DNA from: Myxococcota bacterium | GTDB taxonomy: Bacteria; Myxococcota_A; UBA9042; PHBI01; JBMYRH01 | Assembly (NCBI GenBank): GCA_049602155.1 | Contig: JBMYRH010000014.1 | Location: 99,860-163,859 of the forward strand | Length of the DNA stretch: 64,000 nt | Reading direction: 5' to 3' | Part shown: piece by piece, positions 1 to 64,000 of the stretch | Position numbering within the stretch: position 1 is the first letter of the stretch | How the letters are laid out: every line of letters begins with the position of its first letter | Position numbers and translations under genes: made by a program | Notes under the pieces: model-generated | Database searches by the model: none | The model's input: only the letters and a program-made list of their open reading frames with translations | Told to the model about the DNA's origin: nothing

Positions 1-1
1 G

Positions 2-318
2 GCGTGCTTATCTCGTGGTGGAGATCTGCTGAGCATCCACTCCCAAGAGGAGCAAGAGCTCATCGGTCAAGCGGCTTATGCGAGCTATAAAGGCCACCTG
101 TGGATAGGCATCAACGACCGAATCGAAGAGGGGACCTTTGCTTGGACCGATGGCTCCCCCGTCGACTTTGAGCATTGGAACAATAACGAGCCAAACGACT
201 GGGGCTCGGGCGAAGACTGCGGTCACCTCTATGAAGGCAACGACAACCGCTGGAACGATCTGCCCTGCGGCCATGAGGCCGGCTACCTCTGTCGGCTCCC
301 GAACCTCGACCTGCCCTA
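2..318 (+). CDS. C-type lectin domain protein, C-terminal fragment (the 5' end lies outside the window)
   Basis: The frame-2 translation reads ...GHLWIGINDRIEEGTFAWTDGSPVDFEHWNNNEPNDWGSGEDCGHLYEGNDNRWNDLPCGHEAGYLCRLPNLDLP and stops at TAG 316-318. It carries the canonical CTLD elements: a WIGL-like start, an EPN sugar-binding triplet, a WND motif and conserved Cys pairs. The supplied ORF track does not list this frame because no start Met falls inside the window. Confidence 0.6.
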
Positions 319-747
319 GACCTCGAGGAGCCGCTTGATGGACTGCAGATCCTTGGCGATCTGCTTCTTCAAGGCGCGCCCGAGCAAGGGGCCGTAGAGT
401 TTGGCGGCCCGGCCAGGGTTGCCGTGCAAGCGGAAGGTCATCACTGTCCCCTGACCTTGGGCAGCGAGCGTGATGCGGACCGCGTGCGGCAGGATGCCGC
501 CTTGGGCCTCTTCGGCGTAGACCGCGCCTGCTTCCAACTCCGTGATGATCTTGGCTGTGCGGATGACGCGCCCCATCAGCGTCGCCTCTTCGGTGAAGGT
601 GTCGCCGACCTTGAGGGGGCCTGAGCTGTCGCGAACGATCTTCACGATCGCCGAAGACCAACGCGGCGTCGCCTCGACGTCTGTGATCAGCTCGTAGACG
701 TCTGTGGGTGGTCTAGAAATCGTGACGGATTGTGTGACGTCGAGCAT
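316..747 (-). CDS. SRPBCC (START/polyketide-cyclase-like) family protein
   Basis: The 143-aa ORF contains TISRPPTDVYELITDVEATPRWSSAIVKI and a GDTFTEEATLMG segment, both typical of the SRPBCC ligand-binding fold. It converges on the lectin stop codon. Confidence 0.5.
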   Translation of the reverse strand: MLDVTQSVTISRPPTDVYELITDVEATPRWSSAIVKIVRDSSGPLKVGDTFTEEATLMGRVIRTAKIITELEAGAVYAEEAQGGILPHAVRITLAAQGQGTVMTFRLHGNPGRAAKLYGPLLGRALKKQIAKDLQSIKRLLEV

Positions 748-884
748 GGCGTACCTCGCGGAGCCAACCTAACCGACGCTGGGGAGCGATGACTAGCCCT
801 CCCCGCGCGCGAAGAGATAGTGTTGGTATTGGACCCCACCCGCTGAGCTACTGTAGATTCGCTCGTCTCCAAGGGAAATGCAGC

Positions 885-1841
885 ATGCGAACGAAGATTC
901 AACGACCCATCACGATGTCACCATGGATACTCGCGCTTCTGTGCGCCTTCGCTGTCGGCTGCGGGGATGCCTCGTCCACGTCGACCGAAGCAGACGCCGA
1001 AGTCGGCGCGGATGGGGTTGAGGAGGAGGGTGACACCACGCTCGACGGTGATCAGGATGCCCTCACACTCCCCGTCGAGGACGTCCTCGACGACAGCGAC
1101 GAGGAGATCGACGGGGAAGGAGAATTCCCGTCCGACCTCCCTGTGATCACCGAGATCAGTGAGGACGTCGATCTCTCAGAATTCTTCCCGGACGCGGTCG
1201 GGCCGGAGGCCGACGTCGTTGATGACGCCTCGGCTGACGTGATGTCTGACGTCAGTGATGACGCCGCTGACGTCACCATGGATGACGCCAGCGATGATGC
1301 CGCCACGTCCTCTGATGACGCCTCTTCGGATGTGGTTGAGGAGGAAGACACCTTCTTGGCCGACTGCGAAAACCTCGGCGTGGCCCCTCAGTGGGAGGGG
1401 ATCTTTGAGGGGGCGATCGAGTACCACATCCCTGAGGCCCTCGAAGAGCTCTTCTACCCACCGGATGGCATCTTGATCGTGGGGGGCACCCTCGCCTTCG
1501 ACATCGAGTGCGTGGACTCCAAGCTCATCGTGAGCGGAGACATGGCCGGCACGGCGAACGTGGCTGGGGAGGGCGATTTCCCCTTCACCATCACGCTCGC
1601 GGGCTACTTTAACCCCGAGACTGGGTTGCTCAACGCTAACCTCGTCGACGGGATGGTGGTGCTCTATGGCTTGGCGGAGATCTACTTCTCCGGAGACTTC
1701 ATTGGGACCTTGACCGACGAGGTCTTCAACGGCACATGGACCGGCATCTACGACGGGACGAATTTCCCGCTGCCGCCAGGAGATGTGCCAGACGCGGATG
1801 GCTCTGGGACCTGGAGTGCGCAGGCCGCCGAGGTCGATTAG
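885..1841 (+). CDS. acidic secreted lipoprotein, function unknown
   Basis: The internal Met at 885 gives MRTKIQRPITMSPWILALLCAFAVGCGD, a signal peptide with an AVGC lipobox. An AAGGGA Shine-Dalgarno sits 8 nt upstream. A D/E/S-rich low-complexity region follows, then a Gly-rich C-terminal domain. The stop is immediately followed by the next gene start at 1842. Confidence 0.5.
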   Translation: MRTKIQRPITMSPWILALLCAFAVGCGDASSTSTEADAEVGADGVEEEGDTTLDGDQDALTLPVEDVLDDSDEEIDGEGEFPSDLPVITEISEDVDLSEFFPDAVGPEADVVDDASADVMSDVSDDAADVTMDDASDDAATSSDDASSDVVEEEDTFLADCENLGVAPQWEGIFEGAIEYHIPEALEELFYPPDGILIVGGTLAFDIECVDSKLIVSGDMAGTANVAGEGDFPFTITLAGYFNPETGLLNANLVDGMVVLYGLAEIYFSGDFIGTLTDEVFNGTWTGIYDGTNFPLPPGDVPDADGSGTWSAQAAEVD

Positions 1842-4800
1842 ATGCGGCGCTTAGCACTGAGCGCCCTGATCGCAGTGGTCGCGAGCTGCGGTGGTGAGAG
1901 CCCTACGCCGACGTCCGACGCGACTGAGTCGAGCGACGTAGCGTCCCCTGACGTCAGCGGAGACAGCACAGAGAGCGCCCCGGAACTCGAAGACGCGCCG
2001 ACCCTGGAGGACACTCAGGCGCCTGTCGAGGACATCCCCGTCGCACCTGAGGTCGTCGACGCGATCGGGCCTGAGGATGTCGCGACGGATCCTCACGAGG
2101 ACGCGCCCGGTGACGGCCACAGTGAGCCCTCAGATGCAGATGGAGCGAGCGACGCAGCACAGGGAGACACGAGCGAGGATGTCGCCCCTGATGTCCCCCC
2201 GGAGCCAATCGTCGTGCCTGGTGATCAATGCGATGAGGCGCTGGTCATCGACCCGCTCGAATTGCCCTTTGAGTACGAAGGAGACACGACGCACGCCGCC
2301 GATGACGTCGCGCTAGCGGGGGGCTGCGGGACAGGTGGTGATATCGGTGCAGGGGCCCCAGATGTGGTCTTCTCATTTACCCCCTCTGTGACGGCGCATC
2401 ATGTCATCGGCATGAACCCAGCGACCGTGATCGGCGCGAGCCCGGCGGTGATCTACGTGTTGGAGGACTGCGACGACGCGGCCTTCTCCTGTGTGGGGGT
2501 GAGCAGTAACTTGAGCGCTGGCGGGGTCTTCAGTGTCTACCTTGAGGCGGGGACGAGCTACGCGGTCGTCGTTGATGGCCTCTTGCCCGAGGACTCAGGC
2601 GGCTTCACCTTTGTGGTCGAGGAGGTCGTGTGCGTCATCGAATGCCCCGGTCCGGAGTGCGGCAAGGATGGATGCGGCGGCTTCTGCGGTGAGGGGTGCG
2701 AGGAGGGGCTCGCGTGTCGCCCTGACGGCTTCTGCGAGACCCCACCGCTCATCGACGGCAACACCTGCGAGTCCCCCTTCCTGATCGAGTCCTTGCCCTA
2801 TGCGACGACTGGGGACACTTGGTACGGCACCAATGAGGGGGCCTTCGAGGCCAACAGCTGCCCAGGGGAGCCCCACCCAATCGGGGCTGCGAGCAATGAC
2901 CACTTCTATCAGCTGGAGATCCCGGCGACGGGGCTCTACTCCCTCGCCATCAACTCCGATTACGACGCGGCGCTCTACGTCATCGAGGATTGCGCGGATC
3001 TGAGCGGGAGCTGCGTCGCAGGGTCGGATCAATCGCTCAGCTCTGAGTCGATGGAGATCTACCTCGAGGCTGGCCAGACGCTGACCATCGTCGTGGACGG
3101 CTACGGCAACACCGAGAACATGAACGGCATCTACACCCTGCAGGTCAGCCAGGCCTGCGTGGCCTCCTGCGAAGCGAAGGACTGCGGTGATGATGGCTGC
3201 GGAGGCTCCTGCGGTGTCTGTAGCTACGGCGACGCGTGCCTTGAGGGGAGCTGTCTGGCTGCGCCGCTTGGCGACACCTGCCTTGACCCCTTCGTCATCC
3301 CGTCCGCCCCGTACACGGTGACCGGCGACACCTCCGGCTTTCATGGGGAGATGAGCTACGCCCCAGGGGAGTGCCCCGGGATGACCTTGGGCTGGGGAGC
3401 GGGCTCCAAAGACGTCATCTACACCTTTGAGCCGACCACGCAGGACCTCTACACGCTGACGCTCGAGGCGTCCTTCGACTCGACCCTCTACGTGGTGACC
3501 GACTGCTTGGACGTGGGGGGCTCATGCCTCGCGGCCGATGATCAGCACCCGACGATGGAGACCGTCGACGTCTGGATGTACCCCGGGACGACCTACTTCA
3601 TCGTCGTGGATGGCTATGGGAATCAGTCCAACGTCGAGGGGAGCTACACGCTCTCGATGGCGTCGGCATGCGTGCCGCACTGCAAGTTCAAGCAATGCGG
3701 ACCGGACGGGTGTGGTGGCTCTTGTGGGGAGTGTGAAGGCTTCTCGGTGTGCAGCGATGAGGGGCTGTGTGAGTCCCAAGAGGGCAACAGCTGCGATACG
3801 CCGTTCATGATCGAAGCGCTGCCTTTCTTGGGAGAGGGCGACACCTCGGACTCGACCAACTTGATGGGGGTCCCTTACGACGCGTGCCCCGATGAGACAG
3901 CCGTTCGAGGGCCTGTGAGCGCTGAAGAGGTCTGGGCCTTTACGCCCACGGAGTCGGGGGTCTACACAGCGCTCCTCGACTCGACGTTCCCAGCGGTGCT
4001 TTATGCGCTGACGGAGTGCTCGCAGTTCACGACGGAGTGCTTCATTGAGGAGAACCCCGGGGGCCTCGTCTGGTACGACGTGACCCCGGAGTGTGGATGG
4101 TCACATTACGATCAAGGGCAGTGTGTGGGGCTGGGCGCGGGCTTCTTGCTCTCAGGGGAGATCGTCCCGCTGAAGACGTACTTAGAGGCCGGGACGACCT
4201 ACTTCTATGTCGTGGACGGAAACGCCCTGAACGCGGACCAAAGTGGCCCTTACACCCTCTCACTTGATGGCCCCTGCATTCCGGAGTGTGACGGCAAGGT
4301 GTGCGGTCCTGATGGGTGTGGCTTGACCTGCGGCGAGTGCCCCAACGACCTGCTCTGTGATGACAGTCAGCAGTGCGTCACCCAAGAGGGCAACAGCTGC
4401 GCTACGGCCTTTGTGATCCCGGACGACGTGACCTTGCCGGTGGTCTATGAGGGCAACACGAACGACGCGACCAACACGTACGGCAAGCCCTACGGTGGAT
4501 GTCCTGACGAGAACAAGAAGATCGGAGCAGGTAGCCGTGACGAGGTCTACGCCTTTACGCCAGCGGAAGACGGGACCTACGAGATGACGATCGACGCGCA
4601 GTTCCAAGGGGCCCTCTACGTCCTCAATGACTGCTCGGAATTCCTCAGTGAGTGCTTCTTCAAAGAGACCAAGGGGCATGACTCTTGGGCAGCGGTTGTC
4701 CCCGGGTGCGGGTTCGCCTCAGAGACCTGTTTGGCAGCATACTTGGAGGACCCGGAGGAGCCTGAGGCGCTCTTGAGTGTGGAGCTGCTCGCGGGCGAGA

Positions 4801-5405
4801 CGGTCTACATCGTCGTCGATGGCCAAGGGGGGCTCTACGACACCTATGGGAGCTATACGCTGACCGTGGACAGCGCCTGTGATCCGCAGTGCGACGGACT
4901 TCAATGCGGTGACGATGGCTGCGGAGACGTGTGCGGTGTCTGCCCAGGGGGCTTCATCTGTGACGAGGCAGGTCAGTGCGTGGATGTGACCCAGACCCCT
5001 GGCAATTCCTGCGAGACTGCGTTCGTTGTGTCGTCGATCCCCTTCCTCGGGACCGGGGACACTTCGGACAATTCGGATGTCTATATCGCTGACACTTGCC
5101 TGTCTGTGTCGGCCGCCGCTGTGGCCGCTGGGGCTCGGGATGAGGTGTGGGTGCTGACGCCCGAGCAGAGTGGGCTCTACATCATCGACATCGCAGGCCA
5201 GGATGGCTTTGAGCCGATCGTGTACGTGGTCGACGATTGCAGTGATGAAGGGTGGAGCTGCATTAAGGGGACCAGCGACGTCACGATGGACATCGCTTTG
5301 GACGCCGGCGAGACCTACTACATCGTCGTGGATGGCGGCACAGACCCCGAAGACCCTCCGCCGACGACCGACGGGGGCTATGTGCTTGAGGTGACCCTGC
5401 CATGA
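1842..5405 (+). CDS. giant repetitive surface lipoprotein with six PPC-like (pre-peptidase C-terminal-like) beta-sandwich modules separated by Cys-rich linkers
   Basis: It starts with a lipoprotein signal, MRRLALSALIAVVASCGG, followed by an acidic spacer. The repeated unit is about 170 aa. Each unit has NSC-x-PF-I-x2-LP[YF]-x3-GDT, then E/DV[WY]AFTP-x4-G-Y, then LY[VA]-x-DC, then Y-x2-VDGY/G, then YTL. The linkers follow C-x3-C-x3-C-G-x-DGCGG-x-CG-x-C; examples are CGKDGCGGFCGEGC, CGDDGCGGSCGVC, CGPDGCGGSCGEC, CGPDGCGLTCGEC and CGDDGCGDVCGVC. Confidence 0.7.
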   Translation: MRRLALSALIAVVASCGGESPTPTSDATESSDVASPDVSGDSTESAPELEDAPTLEDTQAPVEDIPVAPEVVDAIGPEDVATDPHEDAPGDGHSEPSDADGASDAAQGDTSEDVAPDVPPEPIVVPGDQCDEALVIDPLELPFEYEGDTTHAADDVALAGGCGTGGDIGAGAPDVVFSFTPSVTAHHVIGMNPATVIGASPAVIYVLEDCDDAAFSCVGVSSNLSAGGVFSVYLEAGTSYAVVVDGLLPEDSGGFTFVVEEVVCVIECPGPECGKDGCGGFCGEGCEEGLACRPDGFCETPPLIDGNTCESPFLIESLPYATTGDTWYGTNEGAFEANSCPGEPHPIGAASNDHFYQLEIPATGLYSLAINSDYDAALYVIEDCADLSGSCVAGSDQSLSSESMEIYLEAGQTLTIVVDGYGNTENMNGIYTLQVSQACVASCEAKDCGDDGCGGSCGVCSYGDACLEGSCLAAPLGDTCLDPFVIPSAPYTVTGDTSGFHGEMSYAPGECPGMTLGWGAGSKDVIYTFEPTTQDLYTLTLEASFDSTLYVVTDCLDVGGSCLAADDQHPTMETVDVWMYPGTTYFIVVDGYGNQSNVEGSYTLSMASACVPHCKFKQCGPDGCGGSCGECEGFSVCSDEGLCESQEGNSCDTPFMIEALPFLGEGDTSDSTNLMGVPYDACPDETAVRGPVSAEEVWAFTPTESGVYTALLDSTFPAVLYALTECSQFTTECFIEENPGGLVWYDVTPECGWSHYDQGQCVGLGAGFLLSGEIVPLKTYLEAGTTYFYVVDGNALNADQSGPYTLSLDGPCIPECDGKVCGPDGCGLTCGECPNDLLCDDSQQCVTQEGNSCATAFVIPDDVTLPVVYEGNTNDATNTYGKPYGGCPDENKKIGAGSRDEVYAFTPAEDGTYEMTIDAQFQGALYVLNDCSEFLSECFFKETKGHDSWAAVVPGCGFASETCLAAYLEDPEEPEALLSVELLAGETVYIVVDGQGGLYDTYGSYTLTVDSACDPQCDGLQCGDDGCGDVCGVCPGGFICDEAGQCVDVTQTPGNSCETAFVVSSIPFLGTGDTSDNSDVYIADTCLSVSAAAVAAGARDEVWVLTPEQSGLYIIDIAGQDGFEPIVYVVDDCSDEGWSCIKGTSDVTMDIALDAGETYYIVVDGGTDPEDPPPTTDGGYVLEVTLP

Positions 5406-8400
5406 GGAACTCAGCGCTCATTATCGTCCTCGTCGCAGCCCTCTCGGCATGCTCGGATGCCGGGGGCATCGGCGAGGGCTCCGAGGCCATCGCCGACACG
5501 CAGACGGACCCCTCCGGGGGGGATTCCTCAGGAGAACCGGGTCGCTCGAACGGTTCGGGGAGTGGCTTTCAGTCCGCCGACGAGCTGGGTATCTCGGTCT
5601 CTCCCTCGGCGCTGACGTTTGGCGCAGTGGCCCTTGGTGCATCGGACTCCCAGTCCCTTGAGGTCTTGCACACGGGCAGCTCGGGTACTTTGGAGCTCAT
5701 CGATGTGCGCTACGTCACCCAAGAGGGCTCCGATATTAGCCTGGGCGAGGTCCTGACCACCCGACTTGACCCTGGCGAAGGCACCGAGATCGAGGTGCGC
5801 TTTACTCCGACGGACGCGGGTCAAGAGCGTGGCACTGTCGTGATAGACACCAACGCGATTGACGCGACGGGCGCAGCGCTCTCTGTCGAGGTCCCTGTCG
5901 AGGCGCCAGCGTTGACCTCGGAGCTCATCGCGGACGCCGCGATCATCGGCTTTGGTGGTGTCGCCACGGGCACGGAGAAGTCTCGGACGTTGACCCTCTT
6001 GAATGTCGGCACCTTGGATGTGACCGTCGAGGCGCTGACCATCGATGGGACCTCCTCTGCTGAGTTCGTGGTGCCAACCGCCGAGGTACTCCCGATGACG
6101 GTGGGGGCCGGCCTGAACCAAGCGGTCGAGGTGGTGTACACGCCGACAGGGTTCGACACGGACACCGCAACGCTGAGGATAGCGTCCTCAGCCGCAGACG
6201 GGCTGTCGGAGCTGATCGTGCCGCTCTCGGGGCATGAGATCTCAGCCGAGCTGAAGGTCACGCCGACCCCGCTTAACTTTGGCCTACGCGGCCCGGAAGA
6301 GGCGCATGTTGAGGTCTTGACTGTGACCTCCGGTAACCCAGAGGTCGACCTTGAGATCAGCGCCGTCTCAGTGGTGGAGACGGGGCCATGGAGTGGGACG
6401 GTGACCCTCGAAGCGTGGCCTGAAGAAGGTGTCGTGCTCACAGGGGGAGAGCCTCTAGAGGTCTCGGTCACCTTCACGCCGAGCGCGGACATGGTGTCAG
6501 GGCCCACGCCCATCGCGGAGATCGCCTTTGAGACCAACGACCCCTCAGATGAGGGTGTGCAGACCGTCGCAGTGCATGGACAGCGGCAGGGGACGGGCCT
6601 TGAGGTCTTCCCGCCGGACATCGTGTACTTCGGCTACGTCGGGATCGGCGGCACCGTCCGTCGAGAGGTCACGCTGTACAACGCGGGCAACAGCCCGCTG
6701 ACCGTCGACAGTGTCTACGTCGAGGGTGACTACGCGATCGTCGAAGGAGACCTCTGGTCTCCGACCGCAGACGGGCCCTCTCCGGCCACCCTCGGGCCTG
6801 GCGAACTGCAGGTCGTGACGGTGTCGTTTACGACCGCAGGACCGCCGCTTGAGACGACTTGGGGCAAGCTGATCATCATGTCTGACGACGTGGCCAAGCC
6901 CACTTGGGAGGTGTTGCTGAACGCGCAGAAGGTCGAGGGGGGCGATTGCCTGCTGCAGTTTGTCCCCAGCGCCTTGGACTTTGGGATGACGGCGCCTTGG
7001 ACAGCGCACACCCAGCAGTTCACCTTGGTCAACATCGGCACGGGCCCCTGTGCGTACCACAGCGCGATCACCGATGACTGTGAGACGACTCAGGGGTGTG
7101 AGGTCTCGGATGACGCCGAGATGGCGGCCTCGAGCAGCGCCAAGTACGTCGTGACCGCGGAGCCCGAGGTGGGCGCTGAGATAGGTCCAGGTGAGATGAT
7201 CGCGATTGAGGTCACGTTCACCGCGCCAGATCCGAGCCCCGTGATTACGCCTCACCCGGGGATGGTCCGCGCGCGGGTCACCTCGGTCTCGGGTCAGACC
7301 GGTGAAGACGTCGTGACGGTGCATCCATCCTCTTCGAGCTGGTTAACGCTGCCGAACCTCTTGGCCGAGGTGGGGGTCGGGCAGCTTGAGGTCGCCCCGC
7401 CGGTCTTGGACTTTCAGTTGGTGGAGATCGGCTGCGTGAGTCCACCCACGGTGGTCACAGGCACGAACGTCGGGATGGCGCACTTAGAGGTCGCCAGCTG
7501 GTGGCTTGAGGGCTGCTCCGACGAGGTCAGAGTCCTCGAGGCTCCTGAGCCAGACACCGTCCACACGTTGCAGATCGGTCAGTCAGTCGAGTGGATCTTG
7601 GACTACGCCCCTGTGGATGAAACGACTGACACCTGCAGCCTCTTCATCGTCAGCAGTGACAGTCAGACGCCCACCGAGGTCCCCGTGACGGGCTGGGGTG
7701 CTTACCCGGCCGAGCTCGTTGACCTCTTCACCGACTCCGAGGCGCAGAAGGTCGATGTGCTCTTCGTGGTTGATGACTCGGGCTCGATGTCCGAGGAGCA
7801 GGTGAACCTCTCAGACAGCTTTGAGGCCTTCATCTACGAGGCAGCGAGCTGGGACAGTGACTATCAGATCGCCGTCACGACCACGACGATCTCCCTCCTA
7901 GAGCTCTCCGGTGGCGCCCTCTACGGCTCGCCCCCGTGGGTGACGGCGGCCAACTGGGAGAAGTTCGTGAACATCGTGGAGGTCGGGACGAGCGGCTCGG
8001 GTGACGAGCAGGGCATTTGGGCGGCCTACATCGCGACCAGCTCTCCGCTCATCGACCCCCCAGAGGGGACCTGTGAGGTCGACAGCGACTGCGGCCTCCA
8101 CCGGGTCTGCCGTGTCGGGATGTGCCAGGGCGTCAACCACGGCTTCTTTCGGGAAGATGCGGCGCTGGAGATCGTCTTCGTCAGTGACGAAGAGGACCAC
8201 AGCCCGGAGGAGCTGGAGGCTTACTTGAACCACTTCCGCGGCATCAAAGGGTATGCGCACCCGGAGCTGCTCCATATGCACGCGATTGTCGGGCCCGCGG
8301 GTGGCTGCTCGTCGTCCAATGGCTCGGCTGAGGCGGGGCATCGCTACATGAACCTGGCTGACGCGACCGGTGGGGCGGTCTACTCCATCTGCGAGCTTGA

Positions 8401-8665
8401 TTTTGCGAAGGGGCTCGAGGGGATCGGTGAGATCGCCTTCGCCTCGAAGATGGAGTACACGCTCTCGCAGATCCCGGCGCCGACGACGATCATGGTCACG
8501 ATTGAGGGGCTCCCTTGCCCCGCGCTCACGGGGGGCATCTTCAACTGGGTTTACGACGCCGAGGACAACACGGTCACGCTCACCGAGGAGGGGATCTGCA
8601 CTGCCGGATCGGGTGACGAGGTCCTGATCGCCTATGACCTTCTCTGCTACGCTGAAGCAGACTGA
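5402..8665 (+). CDS. giant lipoprotein with choice-of-anchor-D/ASH-like Ig repeats and a C-terminal von Willebrand factor A domain
   Basis: The start ATG at 5402 overlaps the upstream stop by 4 nt (ATGA). The signal is MRNSALIIVLVAALSACSD. Several roughly 100-aa repeats have the form L-x-FG-x-V-x-G, then N-x-G, then L-x-V and so on, then FTP-x3-G, which is the choice-of-anchor-D pattern. The C-terminal part contains VLFVVDDSGSMSEE, a DxSxS MIDAS motif of vWA domains. Confidence 0.65.
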   Translation: MRNSALIIVLVAALSACSDAGGIGEGSEAIADTQTDPSGGDSSGEPGRSNGSGSGFQSADELGISVSPSALTFGAVALGASDSQSLEVLHTGSSGTLELIDVRYVTQEGSDISLGEVLTTRLDPGEGTEIEVRFTPTDAGQERGTVVIDTNAIDATGAALSVEVPVEAPALTSELIADAAIIGFGGVATGTEKSRTLTLLNVGTLDVTVEALTIDGTSSAEFVVPTAEVLPMTVGAGLNQAVEVVYTPTGFDTDTATLRIASSAADGLSELIVPLSGHEISAELKVTPTPLNFGLRGPEEAHVEVLTVTSGNPEVDLEISAVSVVETGPWSGTVTLEAWPEEGVVLTGGEPLEVSVTFTPSADMVSGPTPIAEIAFETNDPSDEGVQTVAVHGQRQGTGLEVFPPDIVYFGYVGIGGTVRREVTLYNAGNSPLTVDSVYVEGDYAIVEGDLWSPTADGPSPATLGPGELQVVTVSFTTAGPPLETTWGKLIIMSDDVAKPTWEVLLNAQKVEGGDCLLQFVPSALDFGMTAPWTAHTQQFTLVNIGTGPCAYHSAITDDCETTQGCEVSDDAEMAASSSAKYVVTAEPEVGAEIGPGEMIAIEVTFTAPDPSPVITPHPGMVRARVTSVSGQTGEDVVTVHPSSSSWLTLPNLLAEVGVGQLEVAPPVLDFQLVEIGCVSPPTVVTGTNVGMAHLEVASWWLEGCSDEVRVLEAPEPDTVHTLQIGQSVEWILDYAPVDETTDTCSLFIVSSDSQTPTEVPVTGWGAYPAELVDLFTDSEAQKVDVLFVVDDSGSMSEEQVNLSDSFEAFIYEAASWDSDYQIAVTTTTISLLELSGGALYGSPPWVTAANWEKFVNIVEVGTSGSGDEQGIWAAYIATSSPLIDPPEGTCEVDSDCGLHRVCRVGMCQGVNHGFFREDAALEIVFVSDEEDHSPEELEAYLNHFRGIKGYAHPELLHMHAIVGPAGGCSSSNGSAEAGHRYMNLADATGGAVYSICELDFAKGLEGIGEIAFASKMEYTLSQIPAPTTIMVTIEGLPCPALTGGIFNWVYDAEDNTVTLTEEGICTAGSGDEVLIAYDLLCYAEAD

Positions 8666-8769
8666 GCCGGTTTCCTGCTTGTACGTCGCCCCTTGCAAGG
8701 ACCTCCCGTCCTATCGCAGTCTGGAACTCATGATTCGCCCCCCGTTTACGCACCTCCTGCGAGCTTGAT

Positions 8770-11700
8770 ATGTACGGTTTTGCACTCCGAACGCTCTGCG
8801 CCCTCCTCCTCATTCTCGCCGGCTGTGGTGGTGATGATGAGGGGGCTACGTCTTCAAACGGAGCAACTCAGTGCTGCTCGGTCGATAGTGAGTGTCCTGA
8901 GGCCTTCGAGTGCTGCGGTGCGACCGAGGTTGAGCGGTCAGGGGTCTGTGTCCCGGCGGGCAACACCTGCAACTACAACAACACCTGCGCCCCCGACGAG
9001 CCTGCGCCCTCTCCAGACGTTGAGGAGGACACCACGGGGCCCTCTGACGTGGGCGACGAGGTAGAGGAGCCAGACACCGCAGAGCCAGATGTCGTGGCGC
9101 CCGAAGAGGTCGTCGTGCCTGAGGAGGTGGAGGAGGACGTCAGTGGCCCAGAAGAGGAGGTCGAGGAGGGCCCGGAATGCGTCGCGCCCGTCGACTGCGT
9201 CGACAAGGTCGAGGTCGCGCAGTGCCAAGAGGCCTCCTGTGAAGAGGGGCTGTGCGTCATCAAAGACATCGCTGAATGCTGCCAATCGGATGCTGACTGC
9301 GATGCGTTCCTTGAGGACACCTGTTGTACGACGAAGACCTGTGACGTGGCGGCGCAGAAGTGCGGCGAGACGACCCCGATTCCAGGCTGCTGTGAGGCCT
9401 CCTTCCAGTGCCCCTCAGATCAGGACCCGGCCACGATCGACATTTGCGCAGACGCATGCACCACCGACGGGTGCACGTACCTGCCCTTATTAAAGTGCGA
9501 GAATGAGATCACCTACATGACACAAGGCTTCAATGACGCTGAGATGGCGGGCCTCACCGTCAGCGACACCGACGTCTTTGATACGGTCTCTGTGTCGACT
9601 CAGAAGGGCAGCACGGTCAGCCCAGAGCGGAGCCTCTACTTTGGCTCTCCCGAGTGTCAGACCTACTACACGGGGCCCATGGAGAACTGTGAGCCGACCG
9701 ACTTCCTCGCCTCTGAGGCTACGCCGATCGGCTTGGAGGTGCGGACCGAGAACGTCACCCTGGCGTACGAAGAGGCCGCCTACTTGGGCTTCTGGGTCAG
9801 GATGTCCGCCGAGCCGGCGCTCTTAAGGCAGCCATGTCGCTCCCTGGCCACTTGCCGTCAGACCAGCTGTAACCCTGCGGATGACAGCTACCAAGCGTGC
9901 CTTGAGTTCTGCTCTGATAACACGAAGAGCCAGCTCTATGGCGGTGTCTCTTGCGACTGCCCGGGGGGCGATGAGGGGTTGGCTTGCGCGACCCAGTGTG
10001 TCGACGCAGCTTTCGGTGAGGTTGAGGCGTCCGCGGATGCACTCAGTGCCTGCGTCCTCGACGCTTGTGCGGCGGTTGAGGACGGTGCAGAGAGCGTCAT
10101 CTGTGAGCTTGAAGCCGTTGGCCCTGGCGGAGCGTGTGCGGCCGCCTCGGACAGCTGTGATGCGATCTACAGCTGGATGACGCCGACGGATTACCTCCGG
10201 GTCTCTATCGACACAGGCGAGGGGGAGCCTCAGACCATTTGGCGCAGCCCGGACAGCCTCGGGTTGGAGAATACGACCGAGGGAGAGTGGCGTTTTCAGG
10301 TCGTAGATCTCGAGCCCTTCAAGGGCAAGAACGTCAACTTCACGCTCTCGTTCATCGCGGATGGGCAGAAGAACTTCAACACCGGCGGTGGTGAGAACTA
10401 CTACGGCGCGTATGTCGATGATCTCATCGTGCGCACCGCGTGTGACACCTGCATCCCTGGCAGTGAGTGTGCCAAGGACTTCGATGGCTGCACCTCGGAT
10501 GTCTGCATGGGGATCCACGGTGACGCTGATGTAGGGCTCTGCACTTACCACGCCACGGTCCTGGGGAGCAGCTGTCAGCCTTGCGCCCAGCCCGGTGACT
10601 GCGGCAACGACCCCAACCTCGACTACACCTGTGACGAGGGGCTGTGTGGTTCGACGATCAAGAGCGAGTCCTGTGAGCCGTTCTCTAGTTTCCCTTACGA
10701 CACCCTGCCTGGTGGCGTAGCGATTCAGAGCTTTGAGGTCATCGGGGTCGACTTCTGGTCGGTAGAGGACCCTTACCCCGGCGACAATATCGCGTGGCAG
10801 GTGACGGACTCAGATGGCTACGTGGGTCCGAAGAGCCTCTACTTTGGGGACCCAGGGTCGGGGACGTATGAGGCGGATCCCGTGAACCCGGCGGCCGGGG
10901 CGATCTGGTCGCCGAGCTTCCAGATCTCGACCGAAGTGGGGATGCCGACGGTCCTGGCTTTTTGGCTCAACCTCTCGACCGAGTGGGATCTGCTCGGCGG
11001 AGACTTTGATCCGGAAGACCCTTATTTACAGCAGTACGACAAGCTCACCGTGTATCTCCACGAGGTCGGTGAGGATGAGCCGGTGGCGCTCTGGGAGTCA
11101 GGCACGACCCTCGGTAATTCGACCCTCGGGACCTGGCAACAGATCGGTATCGACGTCAGCGACTGGGCCAATAAGTTTGTACGCATCGGGTTTGAGTTCG
11201 ACAGCGGTGAAGGGGAGGGCAAGTCCTACGGCAATAACTTCGGGGGCGTCTACATCGATGAACTGACCGTGTCGGTGTACTGCGAGACCGAGTGTCTGAC
11301 CTCCGAGGTCTGTGATGACGGTGACACGTGCACGACGAATGCTTGCGTGCTTGGCGCCTGTGAGACGACGCAGCCTAATCCGGACTGCTGCCACGTTGAC
11401 GCTGACTGTAGTCACCCGAACGGCTGCGTGAATACGTCCTGCGTCGAGGGGACCTGTGAGTACGAATACAGCGCCCTCGCCAGCTGCTGTGACGATGGAC
11501 CCTGGCTCGATGGCTGGAGTGAAGGCTTCGAGGACGGCGCTCAGGGGTGGGCGACCATTGACTCGACGCCACCTGTGGTGTGGACGCTCTCTCAAGACGC
11601 TCAGCACTCGGGCTATTGGAGCTACAACTTTGCGGACCCCGAGACGGGCTTTTACAGCACCGCGGAGTTTGATGAGGCGCTCGGGGTAGAGATCGGTAAG

Positions 11701-12804
11701 CAGACCGGTGGACGCCTGATAAGCCCTGTCGTGTCCGTGCCGCCTTTCAACACAGGGAACCCCTTCGCTGAGTTCTGGTTAAACATGTCGACGGAGTGGG
11801 ACTTTGGAGACAAGGCGAACTTCGAGCCAGCCATCCCCGTCGATGAGCTTCGAGTGCTCGTCGCCACGGGCGGTAACGTGGTCGGCGCGGCAGAGCTGTG
11901 GACCAGTCATTACCTCTTCAACACGACCAAGGGAGAGTGGGCGCACACCTATGTCGACCTCGGAGATTACCGGGGTGAGGACGTGCAGCTCATCTTCGAG
12001 TTCATCTCCGGTGACGGGAATTTCAACGACTATGCTGGCGCCTTTGTTGATGATGTGAGCTTCGGGACGACCTGCAAGGCCGCTGCTGTGATTCAGTGCT
12101 TCGATGGCGGGGATTGCGCGAACAACGACGCGTGCACAGACGTGACCTGCACCGAGGACTTTACCTGCGTGTACCAGGCTGTGGACTCGCCACAGTGCTG
12201 TGAGCCGACGGATATGGAGGGCTTGGCGATGACCTTTGAGGCCGGCGCGTTGTCCTGGGAGTTCACGGCCTGTGACGCGGCAGAGACGGCGCCGGGTATC
12301 CCGGTCGATCCCAGCTCGACATGGAAGGTCGTCAACGAAGCTCAAGCGACCGGTATCGACGCCAAGTACGGCGAGGGCATGCTCTACTTTGGTAATGGAT
12401 TTGATTATGGCGGTGCGACGAGCACGGCCTCTTGTGGTCGCGCGGTCAGTGAGCCTGTGACGATCACGGCGTCGGACGCCCCTTGGATGCTGACTTACTG
12501 GATCTTCATGGACATCGAGCCGGCGACGGACTGTGACCAGGGCTTCGGTGCCCCATGGCTGGACGTCTTCACCCTTGAGATCCTCGACGAGACCAACGAT
12601 GACGCGACCCTCATCTTGGTCAAGGACTCCCTCTTGTGCAGCGACTACGGCGCTTGGGCACACCAGATGTGGGACTTGACCCCTTGGGTCGGCTCCACCA
12701 TCCGGTTCCGTGTCGGCTTTAACTCATGGGATCAAGAGGTCAACAGCGGCAAAGGCATCGCCCTCGATGAGTTTCGCTTCGAGAGGGGCTGCGCTGAGTT
12801 TTAG
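8770..12804 (+). CDS. giant Cys-rich lipoprotein with four MAM-like (meprin/A5/mu-type) domains
   Basis: The signal is MYGFALRTLCALLLILAGCGGDD, followed by Cys-rich and acidic N-terminal regions. Four modules begin with SLYFG, MLYFG or WSYNF. Each has an FWLN/YWIF-MS/D-x-EWD core and ends in G-x-Y/F-[IV]DD[LV/EL]-x-[VF]-x3-C, which is the MAM-domain end signature (G-IAIDD-x-F-C in animals). Confidence 0.65.
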   Translation: MYGFALRTLCALLLILAGCGGDDEGATSSNGATQCCSVDSECPEAFECCGATEVERSGVCVPAGNTCNYNNTCAPDEPAPSPDVEEDTTGPSDVGDEVEEPDTAEPDVVAPEEVVVPEEVEEDVSGPEEEVEEGPECVAPVDCVDKVEVAQCQEASCEEGLCVIKDIAECCQSDADCDAFLEDTCCTTKTCDVAAQKCGETTPIPGCCEASFQCPSDQDPATIDICADACTTDGCTYLPLLKCENEITYMTQGFNDAEMAGLTVSDTDVFDTVSVSTQKGSTVSPERSLYFGSPECQTYYTGPMENCEPTDFLASEATPIGLEVRTENVTLAYEEAAYLGFWVRMSAEPALLRQPCRSLATCRQTSCNPADDSYQACLEFCSDNTKSQLYGGVSCDCPGGDEGLACATQCVDAAFGEVEASADALSACVLDACAAVEDGAESVICELEAVGPGGACAAASDSCDAIYSWMTPTDYLRVSIDTGEGEPQTIWRSPDSLGLENTTEGEWRFQVVDLEPFKGKNVNFTLSFIADGQKNFNTGGGENYYGAYVDDLIVRTACDTCIPGSECAKDFDGCTSDVCMGIHGDADVGLCTYHATVLGSSCQPCAQPGDCGNDPNLDYTCDEGLCGSTIKSESCEPFSSFPYDTLPGGVAIQSFEVIGVDFWSVEDPYPGDNIAWQVTDSDGYVGPKSLYFGDPGSGTYEADPVNPAAGAIWSPSFQISTEVGMPTVLAFWLNLSTEWDLLGGDFDPEDPYLQQYDKLTVYLHEVGEDEPVALWESGTTLGNSTLGTWQQIGIDVSDWANKFVRIGFEFDSGEGEGKSYGNNFGGVYIDELTVSVYCETECLTSEVCDDGDTCTTNACVLGACETTQPNPDCCHVDADCSHPNGCVNTSCVEGTCEYEYSALASCCDDGPWLDGWSEGFEDGAQGWATIDSTPPVVWTLSQDAQHSGYWSYNFADPETGFYSTAEFDEALGVEIGKQTGGRLISPVVSVPPFNTGNPFAEFWLNMSTEWDFGDKANFEPAIPVDELRVLVATGGNVVGAAELWTSHYLFNTTKGEWAHTYVDLGDYRGEDVQLIFEFISGDGNFNDYAGAFVDDVSFGTTCKAAAVIQCFDGGDCANNDACTDVTCTEDFTCVYQAVDSPQCCEPTDMEGLAMTFEAGALSWEFTACDAAETAPGIPVDPSSTWKVVNEAQATGIDAKYGEGMLYFGNGFDYGGATSTASCGRAVSEPVTITASDAPWMLTYWIFMDIEPATDCDQGFGAPWLDVFTLEILDETNDDATLILVKDSLLCSDYGAWAHQMWDLTPWVGSTIRFRVGFNSWDQEVNSGKGIALDEFRFERGCAEF

Positions 12805-12810
12805 TGGAGG

Positions 12811-12831
12811 CGTATCAGGCGAGCCGATACG
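12811..12831. terminator. short hairpin between convergent genes (CGTATC-9nt-GATACG)
   Basis: A 6-bp inverted repeat with a 9-nt loop sits in the 38-bp gap between the convergent stops at 12804 and 12843. No U-tract follows it. Confidence 0.2.
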
Positions 12832-12842
12832 TGCCGCGCGCT

Positions 12843-13436
12843 TCAGGGAGCTGAGCCGCCCGTGAGCTGCACGTAGAGGTCCTCTTTTAGGACCGCGCCG
12901 TGGTCGTCTTGAACCGTGAGCTTGATGAGGGCCTCCGAGCCACTGACCTGAGGGTCCATCACCACCAAGAAGAGGTTGTAGTAGTAGTCCACGTCGTTGC
13001 CGCCAGGGATGAGCTTCTGTTTGGCGAGGCCGATCTCCCCTTGGGGCTCTTCGTCGACGGTGATTCGAGCGACGATCGTCACCTTGCCCTGGAAGATGTC
13101 ACGCGTTCGGAAGGCTAGGACCACCATCCAGAGGCCCTGGAAGCCGAGCTCGATGTTGAGCTCATCTCCGTTCACCAGGGGGCTGAAACTGTCGGGAGTG
13201 TTGGCGCCGGTGACGTTCGTCCCGGCCTCGAAGAAGGGCTCTGGGGCCACGATATCCTCGGCAGGCTGAGCGGCGTCGTCTGGTGTCAGCGCGTCTTGAG
13301 CCGGGCCGCATTCGTCTCCTGCTGAGCACGTGGCTACGTCGTCCACAGCGTTTTGTATGTCTTGCGCAGGCGGTGCGGCGGCTTCGCAGGCGAAGAGCAG
13401 CAGACAGAGCGTCAGTGTGGGGGCGAATCGCGTCAT
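12843..13436 (-). CDS. hypothetical lipoprotein
   Basis: The internal Met at 13436 gives MTRFAPTLTLCLLLFACEAA, a lipobox signal. This start lies 1 nt downstream of the Kelch gene stop, so the pair is an operon. Confidence 0.45.
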   Translation of the reverse strand: MTRFAPTLTLCLLLFACEAAAPPAQDIQNAVDDVATCSAGDECGPAQDALTPDDAAQPAEDIVAPEPFFEAGTNVTGANTPDSFSPLVNGDELNIELGFQGLWMVVLAFRTRDIFQGKVTIVARITVDEEPQGEIGLAKQKLIPGGNDVDYYYNLFLVVMDPQVSGSEALIKLTVQDDHGAVLKEDLYVQLTGGSAP

Positions 13437-13437
13437 C

Positions 13438-14826
13438 TTAGAAGCATAGATCGTTGCAGGTGAGGCCACCTTTGCGCAGGCAGCTGACCCCGACGGTCGC
13501 GGTGTCGACCTCGGTCCAGGTCAGGCTCTCGAGGTCGAGCGCCATCACGTCATCGACGACGCCGCAGTCTGTTTTGCCGCCTGAGAGCCAGACGGTTGAC
13601 TCGCTAGCGACCCAGATGTGCGCGTTTCGGCGCTCCGGCACCTCCATCGCTACGTTGGTGAAGTCCGGTGGGAAGCTACAGAAGCCGTTCGCCGGCTTGT
13701 TGTAGGTGTCCCCGAGGTCCACTTGGGTCCACGTGTGGAGATCGGGGTCAAAGGACCAGAGATCGTTTCGATTGCCCAGGAGGCCATCGTCATGCCCGCC
13801 GAAGAGGAGGTATCCGTCGTGCATCGTGTCGTGCACGAGCCCGCCCCAGAAGCGTCCATCCGGGCGCTCATTGATGGGGTCGTCTAAGCGCGTCCAGACT
13901 CCACTGTCGACGTCTAGTGTGTAGACCTCGTCATAGTACTGAGCATTGTCGAAGAAGGCCCCCTCATCGGCGCCGCCGTGGATCACCATGCGACCCCGTG
14001 CCGAGTCCCAGAGCGCGCTCTGAAACAAGCGCGGCGATGGGGTACCACTGGTCGCGAGCTCACTCCATGTCCCGTTGTTGAGGTCCAAGACCCAGGTGTC
14101 GTTAAGGGCGATATATCCCATGCCAGAGGCTGAGGCATTCCCGCCGAAGATGACCATACGGTGCGCACTGGGGTCGTAGACGACGCCGGCGTTGATGCGC
14201 GCGCTGGGGCCTGTCTCCTGGGCCACCTCGCTCCAGGTCTCGGTCGTGAGGTCGAAGGCCCACACGTCACCGTACAGCGTGTAGTTGCCGCTGGTCGCGA
14301 AGCGGTAGCGTCCGCCGAAGATCAGCATTCGATGCTCGGTGGAGTCATAGACCGCGGCGTGGCGTGTGCGGCCCGTGGGCGGTCCGCCCGAGACCATGCG
14401 CCAGAGTTGGCATTTCAAGTCGAAGATCCACGTCTCTTTTTCAAAGGTTGAGATCGGGAATGAGCACTCCACAGGGACGCCCAGAGAGCCGCCGAAGAAG
14501 ACCAATTGGTCACCGACAGGATCGAAGATCCCCGCGTGTTCACTTCGCCTCATCGGGCGCAGCCCATCTGGAGGTGGGCAGGGGTCCTCCACGGGCTCCT
14601 CGATCACGTCCTCGTCCGGTCCGGCTGTCCCATCGGCGGGAGAGCCCGCGTCTAACACGCCCGCTCCGCTCGCGTCGTCGCCACCCGTCGCTGTGACGCC
14701 AGCGTCCTCGTTGTCATCAGCGCCCTGCGCTGACGCCGTGTCGCCTTGCTCCGGAGCGGGGGCGCCGTCGCCGGAGTCGCATGCTCCGAGGCTGATGAGC
14801 AGAATAGCAAGCGCGCGGAGCTTCAT
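13438..14826 (-). CDS. Kelch-repeat beta-propeller lipoprotein
   Basis: The signal is MKLRALAILLISLGACDSG. Kelch-like blades recur, for example AGIFDPVGDQLVFFGG, RHAAVYDSTEHRMLIFGG, AGVVYDPSAHRMVIFGG and MVIHGG. An acidic, Gly-rich linker follows the signal peptide. Confidence 0.7.
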   Translation of the reverse strand: MKLRALAILLISLGACDSGDGAPAPEQGDTASAQGADDNEDAGVTATGGDDASGAGVLDAGSPADGTAGPDEDVIEEPVEDPCPPPDGLRPMRRSEHAGIFDPVGDQLVFFGGSLGVPVECSFPISTFEKETWIFDLKCQLWRMVSGGPPTGRTRHAAVYDSTEHRMLIFGGRYRFATSGNYTLYGDVWAFDLTTETWSEVAQETGPSARINAGVVYDPSAHRMVIFGGNASASGMGYIALNDTWVLDLNNGTWSELATSGTPSPRLFQSALWDSARGRMVIHGGADEGAFFDNAQYYDEVYTLDVDSGVWTRLDDPINERPDGRFWGGLVHDTMHDGYLLFGGHDDGLLGNRNDLWSFDPDLHTWTQVDLGDTYNKPANGFCSFPPDFTNVAMEVPERRNAHIWVASESTVWLSGGKTDCGVVDDVMALDLESLTWTEVDTATVGVSCLRKGGLTCNDLCF

Positions 14827-15146
14827 GGATGACCTCTCGATAATGATTTTCATTACCAGTCTGGAGTGGAGGGTGCCCTGAAAGCAATGCGTTTTCGCGT
14901 GTTGAGTCAAGCGTTTTAAGGAGTTGCCTTCTATCAAGGAGAGATCTCAGTCGACCTTTTCATCCCAAAATGCACCTGACAGGCTTGATGATGGCATGAC
15001 CGCCGGCCACAACCTTCTTCACATCAACAAGTGTAGCGTTTTTACACACGGAGCATGTCTAGATGTGGTGAATAAGTCGGCATTACCTTGGCGGGTCGTA
15101 ACCCAGAAAGGTCTGTTTTCGCATTAATCACAAATACTTGTGGTGG

Positions 15147-15162
15147 TTGGCACGGCTGTTGC
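15147..15162 (+). promoter_or_regulatory. sigma-54 (RpoN) -24/-12 promoter, TGGCACG-GCTG-TTGCT
   Basis: This is an exact match to the sigma-54 consensus TGGCACG-N4-TTGCW. It lies 35 bp upstream of the ATG at 15197, inside an AT-richer 259-bp divergent intergenic region. Confidence 0.55.
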
Positions 15163-15196
15163 TCTGTGTGCTGTCATGTCACGCACCACTTAGGAG

Positions 15197-15805
15197 TTGG
15201 CCATGACACAGGGACCTTCACTCATCTTGAGCGCGTCATTGCTCTCCCTCCTCGCCTTCGCCTCGCCGACCCTGGCGTGTATGGACCATGAGGAGATGTT
15301 CGTCCCCATGGATGAGGGGGCGCAAGCTCAGGATGAACCCGCCACGCCTCCGCCGATCTCTGAAGCGCCGGGACCTTATGACTTCCCCTGCGACACGGAT
15401 ATGGACTGCCCAGCAAGCTTAACCTGCGAACATGTGGAGTGTTGCATGGCGCGCGATTGCCTCTGCCCTCCAATGGCGTGTCTCACGTCCGATACAGGCG
15501 CTCAGGGGCGAGACTGCCTGTCGGATGACGACTGCGGCAGCGACTACAGCTGTACATTCGATGATGGAGAGGGGTGCACGGATCAGGCCGATGAAGTTTG
15601 CGTGGCGCCTCGGTTCGGTTGGTGTGACTTCGACCCCTCTGGGCCTCCCTCTGCGATGCCGTACCCCGACGATGGCGCCGACGCCCTCGACGAGGGCACG
15701 GAGGAGCTCACGGGGTGTCAGGGAGGGTCAGACACAGGCCTCCCGCTCGTCTTTGCGTTGGCGCTCTTCGCCGCGACTCTCTCCAGGCGTCCTCAGCTGA
15801 GCTGA
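15197..15805 (+). CDS. secreted Cys-rich protein with a MYXO-CTERM-like C-terminal sorting tail
   Basis: The signal is MAMTQGPSLILSASLLSLLAFASPTLAC. The body is Cys-rich and acidic. The C-terminus is GCQGGSDTGLPLVFALALFAATLSRRPQLS: a Cys, then a hydrophobic stretch, then Arg, which is the MYXO-CTERM architecture. Confidence 0.6.
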   Translation: MAMTQGPSLILSASLLSLLAFASPTLACMDHEEMFVPMDEGAQAQDEPATPPPISEAPGPYDFPCDTDMDCPASLTCEHVECCMARDCLCPPMACLTSDTGAQGRDCLSDDDCGSDYSCTFDDGEGCTDQADEVCVAPRFGWCDFDPSGPPSAMPYPDDGADALDEGTEELTGCQGGSDTGLPLVFALALFAATLSRRPQLS

Positions 15806-15900
15806 CGCCCTCATGCCCGTGCTCTCCTGGTGCCTGTCCCTCATGTCAGGAGAGCATTGAGCCGATGGCCCTCACCCCCTTGGGCCATCGGCTCTCTTTT

Positions 15901-18204
15901 TCATCGCTCGCCAAGACGCTGTCGACGACGCGCCAAAGCCGCGATGAGCAAGAGCAAGAGGGTGAGCGAGGACGTGGGTGAACTGGGGGTTGATTGACAC
16001 CCAGTGGCTTCGTCTTCGACGGGGGGCGAGGTGGTACCCGGAAGCATCCCGCCTGTCCCCCTCGTGCTCGGTTCGGCCCGCTGCTGGTCGGTCGTAGCTG
16101 CCTCTCCGCCTGTGGTATCGGCTTCAGTGGTGGGCGGCCAGGTGTCTTCTGTGGTCTCTGACGCGTCATCTGTGCTGGTCTCGGTGACGTCTTCTTCGGT
16201 CACCGTGGAGTCCTCTGTGGTCTCTGACGCGTCATCTGTGCTGGCCTCTGACCCGTCATCGGCGCCGGTGGCGTCTCCTTCGGTCGCTGTGACGTCATCC
16301 GGTGTCGGGCCAGAGGCGTCATCGGCGGTGTGGTCCGAGGTGTCTTCGACGGTGTCCTCGCCGCTCGCGTCAGGGTCGGGGGAGGGGACGGTGAGGAGGT
16401 CGGCGCCGTCACAATCTTGGTCGACCCCGTCATCAGCGGTTTCGAGCGCGTTCGGGTGGACCGAGGATGCGCTGTCGTCGCAATCGCCACTGTCAGTCAC
16501 CCATCCCTCTGAGGAGAAGCAGTCTTCTTTGGACGTCAGGGGGTCTCCGTAGCCGTCTCCGTCGCTGTCGGCGTAAAACGTGCTGGTGTTTGTGGCGTCC
16601 TCGTCGATCTGGTCATCACAATCGTCGTCCGCCAGGTTGCAGGTCTCGTCGTGTGTAGGGTGGGTCTCGAAGTCGGTGTCGTTACAGTCCGTGCCGTCAG
16701 CGACGTAGGCCGGAGGCTGAGCGCAGCTGGCGAGGCTCTGGTTGGGGTTCCCGTAGCCATCTCCATCGAGGTCCAGGTACCAAGTCTGAGCGTCCACGGC
16801 GCCTTCGTCGGTCTCGCCGTCACAGTCGTTGTCGATGCTATCGCAGCTCTCACTCGCTGCAGGGTTAATGAGGCCATTGGAGTCATCACAGTCCGCCCCG
16901 CCATAGAGTTGACTCGCGTAGCCGTCGTCGTCTGCGTCGGTCGTGATGCACGCTCCGTCTTGGCAGATCTGGCCCTGACTGGCGCAGTCATCCTCGGTCA
17001 AGAAGCTCAGGTTGATCTCGCCTGAGTTGTCTGGTGCACAGGTCTTGGCGACCTCGCCCTCACACCACGATGCGTCACCGCCGAAGATGCAGCCGTACTG
17101 GATGCAACGGGCTCCCGTCCCATAGTCCTCACAGCTTGCGCCAAAAATAGAGGCGCAGTCGAAGGCTGTCGGCTGGCCAAGGCTACAGCGGCTCATCACC
17201 GTCTCATCGGTGCACGAGTCGGTGTTGGCGCCGTTGGGGCAAAACCCTGGGTAGGCCAAGACGCAATAGGCGGTCCCTTGGCCCTCCTCACAGACCGACC
17301 CAAAGACGGTGCAGTCCCCTGACTCGGCGGCGCCGCCTTGGCAGGTGATGAGCGTGTCTCCCTGACATCGTTTGCCGTTCATCAGATCGGCGCACAGCGG
17401 GTCGACTGGGCCGGGCTGATGGATGATGGAGAGGTGATTGTGGGTGGAGCGCTCGGCGGGCTCAGTTGGGGGGCGATCGGTGACATGGACCTGATTGATC
17501 ACCAAGTCCGAGCTGCCGCCGCCGTCGAGCATCAGGCCGTTGTAGCAGCCGTGATCGTAGACGAACTGGGCAAAGTCCCAGGGCGTCCAGCCCGTGCTTG
17601 AGCCGCAGGAGTTGTCACCTTCGGCGACAAAGAGGGTCATGATCTCGCCTGTGATGTCGAGGCACACCCCAGAGCGAGGGCGCGTGCAGGAGTCGTAGCT
17701 CGGGGCCTGCAAGACGCCGTCGATCACCAATCGCTGCCCGTTTCCTCCGATCACGTTCAGCTCGTTCCAAGTCCATTGCTCCAAGACATTTTGAGGGTTG
17801 ATGCGACACTGCTTGCTGGCGTCGCAGGCCAAGAAGCTCCAGTCACCGGCCGGGTTGTTATCGTCCCAGTCTTGCGAGCCCTCGAAGTACCACCCTCCGC
17901 CGACAGAGAGCCCCTGTGGGCCGTTATAGCTGGCGCTGTCCCAGTCACCGTTAATGGTCACTGTGGATTGCTTTAAGGCGGCCTCTTGGCTCGCTGTCAG
18001 CGGTCCCTCTTCATCGCGTGTGACCCGGATAGAGATCTCGGGGACCGTCAGGTCGACCCTCGCCCAGTGGACCTCCTCTTGAAGGTTACCCTCCCCAAAC
18101 GCACACCAATCCACCCCAGGGGCGATCTCCTCCCAGCACACCTCTTCGGCGGAAGCGGGCAGAGTGAGAAATAGTAAGAGCAGGGCGCAGCCTAGCGTTC
18201 TCAT
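15901..18204 (-). CDS. secreted multidomain protein with a phosphodiester-glycosidase (NAGPA-like) domain, Cys-rich EGF-like repeats, three MopE-like putative copper-binding repeats, an acidic Thr/Glu/Asp tract and a MYXO-CTERM tail
   Basis: The internal Met at 18204 gives MRTLGCALLLLFLTLPASAEE. The N-terminal domain contains VTINGDWD and then LMLDGGGSSDLVI, which matches the phosphodiester glycosidase fold. It has three repeats of the form D-x-DGDGYG, C-x-D, then CDG/DNDCDG-x-DE, the putative metal-binding MopE type. The C-terminus is GCQSTPSSPTSSLTLLLLLIAALARRRQR, a MYXO-CTERM-like tail. Confidence 0.6.
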   Translation of the reverse strand: MRTLGCALLLLFLTLPASAEEVCWEEIAPGVDWCAFGEGNLQEEVHWARVDLTVPEISIRVTRDEEGPLTASQEAALKQSTVTINGDWDSASYNGPQGLSVGGGWYFEGSQDWDDNNPAGDWSFLACDASKQCRINPQNVLEQWTWNELNVIGGNGQRLVIDGVLQAPSYDSCTRPRSGVCLDITGEIMTLFVAEGDNSCGSSTGWTPWDFAQFVYDHGCYNGLMLDGGGSSDLVINQVHVTDRPPTEPAERSTHNHLSIIHQPGPVDPLCADLMNGKRCQGDTLITCQGGAAESGDCTVFGSVCEEGQGTAYCVLAYPGFCPNGANTDSCTDETVMSRCSLGQPTAFDCASIFGASCEDYGTGARCIQYGCIFGGDASWCEGEVAKTCAPDNSGEINLSFLTEDDCASQGQICQDGACITTDADDDGYASQLYGGADCDDSNGLINPAASESCDSIDNDCDGETDEGAVDAQTWYLDLDGDGYGNPNQSLASCAQPPAYVADGTDCNDTDFETHPTHDETCNLADDDCDDQIDEDATNTSTFYADSDGDGYGDPLTSKEDCFSSEGWVTDSGDCDDSASSVHPNALETADDGVDQDCDGADLLTVPSPDPDASGEDTVEDTSDHTADDASGPTPDDVTATEGDATGADDGSEASTDDASETTEDSTVTEEDVTETSTDDASETTEDTWPPTTEADTTGGEAATTDQQRAEPSTRGTGGMLPGTTSPPVEDEATGCQSTPSSPTSSLTLLLLLIAALARRRQRLGER
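16148..16244. repeat. exact 31-bp direct repeat with 66-bp period inside the acidic tract of the 15901..18204 gene
   Basis: The unit tctgtggtctctgacgcgtcatctgtgctgg occurs at 16148..16178 and again at 16214..16244. It encodes duplicated ...TEDSTVTEEDV... segments. Confidence 0.5.
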
Positions 18205-18294
18205 GGTGGAGCTCCCGAGAGATGTGCAGATAGTGTTCCCTACTATGCATTCGTCTCTCGACCGTGGCCATCGGCGCACTCCATACTCCCGGCC

Positions 18295-20328
18295 ATGTCA
18301 CATCGAATACTTCTATTATCGTTCATCCTTTTGGCCGCTTGTGCCGAGTCCCCTGCCACTCAGTCCGACGTTGATGCCGCCGTCGAGGCGGACACCAGCG
18401 CACCCGCGGAGGACACGAGTGTACAAGAGGTGGAGGACGCCTCCTCGCGCGGAGCGCAAGACGCAGCCCCTGAGGACGAAGGTCCCCTGTGCGATTGGGG
18501 GGTTGAGCCCGCTCGGTCGGCGCCCGATCCGAGCGTAAGTCAGTTCGCGATGTCGCTCTTTCACTACAATGTCGAGTACGTGATCGGCGGCCTTGAGGCG
18601 GTCGATGAGTCGGGCGAGACGGTGGTCGTCGGTGGCTTTGAGGACGCCGCCGGCTGGGACAATGACCGGGTCGAGGATTGGATCGTCACCGAGACGCTCT
18701 TGCCCATCCTCGAGATGTACAAAAAGCACCCCGGCTGGGGGGTCACCATTGAGCTTCAAGCTTACATGGTCGAGATCATGGCGGAGCGGCACCCCGAGGG
18801 GCTGGCGCTCATGCGAGAGCTCGCCCAGTCCGGTCAGGTAGAGCTGGTGAGCTTTCACTACGCTGCGCAGCTCTTTTTAGCCTTCCCGAGAGAGGATATG
18901 GAGCGCTCGATTGCGCGCACCAAGGCGGTCTTCGAGGCCAACTGCCTCCCCCTCTCTGGGGTGGTCTTCAATCAAGAGGGCCAAGCCGGCGAGGGGCGCC
19001 AGCGCATGCTCGTCGATGAGGGCTACGAGATCGGCGTCTACCCCAGAAACCTCTGGGGCTATGTCCGAGATGGCGAGACCCCTTGGCCCTACTATGCAAG
19101 CGAGGGCGGGACGCTCATCGTGGGCCCGGGGCAGGTTGACCCAGAGAGCGGTGTGACCGTCGCTTGGGACTTCTTCGACGACGGTGAGCTCCGCGCGATC
19201 GAAGGGGCGATGAACCCCTATTTTGCGTACGCCTTTGAGGCCTCAGAGGCCCGTGTGGCTGAATTTGAGGCAGCACTTCAGGCCCGAGAGGACGCTGGGT
19301 TTAGCCTGATGACGATCACAGACTACGTCGATCATCTTGAGGCAAAGGGGGTCGAGAAGAAGCCCGCGCCACCCTTGTTAGACGGCACGTGGCAGCCCCC
19401 GAGCACCGACTCGATTCACCGCTGGCTTGGGGGACGCAGTCAGGCCTTTCACGATGACGAAGAGGACAACCGCGTGCGGTCCGGCAACATGCGCGCTCGG
19501 GCCCGCGTGGCCGCGACCCAGCGCATCTTGGACCGGGCGATGGTCGAAGAGGTGGAGGTCGGGGACGCCCCAGAGCGCGTGCACGCCCTTTGGAAGGCGC
19601 TCTTTCACGCCCAGGTCAGCGACGCCTCGGGGGTCAACCCTTGGCTCGGTGAGCTGCTCTACTGCGTGCGCCTCAATGATTGGATCACCGAGGAGAGCTC
19701 AGCGGTCGCTTCGGCGCTGCGGGAGGCGCTCGCCTTGGGTGAAGGGAGCTTGAGGGTCGACCTTCAGACTGGCGCTGTGGACACGTTTACGCCAGCGCCC
19801 GAGGGGGGCTTAGTCGCGGCAGAGGCTCCACCGGTTCAGGTGAGCGTGCGCGCGGACAGGCGCGAGGCGTCCGGCGCGTGGTACGAGCTTGGTGCGGGTC
19901 ACTGGCAGTACGTCATGAGCTTCAGCGGCGCGTTGACCGAGGACGGTTGCGACCCGTGTGATCTTCGCCGCATCGAGGTTGGTTTCCCTCGGACGACCGA
20001 GGAGATCTCCTACTCACCCGGCCTCATCGAGGACGAGGTCCGTACCTACGCCTTCGACGACTTCACCTTCCAGAACGGAGAGGCCTACCTGCCGCTCCCC
20101 AACGGCCTCATCGGCCTCGGTGATGACCTCTGGGTCATCAAGCACGCGCGCGTTCAGCACATCGCGGCGCGCGTCGCCCCGGACGAGGACGTGATCGCGT
20201 TCATCGACGCCACGCCACAGGTCCTCACAGAGGGGGCCTGGGTCTTTGACGTCGTCCAGGGGAGCGCCGAGGAGGCGCTGGCCATCGCGAACCGCATCAA
20301 CATCAGCCCCGTGGTTCACTTCGACTAG
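18295..20328 (+). CDS. hypothetical lipoprotein, possibly a glycoside-hydrolase or deacetylase-like enzyme (GH57/GH38-type barrel); unverified
   Basis: The signal is MSHRILLLSFILLAACAESP. Motifs FHYNVEYV and WGVTIELQAYM loosely recall the N-terminal GH57/GH38 family. It is divergent from the phosphodiester-glycosidase gene. Confidence 0.35.
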   Translation: MSHRILLLSFILLAACAESPATQSDVDAAVEADTSAPAEDTSVQEVEDASSRGAQDAAPEDEGPLCDWGVEPARSAPDPSVSQFAMSLFHYNVEYVIGGLEAVDESGETVVVGGFEDAAGWDNDRVEDWIVTETLLPILEMYKKHPGWGVTIELQAYMVEIMAERHPEGLALMRELAQSGQVELVSFHYAAQLFLAFPREDMERSIARTKAVFEANCLPLSGVVFNQEGQAGEGRQRMLVDEGYEIGVYPRNLWGYVRDGETPWPYYASEGGTLIVGPGQVDPESGVTVAWDFFDDGELRAIEGAMNPYFAYAFEASEARVAEFEAALQAREDAGFSLMTITDYVDHLEAKGVEKKPAPPLLDGTWQPPSTDSIHRWLGGRSQAFHDDEEDNRVRSGNMRARARVAATQRILDRAMVEEVEVGDAPERVHALWKALFHAQVSDASGVNPWLGELLYCVRLNDWITEESSAVASALREALALGEGSLRVDLQTGAVDTFTPAPEGGLVAAEAPPVQVSVRADRREASGAWYELGAGHWQYVMSFSGALTEDGCDPCDLRRIEVGFPRTTEEISYSPGLIEDEVRTYAFDDFTFQNGEAYLPLPNGLIGLGDDLWVIKHARVQHIAARVAPDEDVIAFIDATPQVLTEGAWVFDVVQGSAEEALAIANRINISPVVHFD

Positions 20329-20361
20329 CGATAGACGTGGCGCCTGTGGACGCCGCCGTCG

Positions 20362-21024
20362 CTACTCGCAAGCGACGATGAAGCCCCCGCCCTCGGCGAC
20401 CTCGCTCGGTGGTCCGCACCATGTCGCCATGGGGGCCTCACAGGTACCAACGACATTGCACGTCCAGTCGTCATAGGTGCAGTCCGCCCCGAGGTTCGGG
20501 CACGCGACGCTGCAGTAGCCCTCGGAGGCGCCGGGCTGGAGCACACAGAGGTCTGCAGGCGCGTCACAATCGAGGTCGACGGTGCACACTGCACCCCACG
20601 TCACGTCTGCCGTGTCGTCGCCCTGTGCGTCGTCGCCCTGTGCGTCGTCATCCTGTGCGTCGTCGCCCTGTGCGTCGTCATCCTGTGCGTCGTCGCCCTG
20701 TGCGTCGTCATCCTCTGCGTCTGGCCCCGCTGCGGTGTCTTCGCTTGGCGCTGCGTCGCTCTCCGATGAGGTATCCGCTGAGCCTGTGTTGGGTTCACTT
20801 CCACCGACCGCGTTGCCGCTCTCAGCGCCATCGTCTTGTGCGCTCGCGGCGGTCGATGGTGCTTCGCTCGCGCCTGAGCCGCCCATCGTCGGATCACTGG
20901 GGGCGTTAAGGCCGGTGTTGTCGCCTGACCCCGGGTGTGGGGTCGGGTTGGCGATACAGGCTGAGGTCATCATGGCGAATGAGGTGATCGCCAAGAGGAG
21001 GAGGAGTCGTTTCAGGGTGAGCAT
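20362..21024 (-). CDS. secreted protein with an (DDAQG)n acidic tandem repeat and a Cys-rich C-terminal domain
   Basis: The internal Met at 21024 gives MLTLKRLLLLLAITSFAMMTSAC. The repeat reads DDAQGDDAQDDDAQGDD... and is followed by a 10-Cys C-terminal domain. Confidence 0.5.
   Translation of the reverse strand: MLTLKRLLLLLAITSFAMMTSACIANPTPHPGSGDNTGLNAPSDPTMGGSGASEAPSTAASAQDDGAESGNAVGGSEPNTGSADTSSESDAAPSEDTAAGPDAEDDDAQGDDAQDDDAQGDDAQDDDAQGDDAQGDDTADVTWGAVCTVDLDCDAPADLCVLQPGASEGYCSVACPNLGADCTYDDWTCNVVGTCEAPMATWCGPPSEVAEGGGFIVACE
20614..20718. repeat. seven tandem copies of a 15-bp unit (gtcgtcgccctgtgc / gtcgtcatcctgtgc)
   Basis: The tandem array is visible directly in the sequence. It encodes the DDAQG/DDAQD repeats of the 20362..21024 gene. 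Confidence 0.75.
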
Positions 21025-21130
21025 ACCGTGACCTAGAGCAGGGGGCGGTGCGGAAGGTGTCGTCGGGGCCATCCCGAGCATACGGATCTCTGAGACTCCA
21101 GGCCAGCCATTGCGTCGATCGAATAGCGGG

Positions 21131-22534
21131 CTAAAGGTCCCGCTGCCACACAGTGGCTTGAAACGCGTCAAGTTGGTCGGAAGGTCGGCTGACCACCGCG
21201 CTGATCTCGGTGAACCCATCTAGGGCGCTTGGGGGGCCCTCATCCGCGCCAAAGGTGCAGACGGCGTATACGAGTCGGCCACCTGGTGCGACGTGCCTTG
21301 CACCGGTGGCGAGCAGCTTCTGTTGAAGTTCACCGAGACGGCCGACGTCATCCGGGCGCCTTCGCCAGGCGATCTCGGGGTGACGGCGCAGGGTCCCAAG
21401 CCCCGTGCAGGGGGCGTCCACCAGGACGCGCTCGAAGGACCCGAGGTTCAGGTCTGGAGCGGTGCCATCGGCGACTTGAGTGGTGATACGGTCGGAGAGG
21501 CCGAGGCTCTTGGCGAGCGCGTCGCAGCCCTCGAGTTTCCGCTCTTCGAGGTCGACGGCGAGCACCTCAGCGCCGCGATCGGCGAGCGCTGTGGCCTTGA
21601 TGCCGCGCCCCGCGCAGAGGTCGAGCACGCGCATGCCATCGCTCGCCTCGACGAGGTCGACTACGTGGAGGCTCGCGGGGTCCTGGGGGACGAAGAGCCC
21701 GGCGTGGAAAGCGTCGGTCGCGAAGGGGTCCCCGGGCCCGGTGATGATGCCGGTGCCGTGGGGACCGTCATCAAGGGTGAAGGGGGTGTCTTTCCAGGAC
21801 TCACGCAGCGCATCGAAGCCCCCGCGTGTCAGGGTTGGTCGCACCGTGTTCGGTGCGCGAGATTTGAGCGCCTCAGCTTCGGTTTCGACCGCGTGGTCGC
21901 CGTAGGCAACCCGTAATGCGCTGACGACCCAGGTCGGCAGGCTCCAGCGCATGGCGATGGCGGCGTTCGTTTGCCCCTCGGGCGCGGTGAAGCCGGCCTC
22001 CGTGACCCGCCGCAGGACGCCGTTGATCAGCCCGGTGACGCGGCCCATGCCTGCGGCCCGCGCGGCGTCTTGGGTCGCGCTGACCGCGATGGGGGCTGGA
22101 ATACGGTCGAGGTGCAGGATCTGGTATGCCCCGATGCGCAGAAATGCACGGGCCATGGGCTCGAGCTTTCCCAGGCCTTGTTTGACCCAAGGGCGCAGGG
22201 CGTGATCGAGCTGGCGTTGCCATCGTAACGAGCCATAGACCAATTCGGTCGCGAGTCCTCGGTCGCGTGGGTCGCTCAGGTTCCCGCGGTTCATCTCTCG
22301 GCTGAGGGTGTCGCCGGAGCGCGCCTCGCCTCGTTCGACAGCCGCGAGAACCATCGCGGCGACGCTTCGGGCGTTGGATTTGGTGCGTGGCCCGCGGGGA
22401 CGACGCCCTCGGGGATGAGACTGACGAGGGATAGTACGCTCCTTGGCTTCCTTGACCGCGCGGCCGTGGAGGACAAACCTTAGCCTTGCGTTCGACACGG
22501 CGACAAGGGCGAGAGACTGACGACATGGCGGCAT
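21131..22534 (-). CDS. rsmB: 16S rRNA (cytosine-C5) methyltransferase RsmB/Sun (start uncertain, probably downstream of 22534)
   Basis: It has an N-terminal NusB-like domain, an SAM motif DLCAGRGIKATALA, and the catalytic LVDAPCTGLGTLRRHPE motif. The 5' end as listed would overlap the divergent gene at 22486, so the true start is probably shorter. Confidence 0.8.
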   Translation of the reverse strand: MPPCRQSLALVAVSNARLRFVLHGRAVKEAKERTIPRQSHPRGRRPRGPRTKSNARSVAAMVLAAVERGEARSGDTLSREMNRGNLSDPRDRGLATELVYGSLRWQRQLDHALRPWVKQGLGKLEPMARAFLRIGAYQILHLDRIPAPIAVSATQDAARAAGMGRVTGLINGVLRRVTEAGFTAPEGQTNAAIAMRWSLPTWVVSALRVAYGDHAVETEAEALKSRAPNTVRPTLTRGGFDALRESWKDTPFTLDDGPHGTGIITGPGDPFATDAFHAGLFVPQDPASLHVVDLVEASDGMRVLDLCAGRGIKATALADRGAEVLAVDLEERKLEGCDALAKSLGLSDRITTQVADGTAPDLNLGSFERVLVDAPCTGLGTLRRHPEIAWRRRPDDVGRLGELQQKLLATGARHVAPGGRLVYAVCTFGADEGPPSALDGFTEISAVVSRPSDQLDAFQATVWQRDL

Positions 22535-23550
22535 CGGCGATAACCCACCTCAAGCGCGCGCTGCCATGGCTCTTCAGCGTCTTGATTGTGGGGTACCTCT
22601 TCTGGGCCGTCGACCTCGACGCTGTGATGGCGGCTGTGGAGGGGGCCGACATGGTCAGCTTGATGCTGATCATGGTCTTGAGCGCCCCGCTGATCTTGGC
22701 CGCGGATGCCTCGACCATTTGGCTGATGTTTCGGCGCTTACTCGCGCCCTACCCTTATCGAGAGATCGTCGCGATCAAGGGCGTCAGCTATTTCTTTAAC
22801 GCGATCACCTACAGCGCGGGGACGGGGGGCATCGCTTATCTGGTCCACCGGCGTTGGGGGGCGGGCTTCCTTCACTGTATCTCGTTGCTCTTGTGGATGA
22901 GCTTCGTCGACGTCATGACCCTCTTGCTGATCATTGGCTTGGGGCTGGTCTTAGCCGCTGACCTCTTGCCGGTGGGCTTGGCGACCCAGCTCCCTTATGT
23001 CCTCTTGGGTGGAGGGGTCATCTCTGTCGGCGCGATCATCTATTGGCGCTTGGGGATCGACTTTCTGATCTTGGGGCGGATGCGTAGCTGGCGGATCTTT
23101 CGCGCATTCGCTGACGCGACGATGGCTGACTACGCGGTCATGATCGCGAGCCGCGCTGCCTTTATCGGGGTCTACATCGTCCTCACCTGGCTGCTCTTGC
23201 CGACCTTTCAGATCGAGGTCCCGGTGCTCCTCCTCTTGATCTACCTGCCGATAGGCACCTTTGTGCAGATCATCCCGGCGTCCGTGTCAGGGCTCGGCGC
23301 GGTCCAAGTCGTCCTCATCGCGCTCTACGCGCCTCACGTGGCCGCCACGGTGGCTGACGGAGAGGCTCAGGTCCTCGCCTTTACGACCTTCATGGGTCCC
23401 GCGACGACGTTCGTTCGCGTCATGGTGGGCTACGCGTTTGTGCGCACCGTCATGAAGGGGCTCATGGGGGATGTGACCTTCGACGCCGCGGCGATCGCAG
23501 AGGCCCGAAGGGCCGATGAAGAGGCGGATTCCACACCGTCGGCGGATTGA
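22486..23550 (+). CDS. polytopic membrane protein, lysylphosphatidylglycerol-synthase-TM/UPF0104 flippase-like family (start possibly at 22525)
   Basis: It has eight or more hydrophobic helices. The conserved segment REIVAIKGVSYFFNAITYSAGTGGIAYLVHRRWG resembles the UPF0104 TM domain. Confidence 0.45.
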   Translation: MRSTRRQGRETDDMAASAITHLKRALPWLFSVLIVGYLFWAVDLDAVMAAVEGADMVSLMLIMVLSAPLILAADASTIWLMFRRLLAPYPYREIVAIKGVSYFFNAITYSAGTGGIAYLVHRRWGAGFLHCISLLLWMSFVDVMTLLLIIGLGLVLAADLLPVGLATQLPYVLLGGGVISVGAIIYWRLGIDFLILGRMRSWRIFRAFADATMADYAVMIASRAAFIGVYIVLTWLLLPTFQIEVPVLLLLIYLPIGTFVQIIPASVSGLGAVQVVLIALYAPHVAATVADGEAQVLAFTTFMGPATTFVRVMVGYAFVRTVMKGLMGDVTFDAAAIAEARRADEEADSTPSAD

Positions 23551-23602
23551 ACTGACAGGGTCGTGCTGTTACAAAGACAGCGACCTTGATGGAGAACACC
23601 AA

Positions 23603-24061
23603 ATGCCCGCAGATGAATTGACGCGTCGCCACTTCGCGAAGCTGACCTTGGCCGCTTTGGCGGGTGCCTCAATGGGCTGCAGCAAAGAGAGCAGCCCCTC
23701 TTCGACCCCGGCCAAATCTGCCGGGCTCCTCAAGGACGTGACCTCGGAGCACTTGCTGCTCCAAGAGCCTCATGTCTGCCGCGGCTTGAACGCTTGCAAA
23801 GGGCTCGCCCGTGGTGGGAAGAACGATTGCGCGGGTCAGGGCACGTGCGCGACCTCGAAGGCTCACGGCTGTGGCGGGCGAAACGCCTGCAAGGGCCAAG
23901 GGGGCTGCGGCGCGACGCCGGGTCAGAATGACTGCAAAGGCCAGGGCAAGTGTGGTGTCCCCATCACGATGAACCCTGCTTGGGACAAGGCACGAAAGGC
24001 GCTCGATGAGCTCGCGAAGAGCCATGGGTTCGAGCTCGGTGCAGCGCCCAAGCGAGGCTAA
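23603..24061 (+). CDS. bufferin-like (DUF2282-like) Cys-rich RiPP precursor with a twin-arginine signal and a possible lipobox
   Basis: A GGAG Shine-Dalgarno sits 8 nt upstream of the ATG at 23603. The N-terminus MPADELTRRHFAKLTLAALAGASMGC has a Tat motif (T-R-R-x-F-x-K) and a Cys after the h-region. The core HVCRGLNACKGLARGGKNDCAGQGTCATSKAHGCGGRNACKGQGGCGATPGQNDCKGQGKCG is a two-fold repeat of the DUF2282-like AKAGKNDCAG motif. The stop TAA at 24059-61 abuts the GTG start of the DUF692 gene. Confidence 0.6.
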   Translation: MPADELTRRHFAKLTLAALAGASMGCSKESSPSSTPAKSAGLLKDVTSEHLLLQEPHVCRGLNACKGLARGGKNDCAGQGTCATSKAHGCGGRNACKGQGGCGATPGQNDCKGQGKCGVPITMNPAWDKARKALDELAKSHGFELGAAPKRG

Positions 24062-24976
24062 GTGACCCGCGAGACGCCCTTGGGCTTGCCTCACCTCGGG
24101 TGGGGCATTGGGCTTCGCGCTGAGCACACCTCTGCGCTCTTGGGTGAGTGGCCGGAGGTCGATTGGTTCGAGGTCATCACGGAGAACGTGATGGACTCTG
24201 GCGGGCGCGCCAGGGCTGTCGTCGAGGCCGTCGCAGCGCGCTATCCGGTGGTCTTGCATGGCGTGTCGATGAACATCGGCTCTACGGATCCGCTCGACCG
24301 TCGCTACTTGGACAGGTTGGCGGCGCTGGCGGAGGCGCTTCGACCCGCTTGGGTCTCCGATCACCTCTGCTTTACGGGCCTAGGCGGCCATAACAGCCAT
24401 GATCTCTTGCCGCTGCCCTACACCGAGGACTCCCTCGGCCACGTCGTCGCCCGGGTCCGGGATGTACAATCACACTTGGGGCGCCCTCTGGTCCTTGAGA
24501 ACCCGTCTAGCTACATCACCTTTCGGGCTTCGACGATGAGCGAGTCACGCTTCTTAGCGCGCCTCGCAGAGGAGGCTGACTGCGGGCTTCTGGTCGATCT
24601 GAACAACGTCGCAGTCAGTTGCTTTAATCATGGTTGGGACCCGAACGCTTACTTGGCGGACCTCCCCTCGGACCGCGTCGTGCAGCTGCACCTCGCGGGT
24701 CACAGTGACCTGGGCTCTCACCGGGTTGACACGCACGATGGGCTGGTCTCTGAGGAGGTCTGGGACCTCTACCGACGCTTCTATGCCCGCATCGGTGGTG
24801 CGGCGACGCTCGTCGAGTGGGACGCCGCATTGCCCCCCCTCGGCGTGCTCATCGATGAGGCGGGGCGCGCTCGGGACATCGCTCAGGGGCGCCCTGTCTC
24901 ACCTCGCGCCGACACCTCGTCCAAGGTGGCCGTGCCGCACCCGCTTCACTCCCGTGTGCGGGAGGTCGGCCCATGA
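24062..24976 (+). CDS. DUF692 family protein (MbnB/TglH/BufB-like non-heme iron enzyme, TIM-barrel)
   Basis: LGWGIGLRAEH, then VDWFEVITEN, then VVLHGVSMNIGS, then WVSDHLCFTG are all DUF692 hallmarks. The GTG start lies immediately after the upstream stop. Confidence 0.85.
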   Translation: MTRETPLGLPHLGWGIGLRAEHTSALLGEWPEVDWFEVITENVMDSGGRARAVVEAVAARYPVVLHGVSMNIGSTDPLDRRYLDRLAALAEALRPAWVSDHLCFTGLGGHNSHDLLPLPYTEDSLGHVVARVRDVQSHLGRPLVLENPSSYITFRASTMSESRFLARLAEEADCGLLVDLNNVAVSCFNHGWDPNAYLADLPSDRVVQLHLAGHSDLGSHRVDTHDGLVSEEVWDLYRRFYARIGGAATLVEWDAALPPLGVLIDEAGRARDIAQGRPVSPRADTSSKVAVPHPLHSRVREVGP

Positions 24977-25776
24977 GCGGTCAGGCCCCTTGGCGGGGGG
25001 CGCAACGTTGGCTCTTTGAGGCCGTGACAGAGGGGGCGTCCGGGGCGTCGAGTCACCTCTTTGGGACGGAGACATTCTCCGCAGAGCGAGGGCTGGAGGT
25101 GTACGCCAACGCGTACCTCGTGAGGCTGGTTGAGTGTCTGTCGGAGAGCTTCCCTGCGGTCGCACGGACGCTCGGCGAGGAGGCCTTCGCTGAGTTGGCT
25201 GTCGCGTACCTGCGGGCGTGTCCGCCTTCGGGGCCTAACCTCGGGACCCTCGGGGCGGGCTTTACGGATCATCTGGAGCGCACGCGGCCCGAGGAGGTCG
25301 GGGCTGCGGGGCGCACTTTGGTGGCGTTGGCGCGCTACGAGTGGGCCCTTGAGGTGGCCTTTGATGGGTCCGGCGCCGAGGGCATGGACGGAGTGAGCCT
25401 TGGTGACCTGAAGGCGTTGTCTCCGGAGGCATGGCTTGGGACGCGGTTGGTCGCGAACCCTGCGCTCAAGCTGCTGCGCTTGGCGGGGGCGGTCGATGAG
25501 TATTGTCACGCGGTCCGTGGCCTGGAGGCGGAGGCGGGGCTCCCAGCGTTGCCGGCGGAGGTGCCGCGCTATGTCGCCTTGAGTCGGCGATCGTTTGTGG
25601 TGCGTCGCTTGGTGTGCGAGGCCGCAGAGTTTGAGATCTTGGGGCGACTCTCTCAAGGCGCCCCGATCGGAGAAGCGCTGATGGGCTCCGGGCTAGAGGT
25701 CACGCCAGACGACGTGCAGCGCTGGTTTGCGCGATGGATGACGGAAGGGCTCTTCGTCGCGCTCGAGCGGTGCTAG
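24973..25776 (+). CDS. DUF2063 family protein (MbnC/BufC-like partner of DUF692)
   Basis: The ATG overlaps the DUF692 stop (ATGA). The N-terminal LEVYANAYLVRLVECLSESFPAVARTLGEEAFAELAVAYLRACPPSGPNLGTLGAGFTDHLE matches the DUF2063 N-domain pattern. Confidence 0.8.
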   Translation: MSGQAPWRGAQRWLFEAVTEGASGASSHLFGTETFSAERGLEVYANAYLVRLVECLSESFPAVARTLGEEAFAELAVAYLRACPPSGPNLGTLGAGFTDHLERTRPEEVGAAGRTLVALARYEWALEVAFDGSGAEGMDGVSLGDLKALSPEAWLGTRLVANPALKLLRLAGAVDEYCHAVRGLEAEAGLPALPAEVPRYVALSRRSFVVRRLVCEAAEFEILGRLSQGAPIGEALMGSGLEVTPDDVQRWFARWMTEGLFVALERC

Positions 25777-25846
25777 ACTGCCGCCAATGAACGCGGCCAG
25801 CGCCGCCTCGCGTCGACGTGAGTCGCCGCGCACTTCGGAGGATCAC

Positions 25847-27142
25847 GTGGCTACAGACCCCAACACGCTCGACCTGCTCGACTACGTCCACGCCAGCCCA
25901 AGTCCGCGCCACTGTGTGGCTGAGACGGTGAGGCGGCTTGACGCTGCGGGCTTTGAGGAGATCGCCGAGGAGGACGCCTGGTCGTTGAACTTCGGTGACG
26001 CGCGGTACCTGATTCGAGGGGGCACCGTGCTCGCGTTTCGCGTCGGGTCCGTGCCGGCGGTCGAGGGTGGATTTCGCCTGATTGGCGCGCACACGGACTC
26101 GCCGAACCTCCGGATCAAGCCGGTCCCGGACGTCCGAGCGCAGGGCTATCAGCAGCTGGGTATTGAGACCTATGGGGGGCTGCTGGACTACACGTGGCTG
26201 GATCGCGATCTAGGGCTCGCTGGCGGTGTCGTGGTCCGAGATGGGGGAGCGCTGACGACGCGGCTTGTGCGCATTGATACACCGATCTTGCGCATCCCAT
26301 CCCTCGCGATTCACTTGAACAGAGAGGTCCGTGAGAAGGGCTTGAAGCTGAATGCTCAGACGCACCTTCAGCCGGTCCTTGGCCTGTCCAAGGGAGCGGA
26401 TGAGGTCTCGGCGCTGAAGGCGCTCTTGGCTGAGCAGCTGAGTGTCGAGGTTGATCAGATCGTGAGCTGGGATCTGTCGGTCATGGACGTGGTCGCCCCC
26501 ACGGTAGGTGGTCTAAACGGGGAGTTCATCTTCTGCCCAAGGATGGACAACCAAGCGATGTGCCACTCCGCGCTCATCGCGCTGCTCGATGCATCACAGG
26601 CGAAGGCGACTCAGGTCATCTGCCTCTATGACCACGAGGAGGTCGGGAGCGGCTCTGCGGCCGGCGCCGCGGGCAACTCGGTGGAGGCGCTGTTAAGGCG
26701 TATTACCGAGACCGAGGGCCCTGGCGCGGTGCCAGGTGGGCTGCCTCGCGCCATCGCGCGCTCGCTTCAAGTCTCGGCGGACATGGCGCACGCCGTGCAC
26801 CCGAACTACGCAGACCGGCACGAGCCCAAACATATGCCGCACCTCAACGCGGGGCCTGTGATCAAGGTGAACACGCAGCAGCGCTATGCGACTGATGCCG
26901 AGACAGCGGGCCTCTTTGAGGCGCTCTGCGATGAGGCAGGAGTGCCGTGTCAGACCTTCGTGAACCGGACCGATCTACGCTGTGGCTCCACGATTGGGCC
27001 GATCTCAGCGGCGCGACTTGGGGTCCGGACGGTCGACGTCGGGAACCCGATGCTCTCGATGCACGCGATTCGGGAGATGGGGGGCTCGGAAGATCCGCCG
27101 CATATGACCGCGGTCATGACCCGCTTCTTGATGCACGCTTAA
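25847..27142 (+). CDS. M18-family aminopeptidase (aspartyl aminopeptidase-like)
   Basis: RLIGAHTDSPNLRIKPVP, then ICLYDHEEVGS, then a MHAIRE end are M18 signatures. The GTG at 25847 has a GGAGGA Shine-Dalgarno 6 nt upstream. Confidence 0.8.
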   Translation: MATDPNTLDLLDYVHASPSPRHCVAETVRRLDAAGFEEIAEEDAWSLNFGDARYLIRGGTVLAFRVGSVPAVEGGFRLIGAHTDSPNLRIKPVPDVRAQGYQQLGIETYGGLLDYTWLDRDLGLAGGVVVRDGGALTTRLVRIDTPILRIPSLAIHLNREVREKGLKLNAQTHLQPVLGLSKGADEVSALKALLAEQLSVEVDQIVSWDLSVMDVVAPTVGGLNGEFIFCPRMDNQAMCHSALIALLDASQAKATQVICLYDHEEVGSGSAAGAAGNSVEALLRRITETEGPGAVPGGLPRAIARSLQVSADMAHAVHPNYADRHEPKHMPHLNAGPVIKVNTQQRYATDAETAGLFEALCDEAGVPCQTFVNRTDLRCGSTIGPISAARLGVRTVDVGNPMLSMHAIREMGGSEDPPHMTAVMTRFLMHA

Positions 27143-27152
27143 GACGCAGCGA

Positions 27153-28031
27153 TTAGCCCTGATAGACGAGGAAGATGATCGTGATGCCCCAGGCGGCGAG
27201 GTTCGCCAAAAAGGGCACATCCTTGAGCATCAGGTCGGTGGGACTGCGCCCTTGCTCGGCGCGCCCGGTCAGGCTGTTAAAGCGCCATAACCCGACAAGG
27301 ACAAAGGGGATCGTCCACACGAGGTCTCTCGGGTTGAACATCGCCGCGGTCTCACCGAGGAGGGTGTAGGCGGCGTAAGCGCCCGTGGTCGCGAAGGCCA
27401 GCACCACCATCGTGAGCCGCACCATCTTCACGTCGTAGCGCGCGAGGACTTTGCGGGTCTTGCCTCCCTTCTCATGGACAGCCAAGAGCTCATGCTTACG
27501 TTTGCCGAGGCCCAGGTACATGGCGAGTAGGAAGGTGCAGACCCCGAGCCACACTGAGAGCGGGACGTCGATCGCGTAGGCGCCGCCCAAGAGGCGGAGG
27601 ATGAAGCCGCTCGCGATGATGAGCACGTCGACGAAGGGGACGTGCTTGAGGGCGAACGAGTAGCCGACGTTGAGCGTGAAGTAGGCCATGCCGATGGCGG
27701 CGAACTCGATCGACAGGGCGAAGGCGCCGCTGACAGTCGCGAACAAGAGCCCCGCCAAGGCCATCTTCGCGACCTTGAGTGGCAGGCGCCCTGCAGCGAT
27801 GGGGCGGTTGCACTTCGTGGGGTGGGCGCGGTCGCTCTCGACGTCGACGATGTCGTTGAGGAGGTAGACGCAGCCGGAGAGGAAGGAGAAGAGGAAGAAT
27901 GCCAGCACGGCGCTAAGCAGCAGGGAGGGGTCATCTGCGCGCTTAGCGAAGACCAACGGCGCCATGACAAAGAGGTTCTTCACCCACTGATGGGGCCGCA
28001 TCGTTCGCAGGATCTCGCCGGCGATGTTCAC
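27153..28031 (-). CDS. UbiA-family prenyltransferase (decaprenyl-phosphate phosphoribosyltransferase-like)
   Basis: An N-terminal TMRPHQWVKNLFVMAPLVFA, an NDxxDxxxD motif (LLNDIVDVESDRAH), and eight or more TM helices. Confidence 0.75.
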   Translation of the reverse strand: MNIAGEILRTMRPHQWVKNLFVMAPLVFAKRADDPSLLLSAVLAFFLFSFLSGCVYLLNDIVDVESDRAHPTKCNRPIAAGRLPLKVAKMALAGLLFATVSGAFALSIEFAAIGMAYFTLNVGYSFALKHVPFVDVLIIASGFILRLLGGAYAIDVPLSVWLGVCTFLLAMYLGLGKRKHELLAVHEKGGKTRKVLARYDVKMVRLTMVVLAFATTGAYAAYTLLGETAAMFNPRDLVWTIPFVLVGLWRFNSLTGRAEQGRSPTDLMLKDVPFLANLAAWGITIIFLVYQG

Positions 28032-28618
28032 GGGCTTGGTGGGGCTTCAGTGGCTGGCTTTGCGGCCGGCGGCGTAGGGTTACCGGGGGCGACAGCGCTC
28101 GCCTTGGGGGCGTCGAGGAGCACGCGGTTCGCAGCGTAGTAAGTCCCGAGGTGGCGTCGGTAGGTCTTCTCGGCGTGCGCGACGGTCTCCATCGCCTTGA
28201 GCAGGACGCGATAACGCTCCTCGACGTTCTCGTCAGAGAGCTCCTCCAAGAAGACAGAGAAGCCGGCGACGGCCCCTTCGTAGGCTTGGGTGACCTTGCT
28301 GTGGATCTCGGTCAGCTTCGGGGAGTTCGTCGGCATCATGCGGAGCGCCGCGACGTACTTCTCCAGCGCCGGGATGACGCGTGAGCGCATGCCCTCGGCG
28401 TAGGCTTTCAGATCTTTGATCTCGTTGACGCGGCGCCACTCGTCCGCGAAGGCGGTCTGGTACCGGATCGCCTCGGGGATCTTCGACGAGTAGCCCTGGA
28501 TGGCTGCTTGCTCGCCTGAGATGCGCTTCTCGCGATCGGCACCCGTCTGCCCACAGCCCCCAAGGGTGAGGGACAGCAGTGCGAAGATGGCGATGATTCG
28601 GGCAGGGGAAAGCGTCAT
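28028..28618 (-). CDS. hypothetical lipoprotein
   Basis: The internal Met at 28618 gives MTLSPARIIAIFALLSLTLGGCGQT. The 3' end overlaps the UbiA gene start by 4 nt. Confidence 0.45.
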   Translation of the reverse strand: MTLSPARIIAIFALLSLTLGGCGQTGADREKRISGEQAAIQGYSSKIPEAIRYQTAFADEWRRVNEIKDLKAYAEGMRSRVIPALEKYVAALRMMPTNSPKLTEIHSKVTQAYEGAVAGFSVFLEELSDENVEERYRVLLKAMETVAHAEKTYRRHLGTYYAANRVLLDAPKASAVAPGNPTPPAAKPATEAPPSP

Positions 28619-28652
28619 GAATTGCTCCACTGAGGGCACTTTTAGCACGGCG

Positions 28653-30014
28653 CTAAATTTTACGGTAGATGGTCCGTGTCGCGATGCCCAATAGCTGAGC
28701 CGCGAGGCGCTTGTCCCCCTTGGTAACCGCGAGGGTTTCACGGATCACCATCTCTTCAATATCGGCGAGAGGTGTTCCGATTGGGACGTTGAGGACGCGC
28801 GCCTCGGTCTCCCCTTGGCGGATGTGTGGGGGGAGCTCATCGACGTCGACAGCGTCTCCTCGGCAGAGGACGACGGCCCGCTCGATAGCGTTCTCGAGTT
28901 CACGGACGTTGCCTGGCCAGTCCCAGATCATCATCTGATCGATCGCGGCCTTGGTGATGCCGCCGATGTCTTTGTGGTTTTTCTTCGCGTACTTCTTTAA
29001 GAAGTGATGCGCTAAGAGCGGCACGTCATCTTTGCGATCACGGAGCGGCGGCAGATCGACGTGGATCACATTGAGCCGGTAAAAGAGGTCCTCGCGGAAG
29101 CGCCCAGCGCTCACCTCCTCTCGCAGGTCGGCGTTGGTCGCCGCGACCACCCTGACGTCGACCTTCACGGATCGTGACCCTCCGACGCGCTCGAACTCAC
29201 CCTCCTGAAGCGCGCGCAGCAGTTTGACCTGTAATTGCGGCGTCGTCTCTCCGATCTCATCGAGGAATAGGGTCCCGGTGTCCGCCAACTCGAAGCGCCC
29301 CTGCCGCTGTGATGTCGCGCCCGTGAAGGCGCCCTTCTCGTGACCGAAGAGCTCGGCCTCGAGCAGGGTCTCCGGGAGCGCCGCACAATTGACCGCGATG
29401 AAGGGGCGCTTCTCTCGTTGAGAGCCGCGGTGCAGTGCCCGCGCGACGAGCTCTTTCCCGGTGCCGCTCTCGCCAGTCAGGAGCACAGTGGCGCTCGATG
29501 GCGCGACTTGGCTCACGAGGTCGAGGGTCTGCCGAATGGCGATCGAGTTGCCGATGATAGAGCGGTCTCGCCGGCTGCCTTCGAGCTCCGCGCGCAACGC
29601 TTGGTTCTCTAAGACCAAGGTCTGGCGATCAAGCGCCCTCCGCACGGCCTTGACGATCTGAATGCGCTTGAAGGGTTTGGTGACGAAGTCCCACGCCCCC
29701 TCCTTCATCGCCTCGACCGCGGTCTCCACAGTGCCGAAGGCGGTCATCAGGATGAACTCGGTCTCGGGGCTGACCGTCTTCGCGGCGCGCAGGAGGTCGA
29801 GGCCGTTCATCGACGGCATCATGAGGTCGGTCAGCACGACGCTCACGCGCGTCTTGCGCAGCACGGCCAGTGCCTCTTTCCCGTCCGTGGCCGTCAGCAC
29901 CTCGACGCGTTCGCGCCGAAAGATACGAGCGAGTGACTCTAGGTTCGACGGATCGTCGTCCACGACCAACAAGGTCTGCCCAACCGCCAAGTGTACAAGT
30001 TCATCGTCACCCAT
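28653..30014 (-). CDS. sigma-54-dependent response regulator (NtrC family: receiver, AAA+ sigma-54 activator and Fis-type HTH domains)
   Basis: The receiver domain has LLVVDDDP and then [17 protein letters not shown]. The AAA+ domain has [15 protein letters not shown] and GAFTGA (the GAFTGA loop). The C-terminus has a HTH. The start is uncertain: an ATG at 30014 (MGDDELV) or an upstream TTG or ATG up to 30095. Confidence 0.85.
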
Positions 30015-30027
30015 ATCGCCCTCCAAC

Positions 30028-30104
30028 ACGTCATATGATGACGTTTGCGCCAGGTTGTCACAGCGCTTAGACATATTGTCATCCATCGTGGACAAGATGA
30101 CAAC
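30028..30104. promoter_or_regulatory. two inverted repeats at the 5' end of the regulator gene: ACGTCAT-atg-ATGACGT (30028..30044) and TTGTCATC-N13-GATGACAA (30076..30104)
   Basis: Both are perfect 7-8-bp palindromic half-sites and share a TGTCA/TGACA core. They overlap or precede the alternative starts of the sigma-54 regulator. Confidence 0.3.
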
Positions 30105-30199
30105 TCTGGAAAAAGCGGCGTTATTTCGATCGCCTTGGAGATTTTTTGAGAATAACGGCGACCGTGGCGCGTCGGAGCAGAGGATTACGGAGGTTTCCC

Positions 30200-31198
30200 A
30201 TGTTCAGACTGTCACGACTTGTCATCGCTTCTCTGGCGCTCGCCAGCTTGTTCACATCTGCATGTCAGCTCGACATCGACGATGGTTACCGCGACCTCAT
30301 TTGCGAGCCAGAGTCATGCTTCACTTGCGCGGCCGGTGTGTGCGCCACGTACTACTGCGCCATCGACGATCAGTGCCCCATGGGGCGCTTCTGTACCGAC
30401 GACAACCTCTGCGCGGAGATCATCGAGGCCGATGAGGCCGCCACGGAGTCTCCCACCTGCGATGCCCTCACTGCCTGCGGTGAAGGTGGCGTCTGTGATG
30501 ATGGCGACCGATGTGCGCCTACCTCCGGGGCCTCTGAGGCGTCGGGTTCCGCACCCGCCGTGTCGATAGAGCCCTCTCCTGAGCCCGAGCCCAGCTCCTC
30601 GACACCAGCGGAGATGACCCGTGAGAACGCCGCGGGCAATGCGCGCGCTGACGGTTCGGAGCTGAGCGCCTCGGATGAGGAGTCGCCCCGTGCGCTGCCC
30701 TCTCACCCCAACGACCAGTGCGTCGTGAATGATGACTGCGGCTTCACAGGCATCTGCTTGGACGGCGGCTGCTACTTTGGGTGCGATGCGCTCGGCGCGT
30801 GTCCTCCCGATCAGCGTTGTGACGCCGATCAGTGCATGCCCACGGAGGACCCCGAGGTCATCTGCACCTTCAACGGAGAGTGTGGCCCGGAGCGGGTCTG
30901 CATCGAAGGGCAGTGCTTCTCAACCTGTGGTGAGAGCCTCGATTGTGGTGAGCAGATGCTCTGTGCCTCAGGGCTCTGCATCGCTGACACTGCGCCAGTG
31001 ATTCAGTGCTCTGGCTCGGGTGCGTGTCAGGAGGATCAGGGCTGCTTCGACGGGAAGTGCCTCCCGCTCTGTGACGCGGATCGCCCTTGTGGCCAAGACG
31101 GTATCTGCCAGTTCGGCTACTGCCATCAGAAGGTCACCTGCACGCTGTCGGAGCAGTGCTCACCAGGTCAAGACTGCCTCGATGGCGCTTGCCTATAG
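30200..31198 (+). CDS. secreted Cys-rich repeat lipoprotein
   Basis: A GGAGG Shine-Dalgarno precedes the ATG at 30200. The signal is MFRLSRLVIASLALASLFTSAC. It has about seven repeats of a 6-Cys module of the form C-x2-D-x2-C-x2-G-x-C-x-DG-x-C. Confidence 0.5.
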   Translation: MFRLSRLVIASLALASLFTSACQLDIDDGYRDLICEPESCFTCAAGVCATYYCAIDDQCPMGRFCTDDNLCAEIIEADEAATESPTCDALTACGEGGVCDDGDRCAPTSGASEASGSAPAVSIEPSPEPEPSSSTPAEMTRENAAGNARADGSELSASDEESPRALPSHPNDQCVVNDDCGFTGICLDGGCYFGCDALGACPPDQRCDADQCMPTEDPEVICTFNGECGPERVCIEGQCFSTCGESLDCGEQMLCASGLCIADTAPVIQCSGSGACQEDQGCFDGKCLPLCDADRPCGQDGICQFGYCHQKVTCTLSEQCSPGQDCLDGACL

Positions 31199-31202
31199 GC
31201 CC

Positions 31203-31260
31203 CCCGGGCTCCAGCTCGGTCGAGTCGCCCTCTCTTGACCGAGCTATGGCCTGAGCCCGG
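31203..31260. terminator. GC-rich extended hairpin between convergent genes (possible bidirectional terminator)
   Basis: The stem AGCTCGGTC (31213-21) pairs with GACCGAGCT (31237-45), leaving a 15-nt loop. It is flanked by an outer pairing of CCCGGGCTC with GAGCCCGG. Confidence 0.35.
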
Positions 31261-31272
31261 TGGCGCAACGCG

Positions 31273-32208
31273 TCACTGGGCTCGCTTTTCTTTCGCCTCC
31301 GCACCCTGAGCCTCCGGGGTGCGGGGGTACCACTGCGAGAGCTGGGTACGGATGCCCGTCACCACCTCGTCAGAGACGGTGTGTCCTCCGTTGAAGGCGA
31401 AGAATTCAGCCTCATGGCCGAGCTTTTTCAAGGTGTCCGCCGTTTGTTGTGTGGCCGCCAAGGGGACGATCCGGTCCGCGTCACCCGCGCTGAGCCAGAC
31501 GGGACGCTTCACCGAGACAGGGGCCAACCCTTTCGTCTCGAGCAAGGTCCCTGAGAGGGCGATCACGCCCCTGAATCGCTCGGGGCTCTGTGTCACGGCT
31601 TGGAGCGCGAGCATCGCCCCTTGGCTGAACCCGAGCAGGCTAGGCATCGGCGCTTTGGGCCACCTCTTCGCGACCTTACTCGCCAGCACCTCGAGCTCTT
31701 CCACACGTCGGCGAAGTCGCTCGGGGCGATCCGTCGCCTTCATGTCGAACCACTGTTTGCCGCTCCCGAGCCCCCAGCGCAGCGGGGCCTCTGCCACGAT
31801 GAAGCGGTAGGGCAGCCTGAGCCGCTCGATGAGGCGACAGAAGCCCTCCGCGCGATCCCCTCGTCCGTGGAGCGCGATGACGATCGGCAGGTCCGCTTCA
31901 TCGCTTGATGGCGCGACGATGGTGTAGGGGAACGGCCCCTCGACCGAGCCCGTCGTCCGCGTCAGGTGCACCTTGTCGGTCGGCCCCGCTGCGCGGACGG
32001 GGCGAGGCGCTCGCACCGTCGGTGCCGGCGTGACCTTGGACGTCGGTGCCGTCTTCGCCGCTTGGGCTGGCTCGGCGTCGGGCTGGGAGGCCTTCGCAGC
32101 TGCCGGCGCTTGGGCTGGCACAGGGGTGGGGGGGGAGGGGGCGCAAGCGAGGAGACCGGAGAGGCTCAGCACGAACGCGAGGTGTCTGTGACTTTGGATC
32201 GTCGTCAT
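31273..32208 (-). CDS. alpha/beta-hydrolase, phospholipase/carboxylesterase family, secreted
   Basis: IVIALHGRGD, then LLGFSQGAMLAL (a GxSxG nucleophile), then GDADRIVP. It has an N-terminal signal and a Pro/Ala-rich linker. Confidence 0.7.
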   Translation of the reverse strand: MTTIQSHRHLAFVLSLSGLLACAPSPPTPVPAQAPAAAKASQPDAEPAQAAKTAPTSKVTPAPTVRAPRPVRAAGPTDKVHLTRTTGSVEGPFPYTIVAPSSDEADLPIVIALHGRGDRAEGFCRLIERLRLPYRFIVAEAPLRWGLGSGKQWFDMKATDRPERLRRRVEELEVLASKVAKRWPKAPMPSLLGFSQGAMLALQAVTQSPERFRGVIALSGTLLETKGLAPVSVKRPVWLSAGDADRIVPLAATQQTADTLKKLGHEAEFFAFNGGHTVSDEVVTGIRTQLSQWYPRTPEAQGAEAKEKRAQ

Positions 32209-32384
32209 GCCTTGTTCGTAGGGTTACTTTGACAAAATGGCAACCCTGACCGACATCGGAAGGACCGCGTGTCATTTTGACGCTCAAGAGGACGCGCGCG
32301 TAAGGACTGGCTTGCCCTCCCTCACCCAAGCAATATCACGGGATTCCGACGCTTCGGCGCCTGTCACCGTTCTGCGGCATAAGT

Positions 32385-32400
32385 TGGCCCGCTTTTTGCT
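32385..32400 (+). promoter_or_regulatory. candidate sigma-54 promoter TGGCCCG-CTTT-TTGCT upstream of the gsp cluster
   Basis: The GG and GC elements have the exact -24/-12 spacing, with one mismatch to TGGCAC. It sits about 125 bp upstream of the gspC start, inside a 318-bp intergenic leader. Confidence 0.35.
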
Positions 32401-32526
32401 TATTTCTCCCGACCGGACCGCAACACGAGCCGAACGACGTATGACACACCTCACCATGACAGCACCGCTAAATCGCCGGCAAAATGCCGAGCAGCGGTCC
32501 GTTTTTTGGGATAAGGCGGTGGTGCG

Positions 32527-33555
32527 ATGAGCGCGCTCTTCAAGAAGCACTTTTGGGCGTTGAACCTGGCGGCTCTGGCGCTTTTGGCGTGGTTGACGTC
32601 CTTGACCGTCAACGAAGTGACGGGGGGCATGCTCTTCGTCGCGCCGACCCCACCGAACGTCTCTGTGGCTGAGTCAGGCCAGGCGGACATGGCCAAGCGT
32701 GGGCGCGTCCCCGGCGACGAGGACGCCCGAGATACTCTGGATGAGCGTCATGTTTTTGACCTCAACCCGATGGAGGACGACATCGCCGCGTCCGGGGGCG
32801 AGGAGACCGAGGAGAAGGAGGAGGAGCCCAAGCCTACGGGGGAAGGAGAGCTTGAGGAGAGCGACCTCCCGATCGACTTGATGGGCACCTTGGTCAGCCC
32901 CGACGCTGAGCAGTCGATGGCCACGCTGAGCATCGACGGCGAGAACAAGCTCGGCTGGGTTGGCTCGGAGTTCATGGAGGGCAAGGCCAAGATCGTCACC
33001 ATCGCGCCGCGCCACATCATCGTCCAAGAGGGCGTGGCCATGACGGTCATCAAGCTCTGGAGTGACAAGGCGAAGGCGGGGCCGAAGGGCCGCGGCAAGG
33101 GCAAGGACTCGGCGCGAGGTCGCGGTAACAACCGCAGCGCACGAGATAAGAAGGCGAACGGGAAGGCCGAGTCGAAGAGTAAGCCGGAGCGGCCGGGGCG
33201 CAAGGACTACTCCAAGGGCGTGAAGAAGACCGGCCCTTACGACTATCAGATCGACCGCGGGATGCTCGATGAGCAGCTCAAGGACTTGTCTGAGCTGGGG
33301 CGTCAGGCGCGCGTGGTCCCGAATTATCGCAACGGTAAGTACGAGGGGTTCAAGCTCGTGGGTGTCCGCCCAGGGAGCTTGTATCGGTCGATTGGTGTCC
33401 GGTCTGGCGACGTGATCAAGTCGATCAACGGAAAGCCGATCGACAGCCCCAACAAGGCATTGGATTTGTTCGAGCAGCTTAAGAACTCCTCGAGCATCAA
33501 CTTAGAGATCGAGCGGCGGGGTCAGCCCAAGCAGCTCAACTACAGCATCAAGTGA
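32527..33555 (+). CDS. gspC: type II secretion system protein C-like (N-terminal TM anchor, C-terminal PDZ)
   Basis: It has an N-terminal TM helix and a C-terminal PDZ (YEGFKLVGVRPGSLYRSIGVRSGDVIKSINGKPI). It lies immediately upstream of the secretin gene. Confidence 0.55.
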   Translation: MSALFKKHFWALNLAALALLAWLTSLTVNEVTGGMLFVAPTPPNVSVAESGQADMAKRGRVPGDEDARDTLDERHVFDLNPMEDDIAASGGEETEEKEEEPKPTGEGELEESDLPIDLMGTLVSPDAEQSMATLSIDGENKLGWVGSEFMEGKAKIVTIAPRHIIVQEGVAMTVIKLWSDKAKAGPKGRGKGKDSARGRGNNRSARDKKANGKAESKSKPERPGRKDYSKGVKKTGPYDYQIDRGMLDEQLKDLSELGRQARVVPNYRNGKYEGFKLVGVRPGSLYRSIGVRSGDVIKSINGKPIDSPNKALDLFEQLKNSSSINLEIERRGQPKQLNYSIK

Positions 33556-33604
33556 TGGCGGGAATGTCTCGTCACCTCATCCACCTGCGCGGGAGCCGCA
33601 TGGC

Positions 33605-36175
33605 ATGAGCAGAATAGCAATCACAGGGGTCGCGTTGTGCATGGTGTCGATGGTCGGTTGGCCATCGCTATCGGTCGCGCAGACACGGCCCGGCACGTTG
33701 CCATCGTCCTCGCGGGGCGACTCGGATGGTCCGGTTCGGACCAAGGCTAAGAAGGCCGGGGTCATCGACCCCTCGAGTGGCAAGAAGAAGCTCGATTTTG
33801 ACCCCAAGGACTTGGCGGGCACCTCTGGCTCTGCAGAGGATAAGCTCACCAAGGACGCTGAGGACGTCATTGAGTGGAAGACGAATTTTGAGAAGGGAAT
33901 CAAGTGCAAGAAGCTCCCGCTGAACACGAAGATTCGCCTGGACTTTAACGACATCGCTCTGGGCGATCTGACCAAGTTCATCTCATGCATCACCGAGCAG
34001 AATTTCATCCTCGCTGGTGGGGCAAATAAGAGCGCGACGGTCTCTATCTTGAGCCCGAAGCCGGTCACCGCGTATGAGGCTTACAAGGCGTACTTGAGCA
34101 CGCTAGAGGCCAACTCGCTGACCATCGTGCCCAACGGTAACTTCCTTGAGATCGTGCCGAGCGGCGAAGCCAAGCAGCAGGGCGCTCCGATCTTCGGCCC
34201 GAAGAAGAAGGGGCCGAATGACGACCGTATGGTCACTCGGCTGATTCAGCTTGAGCACATCCAGGGGCAGGAGATCTTGCCGGTCATCGAGAAGTTCAAG
34301 ACCAAGTCGGCCGACCTGACCATCTACGCACCGACCAACACGCTCATCATGACGGACACTGGGACGAACATCCGTCGTATCTTGGCGCTCATCAAGGAGC
34401 TCGATGTCCCGGTGGGCAAGGAGAAGATCTGGATCCGCCCGATTCAGTATGCCGACGCCTCCGAGATGCTCAGCATGCTTCAGAACCTCTTTCAAGCGAG
34501 CGGTGGGGGCCGCAGTGCCTCCGCCTCCTCACGCCCTTCGAGCTCCAAGTCAAAGCGCAAGGGGGCCAAGGCGAAGTCGAGCCCCTCAAGTGTCGTTGGG
34601 GCGTCCGGTGACGTGACGAGCATCGAGATCACCAAGATGCTCTCCGATGAGCGCACCAACTCCATCATCTTTGTGGCCAGCCGCTCCTCCTACCTCAAAG
34701 TTGATCGGCTCTTGCGCAAGATCGATGTGCCGATCCCCGGCGAGGGGCAGATCCACATCCACAGCCTCGAGAACGCCGACGCAGAGGAGATCGCTCAGAC
34801 GCTCTCGAGCCTCGCCTCATCCAAGGGCGGCAAGGGCAAGCGCAGCTCGAAGAGCAAGAAGAAGAAGAAGAGCAAGTCCAAGAGTGGCAGCTCTGGAGGC
34901 GCGCTGCTTCAAGGCGACGTGAAGATCACCGCCTACGAGCCGACGAACTCCCTCGTGATCGAGTCGTCCCTCAAGGATTACCTCTCCCTCCAGAGGGTCA
35001 TTAAGCAGCTCGATGTGCGCCGCAAGCAGGTCTACGTCGAGGCGATCATCATGGAGATCAGCCAGAACAAGCAGAAGGACGTCGGGTTCAGTGGCTCGGG
35101 TGGCGTCCCGGACGTCGATATCGCGGGTGAGCAGGTCCCCCTCCTCTTTGGCGTGGGTGGCCTCGGCCTCGATGTCCAAGGTGCGCTCTCGACGTTGACC
35201 GCCGGCGGCGGCGCCATCGGCATGCAAGGCCCGATGGTGGACCTCTCTGGCGGCGTCTCGGGCTCGGGTGACTCGGCATCGACTGGGGGCAGCTTCTCGA
35301 TCCCCGCCTTTGGCTTCACGCTCCAGGCGCTCCAGACGACGAGCAACGTCAACGTGCTGTCTACGCCGCACATCCTCACCGTTGAGAACGAAGAGGCCGA
35401 GATTCAGGTCGGAAAGCGTCAGCCCTACCGAAACCAGAGCATGGGTGGCCTGGGTAACCTCTCAAGCCTCGCGGGCTTGGCGGGTGGCGCGGGCGCGAGC
35501 GCCCTCGGCAGCTTGGGGGGCCTCGGCGGCTTAGGTGGCCTCGGCAGCCAGGTTCAGTACGTCGACGTGGACCTGACGTTGAAGATCAAGCCCCAGGTCA
35601 ACGCGAGCGACTTTGTACGGCTTGAGATCGAGCAGAACATTGACGACATCGAGGGCTTCTTCGCGGAAGCGCCGATCACGTCCAAGCGGAAGATCTCCAA
35701 CATCGTCGTGGTGCGTGACGGTCAACCCGTCGTCATCGGTGGCTTGATGCGAGACAGCGAGACCGAGTCCGTGGAGAAGGTGCCCTTCTTGGGTGACATC
35801 CCGCTCTTGGGCCTGCTCTTCCGCAAGACGGCGACGACGGTCGAGAAGCGCAACTTGCTCCTGATCATCATCCCTCATGTCATCAAAGACCCGAGCGACT
35901 TGAAGCAGATCCACAACCAGCGGAAGACCGAATTCCGAGAGTTCAGTCGCATGATGGCGATGCGTAAGAAGGAGTTCGAGGGCGAGATGGACTACCGCAA
36001 GAAGGTGGGCCTGCTTCAGGACATCCATGTGACGGTCAACCGCGCCCGCCGTGAGCGTGAACTCAACGAGCAGTCCATCTTTGAGTCGACCGAGTTTGAC
36101 TCGGTGGGGCCGCCAGAGACGCACGACATTGAGTACGACCCGTATGAGGCGACTGAGGATAAGGGGGACGACTAA
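33605..36175 (+). CDS. gspD: type II secretion system secretin GspD
   Basis: An N0 domain (KIRLDFNDIALGDLTKFISCITEQNFIL) and a secretin core (VLSTPHILTVENEEAEIQVGKRQPY, then VVVRDGQPVVIGGLMRDSETESVEKVPFLGDIPLLGLLF). It also carries unusual Lys/Ser-rich low-complexity inserts. Confidence 0.9.
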   Translation: MSRIAITGVALCMVSMVGWPSLSVAQTRPGTLPSSSRGDSDGPVRTKAKKAGVIDPSSGKKKLDFDPKDLAGTSGSAEDKLTKDAEDVIEWKTNFEKGIKCKKLPLNTKIRLDFNDIALGDLTKFISCITEQNFILAGGANKSATVSILSPKPVTAYEAYKAYLSTLEANSLTIVPNGNFLEIVPSGEAKQQGAPIFGPKKKGPNDDRMVTRLIQLEHIQGQEILPVIEKFKTKSADLTIYAPTNTLIMTDTGTNIRRILALIKELDVPVGKEKIWIRPIQYADASEMLSMLQNLFQASGGGRSASASSRPSSSKSKRKGAKAKSSPSSVVGASGDVTSIEITKMLSDERTNSIIFVASRSSYLKVDRLLRKIDVPIPGEGQIHIHSLENADAEEIAQTLSSLASSKGGKGKRSSKSKKKKKSKSKSGSSGGALLQGDVKITAYEPTNSLVIESSLKDYLSLQRVIKQLDVRRKQVYVEAIIMEISQNKQKDVGFSGSGGVPDVDIAGEQVPLLFGVGGLGLDVQGALSTLTAGGGAIGMQGPMVDLSGGVSGSGDSASTGGSFSIPAFGFTLQALQTTSNVNVLSTPHILTVENEEAEIQVGKRQPYRNQSMGGLGNLSSLAGLAGGAGASALGSLGGLGGLGGLGSQVQYVDVDLTLKIKPQVNASDFVRLEIEQNIDDIEGFFAEAPITSKRKISNIVVVRDGQPVVIGGLMRDSETESVEKVPFLGDIPLLGLLFRKTATTVEKRNLLLIIIPHVIKDPSDLKQIHNQRKTEFREFSRMMAMRKKEFEGEMDYRKKVGLLQDIHVTVNRARRERELNEQSIFESTEFDSVGPPETHDIEYDPYEATEDKGDD

Positions 36176-37903
36176 GTGACCCTCGCCTCCACGCCTATGT
36201 TTGGCCCACGACGACTTGGAGAGATCCTCGTCGACATGGGGGCCGTCTCTCCGGAGTCGGTAGAGAGCGCCCTTGAGCTTCAGGAGGAGAAGGGCGGCCG
36301 ACTCGGTGACCTCTTGGTGGACATGGAGGCGATCACCGCCGATGACGTCGCGAAGGCGTTGGCCGAGCAGCTGGACCTCGAGTACGACGATGAGCTCGAG
36401 GCCGACGAGATCGATCCTCAGCTCGTCAGCCGCATGTCGCTCTCCTACGTGCGCGCCAACGAGATGCTCCCGCTGGTCGCAGACGAGACGACGGTCCGCT
36501 TGGCGGTGGTCGATCCGCTGAACACCTTCGCGATCGATGACATCCGCGTGCTGCTCAACCGGGAGGTCGAGCTCGTCGTGGTCGCACGCGAGACACTGAG
36601 CGCCGCGATGCACCGCGTCTTCGATCGCCGCGCTGGGGCGGATCAGGTCGTCGGCGACCTCCAGGAAGAAGATCTGGGGAGCCTGGCGCATGACCTGGAC
36701 GACCAGGCCAAAGACATCCTCGATGAGGACGATGAGGCGCCGATCATTCGCTTGGTGAACTCGATCTTGAATCAGGCGATCAAAGAGCGCACGAGCGACA
36801 TCCACATCGAGCCCTACGAGCGGGACATCGTCATCCGGTTCCGGAAAGACGGCGTCCTCAAAGAGATCGTGCGCGCACCGAAGCGCTTTCAAGCGTCGAT
36901 TGCCAGCCGAATCAAGATCATGGGCAACCTGAACATCGCTGAGAAGCGGCTCCCCCAGGACGGCCGTATCCGCATCAAGATCGCAGGTCGTGACGTCGAC
37001 TTGCGCCTCTCGACGGTCCCGACGACCTTCGGTGAGCGCATCGTCTTGCGTATCCTCGACAAGTCCTCAGTGGTGCTCGACCTCGAGTCCCTGGGCTTCT
37101 TGCAGCACAACCTCAACACCATCACGGACTTGATCGAGCGTCCCCATGGGATCGTCTTGGTCACAGGGCCTACGGGCTCTGGTAAGACGACGACGCTCTA
37201 CGCGGCGCTGTCGCGGATCAACACGCCGGATCGGAACATCCTCACGGTTGAAGATCCCGTCGAGTACCAGCTCCAGGGCATCGGTCAGATGCAGGTCAAT
37301 CGGAAGATCGACTTCACGTTCGCCCGCGGCCTCCGCGCTATCCTGCGTCAGGATCCCGATGTCGTGCTCATCGGTGAGATTCGTGACCTTGAGACCGCTG
37401 AGAACGCGATCCAGGCCGCCCTGACGGGCCACCTCGTCTTCGCGACGCTCCACACTAACGATGCGCCGAGCGCGTTCACCCGGCTGACCGACATGGGCGT
37501 CGAGCCCTTCCTCTCGGCCTCTTCGGTGATCGCGGTGATGGCGCAGCGCCTCGTGCGCACGGTCTGTAAAGAGTGCCGCGAGCCCTACACGCCGCTTCCG
37601 GCCGAGCTGAAGAAGCTGGGCCTTGAGCCGTCAGACGTGAAGCCTGAGCACACGATCTACCGGGCGGTCGGTTGCCCAGCGTGCTTCGACAGCGGCTACG
37701 CCGGTCGATGGGGCATCCATGAGCTCCTGCAAGTGGATGACGACATTCGCTCACTGGTGATGCAGAACACAGCGTCTTCGATCATCAAGCGTCGCGCGGT
37801 CGAGCTCGGCATGCACACCCTTCGAGACGATGGGGTGGCCAAGGTGCTGAGCGGTCACACGACCATGGATGAGATTATGCGCGTCACTGCTGAAGACCGC
37901 TAG
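36176..37903 (+). CDS. gspE: type II secretion ATPase GspE
   Basis: The GTG start abuts the gspD stop. It has a GspE N-domain, a Walker A (VTGPTGSGKTTTLYAAL), Asp and His boxes, and a tetracysteine motif (CKEC...CPAC). Confidence 0.92.
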   Translation: MTLASTPMFGPRRLGEILVDMGAVSPESVESALELQEEKGGRLGDLLVDMEAITADDVAKALAEQLDLEYDDELEADEIDPQLVSRMSLSYVRANEMLPLVADETTVRLAVVDPLNTFAIDDIRVLLNREVELVVVARETLSAAMHRVFDRRAGADQVVGDLQEEDLGSLAHDLDDQAKDILDEDDEAPIIRLVNSILNQAIKERTSDIHIEPYERDIVIRFRKDGVLKEIVRAPKRFQASIASRIKIMGNLNIAEKRLPQDGRIRIKIAGRDVDLRLSTVPTTFGERIVLRILDKSSVVLDLESLGFLQHNLNTITDLIERPHGIVLVTGPTGSGKTTTLYAALSRINTPDRNILTVEDPVEYQLQGIGQMQVNRKIDFTFARGLRAILRQDPDVVLIGEIRDLETAENAIQAALTGHLVFATLHTNDAPSAFTRLTDMGVEPFLSASSVIAVMAQRLVRTVCKECREPYTPLPAELKKLGLEPSDVKPEHTIYRAVGCPACFDSGYAGRWGIHELLQVDDDIRSLVMQNTASSIIKRRAVELGMHTLRDDGVAKVLSGHTTMDEIMRVTAEDR

Positions 37904-37914
37904 GGGAGCCCAAG

Positions 37915-39177
37915 GTGCCGATCTACGAGTACAAGGGGCTCAACGCGAAGGGCAAGCAGGCCAATGGTGTCTTGGACGCCGACAGCCCGCGTGACCTGAA
38001 GGACCGACTGAAGCGTCAGGGCATCTACATGTCCGAGTACGTGGAGACGGACCGGGGCGGAAAGCGCCGCAAGGTTGGCGGTGAGCAGACTGGCTCGAAA
38101 GAGGTCAGCTTCAGCGACATGATGCGCCGCATCACGCTGCTGGAGGTCGCGGAGTTGACGCGTCAGCTCGCGACGCTGAGCCGCGCAGGGATCCCTCTCG
38201 TGGAGTCCTTAGCGGCCTTGACCGATGAGCACGACAACCCGAAATTGAAGCGGGTCATGAGCCAGGTGAAGCGCGCGGTCAGTGAGGGCTCGTCCCTCGC
38301 CAACGCCTTGCAGGCTCACCCGACGGTCTTCCCGCCGATCTACGTCAACATGGTCAACGCGGGTGAGTCCTCCGGTAACCTCGACATCGTCTTCGATCGC
38401 CTCGCGACGCTGACAGAGTCCCAGGTGCGCCTCCGAGGCAAGCTGATGGGGGCGCTGATGTACCCCATCATCATGGTGTTTTTGGGCGGGGTGATCATCA
38501 CGTTGATGATGCTCTTTGTCGTCCCGAAGATGGCCGAGATGTTCGAAGAGATGGGGGCGCAGTTGCCGACTGTGACCCGCATCCTGATCACCTTCAGTGA
38601 GTTCATCAGTGATTGGTGGTTGTTGCTCTTCCTAGCGTTCGGGGGCGGTGTCACCGCCTTTAACCGCTGGCGGGTCAGTGAGAATGGTAAGCCGACTTGG
38701 GATGCCTTCACGCTGCGTGTCCCGATCTTCGGCCCGCTGATCCGCATGCTGAACGTGGCCCGATTTGCGCGCACGCTCTCCACACTGCTGGCGAGTGGCG
38801 TGCCGATCTTGACGGCCATGAGCATCGTCGAGTCGATCTTGAACAACCACGTGTTGGCCTCGGTGATCGAGCAGGCCCGTGAGGCGGTGAAAGAGGGCAG
38901 CGCGGTCGCGGACACCTTGAGGCAGTCCGGAGAGTTTCCGTCGATGGTGTGCCACATGGTGGCCATCGGAGAGCGCTCTGGTGAGCTGGAGTCGATGCTC
39001 GGGAACGTCGCCGACAGCTATGAAGCGCATGTGGACTCGAAGGTGCAGGCGCTCACGAGCGTCCTGGAGCCCGTGATGATCGTGGTCATGGGCGGGGCCG
39101 TGGCGTTCCTCGTCTTCGCCATCTTGCAGCCCATGATGAATATGAATGAGCTCTTCGCCAGTGGCGGGCTCGGTTAG
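37915..39177 (+). CDS. gspF: type II secretion inner-membrane platform protein GspF
   Basis: MPIYEYKGLNAKGKQANGVLDADSPRDLKDRLKRQGI, followed by a duplicated GspF domain with 3 TM helices. Confidence 0.9.
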   Translation: MPIYEYKGLNAKGKQANGVLDADSPRDLKDRLKRQGIYMSEYVETDRGGKRRKVGGEQTGSKEVSFSDMMRRITLLEVAELTRQLATLSRAGIPLVESLAALTDEHDNPKLKRVMSQVKRAVSEGSSLANALQAHPTVFPPIYVNMVNAGESSGNLDIVFDRLATLTESQVRLRGKLMGALMYPIIMVFLGGVIITLMMLFVVPKMAEMFEEMGAQLPTVTRILITFSEFISDWWLLLFLAFGGGVTAFNRWRVSENGKPTWDAFTLRVPIFGPLIRMLNVARFARTLSTLLASGVPILTAMSIVESILNNHVLASVIEQAREAVKEGSAVADTLRQSGEFPSMVCHMVAIGERSGELESMLGNVADSYEAHVDSKVQALTSVLEPVMIVVMGGAVAFLVFAILQPMMNMNELFASGGLG

Positions 39178-39206
39178 TTTTTTTTGGACCCTGAGGAGGG
39201 AGCCCA

Positions 39207-39593
39207 GTGAACGGAATCAATCGGATTTCAAACGTGCGCGGTATGACGTTGCTTGAGATCATGGTGGTGATCGCCATCATCGGCATCTTGTCGTCAGCAA
39301 TCGGTGTCTCGGTCGTCACTTATATGGAGAAGGCCAAGGTCGACGCGTCGAAGGCGCAGCTGCGGCAGGTCGCGAATGCGGTCGAGCTCTACGCTGTAGA
39401 GAACGATTGGCCGACGGACCTCCGTGAGGTCTTGGACGCCAAGATGATCAAAGAGAAGCAGCTGGTCGATCCCTGGAAGCAGGACCTGCTCTACTCGTAC
39501 CCAGCGAGTCGCGGTAGCGACAACCGCTACGACCTCTGCTCAAAGGGTCCGGACAAAGTCGAAGGCAACGACGACGACGTCTGCAACGACTGA
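39207..39593 (+). CDS. gspG: major pseudopilin GspG
   Basis: The prepilin leader is ...RG followed by the cleavage site and MTLLEIMVVIAIIGIL, with E at +5. The size and the GspG-like C-terminus fit (DRYDLCSKGPD). Confidence 0.85.
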   Translation: MNGINRISNVRGMTLLEIMVVIAIIGILSSAIGVSVVTYMEKAKVDASKAQLRQVANAVELYAVENDWPTDLREVLDAKMIKEKQLVDPWKQDLLYSYPASRGSDNRYDLCSKGPDKVEGNDDDVCND

Positions 39594-39595
39594 GC

Positions 39596-40357
39596 GTGCG
39601 TGTTGTCGATCCCCGGCCGCTGTTGAGCGAACGAGCACACAAGAGGGAGGCCTTGCGCCTCTCAGGGGATCGATCCGGGCGACGCGGCTTCACGCTCATC
39701 GAGCTGATCGTGGTCATCGCGATTGGCTCGATTTTGGCGGGCAGCATGACGATCGCCATCGCCAATATCCGCAAGGCAGACCTGAAGTCTGCGACCGGGA
39801 TGATGGCCGGCGCCATGCGCTATATGTACAACCTCGCGGTCATCAACAACCGCCCCTATCGTCTCGTCATCGACATGGATGAGTCGGTTTTCTGGGGGGA
39901 GGAGCTTGAGACCGACGACCCTTGCGCTCGGTTTTTACCGGAGGGCGATCCCGTCGCCGAGGCGTCAGATCGAGAGAAAGAGGCCGAAGAGAAGGGGAAA
40001 GAGGCCGACGACTTAGGTCCCGTCGGCCTCGACCCACGGCGTCGTGCTCAGTCCACGTCGGTCCGCTATCAGACGGCCAAGGACAACCTGTTGAGTCGTC
40101 GGCAGTTGCCCCGAGGCATCCTCGTGACGGGGGTCATGACCTCCAACCATGAGGGGCCAAGAGAAGGGGGCCGTGTCGCCATCCACTTCTTCCCAGGAGG
40201 CTACGCGGAGCAGGCCTACGTGTGGCTGGGAGAAGAGGGGGATCCAGATGAGGACGTGGAGGCGTCGATCACCTTGGCCCTAGACAGCTTGATGGGCCGA
40301 GTCACGCGGCACAGCGAGGCCCTCTCGCCCGGCAGCTTTGCCAAGGAGCTCCAGTGA
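39596..40357 (+). CDS. gspH: minor pseudopilin GspH-like
   Basis: RRGFTLIELIVVIAIGSILAG prepilin motif, and its position in the cluster. Confidence 0.6.
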   Translation: MRVVDPRPLLSERAHKREALRLSGDRSGRRGFTLIELIVVIAIGSILAGSMTIAIANIRKADLKSATGMMAGAMRYMYNLAVINNRPYRLVIDMDESVFWGEELETDDPCARFLPEGDPVAEASDREKEAEEKGKEADDLGPVGLDPRRRAQSTSVRYQTAKDNLLSRRQLPRGILVTGVMTSNHEGPREGGRVAIHFFPGGYAEQAYVWLGEEGDPDEDVEASITLALDSLMGRVTRHSEALSPGSFAKELQ

Positions 40358-41037
40358 TGCGGCGGGGCTTCACGTTGCTCGAGGTGATGGTCGCGATGGC
40401 GATCATGGCGTTCTTGATGGCCGCCATCACCAGCTCGCAGGGGTCGTCGCTCCTCTACGGCGCACGGGTCTTCAACCTGACGACCGCGACCCAGCTCGCT
40501 GACAGCGTGATCTTGGACCTCGAGGAGGAGTACCGCCTCGATGGCTTCCCGGACAATTCGAAGGAGGGCGAGGGCTGCGACCTCCCCAAGGGCTTCGACC
40601 GCTTCGAGTGTGAGTACGACCTCTTCGGCCTCGATATCAACAGCGACAACATCGTCTCTGCTTCCGAGGACGCGGGCTCTGTGATGGAGTCTCCGCTGGT
40701 CTCAACGCTCTGCGGTGGGGGGGCCAGCGGCAATGAGATGTCGGGCGACCCTCTGAGCGCGCTCACTCAGAACCCAAACGTCGAGGGCGCCCAGGGGGCG
40801 CTCGCGGCGCTTTTGAACCCTCAGTACGCAGAGCTCTGTGGGATGAACATCTCGAAGATGTGTCAGAACATCCCGTTTCTGGAGGGGATGATCCCGGAGA
40901 TCATCAAGCAGGCGGCCGAGACCACTCGGAAGCTCGTCGTCCGCATCACGTGGGATGAGCGCGGCAACGCGCGGAAGGCGCTCGAGCTAGAGACCTTCAT
41001 CATCGCCGCTCCTCAGGCCGAGGAGCAGGGACCATGA
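40354..41037 (+). CDS. gspI: minor pseudopilin GspI-like
   Basis: MMRRGFTLLEVMVAMAIMAF prepilin motif. It overlaps the upstream stop by 4 nt. Confidence 0.6.
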   Translation: MMRRGFTLLEVMVAMAIMAFLMAAITSSQGSSLLYGARVFNLTTATQLADSVILDLEEEYRLDGFPDNSKEGEGCDLPKGFDRFECEYDLFGLDINSDNIVSASEDAGSVMESPLVSTLCGGGASGNEMSGDPLSALTQNPNVEGAQGALAALLNPQYAELCGMNISKMCQNIPFLEGMIPEIIKQAAETTRKLVVRITWDERGNARKALELETFIIAAPQAEEQGP

Positions 41038-41864
41038 ACATTGTCGGCCTCCAACGGACGACCCTTGGGCGCCGCCGCGGTATGACCCTCATCGAGGTGG
41101 CCGTGGCCATGGCGGTCCTTGGGGTCATGGGCATCCTCGCCTATGGCGGCCTCGCCATCACGTTGAAGTCACAGAAGCGCGCCGATGTGCTCCACGAGCG
41201 TTATCACGCGGCGCGGGTCTTCCTGACCCGCTTCAAGCGCGAGCTCTCGATGGCCTATGTCAGCCTTCATCAGGCCGAGGAGAAGCAGACGGTGACCCTC
41301 TTCCAAGGGGAGAGAGACAGCGTCATCTTCAACACGTCGAGCCATGAGCCGATCCACCGTGGGGTCGATGAGAGCGACCAGCTCGAGGTCGAGTACCGCC
41401 TCGACCGTGATGAAGATGGCAACCGCGCCATCATTCGGCGGGTTAAGCACTTCATCGATGATCGCCCGGGCCGTGGTGGTGTCGAGCAGGTCGCCGTGCG
41501 CGGCGTGCACGACTTTGACATCGAGTACTTCGACGAGATGAAGGAGGACTGGCGAAGCGATTGGGATGTCTTGATCGAGGACGCCGAGCAGAAGCGTGGC
41601 GATATGAAGCTCTTGTTGGCTGCCCGTGAAGAGCTTGAGGACATCCGCAATGACGAGTCCGGGAACATGGTCGACTCGTTGGGTCGAGAGATGGCCGCCA
41701 ACAAGGGTGAGAGCGCCATCGATAAGCTTGAGAACGAGGTGTTGGACCAGCTCTTTTTACCGGCTCGAATCCGTATTCGGTTGGTCCTCGTCGATGACGA
41801 AGACCGCGAATACCCGATGGAGACGCAGGTTGAGCTCATGGTCACGGAGCCGCTCTGGTACTGA
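41034..41864 (+). CDS. gspJ: minor pseudopilin GspJ-like
   Basis: RRRGMTLIEVAVAMAVLGVMG prepilin motif. It overlaps the upstream stop by 4 nt. Confidence 0.6.
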   Translation: MNIVGLQRTTLGRRRGMTLIEVAVAMAVLGVMGILAYGGLAITLKSQKRADVLHERYHAARVFLTRFKRELSMAYVSLHQAEEKQTVTLFQGERDSVIFNTSSHEPIHRGVDESDQLEVEYRLDRDEDGNRAIIRRVKHFIDDRPGRGGVEQVAVRGVHDFDIEYFDEMKEDWRSDWDVLIEDAEQKRGDMKLLLAAREELEDIRNDESGNMVDSLGREMAANKGESAIDKLENEVLDQLFLPARIRIRLVLVDDEDREYPMETQVELMVTEPLWY

Positions 41865-43207
41865 TGGCACCTTTCACCCCCAGAGCTGCGCGACCGATGC
41901 CCTTGAAGGAGGCGGCGCGGGTCACTGCGTCCGCGGCGCGGGCTACGGTGCGCTCGGACGTGCCCGGCACCCAGCGCGGGGTGGCGCTTTTGGTGGTCTT
42001 GGTGACCATGGCGATCATGGGGGCGCTCTCGACGGAGTTTGCCTACAACACGCGGGCCAACATCTGGATGGCGGGTAACGTCACGGCGAGCACGCAGGCT
42101 TATTACCATGCGCGCAGTGTCTCGAAGATCGCGACGCTCGCGGTGAACGCGAAGCGGATCTTCCCGCAGCTCAAGACGGTCCTCTCGATGATGGGCAAGA
42201 GTCAGAGCACGCGGCTTGAGATCTGGCGTCAGGCCTGCGAGTTCGCGAAGATCTTCGCCACAGGGAAGGCCGAATTCTTCGGGCTGCAGGTCCTCGATCT
42301 CTCCGGTGAAGACGCCATCGGCTTCAAGAAGGGGAGCTTTGAGTGCACGGTCACTGCGGAGGATAGTCGAACCAACCTGAACGCCGCGGCGACCGATCCG
42401 CCCAGCAACTTGGGGCAGCTCGGGAGCAAGAAGCCGAGGTCCTCTGGTCCGGTCTCAGGCAACAAGCTTCAGACCTCTAGAAAGCAGCTGGGGCTCAAGC
42501 TCTATGGACTCCTTCGGCCGATGTTGGAGACGGGGCAGTTCGACAGCGAGGAGGAGATCTTCGACGTCATCATCAACGTCATGGACTGGACCGACAGCGA
42601 CGAGTTGAGGACCGACGTCGACGCCGCCGGGAACTTCATCGACGGGGCCGGAGACGAGGGGCGTGACTACTCGGGCGTTGAGTACGAGGTGAAGAACGCC
42701 AAGATGGACACCATCGGCGAGGTTCAGCTGGTCGCGGGCATGGAGCCTGAAGTCTACTGTCAGATACGCGACAAGCTGACGGTCTTCTCGACCGGCAAGC
42801 TCAACGTGAATGACGCTGACCTTGGCACCCTTAAGGGCGTGATCTGCCAGGGCATCACCGACCCCACCCTCGAGTATCAGCTCTGCTGGAACTACCTCCC
42901 GGGCCAGATCCCCGTCGTCGACCAGGCGCTCCTCTCCCTCGACACCTGTCGTCAGCTGAAGAAGGCCGCCTACTCCACGCCCTTCACGTCGATGGGTAAA
43001 TTCATCTCATTCATGAGGGCCTTCCCTCGCATCATGCAGGTGCCGCAGACCTTGCCCATCGATAACCGCACGCTTAATCAGCACCTGGGCGTCCTCTCGA
43101 CGATGGTCCGGGTCGAGGCGCTCGGCGAGTACAAGGGCACCAAACGCAAGATCACGACCATCTTCGACTTGGCGACCGGCGAGCCGGTTTACCACAACGT
43201 GAATTAG
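41864..43207 (+). CDS. gspK: minor pseudopilin GspK-like
   Basis: QRGVALLVVLVTMAIMGALSTEF, lacking E5 as is typical of GspK. It has a large periplasmic domain. Confidence 0.65.
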   Translation: MAPFTPRAARPMPLKEAARVTASAARATVRSDVPGTQRGVALLVVLVTMAIMGALSTEFAYNTRANIWMAGNVTASTQAYYHARSVSKIATLAVNAKRIFPQLKTVLSMMGKSQSTRLEIWRQACEFAKIFATGKAEFFGLQVLDLSGEDAIGFKKGSFECTVTAEDSRTNLNAAATDPPSNLGQLGSKKPRSSGPVSGNKLQTSRKQLGLKLYGLLRPMLETGQFDSEEEIFDVIINVMDWTDSDELRTDVDAAGNFIDGAGDEGRDYSGVEYEVKNAKMDTIGEVQLVAGMEPEVYCQIRDKLTVFSTGKLNVNDADLGTLKGVICQGITDPTLEYQLCWNYLPGQIPVVDQALLSLDTCRQLKKAAYSTPFTSMGKFISFMRAFPRIMQVPQTLPIDNRTLNQHLGVLSTMVRVEALGEYKGTKRKITTIFDLATGEPVYHNVN

Positions 43208-43216
43208 GAGGAACCC

Positions 43217-45196
43217 ATGGCACAAACCGTCATCGGCCTCGATATAGGCACTTGGTCCATTAAGGCCGCCGTCTTGGAGTCCACGCTCCGCGGCTTCTCG
43301 CTCGTCGAGGTGGCCGAGCATCACCTGCCCCGTGGCGTAGACGGCAACCTGCTCAACGAGGATAGGACCTCGTCGCTGCAAGCCCTCCTGCGTGATGTGC
43401 GGCCCCCAGAGGTAGTCGCCACCGCCATCGCGGGTCGCCACGCGATGACGCGCGAGCTCTCGTTGCCCTTCTCGGACGACAAGAAGATCGCCACCGTGCT
43501 GGGCTTTGAGCTCGAGGAGCTGCTGCCCCTCGACATCGATGAGCTCGTCTACGATTACGAGCCACTTGAGCAAGGCCCGGATGGCGCAAACCTCTTGTGT
43601 GCCGCCGTGGACAAGGGGTGGTTCTCTGACTTCCTCGCCGAGCTTCAAGCCGCTGATATCGACCCCAAGGTCGTCACCTTAGATGCCATGGCTTACGCCC
43701 ACCTCCTCGCGAGCCTCGGGGACGAGGACGAGGTTCCGGGCTGCGTCGCCTTGGTCGACGTGGGTCATGAGACCACGAGCGTCACCGTCATTCAGGACGG
43801 CAAGGTGCGCACGGCGCGCACCATCGCGCGCGGCGGTCACCACGTCACTCAAGCGCTCATGAACGGCCTTGAGGTCGACTACGCCAAGGCCGAGAGCATC
43901 AAGCACAGCCGCGTGAGGATCGATGGTCACCTCCCGCCAGAGGTCTCCGAGGCCGAGCACACTCAGACCCTTGAGCTCGTCAGTGGGCCCATCAACGCGT
44001 GCATCCGCGACATTCGACTGACCCTGCATGCGCACGCCAACCGTTGGCGGAATCGGGTCGAGCGCGTCATCGTCTTTGGAGGCGCGAGTCGACTCCCAGG
44101 GTTCGATATAGAGCTCGGCCAAGCCCTCGGGGTGAAGGTCGAGTCACCCCGGCTCTCCAACCAGGGCTGGACCAAGATGGTCCTCCCCCGAGAGCAAGAG
44201 CGTAGCATGCCGATGGCGGCCGCCCTTGGGCTGGGCTTTGTCCGCGGGATGCGCGACGGCATCAACTTTCGGAAGGGGGAGTTCGCCTCCGAGTCAGACT
44301 TTAAGGCGCTGCGTGAGCGTGCTGGGTGGCTCCTGACGATCGCGGCGCTCTTGCTCTGCACCTTCTTTGCGCGGCAGGTCGTCAGCCTGCGGATGTTGGA
44401 GGTCAACCATGGGGTGCTCGTCAGCCAACTGGAGGACTTCAGTAAAGACGTCTTGGGCGAGAAGAAGGATGACTTCGACTTCGTACTGCAGCGCCTTAAC
44501 CGTCCGCCTGCTCAAGAGGCGGACTCGATCTTCCCCGAGCTGACGGCGTTCCGAACGTTCTACGACATCACCGAGTCTCAGGCCCTGATTAACGAGATGC
44601 AGGTCCCTCAGGAGGGGATGGCTCCTGGCCCGCCGACGGCGAGGCCGCCGGGGTTAAAGCCCCCTGGAGATGGGGCGTCTCCGGATGAGGTCTTGAAGTG
44701 GCACCGTAAGCAGGCGACGAAGTTGCACAACGATGTGCGCTCTCGGCCGTTTGAGTCGCCGGCCATTAAGCGCACGGAGGGGATGAAGTTGCTCCCGGGC
44801 ACCTCACCGGCGCCGACGCTTGTCACGCCTAAACGACCGGCCACGGAGGTGACACCGCCCGCGCCTAAGGTGGTCATCACCCCCAGTGAGGAAGAGGTTG
44901 AGGAGGGGGAGAGGACGGAGAGCTCGGACGACGGGCGCTATCGTGTGGAGCTGAAGCACGTGCAGATCGACTTGAAGAGCGCCTTTGTGAAGGGTGAAGC
45001 GAACAATATTGAGGCGGTGGAGGCCTTCACTGGCGAGCTCAAGAAGCACCGATGTTTTGAGACGGTCGAGACGAGCGACACGACGCGATTAAGCTTCGGT
45101 GATCGTCAGGATTGGCTGCGCTTTCAGCTCAAGGTCGTGATCGATTGCGCGGCCAAGTCGGGTGATGAGTCGAAGGCGAACAAGGAGGACAACTGA
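43217..45196 (+). CDS. gspL: GspL-like assembly protein (cytoplasmic actin-like domain, TM helix, periplasmic domain)
   Basis: MAQTVIGLDIGTWSIKAAVLE, a PilM/GspL actin-like fold. A TM helix (WLLTIAALLLCTFFA) sits near residue 375. A Pro-rich linker and a periplasmic C-terminus follow. Confidence 0.6.
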   Translation: MAQTVIGLDIGTWSIKAAVLESTLRGFSLVEVAEHHLPRGVDGNLLNEDRTSSLQALLRDVRPPEVVATAIAGRHAMTRELSLPFSDDKKIATVLGFELEELLPLDIDELVYDYEPLEQGPDGANLLCAAVDKGWFSDFLAELQAADIDPKVVTLDAMAYAHLLASLGDEDEVPGCVALVDVGHETTSVTVIQDGKVRTARTIARGGHHVTQALMNGLEVDYAKAESIKHSRVRIDGHLPPEVSEAEHTQTLELVSGPINACIRDIRLTLHAHANRWRNRVERVIVFGGASRLPGFDIELGQALGVKVESPRLSNQGWTKMVLPREQERSMPMAAALGLGFVRGMRDGINFRKGEFASESDFKALRERAGWLLTIAALLLCTFFARQVVSLRMLEVNHGVLVSQLEDFSKDVLGEKKDDFDFVLQRLNRPPAQEADSIFPELTAFRTFYDITESQALINEMQVPQEGMAPGPPTARPPGLKPPGDGASPDEVLKWHRKQATKLHNDVRSRPFESPAIKRTEGMKLLPGTSPAPTLVTPKRPATEVTPPAPKVVITPSEEEVEEGERTESSDDGRYRVELKHVQIDLKSAFVKGEANNIEAVEAFTGELKKHRCFETVETSDTTRLSFGDRQDWLRFQLKVVIDCAAKSGDESKANKEDN

Positions 45197-45891
45197 TGTC
45201 TCTAGCAGCAAGTTTAGGGCGCATGTCGCGTCGAGAGCGGATGTTGGTGGGGCTCCTGATGAGCCTCCTCGTCGGCGCCGTGGTCTTTGTCTTCTATTTC
45301 ATCGTCGGGACGGAGGTCTCGAGCCTTGAGGAGCGGATCGATGAGGACCGAGAGACGCTCACCGAGATCTACGGGAAGTCCCATGAGTTCTTGAAGGCGA
45401 CCGCGGCGACAGAGGCGATGCGCGAGGTCGCGGCGCGCAACAAGGACACGAACTTGAAGCTGGCGGTGAACGAGCTGGCTAAGCGGATCAGCTTCCAGTC
45501 GCGTAACCGCAAGGGTGAGATCGAGGGGACGAAGAAACTGGCCGATGTGATGCAGTTCGACCAGACCCAGGAGACCTACCTCTCGAAGAAGAAGAAGAAG
45601 AAGCGAAAGGCGAAGGGCAAGAAGAAGAAGGACTCAGACACAGGCTATTACCGTCGCGATCAACCGATCACGCTCTCTGATGGGGTCCCCTTTAAGGCCA
45701 TCTATGAGCTGATGGAGAAGATCGAGGAGACGGAAGAGCTGCTCTTCGTCACCGAGATGGACCTAACACGAGATTTTCAGGATGGACGCATCGCGCGGAA
45801 GAACGCGCAGATCGTCGTGTCGACCTATTATTATAAGGGCGTGGAGAAGGCTGAGAAGGCCTCAGAGACCGACGCCAAGAAGGACGGCTGA
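45196..45891 (+). CDS. gspM: GspM-like bitopic protein
   Basis: A short cytoplasmic N-terminus, one TM helix (LVGLLMSLLVGAVVFVFYFIV) and a periplasmic domain. It contains a Lys-rich tract (KKKKKKRKAKGKKKK). Confidence 0.5.
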   Translation: MSLAASLGRMSRRERMLVGLLMSLLVGAVVFVFYFIVGTEVSSLEERIDEDRETLTEIYGKSHEFLKATAATEAMREVAARNKDTNLKLAVNELAKRISFQSRNRKGEIEGTKKLADVMQFDQTQETYLSKKKKKKRKAKGKKKKDSDTGYYRRDQPITLSDGVPFKAIYELMEKIEETEELLFVTEMDLTRDFQDGRIARKNAQIVVSTYYYKGVEKAEKASETDAKKDG

Positions 45892-47456
45892 TGGGCATCC
45901 TCAAGACCCTATTGAAGGGGCTCGGCTATAGCGTGGCCTTCACGCTCCTGACCCTGTTCTTCACCCTGGTGACCTTCCCCGAGGACAGGCTCCGGGAGTA
46001 CGTTGAGGTGGTGGCCGGTCAAGCGACCGGTGGTCGTGTCAACATCACGGAGCTCTCACTCTCGGGCTTAGGGGGCGTAGAGCTCACTGACGCCGTCTTG
46101 AAGATGCCGCCACCGGAGACACCCGAGGGCGCGAGTGATCGCCCTGGCGGCATGTTTCAAGTTCAGAGCATGGAGGTCAGCGCCTCGCTCTTTTCGCTCT
46201 TGGATGATGTCGTGGACGCGACCTTCGAGGGGACCGTCCAAGGGGGACAAATCTCAGGCGGGCATGTGGTCACGGCCGCGGAGCGCTTTGAGCTAGAGAT
46301 CGCGGAGATCGCGGAGCTGCGCTTTGGTACGGCGGGGCTCATCATCAAGTCGATGATCGGCGCAGACTTGCGCGGGACGCTCGGAGGCAAGGACCTCAAG
46401 GTGAGCTACGGGACGGACCTTTCGACCTTGCAGGCAGAGCTCGACCTCGACCTCACGGACTCCAGGCTTGTCGATCCGACCATCCCGACCAAGCAGCTCG
46501 GCCCACTGAGCTTGAGCACGATGTCCTTGGGGCAAGTTCAGTTGACCATCAAGGCCGGCAAGTCCAGCACCATGGGGATCAAGAAGAAGAAACGCGGACC
46601 AGGTCGGAAGCAGGATGACACCGTCATCCACCTCGCGAACGTGGGCGCCTCAGGGGGGGATGTCGAGTTCCAATTCGATGATCAGAGCATCATCAGGATT
46701 CCATCAGGTGTGCCGATGAAGCAGTGGGGGGTCGATATCCACGCAGCCGTGCGCGTCAAAGACGCCTACATCGATCACACGATTGAGAAGAAGGGCGAGC
46801 TTGAGCAACCGAACAAGCTCTTGCGGATGTACTTCAAGCAGGACCCGCGCATGCGCGCCGCGATGCGGGATGGGGTCTTTGGCCTCACCTGTAAGGGGAC
46901 CTTTGCGCGGCCAAATTGCCGCCCGACGCCCACGACCATCCGCGGCTTCAAGAAGCGCCAACCACGGTTCACAAGCGACGAGGGTGACGCCCCAGAGGAG
47001 AGCGAAGAGGCGGACAAGAACGTCAGCGAGAGCAAAGGTAAAAAGGCCCCCCAAGGGGAGCCAAAAGACAAGAAGGCCAAGGCGGTCAAGGCCAAGGAGA
47101 ACCTGAAATCACGAAACTCCGCGCGCACCGCAGCCTCGAAGCGCCCGACCTCGACGACAGCGCGCGCCAAGCGCCCGACAACCAGTCGGGTCTCAAGCGC
47201 CAAGCTGGCTCGTGATCGAGGACCGAATAGTCGTCCGAACCCTGTCCCGATCGGCGCCGCGGCGCGCGCTGTCCCGACGATAGCTCCACCGGTGCGCGGA
47301 CGAGATGAAGCGTACGCAAGTGACGACGACGACGACGACGAAGAAGAAGAAGAAGAAGACGACGACGACGACGACGACGACGACGAAGAAGAAGAAGAGG
47401 AAGAAGAAGACGATGACGACGAAGAAGACGAGGAGGATGAAGGGGACGAAGAGTGA
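45891..47456 (+). CDS. gspN: GspN-like protein with a Lys-rich segment and a 44-residue poly-Asp/Glu C-terminal tail
   Basis: An N-terminal TM helix (LGYSVAFTLLTLFFTLVTF), then a beta-rich periplasmic domain at the GspN position. The tail reads DDDDDDEEEEEEDDDDDDDDDEEEEEEEEDDDDEEDEEDEGDEE. Confidence 0.45.
   Translation: MGILKTLLKGLGYSVAFTLLTLFFTLVTFPEDRLREYVEVVAGQATGGRVNITELSLSGLGGVELTDAVLKMPPPETPEGASDRPGGMFQVQSMEVSASLFSLLDDVVDATFEGTVQGGQISGGHVVTAAERFELEIAEIAELRFGTAGLIIKSMIGADLRGTLGGKDLKVSYGTDLSTLQAELDLDLTDSRLVDPTIPTKQLGPLSLSTMSLGQVQLTIKAGKSSTMGIKKKKRGPGRKQDDTVIHLANVGASGGDVEFQFDDQSIIRIPSGVPMKQWGVDIHAAVRVKDAYIDHTIEKKGELEQPNKLLRMYFKQDPRMRAAMRDGVFGLTCKGTFARPNCRPTPTTIRGFKKRQPRFTSDEGDAPEESEEADKNVSESKGKKAPQGEPKDKKAKAVKAKENLKSRNSARTAASKRPTSTTARAKRPTTSRVSSAKLARDRGPNSRPNPVPIGAAARAVPTIAPPVRGRDEAYASDDDDDDEEEEEEDDDDDDDDDEEEEEEEEDDDDEEDEEDEGDEE
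47323..47453. repeat. GAC/GAA trinucleotide microsatellite encoding the poly-acidic tail
   Basis: About 130 bp of (gac)n and (gaa)n runs are visible directly in the sequence. Confidence 0.8.
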
Positions 47457-48937
47457 TCGTCGTCACATCACCGCTCACGGGTCAGGTGTTGGGAGAGGTC
47501 CCGTGTCTTGAGCCCGGAGCCGTTCGGTCCGCGGTGGCTCGTGCGCGGGTCGCCTTTGGTCCCTGGTCCGAGCAGGGTGTGCGTCGCCGGGTGGCGATCT
47601 TAGAGCGCGTGCTGGGGGCGCTGATTTCAGCCCGTGAAGACCTCATCGATCGCCTGATTCAGGAGACAGGTAAGGTTCGTGGCGATGCGTTGACCGAGCT
47701 GTTGATCTTCTTCGACACGGCGCGCTACTACCTGAGCCACGCTGAGGACCTCCTCAAAGACGAGGTCGTCACGCCTCATTTGCTTAAACATAAGCGTGGG
47801 GTGGTGAGCTACACCCCCCGTGGTGTCGTCGGCATCATCAGCCCGTGGAATTTCCCCGTCGACCTGGGCCTCGGTGAGGTGTTCCCGGCACTGCTGGCTG
47901 GCAACGCAGTCGTCTTAAAGCCGAGTGAGCTCACGCCGCTGATCAACCTGGAGTTAGCGCGCCTCGCCGAGGAAGCGGGCCTCCCCGGGGGCGTCTTCCA
48001 GGTCTTGACCGGGGCGGGTGAGACGGGCGCTGCGATGGTGGAAGAGGTCGATCAAGTGACGTTCACCGGGTCGGTGAACGTGGGTCGAAAGGTGGCCGCT
48101 CAAGCGGCGCAAAGGCTGATCCCGTGCACGTTAGAGCTCGGGGGTAAAGACCCCATGGTCGTCTTGCGCGACGCAGACCTCGACCGCGCGTCCTCTGCGG
48201 CGGTCTGGGGGGCGTTCTTTAACAGTGGTCAGATGTGCATGTCGGTCGAGCGGGTCTATGTCGAGGCGGCGGTGTGTGAAGACTTCACACGTCGGGTCGT
48301 CGCCAAGACCCGTGCCCTCCGCCAAGGTGTCGACGGACGCTACACACATGATGTCGGCGCCATGACTCGGCCCCAGCAGCTCGACGTGGTGGAGGCACAT
48401 CTTCAAGACGCAGTCGATGCCGGGGCCCGTGTGCTCTGTGGTGGTGGACGGCCCCCGGGGCTCCCCGACTCGTTCTTTGAGCCGACCGTGGTTGCCGACG
48501 TCGATCACACGATGACGCTGATGACCGAAGAGACCTTTGGTCCGGTGCTGCCCATCATGGCGGTGTCGGACGCAGGAGAGGCCGTTCGCCTCGCGAATGA
48601 CAGCGTATACGGGTTGAACGCGAGCGTGTGGTCACGCGACCTCACGACCGCCCGCTCTGTCGCCCGATCGCTTCAGAGCGGGAATGTGTGCGTGAACGAT
48701 GTGGTCACCTCTTACGGGCTGGTCGAGCTCCCCTTTGGTGGAGAGAAGGACAGCGGCGTGGGGCGGCGTCATGGACCGGGCGGGCTTCGGAAGTATGCCG
48801 TCACGCAGGCCATCGCAGAGGATCGCTTGCGCCTCGCACGTGAGCCGAACTGGTACCCGTATTCTCCCCGGTTGTTGGGGGCATTAGAGCGCGCTGCGGG
48901 GCTCCTTGGTGGTATCAAGTCGATCCTCCGTCGGTGA
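47453..48937 (+). CDS. NAD(P)-dependent aldehyde dehydrogenase family protein
   Basis: The GTG start overlaps the gspN stop (GTGA). It has the ELGGKDP, GQMCMSVERVYV and EETFGPV motifs. Confidence 0.85.
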   Translation: MIVVTSPLTGQVLGEVPCLEPGAVRSAVARARVAFGPWSEQGVRRRVAILERVLGALISAREDLIDRLIQETGKVRGDALTELLIFFDTARYYLSHAEDLLKDEVVTPHLLKHKRGVVSYTPRGVVGIISPWNFPVDLGLGEVFPALLAGNAVVLKPSELTPLINLELARLAEEAGLPGGVFQVLTGAGETGAAMVEEVDQVTFTGSVNVGRKVAAQAAQRLIPCTLELGGKDPMVVLRDADLDRASSAAVWGAFFNSGQMCMSVERVYVEAAVCEDFTRRVVAKTRALRQGVDGRYTHDVGAMTRPQQLDVVEAHLQDAVDAGARVLCGGGRPPGLPDSFFEPTVVADVDHTMTLMTEETFGPVLPIMAVSDAGEAVRLANDSVYGLNASVWSRDLTTARSVARSLQSGNVCVNDVVTSYGLVELPFGGEKDSGVGRRHGPGGLRKYAVTQAIAEDRLRLAREPNWYPYSPRLLGALERAAGLLGGIKSILRR

Positions 48938-48979
48938 CGTGACGAGCTCGCTTGGGCCGGCGGAATGCTCAGGTAATTC

Positions 48980-51130
48980 TTGACGATCTCAGCTGACCGT
49001 AGAGTCTCAGTGTCAGGTGTCGCGGAGGACACGTTGAGCAAGGGATACGGCAAAGGTGCGCTGCTTGGTGCGGGGCTGACCGGTGTACTGGTTGGTTTCG
49101 CGACGGCGAGCTTTGTGTTGGAGCCGGCTCCTCAAGTGGCTCAGCAGCGCGAAGAGGTGCCCCCGATCGACCTCGACGGGGCGTTCGGCGAAGAAGTCCC
49201 CGAGGACAAGAGCGACCCGCTGCGACCCGTGTTAGATGCGCTCACCGGGGCTCACGCGACCCTGCACGGCGCGTCGGCTTCCAAGGGTGCTGACACGTCA
49301 GGGAGCATCCCGAGGCGCTTGAAGGACGCGATCGCTGTCGAGCCTTGGCAGCTTGAGCTGCGTCAGAAGATTCACCAAGCCAGTGGCGCGGGGCGCTTTG
49401 TCTCAAATCAGGGGCTCACGCCGTTAGGTAAGGCCCTCCTTGAGCACTTGATGGAGGCTGACCGTCACGGCCTCGACCCTGAGACTTATCAGGTCGGTGT
49501 GCTCACCAAGGACGCTGCGGCGTATAAGGCGGAGGTCTCTGGTCAGGCGGTGGTGCCGCCTCCTGCGGCTGGTCCTGCGGGTGCGGTCATGGTGTCAGCC
49601 TTGGAGTCCCCGGTGTTTGACCGCGCCTCGGTGGCGGCACGCCTCCGCACGGCCGGTGGGTTGCCGGCCCCTGAGCACGTGGGTGAGCTCCTCGCGCAGA
49701 TGAAAGACTTGGAGCCGTCCCCGGAGCTTCAACGGCTGCGTTGGAAGCTCGAGGCGGGCCTCGGTGCCGGTCTGCTGCGCTATGTGTTGGACTTCAAATT
49801 CCTCTACCGCGCGGGGCCCTTCAAGCTCGTCAGTGGGAAGACGGTGGCGAAGAAGAAGTCGCTGAAGCGCAAGCTGATGGCGACGATCGCTGAGATCGTG
49901 ATGAGCGAATCACCTGGCGAGGCGCTCGACGGCCTTCAGCCGAACCACCCGGCGTATGCGCGCATGCTCTCAGTCTACGAGACCTATCGCGGTTTGGCCG
50001 ACAAGGGTGGGTGCAAGACGGACATGAACACGGAGAGCTGGCGCATCAAGCCTGGCGATGAGGGCGAGAGGATCAAGGTCCTCCAGGAGCGCCTGGCCTG
50101 TGAGGGCTATTACGATGGGCCGAAAGACGGGATCTATGGAGACGGTCTGCTGATCGCTGTGCGGGATTTCCAGCGGCACCATGAGCTGGACGCTGATGGG
50201 TATGTCTACGAGAGCTCACTGAAGACGCTGAACATCTCGATGGAGCAGCGGGTACGGCAGATCAAGTTGGCGCTGCAGCGCCTGCGAGAGAGCCGCGTGC
50301 GAGAGCTCGGGGATTACTACGTGCGCGTCAACGTGCCGGCGTTCGAGCTGCAGGTGATTGAGAAGGGCGAGGTGATCAAGCGCCACAAGGTGATCGTGGG
50401 CACGAACCGCATCGACGATGACAAGGTCAAGCTGCTCCAGGGGCACATCAACCGTACGGACCTCTTCGTGACGAAGCTTTATCAGATCATCTCGAACCCT
50501 GACTGGTACATCCCGAAGCGCGTCGAGGCAGGAGAGATCAAGGCGCGTGTCGCGGAAGATCCCGAGTACTTGGCCAAGAAGGGCATCACGACGCAGACCC
50601 TCCCGGGAGGCCGGGTCGTGTATGTCCAAAAGTCCGGTGCAGGGAACGCGCTCGGCAAAGTGAAGTTCTTGCTCCGGAAGTCGAAGGCGATCTTCTTGCA
50701 CGACACCGACAAAAAAGACCTCTTTAAGGAAGAGCGCCGTGACCTGTCTCATGGATGCATCCGCGTCCACAAGGCGACGAAGTTGGCTCAGTTCCTCTTG
50801 GAGAAAGATGGCTGGGACGCCAAAGACGTCGCGCGGAGCATCAAGGCCAAGAGCACGCAGCGGGGGATGTCGCTCAAGAAAGAGATCGACATCATCACCG
50901 AGTACATCACGGTCGACATCGCCGAGGATGGCAAAGCGGTCTTCCTGACCGACATCTACAAGTACGACCGTGATTATTACGAGAAGACGCTGCCGCCGAA
51001 CGTTACTGCGCGCTGGGGCTCAAGTGTCCTTCGCCCTCATTGGGTGCCTAAGGTCCCCGAAGAGATCGTCGAAGACTGGCGCTCGCGTGGTCAGCCCGCT
51101 CCGCACAACTACAAGCCACCGGGTGGCTGA
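48980..51130 (+). CDS. L,D-transpeptidase (YkuD) with a peptidoglycan-binding domain
   Basis: A PG_binding_1-like segment (LQERLACEGYYDGPKDGIYGDGLLIAVRDFQRHH). The catalytic motif is SHGCIRV. Confidence 0.75.
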   Translation: MTISADRRVSVSGVAEDTLSKGYGKGALLGAGLTGVLVGFATASFVLEPAPQVAQQREEVPPIDLDGAFGEEVPEDKSDPLRPVLDALTGAHATLHGASASKGADTSGSIPRRLKDAIAVEPWQLELRQKIHQASGAGRFVSNQGLTPLGKALLEHLMEADRHGLDPETYQVGVLTKDAAAYKAEVSGQAVVPPPAAGPAGAVMVSALESPVFDRASVAARLRTAGGLPAPEHVGELLAQMKDLEPSPELQRLRWKLEAGLGAGLLRYVLDFKFLYRAGPFKLVSGKTVAKKKSLKRKLMATIAEIVMSESPGEALDGLQPNHPAYARMLSVYETYRGLADKGGCKTDMNTESWRIKPGDEGERIKVLQERLACEGYYDGPKDGIYGDGLLIAVRDFQRHHELDADGYVYESSLKTLNISMEQRVRQIKLALQRLRESRVRELGDYYVRVNVPAFELQVIEKGEVIKRHKVIVGTNRIDDDKVKLLQGHINRTDLFVTKLYQIISNPDWYIPKRVEAGEIKARVAEDPEYLAKKGITTQTLPGGRVVYVQKSGAGNALGKVKFLLRKSKAIFLHDTDKKDLFKEERRDLSHGCIRVHKATKLAQFLLEKDGWDAKDVARSIKAKSTQRGMSLKKEIDIITEYITVDIAEDGKAVFLTDIYKYDRDYYEKTLPPNVTARWGSSVLRPHWVPKVPEEIVEDWRSRGQPAPHNYKPPGG

Positions 51131-51132
51131 TC

Positions 51133-51648
51133 TCAGTTCGCGTGGGCTTGGCAGACTTTGGTCAGGCTCCCGCACGTCTCCTCGATGACCGTCTTCTGAT
51201 CGGTGGTCGAGCAGTCGGTGTAGCGGCTGTCGATCGCTTGGCAGTCGTCGACGGAGCTGCACTTTGGGGCCGCGTAGCGCCAAGTCCCTTGGCTCTGGCT
51301 CACGTAGCAGCCCCCGGGGTAGACGCAGTGGTAGTCCGGGTCGGCGCTCGGGATGCTCGCCGCGTCTCCTCCGCTGGTCTCGCAGTCGCAGGCTCGCGTG
51401 CAGAACCCGAAGACGTCGTTCGTGATGTTGCCGTCTTCGCCTGGCATCAAGCAGGTCCCATGGGCGCATTCGCTGTCCGCGGTGCAGGCTTGTCCGAAGT
51501 CTTGGGTGGTGGCTGTGGCGTCATAGCCGCGCTCGCAGGTCGTCGTCGGGCCGTCGCCACCGGTCAGCTGATCACAACCCATGGCGCCGATGAATGGCAG
51601 CGTAAGTGTCACACCTAAGAGGAGAATGAGGCGTGTGGTCTTCGTCAT
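51133..51648 (-). CDS. small secreted Cys-rich lipoprotein
   Basis: MTKTTRLILLLGVTLTLPFIGAMGCDQ lipobox, followed by 14 Cys residues. Confidence 0.45.
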   Translation of the reverse strand: MTKTTRLILLLGVTLTLPFIGAMGCDQLTGGDGPTTTCERGYDATATTQDFGQACTADSECAHGTCLMPGEDGNITNDVFGFCTRACDCETSGGDAASIPSADPDYHCVYPGGCYVSQSQGTWRYAAPKCSSVDDCQAIDSRYTDCSTTDQKTVIEETCGSLTKVCQAHAN

Positions 51649-51770
51649 TGGAGCACTCCATTGAGGTGTCAGCTGGCGGCTTCGCTCAACCGTGATACTA
51701 TCGCTCTATTCGAGAGACGCGCAACGGCGCATCTTTTCCTTCACGACGACGATTCGGCCGCCGACCCACT

Positions 51771-53093
51771 TTGGATCCAATTACTCGCGAAGCGCTCGCA
51801 ATCGCGCTTCTAGTCATCATCTCCGCGCTATTTAGCGGCATGGAGACCGCGCTTGTCAGCCTGTCTGAGGTCAAGCTGCGTGATCGTCGTGACAGTGGCG
51901 AGAAGCTCCCAATGCTCTTGGGGCGCTGGCTTGATGAGCCCAACGAAGTCCTCGCGATGCTGCTCATCGGTAACAACCTGGTGAACATCACGGCGAGTGC
52001 GTTGGCGACACACCTCACTGAGATGGTCTTACGGGACAGTGCCTACGCGGGTTGGGGGATCCCGATCGCGGTCGGCGTGATGACGCTCGTGATCCTGATC
52101 TTTGGTGAGGTCGCCCCCAAGACGTACGCGAAACATCACCCCGAGCGATACGCGCGGTTGTTGCCGGCCTTGAGCGTGGCCCACTGGGTCTTCCGGCCCT
52201 TCGTGATCGTGCTCGTCGCCCTCACGCGGGGCGTGCTTCAGAGCATGGGGAGCGACATGGACAGCGAGCGCGCAGTGGTCACCGAGGAGGACATCGAGGA
52301 GATGGTCCGCGTCGGTCAACGCGAGGGCTCCATCGACGAACAAGCGACGCGGTTGCTGACTGGAGTGCTGGAGCTCGATGAGAAGGTCGCGCGGGAGATC
52401 ATGGTGCCGCGCTCCGAGGTGCACGCCATCCGCAAAGACGCCCCGATGGAGGAGGTGATCACGCAGATCACCGAGAGCGGCCGCTCCCGTTACCCCGTCT
52501 ATGGAGACACGGTGGATGACGTGGTCGGGGTCGTCTACACGAAGGACATCCTCGGGGCGGCGATTCGCCACGGCGCCGATAAGGTCAGCCTCGTTGAGAT
52601 CATGCGGACGCCCCTGGTGTATCCAGAGAACATCGGCGTCGAGGACCTCTTGGTCGAGATGAAGCGCAACCGAGTCCATATGGCGATCATCGCCTCTGAG
52701 TATGGTGGTGTAGCGGGTATCGTGACCTTGGAGGACATCGTCGAGGAGGTCTTCGGGGACATCTACGACGAGCATGACGTCGAGAAGGAGCCCCTCCGGG
52801 CCGTGGGTGAGTCCAGCTGGCTCGTCGAGGGCGTCGTGACGCTCAGTGACTTAGAGGACGAGCTTGGGATCGATCTCGACGACGACGAAGAAGACTATGA
52901 GACCGTGGCGGGCCTCCTGATGAAGGTCGCGGGCCGTGTGCCTACCGCGGGGTTCACGCATGTGACACGCGGCGTGCACTTCGAGGTGTTGCGCTCTGAC
53001 GCGACACGGCTGCTGGAGGTCGCTGTGCATCGGCAAGACCCCACCGATGAGGACGGAGTAGCCGAGCTTGAGGAGTCGACAGATGCAGAGTGA
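51771..53093 (+). CDS. CNNM/HlyC/CorC-family transporter (DUF21, CBS pair and CorC_HlyC domains)
   Basis: A DUF21 TM domain, two CBS motifs, and a C-terminal transporter-associated domain (LEDELGIDLDDDEEDYETVAGLL). Confidence 0.85.
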   Translation: MDPITREALAIALLVIISALFSGMETALVSLSEVKLRDRRDSGEKLPMLLGRWLDEPNEVLAMLLIGNNLVNITASALATHLTEMVLRDSAYAGWGIPIAVGVMTLVILIFGEVAPKTYAKHHPERYARLLPALSVAHWVFRPFVIVLVALTRGVLQSMGSDMDSERAVVTEEDIEEMVRVGQREGSIDEQATRLLTGVLELDEKVAREIMVPRSEVHAIRKDAPMEEVITQITESGRSRYPVYGDTVDDVVGVVYTKDILGAAIRHGADKVSLVEIMRTPLVYPENIGVEDLLVEMKRNRVHMAIIASEYGGVAGIVTLEDIVEEVFGDIYDEHDVEKEPLRAVGESSWLVEGVVTLSDLEDELGIDLDDDEEDYETVAGLLMKVAGRVPTAGFTHVTRGVHFEVLRSDATRLLEVAVHRQDPTDEDGVAELEESTDAE

Positions 53094-53181
53094 ACGCGCG
53101 CGTTGACCACGTCCTCACCCGATCGGTACACTCGCCGGTGCTCGGCTCGGGCGGCCCCACTTGGAATAGAGCATCGCTGCC

Positions 53182-54099
53182 TTGCTTTTAAGGGAAGACA
53201 TGTCGGAAACACCCCAGGATAAGACGCCAGATGAGCTGACCGGTGAGGAAGGCGAGTCGACCTCCAAGATGGCGACGCTCGACGCAGATGCCCTCGCGGC
53301 GCAGGCGGCGTCTTCTTCAGACGCGCTCGATCTGGATGACGGCTTGGTCACCTCGGCCCCGACTGGGGACGCGATGGGGAGCTTGCTCTCCGACTTGCTT
53401 GAGGAGGCGAAGAAGGAGGTTGAGCGCGAGCGCGCCAGTCTAAAGCAGACCGTGCAAGACAGGCAGACCTCTGAGAAAGAGGCCCAGCAGCGCGAGGAAG
53501 CGCAACGCCGCGAAGCGCTCCAGGAGCAGCTCCGTGAGGAGACCCGCCGTCGTAATGAGGCGCTCATTCGACGTGAACAAGAAGAGGCCGCTGAGCGAAA
53601 GGCTCAGGAGGCCGTCGAGCGCAAGGCGCGCGCCGCTGAAGCGAAGGCACGCCGGGACGCCGCGCCTCCGCCGCCCAAGCCCAAGTCCAAGGCGGGCCTC
53701 TTCGCGGTCGCCGCGATTGTGCTCCTTGGTGGTGGCGGTGGAGCGGCGTATCTGATGCAGCCCCCGCCCGCCGAGATGAAGCTCGGTGACATTGAGTCTC
53801 GCATCGACAACAAGGTCGTGGAGGCGCGGAAGGCTTACGCCGAAGAGCAGAAGGAGAAGGCCCGGCTCGACGCTGAGCGTAAGGCCGCTGAGGCGAAAGC
53901 TGAGGCGCGCATTGCGGCGGAACGCAAGGCCAAGGAAGACGCTGCGCGGGCGAAGGCAGAGGCCGAAGAGAAGGCCGCGGCCGCCAAGGCCGGCAAAGGC
54001 AAGAAGGCGTCGGCGTCCAAGCGGAGCAAGCGCTCCTCAAAGAAGAGCAAGCGTCGCAGGGGCAAGAAGCTCAAGCTGAAGACGAAGAACATCTTCTAG
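53182..54099 (+). CDS. hypothetical membrane-anchored coiled-coil protein (E/K/R/A-rich)
   Basis: An acidic N-terminus, a charged coiled-coil region, one TM helix ([20 protein letters not shown]) and a basic K/R tail. Confidence 0.4.
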
Positions 54100-55427
54100 A
54101 GGATGTAGCGCTCCAGATCGGGGTCTTGCAGGATGTCGGTCAGCACGCGGTTGACGAAGGCTGCGTCGACGTTGAGGTGTGCTCCGTCCATGTCTGGGGC
54201 TTGGAAGCTCAGCTCCTCCAGCAGCTTCTCCATCACCGTGTGGAGTCGTCGAGCGCCGATGTTCTCTTGGCGCTCGTTGACGTCGAAGGCGATCTGCGCG
54301 ATCTGCTCGATGCCATCTTGAGTGAACTCTAGGGTGAGGCCTTCTGTCCCGAGCAGGGCCACGTACTGCTTGGTGAGCGCGTTCTCAGGCTCATTCAAGA
54401 TGCGGACGAAGTCGTCCCGGGTCAGGCTCTCGAGCTCGACCCGGATAGGGAAGCGCCCTTGGAGCTCGGGGATCATGTCGCTGACCTGGCTCACGTGGAA
54501 CGCACCGGCTGCGATGAAGAGGATGTGATCCGTCTTCACCATCCCGTGCTTGGTGTTCACTGTGGAGCCCTCCACGATCGGGAGGAGGTCGCGCTGCACA
54601 CCCTCACGGCTGACGTCAGGGCCGTGGTTTGAGGCCTGGCGGCCCGCGACTTTGTCGATCTCGTCGAGGAAGATGATGCCGTTCTGTTGGGCGCGATTGA
54701 GCGCTTCACTCTTCACGGTGTCTTGGTCGACGAGGCGCTGCCCCTCCTCTTGGACCAAGATCTCCATGGCGTCACCGACCTTTAATCGGCGCGTCTTGGT
54801 CTTCTTCGGGAAGAGGTGGCCGAGGCTGTCTTTGAGGTTAATCCCCATCTCCTCCATCCCCGACCCGTTGAAGACCTCCATCATCGGCATCTTGCTCTCA
54901 GTGACCTGGAGCTCGACCTCTTTGTCGTCCATGTACCCTTCACGCAAGAGCTTGCGCAGCTTGTCGCGGGTGGTGGAGGAGCTCTCAGCCTGCTCCTCAT
55001 AGGAGGCCTTCTTGCCGGGCAAGAGCAGCTCAAGCATCCGCTCCTCGGCCGCCTCACGTGCGGCCTCTTGGACCCGCTCGAGCTCCTCCTCTTGGACGAG
55101 CTTGATCGCGACCTCGACGAGGTCTCGGATCATCGACTCAACGTCCCGACCGACGTAGCCAACCTCTGTGAATTTCGAGGCCTCCACCTTGATGAACGGG
55201 GCCCTGGCGAGCTTGGCCAGGCGCCTCGCTATCTCGGTCTTACCGACTCCGGTGGGGCCGATCATCACGATGTTCTTGGGCGTGATCTCGTCCTTGAGGG
55301 GGCCCGTGACTTGCTGGCGCCGCCATCGGTTGCGGAGCGCGATGGCCACCGAGCGCTTCGCGCTGCCCTGGCCGACGATATAACGATCCAGCTCGCTGAC
55401 GAGCTGCTTAGGGGTCTGATCGCTCAC
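54096..55427 (-). CDS. hslU: ATP-dependent protease ATPase subunit HslU
   Basis: The GTG start at 55427 gives (M)[19 protein letters not shown], compared with E. coli [20 protein letters not shown]. The Walker A is [15 protein letters not shown]. Confidence 0.92.
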
Positions 55428-55984
55428 TTGGATATCTCCAGAGTCTCCACGGTGAAGTGGTCGTTGGTGTAGATGCATACGTCCGCAGCCACGCGCATCG
55501 CCTCGGTGGCGATCGTCTCTGCGTCGAGGTCGCTGTGGCGCACGAGGGCCAGAGCCGCCGACTCCGCGAACTTGCCGCCCGAGCCGATGGCAGCGACGCC
55601 GTGGTCTGGCTCGATGACGTCTCCCGAGCCGCTGATGACCAGCGTCTCCTCGGTGTTCGCCACGATCAGCAGGGCCTCAAGGCGCCGAAGCATTCGATCG
55701 GTGCGCCAGTCTTTGGCGAGCTCGACGGCGGCTCGGCGGAGGTTGCCGCCGAACTCCTTGAGTTTGCCCTCGAAGCGCTCGAAGAGCGTGAAGGCGTCCG
55801 CTGTCGATCCTGCGAAGCCCGTGATGACAGATCCTTGATGGAGGCGACGGACTTTGCGGGCCGTCCCCTTCATCACGGTGTTGCCTAGGGTGACCTGTCC
55901 GTCGCCGATCACGACCACGTGATCGCCTTTTCGCACAGACAAGATGGTGGTCCCGCGGAAGCCGGGATCAGTGGACGTCGTCAT
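55424..55984 (-). CDS. hslV: ATP-dependent protease subunit HslV
   Basis: [34 protein letters not shown] with the Thr-1 nucleophile context. It overlaps the hslU start by 4 nt. Confidence 0.9.
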
Positions 55985-56927
55985 GAGGGGGGGCTCCTTT
56001 CTCGATCGCCGCTCTCGGGTGCGCGTCGTCATAGGCGCGGACGAGGCGGTCGATACCGATGTGAGTGTAGATCTGAGTCGTCGACAGGCTCGCGTGACCG
56101 AGCAGCTCTTGGATGTGCCGCACATCGACCCCACCGTCGAGGAGGTGAGACGCGAAGGCGTGGCGGATCATGTGGGGGTGGACATGCTGCCCGGCGGCGG
56201 TGCGAAGGAGCTCTCGGTCCAACATGCGCCTGACGCTGCGGTCTGTGAGGCGTCCCCCTCGCTGGTTCAAGAAGAGCGCGCCGTGGTCCCGGACGTAGCC
56301 CCCTTTGCCCAAGAAGACGCCACGCATCGGGATCCAGGCGGCCAGGGCCTCGCAGCAGGCACCGTGAATGGGCACCTGCCGTGTCTTGCGACCCTTGCCC
56401 GTGACGCGGATCCACCCTTGGTCGAGGTCGACCGAGCCGACGTCGCTCCCCACCAGCTCGCTGACGCGGAGGCCTGCAGCGTAGAGCAGCTGCAAGATCG
56501 CGCGGTCGCGGTGAGCCGCGGGCGTCTGAGCGACCGGCCCCTTGAGGAGATCCATCATCGTGTCGATGGGGACCGCCTCGGGCAAAGGGCGCCCTTGGCG
56601 TGGGTTTTGGATGCTGTTCATCGGGGTGTCGTCTCGGAGTCCTTCGCGTACAAGCCATCGGAAAAACGCGCGCAGCGTTGAGAGGCGACGGCTGATCGTC
56701 CTCGCCCCGACCCGCTTGGCCAGATCGGCAACGTAGGCACGCATTCGGAGCGGGTCAACGGCCAGAAGGTCGACCCCCGGGCTGCGCTCACTCAAGAAGC
56801 CCTCGAGGTCGCGGAGGTCGACATCCACCGCCCGCAAGGTGTGCGGGGATGCGTTGCGCACGGTGCGCAGGAAGGTGCCGTAGTCGAGGCGATGAGAGGT
56901 GGGAGTGGGACCGGCCATGGCCCTCAT
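55968..56927 (-). CDS. xerC: tyrosine recombinase XerC
   Basis: A core-binding N-domain, then catalytic R...HxxR...Y ([30 protein letters not shown]). It sits immediately upstream of hslVU, the classic xerC-hslVU arrangement. Confidence 0.8.
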
Positions 56928-56965
56928 GCTATCCTAAGCGCGCATGACCGCCAGAAGGTGAACCC

Positions 56966-57334
56966 GTGGGGATCTTCGACCGCCTCAGCCGCCTCGCGAA
57001 AGCTGAGGCCAATCATCTCTTCGATTCCGCCAGTGACGCGGCTGACGATCTCTTTACCGGTACGGGCTCCAGCCGCCCGAACCCTGTGGAGCCTGCCGCA
57101 GAGCCTTCAAGCGAGTGGCCCCGGCAGGTTGAAGAGGACTATGCCTCCCTCGAGCTCCCCTTGGGGGCAGATCGAGAGGCGGTCAAAGACGCCTACCGCC
57201 TGATGATGCGGCGCTACCACCCCGACCGCCATCATGACGAGCCAGAGAAGGCTAAGTTGGCGAATGAGCTGACGGTGCGCCTCCGGCAAAGCTACGAACG
57301 CCTCGACGCTTACCTCGCCAAGAAGACCCCCTAG
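56966..57334 (+). CDS. small J-domain (DnaJ-like) protein
   Basis: DREAVKDAYRLMMRRYHPDRHHDE contains the HPD tripeptide in a J-domain helix II/III context. Confidence 0.45.
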   Translation: MGIFDRLSRLAKAEANHLFDSASDAADDLFTGTGSSRPNPVEPAAEPSSEWPRQVEEDYASLELPLGADREAVKDAYRLMMRRYHPDRHHDEPEKAKLANELTVRLRQSYERLDAYLAKKTP

Positions 57335-57353
57335 ATATCGTCGCTCTCGGTGG

Positions 57354-58628
57354 GTGAATTCCCCCGCCACTCCTGCTAGGGTCAGGTCCATGGAGACACT
57401 CTTCCCAGACCTGTCGACCGACGCAGTGCTCAGCCGCGCTCGCGCTCACTACACCGCCAACTACCGGCAGCAGCCCTTTGTGCTCGTCCGTGGTGAAGGG
57501 CCGTGGGTTTGGGATCGGGATGGCAACCGCTACTTGGACTTCATCGCCGGCATCGCGGTCAGCTCTTTGGGGCATGCGCACCCGGCCTTGGTCAAGGCGA
57601 TCCGCGAGCAGGCAGACGCCCTGATCCACACCTCAGGGCTGTATCATAATGAGCCCGCAGTCGCGGTCATGGACATGCTGACCGAGCTGAGCTTCGCGGA
57701 CCGGGTCTTCTTCGGAAACAGCGGGGCGGAGGCCAACGAGGCGGCGCTGAAGATCTGTCGCCGCTACTGGACGATGGTCAAAGAGCGCCCAGAGAAGACG
57801 CAGGTGCTCGCCTTCGAGAAGAGCTTCCATGGCCGCACGTTCGCTACCCTCACGGCCACCGGTCAGCCGAAGTATCACAAAGGGTTTGAGCCACTCCTGC
57901 CTGGCTTCCATTATGCCCCATTCGGTGACCTCGACGCTGTGAAAGCAAAGCTGGAGGCCGCCAACGGTGCCATCGGCACGGTCATCATTGAGCCCGTCCA
58001 ATGTGAGGGCGGCCTGAACGTCCCAGACGACGCGTACCTCAAAGGGATCCGCGCGCTCTGTGACGCCCACGAGGCGCTGCTCATCTTTGATGAGGTCCAG
58101 ACAGGGGTCGGCCGCACAGGCGAGTGGTTCTGCCACCAAATCTCGGGGGTCACGCCAGACGTCATGACCCTCGCCAAGGGCCTCGGCGGCGGCGTGCCAG
58201 TGGGCGCGATGTGCTGCACCGAGGAGGTCGGTCAGGGCTTCGTGCCCGGGGCCCACGCGTCGACCTTCGGGGGCAACCCCTTGGCGACCCGCGCGGCCCT
58301 CGCGGTCTTGACCACGATCCGCGATGACGGGCTCCTCGACCACGTGTATGAGACCGGTGAGATGTTGGCCAAAGGGCTGAAGCACCTGATCAGCGCACAC
58401 CCCGAGCGGTGTGTGGAGGCGCGCGGGCACGGCTTGCTCCGCGGACTTGAGTTAACCGGCGACGATCCTCAGCTCTTGGGCCGAATTGTGGCCTATTGTC
58501 GTGATCGGGGACTGCTCATTAACGGCATCGCTGGTAAGGTGTTACGGATGACGCCCCCACTGATCATCGAGCGCGGCCATGTTCGCTTCGCTCTAGACGT
58601 CCTGGATGAAGCCCTTGGCACCGCGTAA
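57354..58628 (+). CDS. argD: acetylornithine aminotransferase (class III PLP aminotransferase)
   Basis: LIFDEVQTGVGRTGEWF, a PLP Lys region TLAKGLGGG, and overall ArgD-like layout. Confidence 0.8.
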   Translation: MNSPATPARVRSMETLFPDLSTDAVLSRARAHYTANYRQQPFVLVRGEGPWVWDRDGNRYLDFIAGIAVSSLGHAHPALVKAIREQADALIHTSGLYHNEPAVAVMDMLTELSFADRVFFGNSGAEANEAALKICRRYWTMVKERPEKTQVLAFEKSFHGRTFATLTATGQPKYHKGFEPLLPGFHYAPFGDLDAVKAKLEAANGAIGTVIIEPVQCEGGLNVPDDAYLKGIRALCDAHEALLIFDEVQTGVGRTGEWFCHQISGVTPDVMTLAKGLGGGVPVGAMCCTEEVGQGFVPGAHASTFGGNPLATRAALAVLTTIRDDGLLDHVYETGEMLAKGLKHLISAHPERCVEARGHGLLRGLELTGDDPQLLGRIVAYCRDRGLLINGIAGKVLRMTPPLIIERGHVRFALDVLDEALGTA

Positions 58629-58686
58629 ACACACCAACATTGAGGCGCCCGCGCCCGCTGTGAAGCAGCCCCAGGAGGCGGTCACC

Positions 58687-59517
58687 ATGACCACTCCGCA
58701 GGAGGTCTTCTTGGGTGTGTTGACCCCGGCGCTGAGTGACCTCGCGGTCTTGACGCGTGTCGACGTCATCATGGAAGAGGATCGCCGCAGCCAAGCTGAG
58801 GTGAGCGGCCGCTGGGAGCACTTGGCTCCGGTGGTGAAGGCCTTCTATGACCGCATGGGCCAAGAGCCGGCGGCGCCAGCAAGCCTTGAGCCAGCAGCGC
58901 TGCCCATTCACGACTCAGGGCCCCCTGATGTGCCCCTACCCCCTGATCCAGGGGAGCTCTCCTTGAGCGCCGAGGAGGAACCCGTGACGCATGACGCCAC
59001 TGAGGATGAGACAGAGGAAGAGCTCGAAGACGACGGAGAAGAGGACTCAGCCGGGGTCCTCGCGGGGCCTGGTCGAGTCGACTCCGAATCGCATGAGCGT
59101 CTTCAGACTGAGGGCGCCGGAGACGGATTGAATGAGGCGGCTCGTATGCTCTACGACGACGTCTTGTGGCTCTTCAGTATCAACGACGGGGAGGGCGCGC
59201 TGATCTCCTTAGAGCGCCTCCTGACGATCGGCCAGATCGACGAAGAGGTCGCCGAGTTCCTCGACCTCAATGGCGACAGGCTGCTCGGTCTGTACGAAGG
59301 CTATATCGGCCCCTTTAATAAGGTCGTCTTCCGAGGCGACACGACACCCGAATCGATGCCTGAGGGGTACCTCTCCCGGGGGGAGTTCGACCGGCTCTAC
59401 GCCATGGTCGATGGGCAGCGCACCATCGGTGACCTGATCGACGCCAGCGCGCGAACGCCGCTGGAGACGTGCGCCTCGATTGAGCAGTTGCACCGGGCGC
59501 GTTTGCTCGCGCTTTGA
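58687..59517 (+). CDS. hypothetical acidic protein
   Basis: The ORF shows coding periodicity but no recognisable motifs. The start is chosen at MTTPQEV, after the argD stop. Confidence 0.35.
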   Translation: MTTPQEVFLGVLTPALSDLAVLTRVDVIMEEDRRSQAEVSGRWEHLAPVVKAFYDRMGQEPAAPASLEPAALPIHDSGPPDVPLPPDPGELSLSAEEEPVTHDATEDETEEELEDDGEEDSAGVLAGPGRVDSESHERLQTEGAGDGLNEAARMLYDDVLWLFSINDGEGALISLERLLTIGQIDEEVAEFLDLNGDRLLGLYEGYIGPFNKVVFRGDTTPESMPEGYLSRGEFDRLYAMVDGQRTIGDLIDASARTPLETCASIEQLHRARLLAL

Positions 59518-59521
59518 GGCG

Positions 59522-60142
59522 CTAGCTCACGTAGCGCGAGGCCAGCGCTGTGATCAGCTGATCCGTCGCCTCTATCAACGCCTCTAGTGAGCCATCGTTG
59601 CGCAACACGATGTCGGCGCGGGCCTCCCGCGTGGCGTTGTCTGTCTGCGCTGCGAGTCGTTGACGCGCTTCGGGTTCAGTCAGGCCATCCCGGGCCATGA
59701 CGCGGCTGACCTGAGTCTCGGGATCACAGAGCACTACGATCAGCTGACTGAGGTGAGGGGCGAGGTTGTGCTCCACGATCAGCGCGGCCTCATAGATCGC
59801 CCATCGGTGACCATCATCAGCGAGCGCTTGGGCATGTTCACCGACGCGCGTCATGATGGCTGGGTGGGTGATCGCATTCAGCGCGGCCAACTCTCGCGGG
59901 TCGGCGAACACGATCGCGCCGAGTCCCTTTCGATCCAACGTCCCATCCGCCTGGATGACCTGAGGGCCAAAGCGCGCCGCGATAGCATTCAGTGCATCTT
60001 CGCCGGGTTCGACGACCTCACGGGCGACTTGATCCGCATCGATCACTGGGACACCGGCTGCCCGCAGCTGCGTCGCCACCGTGCTTTTACCCGACGCGAT
60101 GCCCCCGGTAAGGCCGATCAAAGTTAGGGCTGGTGTGCTCAT
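59522..60142 (-). CDS. coaE: dephospho-CoA kinase
   Basis: MSTPALTLIGLTGGIASGKSTVATQL is the P-loop of CoaE, and the length is about 200 aa. Confidence 0.85.
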   Translation of the reverse strand: MSTPALTLIGLTGGIASGKSTVATQLRAAGVPVIDADQVAREVVEPGEDALNAIAARFGPQVIQADGTLDRKGLGAIVFADPRELAALNAITHPAIMTRVGEHAQALADDGHRWAIYEAALIVEHNLAPHLSQLIVVLCDPETQVSRVMARDGLTEPEARQRLAAQTDNATREARADIVLRNDGSLEALIEATDQLITALASRYVS

Positions 60143-60292
60143 ACGAGCAGGCTGGCATACGTGCCCTCGTCCCGCCAGCGTTGCAGACAGTTGGATGTGG
60201 GTGGTAAGGGTCGCCGAGTGACGGCGACAGACACAGAATCCAAACGCTCCGACGAGGTCGCGATCACGCCCTTTGGCCTCGTCTGGGATCTC

Positions 60293-61543
60293 ATGACGTC
60301 CCCAGTGACGTTCATGTTGAACAGCAGCGTGCTAGGCATCCTCATCGCCCTTGGCACCTATGTCGGCCAGGGGATGACGGAAGATGAGCTGCTGCTAGAG
60401 CGCACCTTTGCGGGCACGCGCGCGCTCCTCGGCCTGGGCCTCAACGATCTCACCCAGTCCTGGCTGGTCTGGCTGATGTCCCTCCTCGTCCTCCTCAACC
60501 TCGTCGGGATCGCCCTACGCCACATTGGCCTCACACCGCTGGCTCAACGCCGATGGGAGGGCCCTGGGGTGGGGTACGCGAGCTGGGATGATCCACGGAC
60601 GATCGATGAGCTTCGGGGCGCGCTAAAGAGCACCCTGGGACACACCGCCCAGCGTGGGGCCGCCGTCGTCTCACGCAGGGGCTACTGGTTGGAGGGCCTG
60701 TGTGTCGTCTCCGTCGGCGCCCTTTGCCTGCTGTCCGCGCTGATCATCACCGCCTCGAGCGGCATGGAGGCGCGCCTCGGCCTGCCAGGTGGTGGCCCTG
60801 CGCCCTCCGCAGACGCCGCCCCAACCTTGGCCGTCCGTGTGCTCGAAGATGGCATGTGGATCGAGCGACAGCTGCCCTTCACAGCCCGCTGCACCGAGAC
60901 AGCGCTGGTGGATCCACGACGGGGGTGGCGTTGCACCCTGGCTCGCACGGTCTCAGGCCCACCCGGTGCACCGCCCGTGGTGGATGAGGTCGCGCTCAAC
61001 CTTGGCCCTCAGTGGCCGGCAGACGCCTTTGGCCTGACCTTCCACATCGACCGCGAGCGTCCGACGCCAGGGCAGCCTGGGCGGCTGCGCATCGTGGATC
61101 GGGCGAGCGCGACCGAGAAGTTGGTCTACAGCGGCCCCGCAGGGCGCACCGCGACCCTGCCTGATGGGCACGCGTTGACGACCTTCGCCGGCCCAGATGG
61201 GCCCCTGGTCGTGGTCACGCCTCCGGACGCTCCGTCCTACCTCCTGACCCCCGCGGTCGACGCCTACGCGGCGCCTGCCCAGGTCGGTGAGGCGGCGTTG
61301 GCGGCGGTCAGCCCGTGGTGGCTGACCTTGCGCGCGTCCCGTCGACCGGGCGGTGCGCTGCTCTGGACTGGGCTTGGGCTTGTGTTGCTCGGCCTCTTGG
61401 TCCTGATCGTCCCCCGTCATGTTGTAGTCGTCGCTCAGCCGGGGGACGGCGGTGTGACGGTGCGGGCATGGTCATTCAATCGATCGGGTGCGGCCGCAGA
61501 GTTGCAGAGCGCCCTCTCATCACCGACAGGGGGCACCTCATGA
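60293..61543 (+). CDS. hypothetical membrane protein (N-terminal TM helices, large extracytoplasmic domain)
   Basis: MTSPVTFMLNSSVLGILIALGTYVG TM helix, and a second TM near the C-terminus. The start may instead be at 60161. Confidence 0.35.
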   Translation: MTSPVTFMLNSSVLGILIALGTYVGQGMTEDELLLERTFAGTRALLGLGLNDLTQSWLVWLMSLLVLLNLVGIALRHIGLTPLAQRRWEGPGVGYASWDDPRTIDELRGALKSTLGHTAQRGAAVVSRRGYWLEGLCVVSVGALCLLSALIITASSGMEARLGLPGGGPAPSADAAPTLAVRVLEDGMWIERQLPFTARCTETALVDPRRGWRCTLARTVSGPPGAPPVVDEVALNLGPQWPADAFGLTFHIDRERPTPGQPGRLRIVDRASATEKLVYSGPAGRTATLPDGHALTTFAGPDGPLVVVTPPDAPSYLLTPAVDAYAAPAQVGEAALAAVSPWWLTLRASRRPGGALLWTGLGLVLLGLLVLIVPRHVVVVAQPGDGGVTVRAWSFNRSGAAAELQSALSSPTGGTS

Positions 61544-62700
61544 TGGGGCGCCTCATCGCTGTCGTCCTCGCAGCGTCTGCGGTCGCCGTCGAGGTGACCG
61601 GGTCGTCGCCTGGGGGCCCAGGTTTTAGCCTCGCCCTCGCGGCGCTCATCGCGTCGCATCGAACGACCGGTGCCCTGGCGAGCCTCTTGGCCGTCGCGGC
61701 GCTGGGGGTCAGCTTGGGCGACGGGGACCCGACGCTCTTGAGCCCGATGGCGTGGCTAGGGCACGTGATGCTCGGGGTGGCCATGGGGGTCGTGGCGCGG
61801 CACGCGGATGGCCCGACCGTCAGGGCGTCTTACGGGCAGCCCTCGGTGCTCTTGGTGGGCATCATCGCGATGGCGGCCTTCACGGCCATCCTCCCTGATG
61901 GCCTCGTCCATTGGATGAATGCCGACGGGACCCCGCTACAGCTCAGTATGACGCTGTCTGAGCCTGCATCAGCCAAGCAGCTGCCGGTGCTCGTGCCGGC
62001 GACCCTCGCGTATGCGGCGCCGCTCGCTGCGATCAGCGACTGGGCGATCTGGCTCGCTGCCCTCGCTGGCCTCCTAGTGACGCTCTCTGCCCTGATGACG
62101 CAGGGGCTGATGACGCGAGTCGCGACCGCGAGCGTGGTGATCCTCGCCGCGGCCTTGGTCACACCGGCCGTCGCTGACTTGGTTGAGCTCGCGGGTGGTG
62201 GCCCTGTCGCTCTCCCGTCTGCCGCCGAATTGATCGTTGAGCTGGGCTGGACCTCGGGTGGGGTCACTGGGCTCACCCTTCAGTCGCTGCCCGAGCAAGG
62301 CCACCTGACCTTCGCGTCACGGCCAGTCACGAGCACACTCCGCCTGGCGATTGGCTTGGCTCTGTTGCTGTGGCTGTGGACCCGCCGCACGGGGCGACCG
62401 GCCCTGAATGTTCAGCCCGTCGCGCAGTCGTGGACTTGGGTGGGCGTGGCAGCTGGGCTCGTGGCCTGGTTTGGCTTCATGGCCTTCGTGAGCGGAGCGC
62501 GCGCGGATGCCGTCGCGCCGTGGGGCCCTGACCCTGTCGCATACAGCGCCCTCGCGGGCGCCGTGATCGTCTTCGCGGCGGGCATCGGCGGCCTCTTTGA
62601 TGAGCGCTCGGCGCGCTGGGCGACCGCGCTCGAGCTCCTCGCGTTGGGGATCTGGTGTTGTGGGCTCGTCGCGCCGACCGCTGGGTGGTTGTCGGTGTGA
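61540..62700 (+). CDS. hypothetical polytopic membrane protein (Ala/Leu/Gly-rich)
   Basis: The ATG overlaps the upstream stop (ATGA). It has about 10 hydrophobic helices. Confidence 0.35.
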   Translation: MMGRLIAVVLAASAVAVEVTGSSPGGPGFSLALAALIASHRTTGALASLLAVAALGVSLGDGDPTLLSPMAWLGHVMLGVAMGVVARHADGPTVRASYGQPSVLLVGIIAMAAFTAILPDGLVHWMNADGTPLQLSMTLSEPASAKQLPVLVPATLAYAAPLAAISDWAIWLAALAGLLVTLSALMTQGLMTRVATASVVILAAALVTPAVADLVELAGGGPVALPSAAELIVELGWTSGGVTGLTLQSLPEQGHLTFASRPVTSTLRLAIGLALLLWLWTRRTGRPALNVQPVAQSWTWVGVAAGLVAWFGFMAFVSGARADAVAPWGPDPVAYSALAGAVIVFAAGIGGLFDERSARWATALELLALGIWCCGLVAPTAGWLSV

Positions 62701-62780
62701 GTGAGCTCGATCCGTTCACGCCGAAGCTCTCCTCCAATCGCGCCCGCCTCTCACGGCGACCTCGGCGCTCTAATCCGCTG

Positions 62781-63620
62781 ATGATGCTGATCGTGGCCTC
62801 CGCTGTGCTCTCACTCATCGGGTGGGCTTGGTACGCGGTGTTCAGCCCGCTGTTCGAAGATCCGCAGAGCTGGATCGCGAAAGAGCGCACCATGCGCAGG
62901 GCGGTCGTTGAGGTGCTCACCGGCAGCGTCGAGCAAGACACCGGCGCGTCGTCGCTGACCCCGTGGCCCCCGCCCCTCGATGGCACTCAGCGGGAGCTCG
63001 TCGCTTGCGCCGAGGCTCAGGTGGCCCGAGGGGTGCGACTTTCGACCTCCTATCACGCGGTGGCGTACCCCTGGGGGGACCTCTCGGACTACCTTGGGGG
63101 CTCTCCGGACCTGATCGTACGCTGTCTACGGGCTGTGGGGCTCGATCTCCAGCAGCTGATCCACATCGATCGCGCCAAGCACCCCCGCCGCTATCCGCTG
63201 CACCTCTGGTCAGCCTCGCGACCCGACCGCAGCATCGATCATCGCCGCCTGGCGAACCTCCATGTCTTCGCCCGCACCTTCGCTGAGGTCCTGCCTACCG
63301 TCGCAGACACGGTGGAGAAGCGCGCGGCGTTTCACCCCGGCGACCTCGTCTTCTGGACGAGCAACGCAGGCGGCGAGCACCCCAGCTTGGCGGGGCTCGT
63401 GCTCGACCGCCGAAACAGCGAGGGCCAGCCCCTCGTCACGACGCTGGTCCCCTCAGAGCGCGTGATGAGCGACACACATGTGCTGACCGATTGGCCGATC
63501 ACGGGCCACTTTCGCGTCAAGCCTGGCGACCTGCTGGAGCGCTTCTTAGACACCAACCCCCACGCCACCCTTAAGCCTCGCCCTCCTAAAGAGACCGCGG
63601 GCGCCAGCCAAGGGAGCTGA
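62781..63620 (+). CDS. hypothetical protein with an N-terminal TM anchor (possibly DUF1287-like)
   Basis: The internal Met gives MMLIVASAVLSLIGWAWYAV. A conserved-looking YPWGD...HPGDLVFW segment follows. Confidence 0.3.
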   Translation: MMLIVASAVLSLIGWAWYAVFSPLFEDPQSWIAKERTMRRAVVEVLTGSVEQDTGASSLTPWPPPLDGTQRELVACAEAQVARGVRLSTSYHAVAYPWGDLSDYLGGSPDLIVRCLRAVGLDLQQLIHIDRAKHPRRYPLHLWSASRPDRSIDHRRLANLHVFARTFAEVLPTVADTVEKRAAFHPGDLVFWTSNAGGEHPSLAGLVLDRRNSEGQPLVTTLVPSERVMSDTHVLTDWPITGHFRVKPGDLLERFLDTNPHATLKPRPPKETAGASQGS

Positions 63621-63623
63621 GCC

Positions 63624-64000
63624 ATGCCCTCTCCTTGGGAGCACCTCGGCCGAACGTGGCTGAACACGCGCGGGTTTGCGAGCCGCTTTATTCGGACGCC
63701 TGTAGGGAAGCAGCACTACTTCGAGTGCGGTGCAGAGGACCCGGCGCGCCCGACCTTGGTCGCCCTCCATGGGCTCAGCTCCGGGGCGACCCCGATGGGG
63801 CCCGTCCTGCGTAAACTCACCTCGCATTATGGGCGCATCATCGCACCTGACATGGCCGGTCATGGGTTCAGTGATGACCCAGACTCCCTGACGGTGGACG
63901 CCATCTACGAGGGCATCATCCCGCTGCTCGAGTCGGCCCTTAAGGGCCCAGCGGTCTTCTTCGGCCACTCCCTGGGTGGGGCTGTCTCGTTGCGGATCGC
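63624..64000 (+). CDS. alpha/beta-hydrolase fold protein, N-terminal fragment (runs off the window)
   Basis: The ATG at 63624 gives MPSPWEHLG...PTLVALHGLSSGATPMGPV...FFGHSLGGAV, a GxSxG nucleophile elbow. The supplied ORF track does not list it because no stop falls inside the window. Confidence 0.55.
   Translation, partial: MPSPWEHLGRTWLNTRGFASRFIRTPVGKQHYFECGAEDPARPTLVALHGLSSGATPMGPVLRKLTSHYGRIIAPDMAGHGFSDDPDSLTVDAIYEGIIPLLESALKGPAVFFGHSLGGAVSLRI

Follow-up and report, generated by a model that had tools for sequence, protein, structure and literature searches.

On a modest balance of probability, four same-strand genes (g0–g3) in the DNA analysed here encode non-enzymatic, disulfide-rich and strongly acidic lipoproteins that are anchored in the outer membrane and jointly adhere to a substratum, a matrix or other cells. 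The best reading, drawn from homology, centres the set on g2 as a β-integrin-like MIDAS adhesin with CglD and Bd0875 among its relatives. The DNA is a 64,000-nucleotide stretch (hereafter the window) from the metagenome-assembled genome of an uncultured marine member of the Myxococcota, and all coordinates given below are on its + strand. Open reading frames listed at 789–1841, 1842–5405, 5402–8665 and 8770–12804 correspond to g0 (885–1841), g1 (1842–5405), g2 (5402–8665) and g3 (8770–12804). Read from the sequence, the ATG of g1 directly follows the TAG stop of g0, g1 and g2 overlap by 4 bp (ATGA), and 104 bp separate g2 from g3. Every translation carries an N-terminal lipobox signal (AVGC, VASC, LSAC and LAGC in gene order). 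These lipoboxes and junctions confirm the lipoprotein signals, the coupling by overlap or short gap and the fourth, acidic lipoprotein gene upstream that were described in the first-pass annotation. A type II secretion system (T2SS) cluster lies at 32.5–46 kb of the same window, 20 kb from these genes.

The four proteins share a strongly acidic composition (D+E 15–22%, K+R 1.6–3.4%), with 69 Cys residues in g1 and 84 in g3, and Pfam and NCBIfam scans matched no catalytic domain in any of them. Outer-membrane lipoproteins by default face the periplasm, and the set could in principle do likewise, acting not at the surface but within the envelope, perhaps in a trans-envelope machine of which the nearby T2SS would be one example. 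Their orientation is discussed in the CglB paper (PMC9946355). However, proteins of this size (1100–1350 aa, with tethers of ~100 aa, six to ten β-sandwich domains and up to 84 Cys) fit poorly in the periplasm; CglB, CglD and Bd0875, the relatives that have been characterised, work at the surface or the predator–prey interface; and the T2SS genes, besides their distance, are not linked to the g1–g2 pair in three other loci (L002, L086 and L087). We give this placement little credence and favour a location at the cell surface.

Although the ORF of g0 begins at 789, its annotated M1 probably precedes the true start, which is likely M33 (nt 885) or M43 (nt 915); the lipobox AVGC lies after an internal Met and is followed by a D/E/S-rich tether and a C-terminal domain of ~185 aa. 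No Pfam or NCBIfam model matches g0, this domain included.

The product of g2 is a 1087-aa lipoprotein (Cys17 in the lipobox LSAC), named 'choice-of-anchor D domain-containing protein' by NCBI, in which six Ig-like repeats precede a C-terminal vWA/MIDAS domain. The array of choice-of-anchor-D / ASH / HYDIN-type domains (5594–7681) covers residues 65–157, 176–269, 284–385, 400–505, 519–619 and 662–760, all six found by iterated HMM (iE 1e-19 to 4e-43); it matches the NCBIfam model choice_anch_D (NF012200) at 9.7e-40, with 135.5 bits against a cutoff of 45, and is also matched by Pfam PF22544 and PF15780. The region at 7748–8662 comprises the vWA domain (about aa 783–1020, with a four-Cys insert at C891–C908) and a β-rich C-terminal subdomain (about aa 1018–1082). 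The MIDAS motif is D791-D-S793-G-S795 (7772–7786), within VDVLFVVDDSGSM; its DxSxS residues (aa 791–795) are invariant across 13 orthologues of 27–96% identity, and in 61 homologues of the domain D791 is invariant while S793 and S795 are kept in at least 90%. Choice-of-anchor-D repeats ending in a MIDAS-containing vWA domain, as first proposed, are therefore well founded. Other invariant candidates among the 13 orthologues are S866/E869 in GSGDEQG and D929/E930/D932 in VSDEED, which, judging from motif position, may belong to the metal site. Stand-alone homologues of the g2 head, ~300–350 aa long, are present in Bdellovibrionota and Myxococcota.

An intact MIDAS also bears on whether the set might form a structural coat or matrix, in which acidic, Ca2+-binding, disulfide-locked repeats would build a surface layer or extracellular scaffold without a specific ligand. 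The extreme acidity (D+E up to 22%, very few basic residues) and the long, repetitive, rod-like build with rigid Cys spacers would suit such a role, as would a domain repertoire (vWA, MAM, EGF-like Cys units) characteristic of matrix proteins in eukaryotes. The same analogy is made in the CglD paper (bioRxiv 10.1101/2023.10.19.562135). Yet Pfam and NCBIfam scans found no self-assembly or S-layer motifs in g0–g3, and the lipid anchor together with the invariant MIDAS favours a ligand-binding receptor over a passive scaffold, making a coat, in our judgement, very unlikely.

In g1 (1187 aa, Cys16 in the lipobox VASC; annotated as hypothetical by NCBI), an acidic, proline-rich tether of ~105 aa leads into six PPC/collagen-binding-domain-like β-sandwich modules alternating with five 8-Cys mini-domains. 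This layout agrees with the first-pass annotation. A MAFFT alignment delimits the modules at aa 121–263 (2202–2630), 299–438 (2736–3155), 472–609 (3255–3668), 644–811 (3771–4274), 846–1012 (4377–4877) and 1047–1187 (4980–5402), the fourth and fifth each containing an additional Cys-containing insertion (~25 aa in module 4). The intervening linkers, defined by regular expression and alignment, occupy aa 264–298 (2631–2735; CVIECPGPECGKDGCGGFCGEGCEEGLACRPDGFC), 439–471 (3156–3254), 610–643 (3669–3770), 812–845 (4275–4376) and 1013–1046 (4878–4979). Eight Cys and a CG-x-DGCG core are invariant across the five. The 'strictly conserved' DGCGG motif claimed earlier went slightly too far, as the sequence is DGCGL in one linker and DGCGD in another, and the spacing differs in linker 1. 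Linker 2 is predicted to fold as a small unit with a terminal β-hairpin (pLDDT about 72–83). The modules stay below threshold for the Pfam PPC model (PF04151), the scan proposed for them, with a weak match (E=0.008) for module 2 only; the PPC assignment is nevertheless upheld in structural terms, as the nearest structural relatives of the modules are collagen-binding domains (CBDs) of secreted collagenases. Modules and Cys mini-domains of the g1 family also accompany gingipain C25 or PAD domains in other proteins.

The 1344-aa lipoprotein g3 (Cys19 in the lipobox LAGC; ACPGU1_14300, a hypothetical protein in NCBI) begins with Cys-rich segments at its N-terminus, has an acidic tether and carries four MAM-like jelly-roll domains with Cys-rich spacers between them. 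A profile built only from homologues outside the window recovered all four domains, as previously described. Domain 1 (about aa 243–558; 9496–10443) is matched at 248–350 (iE 6e-12) and 471–559 (iE 1e-16), interrupted by a Cys-rich insertion of ~120 aa (aa 351–470); domain 2 (aa 635–838; 10672–11283) at 650–840 (iE 1e-44), domain 3 (aa 906–1102; 11485–12075) at 914–1104 (iE 1e-48) and domain 4 (aa 1143–1341; 12196–12792) at 1154–1342 (iE 5e-32). Taken singly, the domains are sub-threshold for every curated model. Domain 3 comes nearest, with choice_anch_J spanning aa 916–1097 and a weak full-length match to the eukaryote-type MAM model PF00629 (18.4 bits, below the 26.4 threshold), so that the suggested MAM scan fails for PF00629 itself, whereas the whole protein passes for InhA-like_MAM (34.5 over 26.9) and choice-of-anchor J (36.3 over 30). 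Against known structures, the family profile matches InhA (4yu5, 1.4e-7), a gingipain Kgp adhesin (9e-4) and the meprin alpha MAM domain (0.026). By sequence, the g3 domains thus belong to the bacterial InhA-like MAM / choice-of-anchor-J superfamily. Domains 1–4 end in GAYVDDLIVRTAC, GVYIDELTVSVYC, GAFVDDVSFGTTC and GIALDEFRFERGC, respectively, which fit the reported signature G-x-[IV]DD-x-F-x3-C loosely; DD occurs in two of the four, and none matches letter for letter. The accompanying remark on the rarity of bacterial MAM domains does not hold for this family, with matches in 2010 cluster representatives at E<=1e-3, and the four-domain lipoprotein architecture of g3, at ~1150–1250 aa, recurs among many uncharacterised proteins.

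Comparison across genomes shows g1 and g2 adjacent in all eight loci found (the window, the P0003 and P0053 contigs, L001, L002, L006, L086 and L087), with g2 sequence-confirmed in six. Six of these loci share the 4-bp overlap; g2 identity ranges from 42 to 84% where sequences are comparable and flanking genes vary by locus. A g0 gene is often found upstream of the pair; in L001 and L086 a homologue lies directly upstream of the g1 orthologue, with 64% identity in the former and, over the C-terminal 185 aa, 42% in the latter. Only the two closest relatives also have g3 downstream, and their flanking genes are syntenic too; g3 is missing from that position in L002, L086, L087 and the P0053 contig. 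The three-gene operon proposed earlier, with co-occurrence in relatives, is thus half borne out: the g1–g2 pair holds throughout, whereas g3 joins it only in the closest relatives. Moreover, g2-type genes occur without g1 or g3 nearby at no fewer than 368 places in Myxococcota, including Myxococcus xanthus. Since most g2-family genes across the phylum stand alone, in tandem duplicates or beside Ig-only proteins, the g2 head clearly does not require a g1-type partner. Conversely, no vWA gene neighbours P0058, a g1 paralogue of other architecture.

In most cases, PPC/CBD and MAM-like modules serve secreted proteases as substrate-binding appendages. This raises the possibility that g1 and g3 are independent surface 'foraging' lipoproteins, capturing protein or polysaccharide polymers and holding food or prey debris, with g2 merely another binder and the neighbours forming no complex. 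The likeness of g1 modules to collagenase CBDs, their occurrence with gingipain C25 or PAD domains, the matches of g3 to the InhA metalloprotease and Kgp adhesin domains, and the fact that g3 is not a conserved partner are all consistent with this, and the modules are as compatible with foraging as with adhesion. On the other hand, the ATGA overlap is kept at 42–84% identity in differing genomic contexts, which argues for co-production of at least g1 and g2, and the loci examined share no protease, glycosidase or transporter gene beside the pair. We therefore consider foraging rather unlikely and retain joint adhesion.

An adhesive set would have g0–g1–g2 as its conserved core. In this model, g2 would be the receptor-like part, rising from its lipid anchor through a short tether and six-Ig stalk to a β-integrin-like vWA head, whose MIDAS site (D791-x-S-x-S and the conserved acidic loops) would bind a ligand carboxylate via a divalent cation. 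Co-produced with it through translational coupling at the ATGA overlap, g1 would extend as a long, multivalent chain in which small 8-Cys knots space six collagen-binding-domain/PPC-fold modules, serving either as a co-adhesin on a polymeric substrate or to engage the g2 head as its partner or ligand. The MAM-like array of g3 would be a lineage-specific add-on of the same general type, outside the conserved module. Whereas the g2 family is spread across myxobacteria, the g1–g2 pairing is seen in these eight loci.

The components resemble several known systems to differing degrees. Compared with the CBDs (s3a/s3b) of clostridial ColG/ColH and with PPC domains, the g1 modules have two additional disulfides and stand six in series with 8-Cys spacers, and g1, lacking a catalytic domain, is not a pre-peptidase. 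The g3 domains share a superfamily with the InhA-like MAM domain of B. thuringiensis/cereus (PF20773, PDB 4yu5), choice-of-anchor J (NF038128), PF00629 and the gingipain cleaved-adhesin domains, and their C-terminal G-x-x-[VIL]-D-[DE] ... C signature is similar to that of MAM domains; g3 differs in having no protease domain and in carrying four copies with Cys-rich spacers in between. CglB of M. xanthus, like g2, is an outer-membrane lipoprotein with vWA and MIDAS, many disulfides and a β-jelly-roll accessory domain (PMC9946355), but belongs to the α-I-domain type, is much smaller and needs GltABHK as its outer-membrane platform; with the tools used, no sequence match between the two was found. 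Both CglB and CglD link the gliding machinery to the substratum as disulfide-stabilised, surface-exposed vWA lipoproteins, and a CglB MIDAS Asp mutant is non-functional (PMC9946355; bioRxiv 10.1101/2023.10.19.562135).

The β-integrin-like CglD of M. xanthus (NF033765) and g2 are both Myxococcota lipoproteins of ~1100 aa that combine a Cys-rich stalk, disulfide-stabilised and extracellular (by prediction in g2), with a C-terminal β-I-like vWA domain with MIDAS, and residues 726–998 of g2 align with CglD profile positions 591–873 (NCBIfam, E=6.5e-10). The stalks differ, with six choice-of-anchor-D Ig domains in g2 and a COMP-like Ca2+-binding region in CglD; g2 has no DxDxDG repeats and no glt or agl genes nearby, and at 37.5 bits it falls far short of the equivalog cutoff (400) and is thus not a CglD orthologue. 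With Bd0875/Bd1483 of Bdellovibrio bacteriovorus (NF052240), g2 shares a lipobox, a homologous DxSxS region (E=2.6e-13) and, going by the description of the Bdellovibrio proteins, a Cys-containing vWA insert and a β-rich segment after the vWA domain. Those proteins, unlike g2, are ~350–380 aa long without an Ig stalk, their prey-invasion role is particular to a periplasmic predator, and g2 reaches 49.9 against a cutoff of 700, over profile positions 54–114 only. Functional transfer from either system, g2 being far under both equivalog cutoffs, spans a large distance. In Bd0875, a MIDAS adhesin with a lipobox, the DxSxS Asp is required in prey invasion (PMC11003981), and from the homology of g2 to CglD and Bd0875 an adhesion or cell-contact role can reasonably be inferred.

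The four lipoprotein genes follow one another on the forward strand (g0, 789–1841; g1, 1842–5405; g2, 5402–8665; g3, 8770–12804), and, as the first-pass annotation had stated, they are joined by stop/start overlaps or short gaps: the ATG of g1 lies directly 3' of the g0 stop codon, g1 and g2 share a 4-bp ATGA overlap, and 104 bp separate g2 from g3. Exact matches to g1, g2 and g3 are on record at NCBI (MGB0590846-8, locus tags ACPGU1_14290 to ACPGU1_14300, on a 172-kb contig of a Myxococcota bacterium MAG), with g1 and g3 annotated as hypothetical and g2 as a "choice-of-anchor D domain-containing protein". The GC content of the lipoprotein region (0.61–0.64) is similar to that of the remaining window, with no sign of a foreign island at the lipoprotein genes. 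A promoter and terminator scan of positions 1–13500 was uninformative, since the numbers were at or below shuffled expectation, and a tRNA scan found none.

As the criterion for a lipoprotein we used a positive n-region, a hydrophobic h-region and a lipobox of the form [LVIA]-[ASTVI]-[GAS]-C. Indeed, all four translations begin with a charged n-region followed by a hydrophobic stretch and a lipobox, bearing out the lipoprotein signals proposed earlier: AVGC in g0 (Cys56, counted from M1), VASC in g1 (Cys16), LSAC in g2 (Cys17) and LAGC in g3 (Cys19), with G, G, S and G, respectively, at the +2 position after the Cys. The g0 signal makes sense only if translation starts internally, at M33 or M43, consistent with the point at which the alignment to its orthologue in the related locus L001 begins. 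All four proteins are extremely acidic, g1 and g3 contain 69 and 84 Cys, and a low-complexity D/E/P/S-rich tether of ~105 aa in g1 and ~50 aa in g2 follows the lipid-modified Cys.

Full-length orthologues of g2 number only 13 in a set of 5.8 billion proteins. From the contigs of g2 and g1 orthologues we drew eight loci, in which a g1-type protein of ~1140–1190 aa adjoins a g2-type protein of ~1070–1090 aa: the window itself as reference, the P0003/P0049 contig (84/82% identity), L001 (67/70%), L006 (49/53%), L002 (42/44%), L086 (45/47%), L087 (45/45%) and the P0053 contig, where the neighbouring gene is recognised only by its size and Ig-domain hits. The two genes occur together in all eight near-clade loci, and in six of them the g1 stop and the g2 start share 4 bp. 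The pairing reflects more than whole-genome synteny, because the genes flanking it are not the same in L002, L086, L087 and the window. Upstream of g1, a g0 homologue is present in L001 and L086, and in two JGI contigs a 302–304-aa protein without family hits occupies the g0 position. The earlier proposal of a three-gene operon holds for g1 and g2 but not for g3, which follows the pair only in the window, the P0003 contig and L001, where the flanks are syntenic too. It is absent downstream of the pair in L002, L086, the P0053 contig and L087, where the next gene is, respectively, an amidohydrolase on the other strand, a small unrelated gene, a GGDEF protein gene and a Laminin_G/metallophosphatase protein gene. 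The operon is thus a conserved g0-g1-g2 core with a lineage-specific neighbour, g3.

In L001, the g3 orthologue (13349–17386) is called as two genes of 894 and 448 aa, 6 bp apart, despite one continuous 73% tblastn match; the gene may be genuinely split, or the break may reflect a stop codon or a sequencing error. Both close relatives also have an Ion_trans channel gene (17474–18427 in L001) between g3 and the 206-aa and Kelch genes. This gene is missing from the window (positions 12805–13000), where the next ORF after g3 is a convergent one of 208 aa (12843–13469).

The g2 product is predicted to place a vWA head on an Ig stalk. The choice-of-anchor-D repeats anticipated for this gene were readily recovered: the NCBIfam model NF012200 matched in four stretches with 135.5 bits (E=9.7e-40; cutoff 45 bits), Pfam reported HYDIN/ASH/Cep192-type Ig domains, and an HMM iterated on orthologues delineated six Ig repeats from aa 65 to 760. 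The MIDAS-containing vWA domain proposed for its C-terminus is confirmed by predicted fold and motif, but not by a curated HMM. No curated VWA model (PF00092, PF13519 and others) matched aa 707–1087, the last ~370 aa, at E≤10, and a head profile run against PDB sequences hinted at integrin beta-1 alone (E=0.07). Since Pfam found no VWA model, we turned to structure prediction, in which the C-terminus takes on an α/β Rossmann-like vWA fold. Across 13 full-length orthologues (27–96% identity) the D-x-S-x-S residues D791, S793 and S795 never vary; nor does D791 among 61 homologues, where S793 and S795 show at least 90% conservation. The 13 orthologues also share, without exception, S866 and E869 in a GSGDEQG loop, D929, E930 and D932 after a β-strand, and four Cys in an insert. 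Their motif position and predicted secondary structure suggest that S866/E869 and D929/E930/D932 are further metal ligands.

Two characterised adhesin families match parts of g2. The model for Bdellovibrio MIDAS family adhesins (NF052240) aligned with 49.9 bits (E=2.6e-13) over positions 54–114 only, whereas an equivalog scores 700 bits or more across the model's 378 positions. That for the Myxococcus xanthus gliding lipoprotein CglD (NF033765) aligned g2 aa 726–998 to profile positions 591–873 only, with 37.5 bits (E=6.5e-10); a CglD equivalog has at least 400 bits together with COMP-like DxDxDG Ca2+-binding repeats, and g2 contains no D-x-D-x-D-G. The score cutoffs rule out g2 as an orthologue of CglD or of the Bdellovibrio bacteriovorus adhesin Bd0875, and it is a homologue, not an orthologue, of the Bdellovibrio-type MIDAS adhesin. 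A β-rich segment C-terminal to the g2 vWA domain may recall Bd0875, whose MIDAS domain is inserted in a small β-rich domain (PMC11003981).

Searching with the g2 head alone returned 166 homologues, many of them stand-alone proteins of 300–350 aa from Myxococcota and Bdellovibrionota, and a few named VWA. Among one genome per GTDB species, a pattern scan confirmed at least 368 relatives of g2. The 79 loci that we kept, all from Myxococcota and including Myxococcus, Corallococcus, Pyxidicoccus, Bradymonadia and Nannocystaceae, encode full-length relatives of 27–39% identity, and the M. xanthus homologue (L063:9902–12847) shows the same NCBIfam pattern as g2. None of these 79 reference-genome loci has a g1- or g3-type neighbour by tblastn and HMM. 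At about nine loci (L047, L049, L053–L056, L059 and L064, downstream of the match) g2 is duplicated in tandem, as two successive ~1100-aa Ig and vWA genes in head-to-tail order; about nine other loci encode an Ig-only protein of ~750 aa upstream of the g2-type gene, and in the remainder g2 stands alone. A constant large repeat-protein partner for the family is ruled out, as most loci have g2 alone. We read g2, the Ig-stalked MIDAS lipoprotein, as the ancient and widespread element of the locus.

The g1 protein consists of its signal, its tether, six modules of ~140 aa and five linkers of 33–35 aa (window 2631–2735, 3156–3254, 3669–3770, 4275–4376 and 4878–4979), as delineated by regular expression and MAFFT alignment. 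The linkers follow the pattern C-x3-C-x3/4-CG-x-DGCG-x2-CG-x1/2-C-x5/6-C-x4/5-C with all eight Cys invariant, so that the DGCGG motif first described was correct in essence, although DGCGL and DGCGD variants occur and linker 1 differs in spacing. No significant Pfam or NCBIfam family was found for single modules or the linker, and Pfam gave no PPC match in the whole protein, for which curated HMMs returned only PA14 and choice-of-anchor R, both sub-threshold. Modules 1, 2, 3 and 6 were scanned one by one, and none reached the PF04151 gathering score of 25.9 bits; module 2 scored a sub-threshold 17.5 bits (E=0.008), and modules 1, 3 and 6 gave no match at E≤10. The sub-threshold matches to Mst87F, PA14, DP-EP and choice-of-anchor R were taken as chance. 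The PPC assignment of the modules, left sub-threshold by the family scan, was nevertheless upheld at the level of the fold: an AlphaFold model of module 2, linker 2 and module 3, built from an alignment with 28 homologous fragments, reached a pLDDT of 88.2, and the g1 modules are assigned a collagenase CBD/PPC-type β-sandwich. In the MAFFT alignment every module contains a conserved G-[DN]-T motif and a VVDG motif. PPC domains (PF04151) sit C-terminal to the catalytic domain of secreted proteases, whereas neither Pfam nor NCBIfam detects a catalytic domain in g1, which is therefore not a pre-peptidase.

The g1 family comprises 75 cluster representatives, nearly all without Pfam annotation. Nearly all contain the Cys mini-domain, in 1–12 copies per protein and frequently in tandem with a period of ~35 aa, and it also occurs in proteins with gingipain C25, PAD_porph, TIG, LTD or PPC domains. 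The recurrent unit, CG-x-[DN]GCG-x(1,3)-CG-x(1,2)-C, spans ~35 aa with eight Cys (proteins P0049–P0123) and behaves as an independent unit; with no model in Pfam or NCBIfam, it may represent a new mini-domain family. A literature search for the DGCGG motif, or for choice-of-anchor D in Myxococcus, found nothing relevant. A second g1-family protein, P0064 (NCBI ACPGU1_06620; 1424 aa, 34% identity), is encoded on another contig of the same MAG and has six strict matches to the Cys-linker motif. The g1 paralogue P0058, of different architecture, has no vWA neighbour, its next gene encoding an unrelated 326-aa protein, which rules out a general rule that PPC-array proteins are paired with vWA proteins.

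The four MAM domains attributed to g3 were recovered on the bacterial side of the superfamily. The whole protein passed the cutoffs for InhA-like MAM (PF20773, 34.5 against 26.9; named for the Bacillus metalloprotease InhA) and choice-of-anchor J (NF038128, 36.3 against 30), which no single domain does. The eukaryote-type MAM model PF00629, however, stayed below its cutoff of 26.4 for domain 3 (18.4 bits, E=0.002, model positions 3–157) and gave no match in the other domains. Among 32 family members, PF20773 matched 18 and PF00629 six (best 2e-8), and their domain profile matched the structures of InhA (4yu5, 1.4e-7), the gingipain Kgp adhesin (9e-4 and 0.014) and the meprin alpha MAM domain (0.026). 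A profile without window sequences still recovered all four g3 domains. On this sequence evidence, the g3 domains are members of the MAM superfamily and fall on its bacterial, InhA-like/choice-of-anchor-J side. The first-pass annotation had called bacterial MAM domains rare, which is wrong for this family; in a library of 1.84 billion proteins, the four-repeat g3 profile matched 2010 representatives at E≤1e-3 and 584 at E≤1e-10, many of them lipobox proteins of ~1150–1250 aa with four matched stretches and a g3-like architecture, so the family is common. The first domain of g3 is split by an insertion of ~120 aa (aa 351–470, window 9820–10180) with 17 Cys and no family match, and a homologue-only profile aligns both halves flanking it.

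Elsewhere in the window, a type II secretion gene cluster on the forward strand (32527–46000) includes genes for the secretin GspD (33605–36175), the ATPase GspE (36176–37903) and GspF (37915–39177), small ORFs that may encode pseudopilins (39596–41864) and a PilM/GspL-like gene (43217–45196). It lies ~20 kb from the lipoprotein genes and is unlinked to the g1-g2 pair at other loci. On the reverse strand, 13438–14937 and 15901–18279 are predicted to encode secreted or eukaryote-like domain proteins, including a Kelch β-propeller and a NAGPA phosphodiester glycosidase with MopE-type Cu-binding motifs, and in relatives including L001 a CotH, MopE and C-type lectin protein is encoded upstream of g0.

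From homology and architecture, the likeliest picture is that g2 displays a metal-dependent binding site at the tip of its Ig stalk; cell-surface location, metal dependence and an adhesion function are all inferred. In one uncultured, apparently marine clade, g2 became coupled translationally to g1, which suggests that the two proteins are produced at a fixed ratio and probably work jointly, with g1 as either a co-adhesin or the ligand of the g2 head. The g3 protein is a similar non-catalytic binding array and a recent arrival in the neighbourhood. The main rival explanation is that these are independent substrate-capture proteins; its basis is that secreted proteases are the proteins usually served by CBD/PPC and MAM-like/cleaved-adhesin modules. 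Within the adhesin reading, we regard as improbable the stronger version in which g0-g1-g2 is a self-contained receptor-and-matrix pair, the beta-integrin-like MIDAS head of g2 binding an acidic loop of co-translated g1 (compare CglD, for which binding of an integrin-like partner by the COMP-like region has been proposed), and the 8-Cys CG-x-DGCG-x2-CG-x-C unit is an undescribed, widely reused rigid spacer domain. If true, this would amount to a dedicated integrin/ECM-like cohesion or prey-contact system in uncultured marine myxobacteria.

The original observation is therefore confirmed, and its domain guesses were largely right. Every fold and functional class at the locus is already known; new are the unmodelled 8-Cys spacer domain, the extent of the g2 family, which is uncharacterised, and the clade-specific coupling of a CBD-array protein with an integrin-like adhesin. 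Pfam and NCBIfam hold no model for this spacer, for the PPC-like module family or for the four-MAM-like lipoprotein architecture, all three of which are worth curating. In practical terms, the locus offers a lead for adhesion work in cultivable myxobacteria and not a new principle.

The vWA/MIDAS lipoproteins CglB, CglD and Bd0875 are recently recognised integrin-like adhesins of myxobacterial gliding and Bdellovibrio prey entry. The locus reveals a much larger uncharacterised family with an Ig stalk and a MIDAS head, in at least 368 places in Myxococcota including M. xanthus, and the six-module collagen-binding-domain array coupled to the g2 adhesin in one clade is an obvious candidate to be its partner or ligand. 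Among the known systems, Bd0875 acts at the junction between Bdellovibrio and its prey and requires the Asp of its DxSxS motif (PMC11003981), while CglB (PMC9946355) and CglD (bioRxiv 10.1101/2023.10.19.562135) are surface-exposed, disulfide-stabilised vWA lipoproteins that provide traction at the focal adhesions of gliding M. xanthus.

Follow-up and report, generated by a model that had tools for sequence, protein, structure and literature searches.

A conserved candidate sigma-54 promoter in an orphan family of cysteine-rich secreted proteins from uncultured Myxococcota

At the Escherichia coli glnAp2 promoter, the NtrC sites are located at positions -140 and -108. The promoter analyzed here precedes the gene for a small cysteine-rich (Cys-rich) secreted protein in a 64-kb window, that is, the whole stretch of 64,000 nucleotides under study, and resembles classical enhancer-dependent sigma-54 promoters, such as glnAp2 and the IHF-assisted nifH and Pu types, in several respects: it carries the full TGGCACG-N4-TTGCW consensus, conserved blocks are present near -145 and -108, an IHF-like site is located between these blocks and the promoter, and an NtrC-family activator bearing the GAFTGA motif is encoded in the same genome. 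It differs from the classical sigma-54 promoters in that the blocks are unlike the NtrC site and also unlike the enhancer motif of the type II secretion (gsp) operon in the window, in that the IHF-like site abuts the -24 element (its centre is at about -40), and in its host, an uncultured marine Myxococcota MAG.

In concept, the nearest precedent for sorted cargo under such control is that of the PEP-CTERM cargo genes, which possess a sigma-54 promoter together with a box for the activator PrsR (Haft et al. 2006, PMC1569441). Here, too, an operon of one gene encodes a protein with a C-terminal sorting signal, and the extended non-coding region before it contains a sigma-54 motif and an upstream motif of the 17-nt class; furthermore, one of the conserved blocks (block A below), like PrsR motif 1, ends in TTTACA. 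In contrast to the PEP-CTERM proteins, however, the sorting signal is MYXO-CTERM-like and contains an invariant cysteine; block A is separated from the promoter by approximately 100 nt, compared to the spacing of 32-92 nt reported for PrsR motif 1 (PMC1569441); and the enhancer-binding protein (EBP) encoded in the window scores 423.8 bits against the PrsR model (TIGR02915), under the cut-off of 502.6, and is linked to gsp. The locus falls outside the PEP-CTERM/PrsR class.

[quoted passage not shown] The Cys-rich protein displays the features of this pathway, namely, a signal peptide, the cysteine of the G-C motif, a hydrophobic helix and an arginine cluster, and the same window encodes a T2SS as well as a bona fide MYXO-CTERM neighbour with the same TGCQ signature; it differs in that its tail scores under the cut-off of the MYXO-CTERM model TIGR03901 and no myxosortase gene was detected among the window ORFs examined. 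Sigma-54 is essential in M. xanthus, and Myxococcota encode unusually many EBPs (PMC12316311); to find a sigma-54 promoter here is no surprise, and a promoter of this sort is an ordinary switch for the phylum. A 2025 PSSM survey in PLoS One found T2SS COGs to be enriched among the predicted sigma-54 targets of Myxococcia (PMC12316311); here, too, a sigma-54 site precedes the gspC-N operon, in the window and in related MAGs. Beyond that survey, we predict from sequence, in an uncultured clade, an enhancer made of two conserved TGNCA-N3-TGNCR motifs and, in synteny with gsp, an NtrC-type activator dedicated to it; we found no earlier description of either. The current understanding is not overturned by these observations, earlier work having proposed that sigma-54 governs the cell exterior (PMC3162934) as well as T2SS genes in Myxococcia (PMC12316311); the new details are the conserved promoter architecture of an orphan protein family and the gsp enhancer with its dedicated activator.

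The -24/-12 motif and its conservation

The motif TGGCACG-GCTG-TTGCT (TGGCACGGCTGTTGCT; positions 15148-15163, plus strand) matches the consensus TGGCACG-N4-TTGCW in all 12 constrained positions, with the -24 GG at 15149-15150, the -12 GC at 15161-15162 and canonical spacing between them. It is the single occurrence of exact TGGCAC-N5-TTGC in the 64-kb window, for which shuffles yield a chance expectation of 0.12 (at least one exact match appeared in 10 of 100 shuffles); for the 12-position motif, the expectation from the base frequencies of the window is 0.019. A scan of the window with a looser consensus, in which GG and GC were obligatory and sites were scored out of 12, yielded this one 12/12 site, one 11/12 site (at 32385, before gspC) and four 10/12 sites (27536, 27780, 55300 and 58878), which we dismissed because their number is as chance predicts (5.5 expected). 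The full match to the RpoN consensus that had been claimed in a sequence-only reading of this DNA is thus present, but the coordinates given there, 15147-15162, are one base too far to the left.

The motif is intergenic and faces the Cys-rich gene, the distance from its end being 39 nt to the ATG at 15203 and 33 nt to the TTG at 15197. The GC content of this intergenic region is 0.49, compared to 0.63 window-wide. A simple consensus scan of positions 14700-15950 detected no sigma-70-like promoter, and no Rfam family matched either strand of 14700-15400 at E <= 1. The rpoN and ihf genes are not encoded within the 64-kb window; their presence in the host genome would follow from phylum-level knowledge (for rpoN, PMC12316311).

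To the footprint comparison we admitted all lineages of the protein family that were retrievable, which gives seven distinct ones (the window, L001, L003, L006, L070, L071 and L073); the identity to the window protein is 81% for L001, 55% for L002-L005, 54% for L006-L007, 39% for L070, 33% for L071-L072 and 34% for L073. The motif TGGCAC(G/A)-N4-TTGCT is present in 7/7 lineages, down to 33% protein identity, and both TGGCAC and GTTGCT are invariant throughout. The N4 spacer, in contrast, drifts (GCTG, CGGG, GGGG, AGGG or CCCG), the flanks of the promoter have diverged, and the melting region from -10 to -1 is unconstrained. The distance between the C of the -12 element and the ATG is 41 nt in six of the seven lineages and 43 nt in the remaining one. 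The conserved and the variable positions fit sigma-54 recognition, so this is not simply a generally conserved stretch and, as judged by these alignments, the motif is far beyond chance. The earlier proposal of a sigma-54 promoter for the Cys-rich gene is borne out by a motif that does not change across the family, a spacer that does, and a fixed position relative to the ATG. We consider it highly likely, with a probability of roughly 0.88, that positions 15148-15163 are a functional sigma-54 (-24/-12) promoter of the single-gene operon 15203-15805 that operates by the mechanism outlined below. With its full enhancer/IHF-like architecture, the promoter can serve as a comparatively validated, high-confidence reference or training case for promoter prediction in Myxococcota, from a lineage without a cultured representative.

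Additional conserved elements became apparent when the upstream regions were aligned without gaps, anchored on TGGCAC. An IHF-like site (TCACAAATACTTG; 15128-15140, plus strand) maintains a fixed register and ends 8 nt before TGGCAC. In all seven lineages, the 13-mer agrees with the consensus WATCARNNNNTTR in 6-9 of 9 positions; the match is perfect (9/9) in L071 (AATCAGAGTCTTA) and L073 (TATCAACCACTTG), and the CA and TTG of the site are invariant across the family, suggesting that it might be bound by IHF. The centre of the site, at about -40, is nearer to the promoter than is typical. Further upstream, block B (GTGGTGAATAAGTCG; 15065-15079, plus strand; approximately -109 to -95 from the predicted start) has the core GTGGTGA(A/T)nAA, located 83 nt upstream of TGGCAC in the window, L001, L003, L070 and L073; in L071 it is degenerate and its register is shifted, and no further copy exists elsewhere in the 64-kb window. 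Block A (AAGTGTAGCGTTTTTACACAC; 15029-15049, plus strand; approximately -145 to -125) contains a GTGT-N9-ACAC dyad, and its sequence AAGTG...TTTACAC (AAGTG-N8-TTACAC) is found in the same register in the window, L001, L003, L071 and L073. By their position and conservation, the two blocks are candidate activator-binding sites, and together with a bend site they would make up the usual enhancer layout; they could instead, or additionally, serve the promoter of the divergent gene described below.

On the strength of steps established for sigma-54 promoters, we infer that transcription of the Cys-rich gene depends on sigma-54 and propose the following mechanism. Sigma-54 RNA polymerase would bind the GG (15149-50) and the GC (15161-62) and would be held there as a closed complex; an AAA+ activator would occupy the conserved blocks near -108 (15065-79) and -145 (15029-49); a bend of the DNA at the IHF-like site (15128-40) would bring this activator to the polymerase, whereupon the promoter would be opened at the expense of ATP. 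By the rule that relates the start to the -12 element, transcription is predicted to begin at approximately 15173-15176, within a stretch that includes a conserved leader start (CATGTCACGCACCAC; 15172-15189, plus strand), so that the leader would be about 28 nt long and its AGGAG would be placed 6 nt ahead of the ATG at 15203.

The type II secretion operon and its activator

The type II secretion cluster, gspC to gspN, occupies positions 32527-47456 of the plus strand and encodes GspC_delta (258 bits; cut-off, 150) together with GspD, E, F, G, J, K, L, M and N. The 11/12 site (TGGCCCGCTTTTTGCT; 32385-32400, plus strand) is located 127 nt before gspC. Sites with one mismatch are expected 0.56 times per window, so that taken alone this one would be unremarkable, but it is conserved. 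Close orthologs carry TTGGC(C/G)C-N-TTGCTT at the same place before gspC, and more distant ones TGGCA(C/T)-N5-TTGC(T/A) 30-60 nt before gspC. A wider comparison covered 30 loci in GTDB MAGs that belong to uncultured Myxococcota and Bradymonadia (GspC identity, 34-63%). A sigma-54 site with a score of at least 10/12 is present on the coding strand within 400 nt upstream of gspC in 19 of the 30 loci, against a background of 0.011 per 400 nt. The second sigma-54-like site that the sequence-only reading had placed before the gsp cluster is therefore genuine on comparative grounds.

Upstream of this site, a pair of motifs, TGACAAAATGGCA (32230-32242) and TGTCATTTTGACG (32270-32282), spans positions 32230-32282 of the plus strand and is a candidate enhancer of gsp; within the window, these two are the only strict matches to TGNCA-N3-TGNCR. 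At least two copies of the motif are found in 22/30 gsp loci (background, 0.05 per 400 nt); they are spaced by about 41 nt and precede the gsp promoter by 100-150 nt. The gene at 28653-30014 (or to 30095; minus strand) encodes an NtrC-type sigma-54 activator with the REC-AAA+-HTH_8 architecture, a Walker A motif of the form GESGTGK and the GAFTGA motif, in agreement with its earlier identification as an NtrC-family protein. In 23 of the 30 loci, a full-length ortholog of this activator, 58-78% identical, is encoded no more than 4 kb upstream of gspC; of the seven loci that appear to lack it, five have less than 2.2 kb of upstream sequence. Because of this proximity to gspC, we assign the activator to gsp; most likely, as far as gene neighbourhoods can tell, it activates the gsp operon's own promoter at 32385-32400 and not the Cys-rich gene.

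These observations bear on the proposal, made in the sequence-only reading, of a single regulon in which the Cys-rich cargo gene and the gsp operon would both be under the activator encoded 13 kb away at 28653-30014. Such a regulon would be in line with the conservation that backs both promoters as sigma-54 sites, with the requirement of M. xanthus MYXO-CTERM proteins for the T2SS (PMC11980579), and with the precedent of the PEP-CTERM cargo genes and their common sigma-54 promoter and PrsR box (PMC1569441). However, the intergenic region of the Cys-rich gene contains no copy of the gsp motif TGNCA-N3-TGNCR, even when one mismatch is allowed, and has its own, different conserved blocks; the activator gene follows gspC, whereas the conserved gene neighbourhood of the Cys-rich gene includes no EBP; and the bona fide MYXO-CTERM gene at 15901-18279, the one other gene of this kind that the window contains, is not preceded by a sigma-54 site. 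Nothing indicates that the two promoters have an activator in common; at most, they share the sigma factor, and this says little given the many EBPs of Myxococcota (PMC12316311). A common regulon under this activator accordingly appears improbable, and we favour a sigma-54 promoter of the Cys-rich gene that answers to a different activator.

The findings on gsp, a by-product of this analysis, may turn out to be the more useful ones: the predicted sigma-54 promoter, the paired enhancer and the syntenic NtrC-type response regulator recur in a broad set of MAGs from uncultured Myxococcota and Bradymonadia. If these predictions are correct, they imply that type II secretion and, hence, the surface display of MYXO-CTERM proteins are signal-gated in these organisms.

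Leader, start codon and product of the Cys-rich gene

Most plausibly, translation of the Cys-rich protein starts at the ATG at 15203, which is favoured over the TTG at 15197 because the Shine-Dalgarno sequence AGGAG (15192-15196, plus strand) is located 6 nt upstream of this ATG and because the GGAG-N6-ATG arrangement is retained in all members of the family. The start at 15197, 35 bp from the promoter, on which the sequence-only reading had settled, gives way to this better supported ATG, 39 nt away; the start of the gene and the assignment of the nearby activator are among the points that the present analysis corrects. An in-frame ATG at 15176 was considered and rejected as a start: its frame, which three orthologs leave open, is closed by a TAG in the window, and it is not accompanied by a Shine-Dalgarno sequence.

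The predicted transcript opens with 15 nt (CATGTCACGCAYCAC; 15175-15189) that are invariant among relatives with at least 54% protein identity. This block is not retained in the distant relatives, in which the only family-wide remnant is G.CATG at the predicted start. The 5' end of the leader is able to pair with the AUG region (UGUCAUGUCA with UGGCCAUGACA), but a hairpin that sequesters the AUG was not adopted given that RNA folding gave z = -0.57 relative to shuffles and there was no covariation. A metagenome scan for CATGTCACGCAYCAC-N3-GGAG returned 20 matches, all of them unrelated chance occurrences without a promoter; a widespread element the leader is not. The invariance of the leader block (15175-15189) in close relatives is not accounted for by the promoter model.

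An alternative reading of the same region is that the conserved nucleotides between TGGCAC and the ATG act chiefly as an RNA leader, a hairpin for translational control or stability that is transcribed from further upstream, and that its likeness to a -24/-12 promoter is secondary. The invariant 15 nt after the predicted start and the potential pairing with the AUG region are compatible with this possibility. Against it, the fold is no better than those of shuffled sequences, no compensatory changes are seen and no Rfam family matches; moreover, the leader block is lost in distant relatives while the -24 and -12 elements are kept, and which positions are conserved and which vary corresponds exactly to sigma-54 recognition. 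We regard a primarily RNA-based function as very unlikely. No less remote is the notion that the motif arose by chance or binds sigma-54 silently, with the gene transcribed from another promoter: many sigma-54 binding sites of E. coli are reported to be intragenic or non-productive (PMC4591121), and single exact matches do arise at a low rate (10/100 shuffles), but the motif is exact in 7/7 diverged lineages while its spacer drifts freely, its distance to the start codon is fixed, the site is intergenic and correctly oriented, and no alternative sigma-70-like promoter was detected, all of which argues against such an accident.

The operon thus controlled, according to the sigma-54 promoter model, comprises a single gene (15203-15805, plus strand), the next gene being convergent, and encodes an acidic, secreted, Cys-rich protein of 200 aa that carries a signal peptide and a MYXO-CTERM-like tail. 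The N-terminal Sec signal peptide, recognized by inspection, is MTQGPSLILSASLLSLLAFASPTLAC, followed by M, and the junction LAC-M(D/E)H is conserved in the family. The mature part has a pI of 4.05 and contains 15 cysteines and 36 Asp+Glu but only 3 Lys+Arg. The C-terminal tail (TGCQGGSDTGLPLVFALALFAATLSRRPQLS; aa 170-200, nt 15710-15802) shows the three-part MYXO-CTERM layout, with an invariant-Cys signature, a hydrophobic helix and an Arg-rich end; Cys172, G171 and the arginines of the tail are conserved in the family. Against TIGR03901, the 41-aa tail taken alone reaches 16.1 bits (E = 0.011), short of the curated cut-off of 20 bits, and the full-length protein gives no match; accordingly, of the MYXO-CTERM label attached to this protein in the sequence-only reading, the layout is substantiated whereas formal assignment to the model is not. 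The TGCQ signature of the tail is common to the Cys-rich protein and its MYXO-CTERM neighbour at 15901-18279. A search of the window ORFs scanned revealed no match to CPBP proteins or myxosortases. Sorting of the Cys-rich protein to the surface is what we infer from its signal peptide and tail.

The full-length protein matches no Pfam or NCBIfam family. In public data, its family is small, with 17 clusters at 90% identity and 9 representatives at 50%; every member derives from a metagenome or a MAG, relatives having been recovered from TARA, HAWL and ZHAN ocean samples, and the cysteines as well as the LACM(D/E) junction are invariant. The existence of 17 clusters with invariant cysteines indicates that the gene is real. 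An NCBI 'Myxococcota bacterium' MAG contains a hypothetical protein with the same sequence as the window protein, and a protein-pattern scan of GTDB genomes detected no relative of the family. The AlphaFold model has a mean pLDDT of 61, with values of about 75 for the core residues 60-120; a Foldseek search against the PDB retrieved nothing significant, the best hits (E = 0.69) being Cys-rich domains of the Draxin/Dickkopf/colipase type, and no fold was assigned.

Divergent and convergent neighbours

The convergent neighbour (15901-18279, minus strand) is conserved and encodes a NAGPA and MopE-repeat protein with a bona fide MYXO-CTERM tail, which scores 24.9 bits against TIGR03901, over the cut-off of 20. 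The divergent neighbour, also conserved, is the gene for a Kelch-repeat lipoprotein (13438-14826, minus strand; Kelch families matched). It aligns with its orthologs from the ATG at 14826, opening with the lipoprotein signal peptide MKLRALAILLISLGAC; with this start, the intergenic region measures 376 bp (14827-15202). The divergent region had been described in the sequence-only reading as AT-richer and 259 bp long; the former is evident from the base composition (GC 0.49 vs 0.63), but the length is more likely to be 376 bp.

On the Kelch side of this region, a conserved block with two 22-bp direct repeats (..GCGTTTT..; 14882-14928) holds a minus-strand TTGACT (TTGACA in L071), which from its sequence is probably the -35 element of the Kelch gene. 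Closer to that gene, 12 nt upstream of its start codon, is a Fur-box-like 19-bp palindrome (GGTAATGAAAATCATTATC; 14839-14857, minus strand) that matches the E. coli consensus GATAATGATAATCATTATC in 17/19 positions, with 0.00 such matches expected by chance. Both L001 and L003 retain the palindrome, each with 2 mismatches, and the distant relative L071 lacks it.

The order of the genes for the Kelch protein, the Cys-rich protein and the NAGPA-MopE MYXO-CTERM protein is maintained even in distant relatives, the synteny with the Kelch gene being seen in L001-L004 and on the P0137 contig. Conceivably, the Kelch gene with its Fur box, the Cys-rich gene and the NAGPA/MopE MYXO-CTERM gene could constitute a conserved metal-responsive surface module, specific to a clade of uncultured marine Myxococcota, with a dedicated activator for the Cys-rich part and a separate pair of EBP and enhancer that gates the exporting T2SS; we offer this as speculation, more doubtful than not by a wide measure. 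The predicted mature N-terminus of the Cys-rich protein conforms to C/M-(D/E)-H.

Conserved regulatory features of the gsp operon

In many genomes of uncultured Myxococcota and Bradymonadia assembled from metagenomes (loci L028-L067), three features are conserved at the gsp operon, which encodes the type II secretion system, namely a sigma-54 promoter (positions 32385-32400 in the window), paired TGNCA-N3-TGNCR motifs about 41 nt apart (32230-32282), and a syntenic gene for an NtrC-type response-regulator activator of sigma-54 (28653-30014), with 58-78% identity between loci. On the minus strand at 30048-30060, directly upstream of the probable start of the activator gene (30014), the sequence TGACAACCTGGCG loosely resembles the gsp enhancer motif; it could point to autoregulation, but chance alone would give about 4 matches this loose per window. 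The GspN-like protein encoded in the same operon (45891-47456, plus strand) contains a C-terminal run of about 40 successive Asp/Glu residues.

Elements between the Kelch gene and the sigma-54 gene

The predicted transcript of the Cys-rich secreted protein gene behind the sigma-54 promoter opens with a 15-nt leader block, CATGTCACGCACCAC (15175-15189, plus strand), that is unchanged across relatives that share just 54-81% protein identity. Pairing of this block with the start-codon region is possible; no significant RNA structure was found for the block, an Rfam search gave no match, and the sequence was not found elsewhere.

Upstream of the divergent gene for the Kelch-repeat lipoprotein, two direct repeats of 22 bp each, AGCAATGCGTTTT and AGTCAAGCGTTTT (14882-14928), lie inside a strongly conserved block that reads TTGACT-N17-TTGCTT on the minus strand and probably is part of the Kelch promoter; the -10-like hexamer (TTGCTT) is non-canonical. 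A 19-bp Fur-box-like palindrome, GGTAATGAAAATCATTATC (14839-14857, minus strand), located 12 nt upstream of the Kelch start codon, agrees with the Fur consensus of E. coli at 17 of the 19 positions, and is retained in close orthologous loci and missing from one distant locus. This palindrome suggests that the Kelch gene, which is divergent from the sigma-54 gene, is under iron control.

Signal-peptide junction and possible links to copper

The signal peptides of the Cys-rich family (15203-15290) end with the sequence L-A-C-M-(D/E), which is invariant and usually precedes an H (residues 24-29); this layout is similar to that of an atypical lipobox. Which N-terminus the mature protein is predicted to have depends on where cleavage occurs: it would be either C-M-E-H or M-E-H, and M-E-H would place His third, as ATCUN-type Cu/Ni-binding motifs do.

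A bufferin-type RiPP cluster is present at 23603-25776 (plus strand). Its first member is a precursor-like, Cys-rich ORF (23603-24061) in which the motif C-x-G-x-N-x-C-K-G-Q-G-x-C recurs; the MNIO maturase BufB (24062-24976; NF050167, 342 bits against a cut-off of 310) follows, and the HvfC/DUF2063 partner (24973-25776) comes last. In combination, this cluster and the MopE-type repeats encoded at 15901-18279 hint at a copper theme for the region.

Follow-up and report, generated by a model that had tools for sequence, protein, structure and literature searches.

The window, by which we mean the whole 64-kb stretch of DNA that was analysed, comes from a bacterium with 63% G+C, probably one of the Myxococcota, and carries on its forward strand a compact operon of three genes, which encode a small Cys-rich precursor, an MNIO (DUF692) maturase, and a DUF2063 partner. 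The precursor ORF (23603–24061) encodes 152 aa, and its TAA stop codon (24059–24061) immediately adjoins the GTG at 24062 that starts the 304-aa bufB ORF; bufB in turn shares an ATGA overlap with bufC, which starts at ATG 24973. The tight coupling described in the first-pass annotation is therefore borne out. The features are the following:

23591–23595, forward strand: Shine-Dalgarno-like GGAGA, 7 nt 5' of the precursor ATG, read from the sequence
23603–24061, forward strand: bufA-like precursor gene (152 aa, stop included in the coordinates), with predicted Tat-type lipoprotein signal, linker, 9-Cys core, and C-terminal helix; based on at least 967 homologue clusters, on alignment A1 of the clade precursors (32 invariant columns), and on hhalign to BufA2
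23621–23641, forward strand: twin-arginine motif T7-R8-R9-H10-F11-A12-K13; R8, R9, and F11 invariant in A1
23642–23680, forward strand: h-region L14–G25 and lipobox-like S23-M24-G25-C26, with a predicted signal peptidase II site before C26; from hydropathy and pattern
23681–23767, forward strand: variable linker rich in Ser, Pro, and Ala, residues 27–55, ending in a conserved LLLxE motif; from A1 and AF2
23768–23956, forward strand: Cys-rich core, residues 56–118 (PHVC...KCG), with the presumed MNIO targets; from the invariant Cys columns and the alignment to BufA2 (NF050166)
23771–23848, forward strand: internal repeat unit 1, residues 57–82, HVCRGLNACKGLARGGKNDCAGQGTC; from self-alignment
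23864–23953, forward strand: internal repeat unit 2, residues 88–117, HGCGGRNACKGQGGCGATPGQNDCKGQGKC; from self-alignment
23957–24058, forward strand: conserved C-terminal tail, residues 119–152, with a predicted amphipathic helix at 124–140; from A1 and AF2
24062–24976, forward strand: bufB, MNIO (DUF692) maturase, without signal peptide; PF05114, NF050167
24973–25776, forward strand: bufC, DUF2063/HvfC_N partner, with the ATGA overlap with bufB; PF09836

Regarding the gene starts, ATG 23603 is favoured over an upstream ATG at 23516 because of the placement of the Shine-Dalgarno sequence, and the homologues, which start 5–8 residues ahead of the RR motif, also favour it. The MNIO start at GTG 24062 is only mechanically defined, and in close relatives the called MNIO starts lie 12–14 nt past the precursor stop. 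The 64-kb window holds no DoxX gene, as the first-pass annotation had it, and no second copy of any of the three genes, while no copper-responsive regulator, sigma/anti-sigma pair, or DoxX adjoins the operon. A tblastn search with TatA and TatC of E. coli returned no tat genes in the window, a piece too small to be informative in this respect. Scanning of positions 22300–27400 gave no promoter, and terminators only at the number expected by chance, and the tRNA and Rfam scans across the window had no matches. The gaps flanking the operon are short, with 52 nt to the upstream LPG_synthase_TM gene and 10 nt to the downstream M18 gene. The flanking genes, i.e., those for the LPG_synthase_TM flippase-like protein, the M18 aminopeptidase, UbiA, and RsmB, were considered as parts of the system and rejected, being syntenic only in relatives that are 78–80% identical and absent from all distant loci.

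Both enzymes can be placed with some precision. BufB matches PF05114 MbnB_TglH_ChrH (E 4e-102) and reaches 342.4 bits against the NCBIfam model NF050167 MNIO_BufB, above its equivalog cut-off of 310, and its nearest solved structures are 3BWW (E 2e-44), TglH 8HCI, and MbnB. BufC matches PF09836 DUF2063 with 67.9 bits (E 9e-19; cut-off 27.2), and a PDB search with it gave no match. Since BufB and BufC have no signal peptide, any modification of the precursor must precede its export. The arrangement found here, with a BufB-type MNIO, a DUF2063 gene directly 3' of it, and a signal-bearing Cys precursor directly 5', is that of a bufferin gene cluster, so that the bufABC-type MNIO RiPP operon proposed in the first-pass annotation is upheld by the enzymes.

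The precursor itself is more remote. It aligns to BufA2 by hhalign with 95% probability (E 4e-8), but scores 18.5 bits against NF050166 Cu_RiPP_BufA2, far below the equivalog cut-off of 60, whereas canonical BufA2 proteins score 88–100 bits; all 45 tested clade members match this model weakly (best E 2e-8). Judged by these profile comparisons, it is a remote BufA2 relative under the equivalog cut-off, with nine invariant core Cys where six or twelve conserved Cys are expected of a Buf2 precursor. The first-pass annotation had read the repeats as a DUF2282-type motif, and this part does not hold: none of the 45 members has a Pfam match to DUF2282, even at E up to 1, and hhalign to a DUF2282 BufA1 gave a probability of 1.2%, the motif being BufA2-like instead. 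The clade is not unknown, because WP_092048714.1, which belongs to it, already appears under 'Buf2 (yellow)' in Table S3, sheet Fig1C, of Antoine et al. 2025 (PMC12452194). Neither Pfam nor NCBIfam has a model dedicated to the clade, and its members are named 'hypothetical protein'.

The precursor contains ten Cys, namely C26 in the signal and nine in the core (C59, C65, C76, C82, C90, C96, C102, C111, and C117), the latter all invariant in A1. The internal duplication noticed in the first-pass annotation is statistically significant, as residues 57–82 align to residues 88–117 with a score of 86 (z = 8.2), which was reached in none of 2000 shuffles. The linker ahead of the core is variable in length and poorly conserved, with AF2 pLDDT below 50. 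The tail behind it has the invariant residues W127, R131, G146, A148, and P149, and its helix is predicted with pLDDT 85–93; canonical BufA2 and the Sec-type relatives lack such a tail. For the core, AF2 arrives at no fold with confidence (pLDDT stays under 50 both for the full precursor, with 45 sequences, and for the mature part, with 121 sequences), and for this reason there is no structural support for folding before export. A sequence search of the PDB with the clade profile returned chance matches only (HLTF HIRAN tail, E 0.61; EGFR).

The signal sequence is the feature that sets this precursor apart. The Tat consensus, S/T-R-R-x-F-L-K followed by an uncharged h-region, is matched by T-R-R-H-F-A-K and 14 uncharged residues (L14–S27). 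In A1, R8, R9, and F11 are invariant whereas the n-region and the linker vary; the RR pair is present in 121 of 121 clade sequences, and RRxF is kept in the copies derived from loci in three phyla, although for one of these copies, L078, the script gave no clean limits. A weakly hydrophobic h-region joined to an RR pair is the classic contrast between Tat and Sec signals, and this is the pattern seen here: the twelve most hydrophobic residues of the window h-region (L14–G25) have a mean KD of 1.52, vs 2.27 in the Sec-type relatives, and the clade as a whole has 1.75, vs 2.27 in the Sec-type relatives and canonical BufA1/BufA2 (p = 5e-6). These Sec-type relatives, which belong to the same superfamily, lack the RR pair. 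Against the TIGR01409 TAT_signal_seq model the window precursor scores 14.9 bits (E 0.027), just under the trusted cut-off of 16.7, while a Planctomicrobium homologue (P0067) passes it with 20.7 bits; among 45 members, 14 match TIGR01409 (E <1), 9 the Rieske TAT signal model, and 9 formate_TAT, and the N-termini of canonical BufA2 do not match the TAT model. In fusions with DoxX, an RR(E)F motif is kept internally, ahead of the last hydrophobic segment, an arrangement that recalls the dual Sec/Tat-targeted Rieske proteins of actinobacteria. The Tat motif singled out in the first-pass annotation is therefore on firmer ground than could have been known at that stage. Taken together, a conserved twin-arginine signal instead of a Sec one suggests that the precursor leaves the cytoplasm already modified and folded. 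The HMM searches against bufferin and Tat models that had been called for gave two results that, if the conditions named there are taken literally, count in part against the interpretation (BufA2, 18.5 vs 60 bits; TAT, 14.9 vs 16.7), and the interpretation survives them only because of the comparative evidence.

At the end of the h-region lies the lipobox-like ...A-S-M-G-C26, which had also been pointed out earlier. The Ser at -3 is atypical, and S-M-G-C26 fits only the relaxed PROSITE-style lipobox pattern, not [LVI][ASTVI][GAS]C. The form [AST][MILV]GC is conserved in all 19 closest homologues, and a lipobox is present in 60 of the 121 clade members. Lipidation has precedents: roughly 16% of the Buf2 precursors are predicted to be lipoproteins (PMC12452194), and lipidation of an MNIO peptide has been demonstrated experimentally (PMC13056109). 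As for the new delivery mode that the first-pass annotation had suggested, lipid anchoring was thus already known, and what appears to be new is the Tat signal: no mention of Tat was found in the MNIO and bufferin literature covered, with subscription-journal papers lying mostly outside that coverage, so that absence is no proof.

The putative Tat signal, the duplicated 9-Cys core, and the predicted C-terminal helix jointly define a large clade of Buf2-like precursors. Clustered at 90% identity, it comprises at least 967 clusters, and species-representative genomes hold at least 472 of its loci; most are from Planctomycetota and Verrucomicrobiota, and some from Myxococcota. The exact precursor of the window is not on record in the assembly index, where the closest cluster is 90% identical. 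Of the 82 copies that could be assessed, 43, in three phyla, have an MNIO gene directly 3' of the precursor, and in most of these 43 it is directly followed by DUF2063, a few having contigs that end early or no C match. The other 39 have neither MNIO nor DUF2063 within 10 kb, and these stand-alone copies have lost none of the nine Cys and keep both the Tat motif and the tail. Complete genomes in which the only copy is a stand-alone one include Schlesneria sp. T3-172 (NZ_CP172346.1) and S. paludicola DSM 18645; modification is perhaps not obligatory for the family, because of these 39 copies. At least one MAG carries an ABC operon together with a stand-alone paralogue (L023, L073). Beyond MNIO and DUF2063, the neighbouring genes are not conserved across loci. 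Elsewhere, clade members have DoxX (the BufD component) as a fusion partner or as a neighbour, and some relatives are fused to Ferritin-like domains.

The locus is, in our opinion, rather probably a Buf2-type bufferin operon (bufA-bufB-bufC) whose precursor is modified, exported by Tat, and then lipid-anchored to buffer metals; we infer every step of this pathway beyond the identity of the genes. The 152-aa precursor would be synthesised in the cytoplasm, where BufB and BufC, being devoid of signals, would turn several of the nine invariant core Cys into 5-thiooxazoles, as they do for Caulobacter Buf1 and Buf2. The modified, and possibly folded, domain would then be directed to the Tat translocase and not to Sec by TRRHFAK and the weakly hydrophobic h-region, after which Lgt, LspA, and Lnt would act on the lipobox-like SMG|C26. 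This would leave a mature protein anchored by lipid in the envelope and consisting of a flexible linker, a tandem-duplicated metal-binding module of thiooxazoles and Cys, and the C-terminal helix; there the protein may buffer copper or another thiophilic metal.

Other readings of the locus have to be weighed against this one, and the most conservative takes it as an ordinary Sec-exported Buf2 system, in which RRxF is either a leader element for the DUF2063/MNIO complex or a mere positive n-region. Published work shows Sec-type export of bufferins and presents the whole class as Sec-dependent, and the discussion in PMC11626156 argues that thiooxazoles are small enough to be compatible with SecY; the window precursor, moreover, stays under the TAT cut-off, and AF2 shows no folded core that would demand Tat. 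A leader for the maturase is nevertheless hard to reconcile with the 39 stand-alone copies, in which RRxF is equally invariant with no maturase adjoining, or with the finding that BufA1 is modified without need of its signal peptide (PMC11626156). Against Sec export as such stand the Sec-type relatives, which are without RR and have significantly more hydrophobic h-regions, and the several clade members that pass or match three independent TAT-signal HMMs, and we consider this reading unlikely, albeit one to be taken seriously. The same stand-alone copies, with their nine Cys, Tat motif, and tail intact, speak instead for a Tat-exported Cys-rich metalloprotein that takes up a metal or cluster on unmodified Cys in the cytoplasm, like Csp1 and HiPIPs, with the MNIO pair as an optional accessory. 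Tat typically serves proteins that receive their cofactors in the cytoplasm, and the Ferritin-like fusions point in the same direction. In the window, however, translation of the gene is coupled to that of bufB and bufC, and the MAG with both an operon and a stand-alone paralogue makes modification in trans plausible. The Cys spacing fits BufA2, where four central Cys become thiooxazoles, with no Fe-S or Csp motif, and a solved structure exists for no homologue. On balance, we find the metalloprotein reading very doubtful.

The first-pass annotation had also left room for a methanobactin-like system, and this half of its proposal falls, while the bufferin half stands with the BufB cut-off passed. 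A methanobactin- or oxazolin-type locus would yield a small secreted chalkophore with oxazolone/thioamide groups, and the only link is that the enzyme is an MNIO, in the MbnB/HvfB fold family. It scores 54 bits against MbnB (TIGR04159), where 325 are needed, and 232 vs 360 against HvfB (NF003818), and for HvfC (NF050145) the figures are 33 vs 142, so that HvfABC/oxazolin was rejected as a candidate. There is no MbnC and no MbnA-like short peptide; EGKCG repeats, and the EGKCG motif itself, are absent from the precursor, whose product is a protein of ~126 aa and not a short peptide; and no TonB-dependent receptor, MATE exporter, or aminotransferase lies nearby. The chance of this reading being right is minimal, as the HMM scores effectively refute it.

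Returning to the Tat-exported, lipid-anchored bufferin, its interest is that the literature treats bufferins as the model case of RiPPs exported by Sec. A broad and large subclade with an invariant twin-arginine signal suggests that some MNIO products may be exported only after modification and folding, and perhaps even when already loaded with metal, in which case Tat quality control would become a part of RiPP maturation. A bolder version, in which the whole bufferin-like clade uses Tat because its product is finished, folded, and possibly carrying its metal by the time it leaves the cytoplasm, would make this the first natural Tat-dependent RiPP pathway, and we hold it to be distinctly unlikely. 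If it were true, export itself would remove cytoplasmic copper, and Tat proofreading might fall to the DUF2063 partner or to the conserved C-terminal helix, which would keep hold of the signal as long as any Cys is still unmodified. In any event, the three-gene locus offers a simple system for asking whether a protein with post-translationally formed heterocycles can pass through Tat, and why about half of the proteins of the clade are predicted to be lipid-anchored.

Among the known systems, the closest is Buf2 (BUF_6/12Cys), typified by Caulobacter vibrioides BufA2B2C2 (CCNA_02999-03001; NF050166, NF050167), which has the same order of precursor, MNIO, and DUF2063, and lacks DoxX. Both have an MNIO above the BufB equivalog cut-off, a product that is a small protein with a signal peptide rather than a short peptide, and the precursor pattern H-x-C-x-G-[IL]-N-x-C-K-G ... 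C-A-T ... H-x-C-x-G-x-N-x-C-K-G-x-G (hhalign 95%). The window precursor differs in having a twin-arginine signal with a lipobox-like Cys where Buf2 has a Sec signal, nine invariant core Cys derived from a tandem duplication where Buf2 has six or twelve, and an additional conserved C-terminal tail of ~35 aa with a helix. No SigF/NrsF-type regulator adjoins the operon, unlike in Buf2, and the clade is centred on Planctomycetota and Verrucomicrobiota. In Buf2, thiooxazoles are formed on the four central Cys, and the same work shows induction by copper and protection from it; no bufferins other than Caulobacter Buf1 and Buf2 have been shown to have this chemistry, together with copper binding and protection (PMC11626156).

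With Buf1, i.e., the DUF2282 BufA1 with BufB1C1D1, the operon shares the logic of enzyme and partner, and a G-x-N-D-C motif occurs in both precursors, but the window has neither a DUF2282 match nor a DoxX, and BufA1 has four Cys as opposed to nine here. Several copper proteins are exported by Tat, such as the copper storage protein Csp1, CueO, and NosZ, and Tat lipoproteins occur in Streptomyces and haloarchaea. As in those proteins, the twin-arginine signal of the window precursor is borne by an envelope protein that is Cys-rich or connected with copper, and Tat is combined with a lipobox, here a lipobox-like Cys; there is no kinship in sequence or fold, and those proteins are not RiPP-type substrates. 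Finally, the lipidated MNIO RiPPs (DybA/chryseobasin-like, and the predicted lipo-bufferins and lipo-oxazolins; PMC13056109) are modified by an MNIO in the cytoplasm and then follow the lipoprotein route through a lipobox Cys, as is likewise proposed here, although they have Sec/SPII signals and ChrH-type chemistry, whereas the present system combines a Tat/SPII-type signal with a BufB-type enzyme. Seen in this company, a Tat-type Buf2-like bufferin would be a variant on the known bufferin theme, for which we infer both the export and the chemistry from the sequence.

Three co-directional ORFs make up the operon under study (window 23603-25776), and their identities and coupling are as follows.

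23603-24061, plus strand: ORF 1, the precursor, 152 aa, an ORF call with GGAGA 7 nt upstream
Start GTG 24062, plus strand: ORF 2, MNIO/DUF692 protein, 304 aa, beginning directly after the TAA stop of ORF 1
Start ATG 24973, plus strand: ORF 3, DUF2063/HvfC_N protein, 267 aa, sharing an ATGA overlap with ORF 2

The coupled three-gene operon proposed in the first-pass annotation is thus borne out by the TAA/GTG abutment, the ATGA overlap and the HMM matches of both enzymes. ORF 2 is a full-length MNIO/DUF692 protein (PF05114, E 4e-102) that scores 342.4 bits against the NCBIfam model MNIO_BufB, above its curated cut-off of 310, and ORF 3 carries a DUF2063/HvfC_N domain (67.9 bits, cut-off 27.2); both ORFs lack a signal peptide. 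Neither a DoxX gene, as had been stated, nor a second copy of ORF 1, 2 or 3 occurs in the window. The MNIO start is ambiguous (window 24062-24080): GTG 24062 abuts the precursor stop, and in the close relatives L087 and L090 the called MNIO gene (300-301 aa) begins 12-14 nt past it.

A methanobactin- or oxazolin-type system is extremely improbable, because ORF 2, whose closest solved structures are the DUF692 protein 3BWW, TglH and MbnB, falls below the cut-offs of the rival equivalogs HvfB (232 vs 360), MbnB (54 vs 325), ApyH and ChrH. The label "methanobactin-like" does not hold, and neither does "DUF2282-type": no member of the clade, i.e., the homologues with the RR motif, nine-Cys core and C-terminal tail, matches Pfam DUF2282, and a profile-profile comparison of the clade with a genuine DUF2282 BufA1 (Asticcacaulis plasmid pASTEX01) returned 1.2% probability. 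Both identities were rejected for the operon on these grounds.

The label "bufferin-like", by contrast, is upheld by ORF 2 and by the precursor's remote homology to BufA2. All 45 clade members compared match the NCBIfam BufA2 model weakly (best E 2e-8); the window precursor reaches 18.5 bits, under the cut-off of 60, and the canonical BufA2 of Asticcacaulis and Thiothrix, recovered beside related MNIO genes, reach 100 and 88 bits. With hhalign, the clade profile aligns to Asticcacaulis BufA2 at 95% probability (E 4e-8) through the pattern HVC-RGLNAC-KG...C-AT..H.C-.G.N.C-KGQG. Moreover, the clade member of Planctomicrobium piriforme (P0067, WP_092048714.1) stands under "Buf2 (yellow)", second column, in Table S3, sheet Fig1C, of Antoine et al. 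2025 (PMC12452194), so that the clade is already filed under Buf2, though out of reach of the curated BufA2 HMM. As a Buf2-type bufferin cluster, the operon belongs to a known kind.

The precursor begins MPADEL-TRRHFAK-LTLAALAGASMG-C and contains ten Cys (26, 59, 65, 76, 82, 90, 96, 102, 111 and 117). The internal duplication reported for its nine-Cys core was recovered as a tandem repeat of residues 57-82 and 88-117 (z = 8.2, a score reached by 0 of 2000 shuffles). In an alignment of 45 sequences (47-90% identity) 32 columns are invariant, including R8, R9, F11, the nine core Cys and, in the tail, W127, R131, G146, A148 and P149; RR motif, nine Cys and tail are all conserved clade-wide. AlphaFold2 places a helix in the tail with confidence (pLDDT 85-93), and neither of two attempts gave a confident fold for the core. 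The distant relatives of this core include C-terminal domains of 470-714-aa proteins (P0211, P0243, P0248, P0260) with an N-terminal Ferritin-like domain (PF12902) and no signal peptide.

Among 5.8 billion protein clusters, at least 967 proved homologous to the precursor, the closest 90% identical and one, from a Myxococcota MAG, at 74%; a query with core and tail only found 318 clusters at E ≤ 1e-3 among 1.84 billion representatives at 50% identity. Scanning one genome per species located at least 472 loci, mostly in Planctomycetota (Schlesneria, Planctomicrobium, Pirellulales, Tautonia, Singulisphaera) and Verrucomicrobiota; a few carry the label Deltaproteobacteria. The top identity there was 53%, so the window's own lineage is missing among the species representatives.

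Regarding export, the precursor is probably targeted to Tat, judging from its sequence. An RR pair lies in the n-region of all 121 proteins examined, preceded at -1 of the motif by N, T, S or D, with K or R at +5 in 101 of them and no fewer than 12-14 uncharged residues following; RRxF recurs among the copies taken from loci, and the RR motif is invariant while n-region and linker vary freely. TIGR01409 (TAT_signal_seq) is matched by 14 of 45 clade members, and the Rieske TAT-signal and formate_TAT models by nine of 45 each. The Tat motif of the first-pass annotation, TRRHFAK, is present, but the window N-terminus alone scores 14.9 bits against TIGR01409 (E 0.027), under the trusted cut-off of 16.7 that the Planctomicrobium homologue exceeds (20.7 bits); two canonical BufA2 N-termini gave no match whatever. 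No tat genes lie in the 64-kb window.

Export through Sec, with RRxF as a leader-recognition element, is unlikely; the window's sub-threshold score speaks for it and the h-regions against it. Tat signals typically have less hydrophobic h-regions, and the mean of the most hydrophobic 12-residue window is 1.75 ± 0.19 in the RR clade (1.52 in the window precursor) and 2.27 ± 0.23 in Sec-type relatives and canonical BufA1/BufA2 (Mann-Whitney p = 5e-6). Among the more distant relatives that the core-only query brought up, the signals are of ordinary Sec or Sec-lipoprotein type and lack RR, and the tail is missing.

A Tat-exported metalloprotein for which MNIO is optional is a distinctly unlikely alternative; genomic context bears on it from both sides. 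Among the 82 copies with enough downstream sequence to classify, 43 are followed directly by MNIO and then usually DUF2063 (e.g., L002, L091, L092), and 39 stand alone, with neither gene within 10 kb, yet retain the RR motif, nine Cys and tail. The MAG CAZCUL01 has both forms (operonic L023, stand-alone L073). Stand-alone copies lie between aconitase and an FHA-domain gene in Schlesneria paludicola and beside thioredoxin/DsbH-like genes in a verrucomicrobial MAG. Loci with stand-alone-type copies, and loci of some Planctomycetaceae with the order A - MNIO - DoxX::A' - DUF2063, where A', a second precursor copy, carries a DoxX (BufD-type) membrane domain as an N-terminal fusion, are:

L001, 6001-6489: stand-alone-type copy
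L003, 6001-6444: stand-alone-type copy
L033, 7917-12779: A - MNIO - DoxX::A' - DUF2063
L069, 7883-11354: A - MNIO - DoxX::A' - DUF2063
L077, 7847-11346: A - MNIO - DoxX::A' - DUF2063

Proteins related to these fusions are P0135, P0153, P0154, P0159 and P0165, and P0154 is also found at L093, where no MNIO gene adjoins it. The fusions keep RR(E)F internally, ahead of the last hydrophobic segment (P0154 NRREFAKL, P0159 GRREFAKL), which recalls the dual Sec/Tat targeting of actinobacterial Rieske proteins.

The proposed lipobox stands in part: [AST][MILV]GC is retained in 19 of 19 closest homologues, but S-M-G-C26, with its atypical Ser at -3, matches a relaxed pattern only. The lipobox Cys is present in about half of the clade (60/121), and the remainder has AxA-type sites with nine Cys in total; each form occurs with and without adjacent maturase genes. 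Tandem pairs, one precursor of each type, precede a single MNIO gene at L027 1913-3089 and L076 8602-9673. Lipid anchoring is no new delivery mode, with ~16% of Buf2 precursors predicted lipoproteins (PMC12452194) and a lipidated ChrH-family peptide demonstrated (PMC13056109).

The neighbors in the window encode an LPG_synthase_TM flippase-like protein, M18 aminopeptidase, UbiA and RsmB. Their synteny is limited to relatives 78-80% identical, so they were rejected as parts of the system and represent lineage context; the LPG_synthase_TM gene is missing from all distant loci. No metal-responsive regulator adjoins the operon. Other features are:

789-12804, plus strand: four large consecutive ORFs (350, 1187, 1087, 1344 aa), two without any Pfam match, one HYDIN/ASH-type Ig-like, one with an InhA-like MAM domain
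15901-18279, minus strand: 792-aa protein 5 kb upstream of the operon, combining "Cu-binding_MopE" putative metal-binding repeats (PF11617, E 5e-23) with a NAGPA phosphodiester glycosidase domain
20362-21219, minus strand: 285-aa ORF, no Pfam match, lipoprotein-like N-terminus (...FAMMTSAC), acidic DDAQG/DDAQD repeat run and Cys-rich C-terminal segment
22486-23550, plus strand: LPG_synthase_TM/flippase-like membrane protein, 354 aa, ending 52 nt before the precursor

In the most likely mechanism, BufB and BufC would turn several core Cys into 5-thiooxazoles in the cytoplasm, the modified product would leave via Tat, C26 may be lipidated, and in the envelope the product could buffer copper or some other thiophilic metal. 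The observation stands, and the earlier idea survives at its core, though re-scaled: what appears to be new is the use of an invariant twin-arginine signal by a large cross-phylum subclade with a duplicated nine-Cys core and an added C-terminal helix. Provisionally, as subscription journals lay mostly outside the search, "Tat" and "twin-arginine" are absent from the bufferin and related MNIO papers searched, and pairing them with MNIO, DUF692 or RiPP returned nothing relevant. The invariant RR runs counter to the Sec-only description in published bufferin work and poses a directly testable question, the export of modified, folded RiPP proteins. In Buf2, each of the four central Cys shows a -4 Da shift, and CysI and CysVI, left unmodified, probably form a disulfide (PMC11626156); the clade precursors differ from canonical Buf2 in their RR signal, duplicated nine-Cys core and added C-terminal helix.
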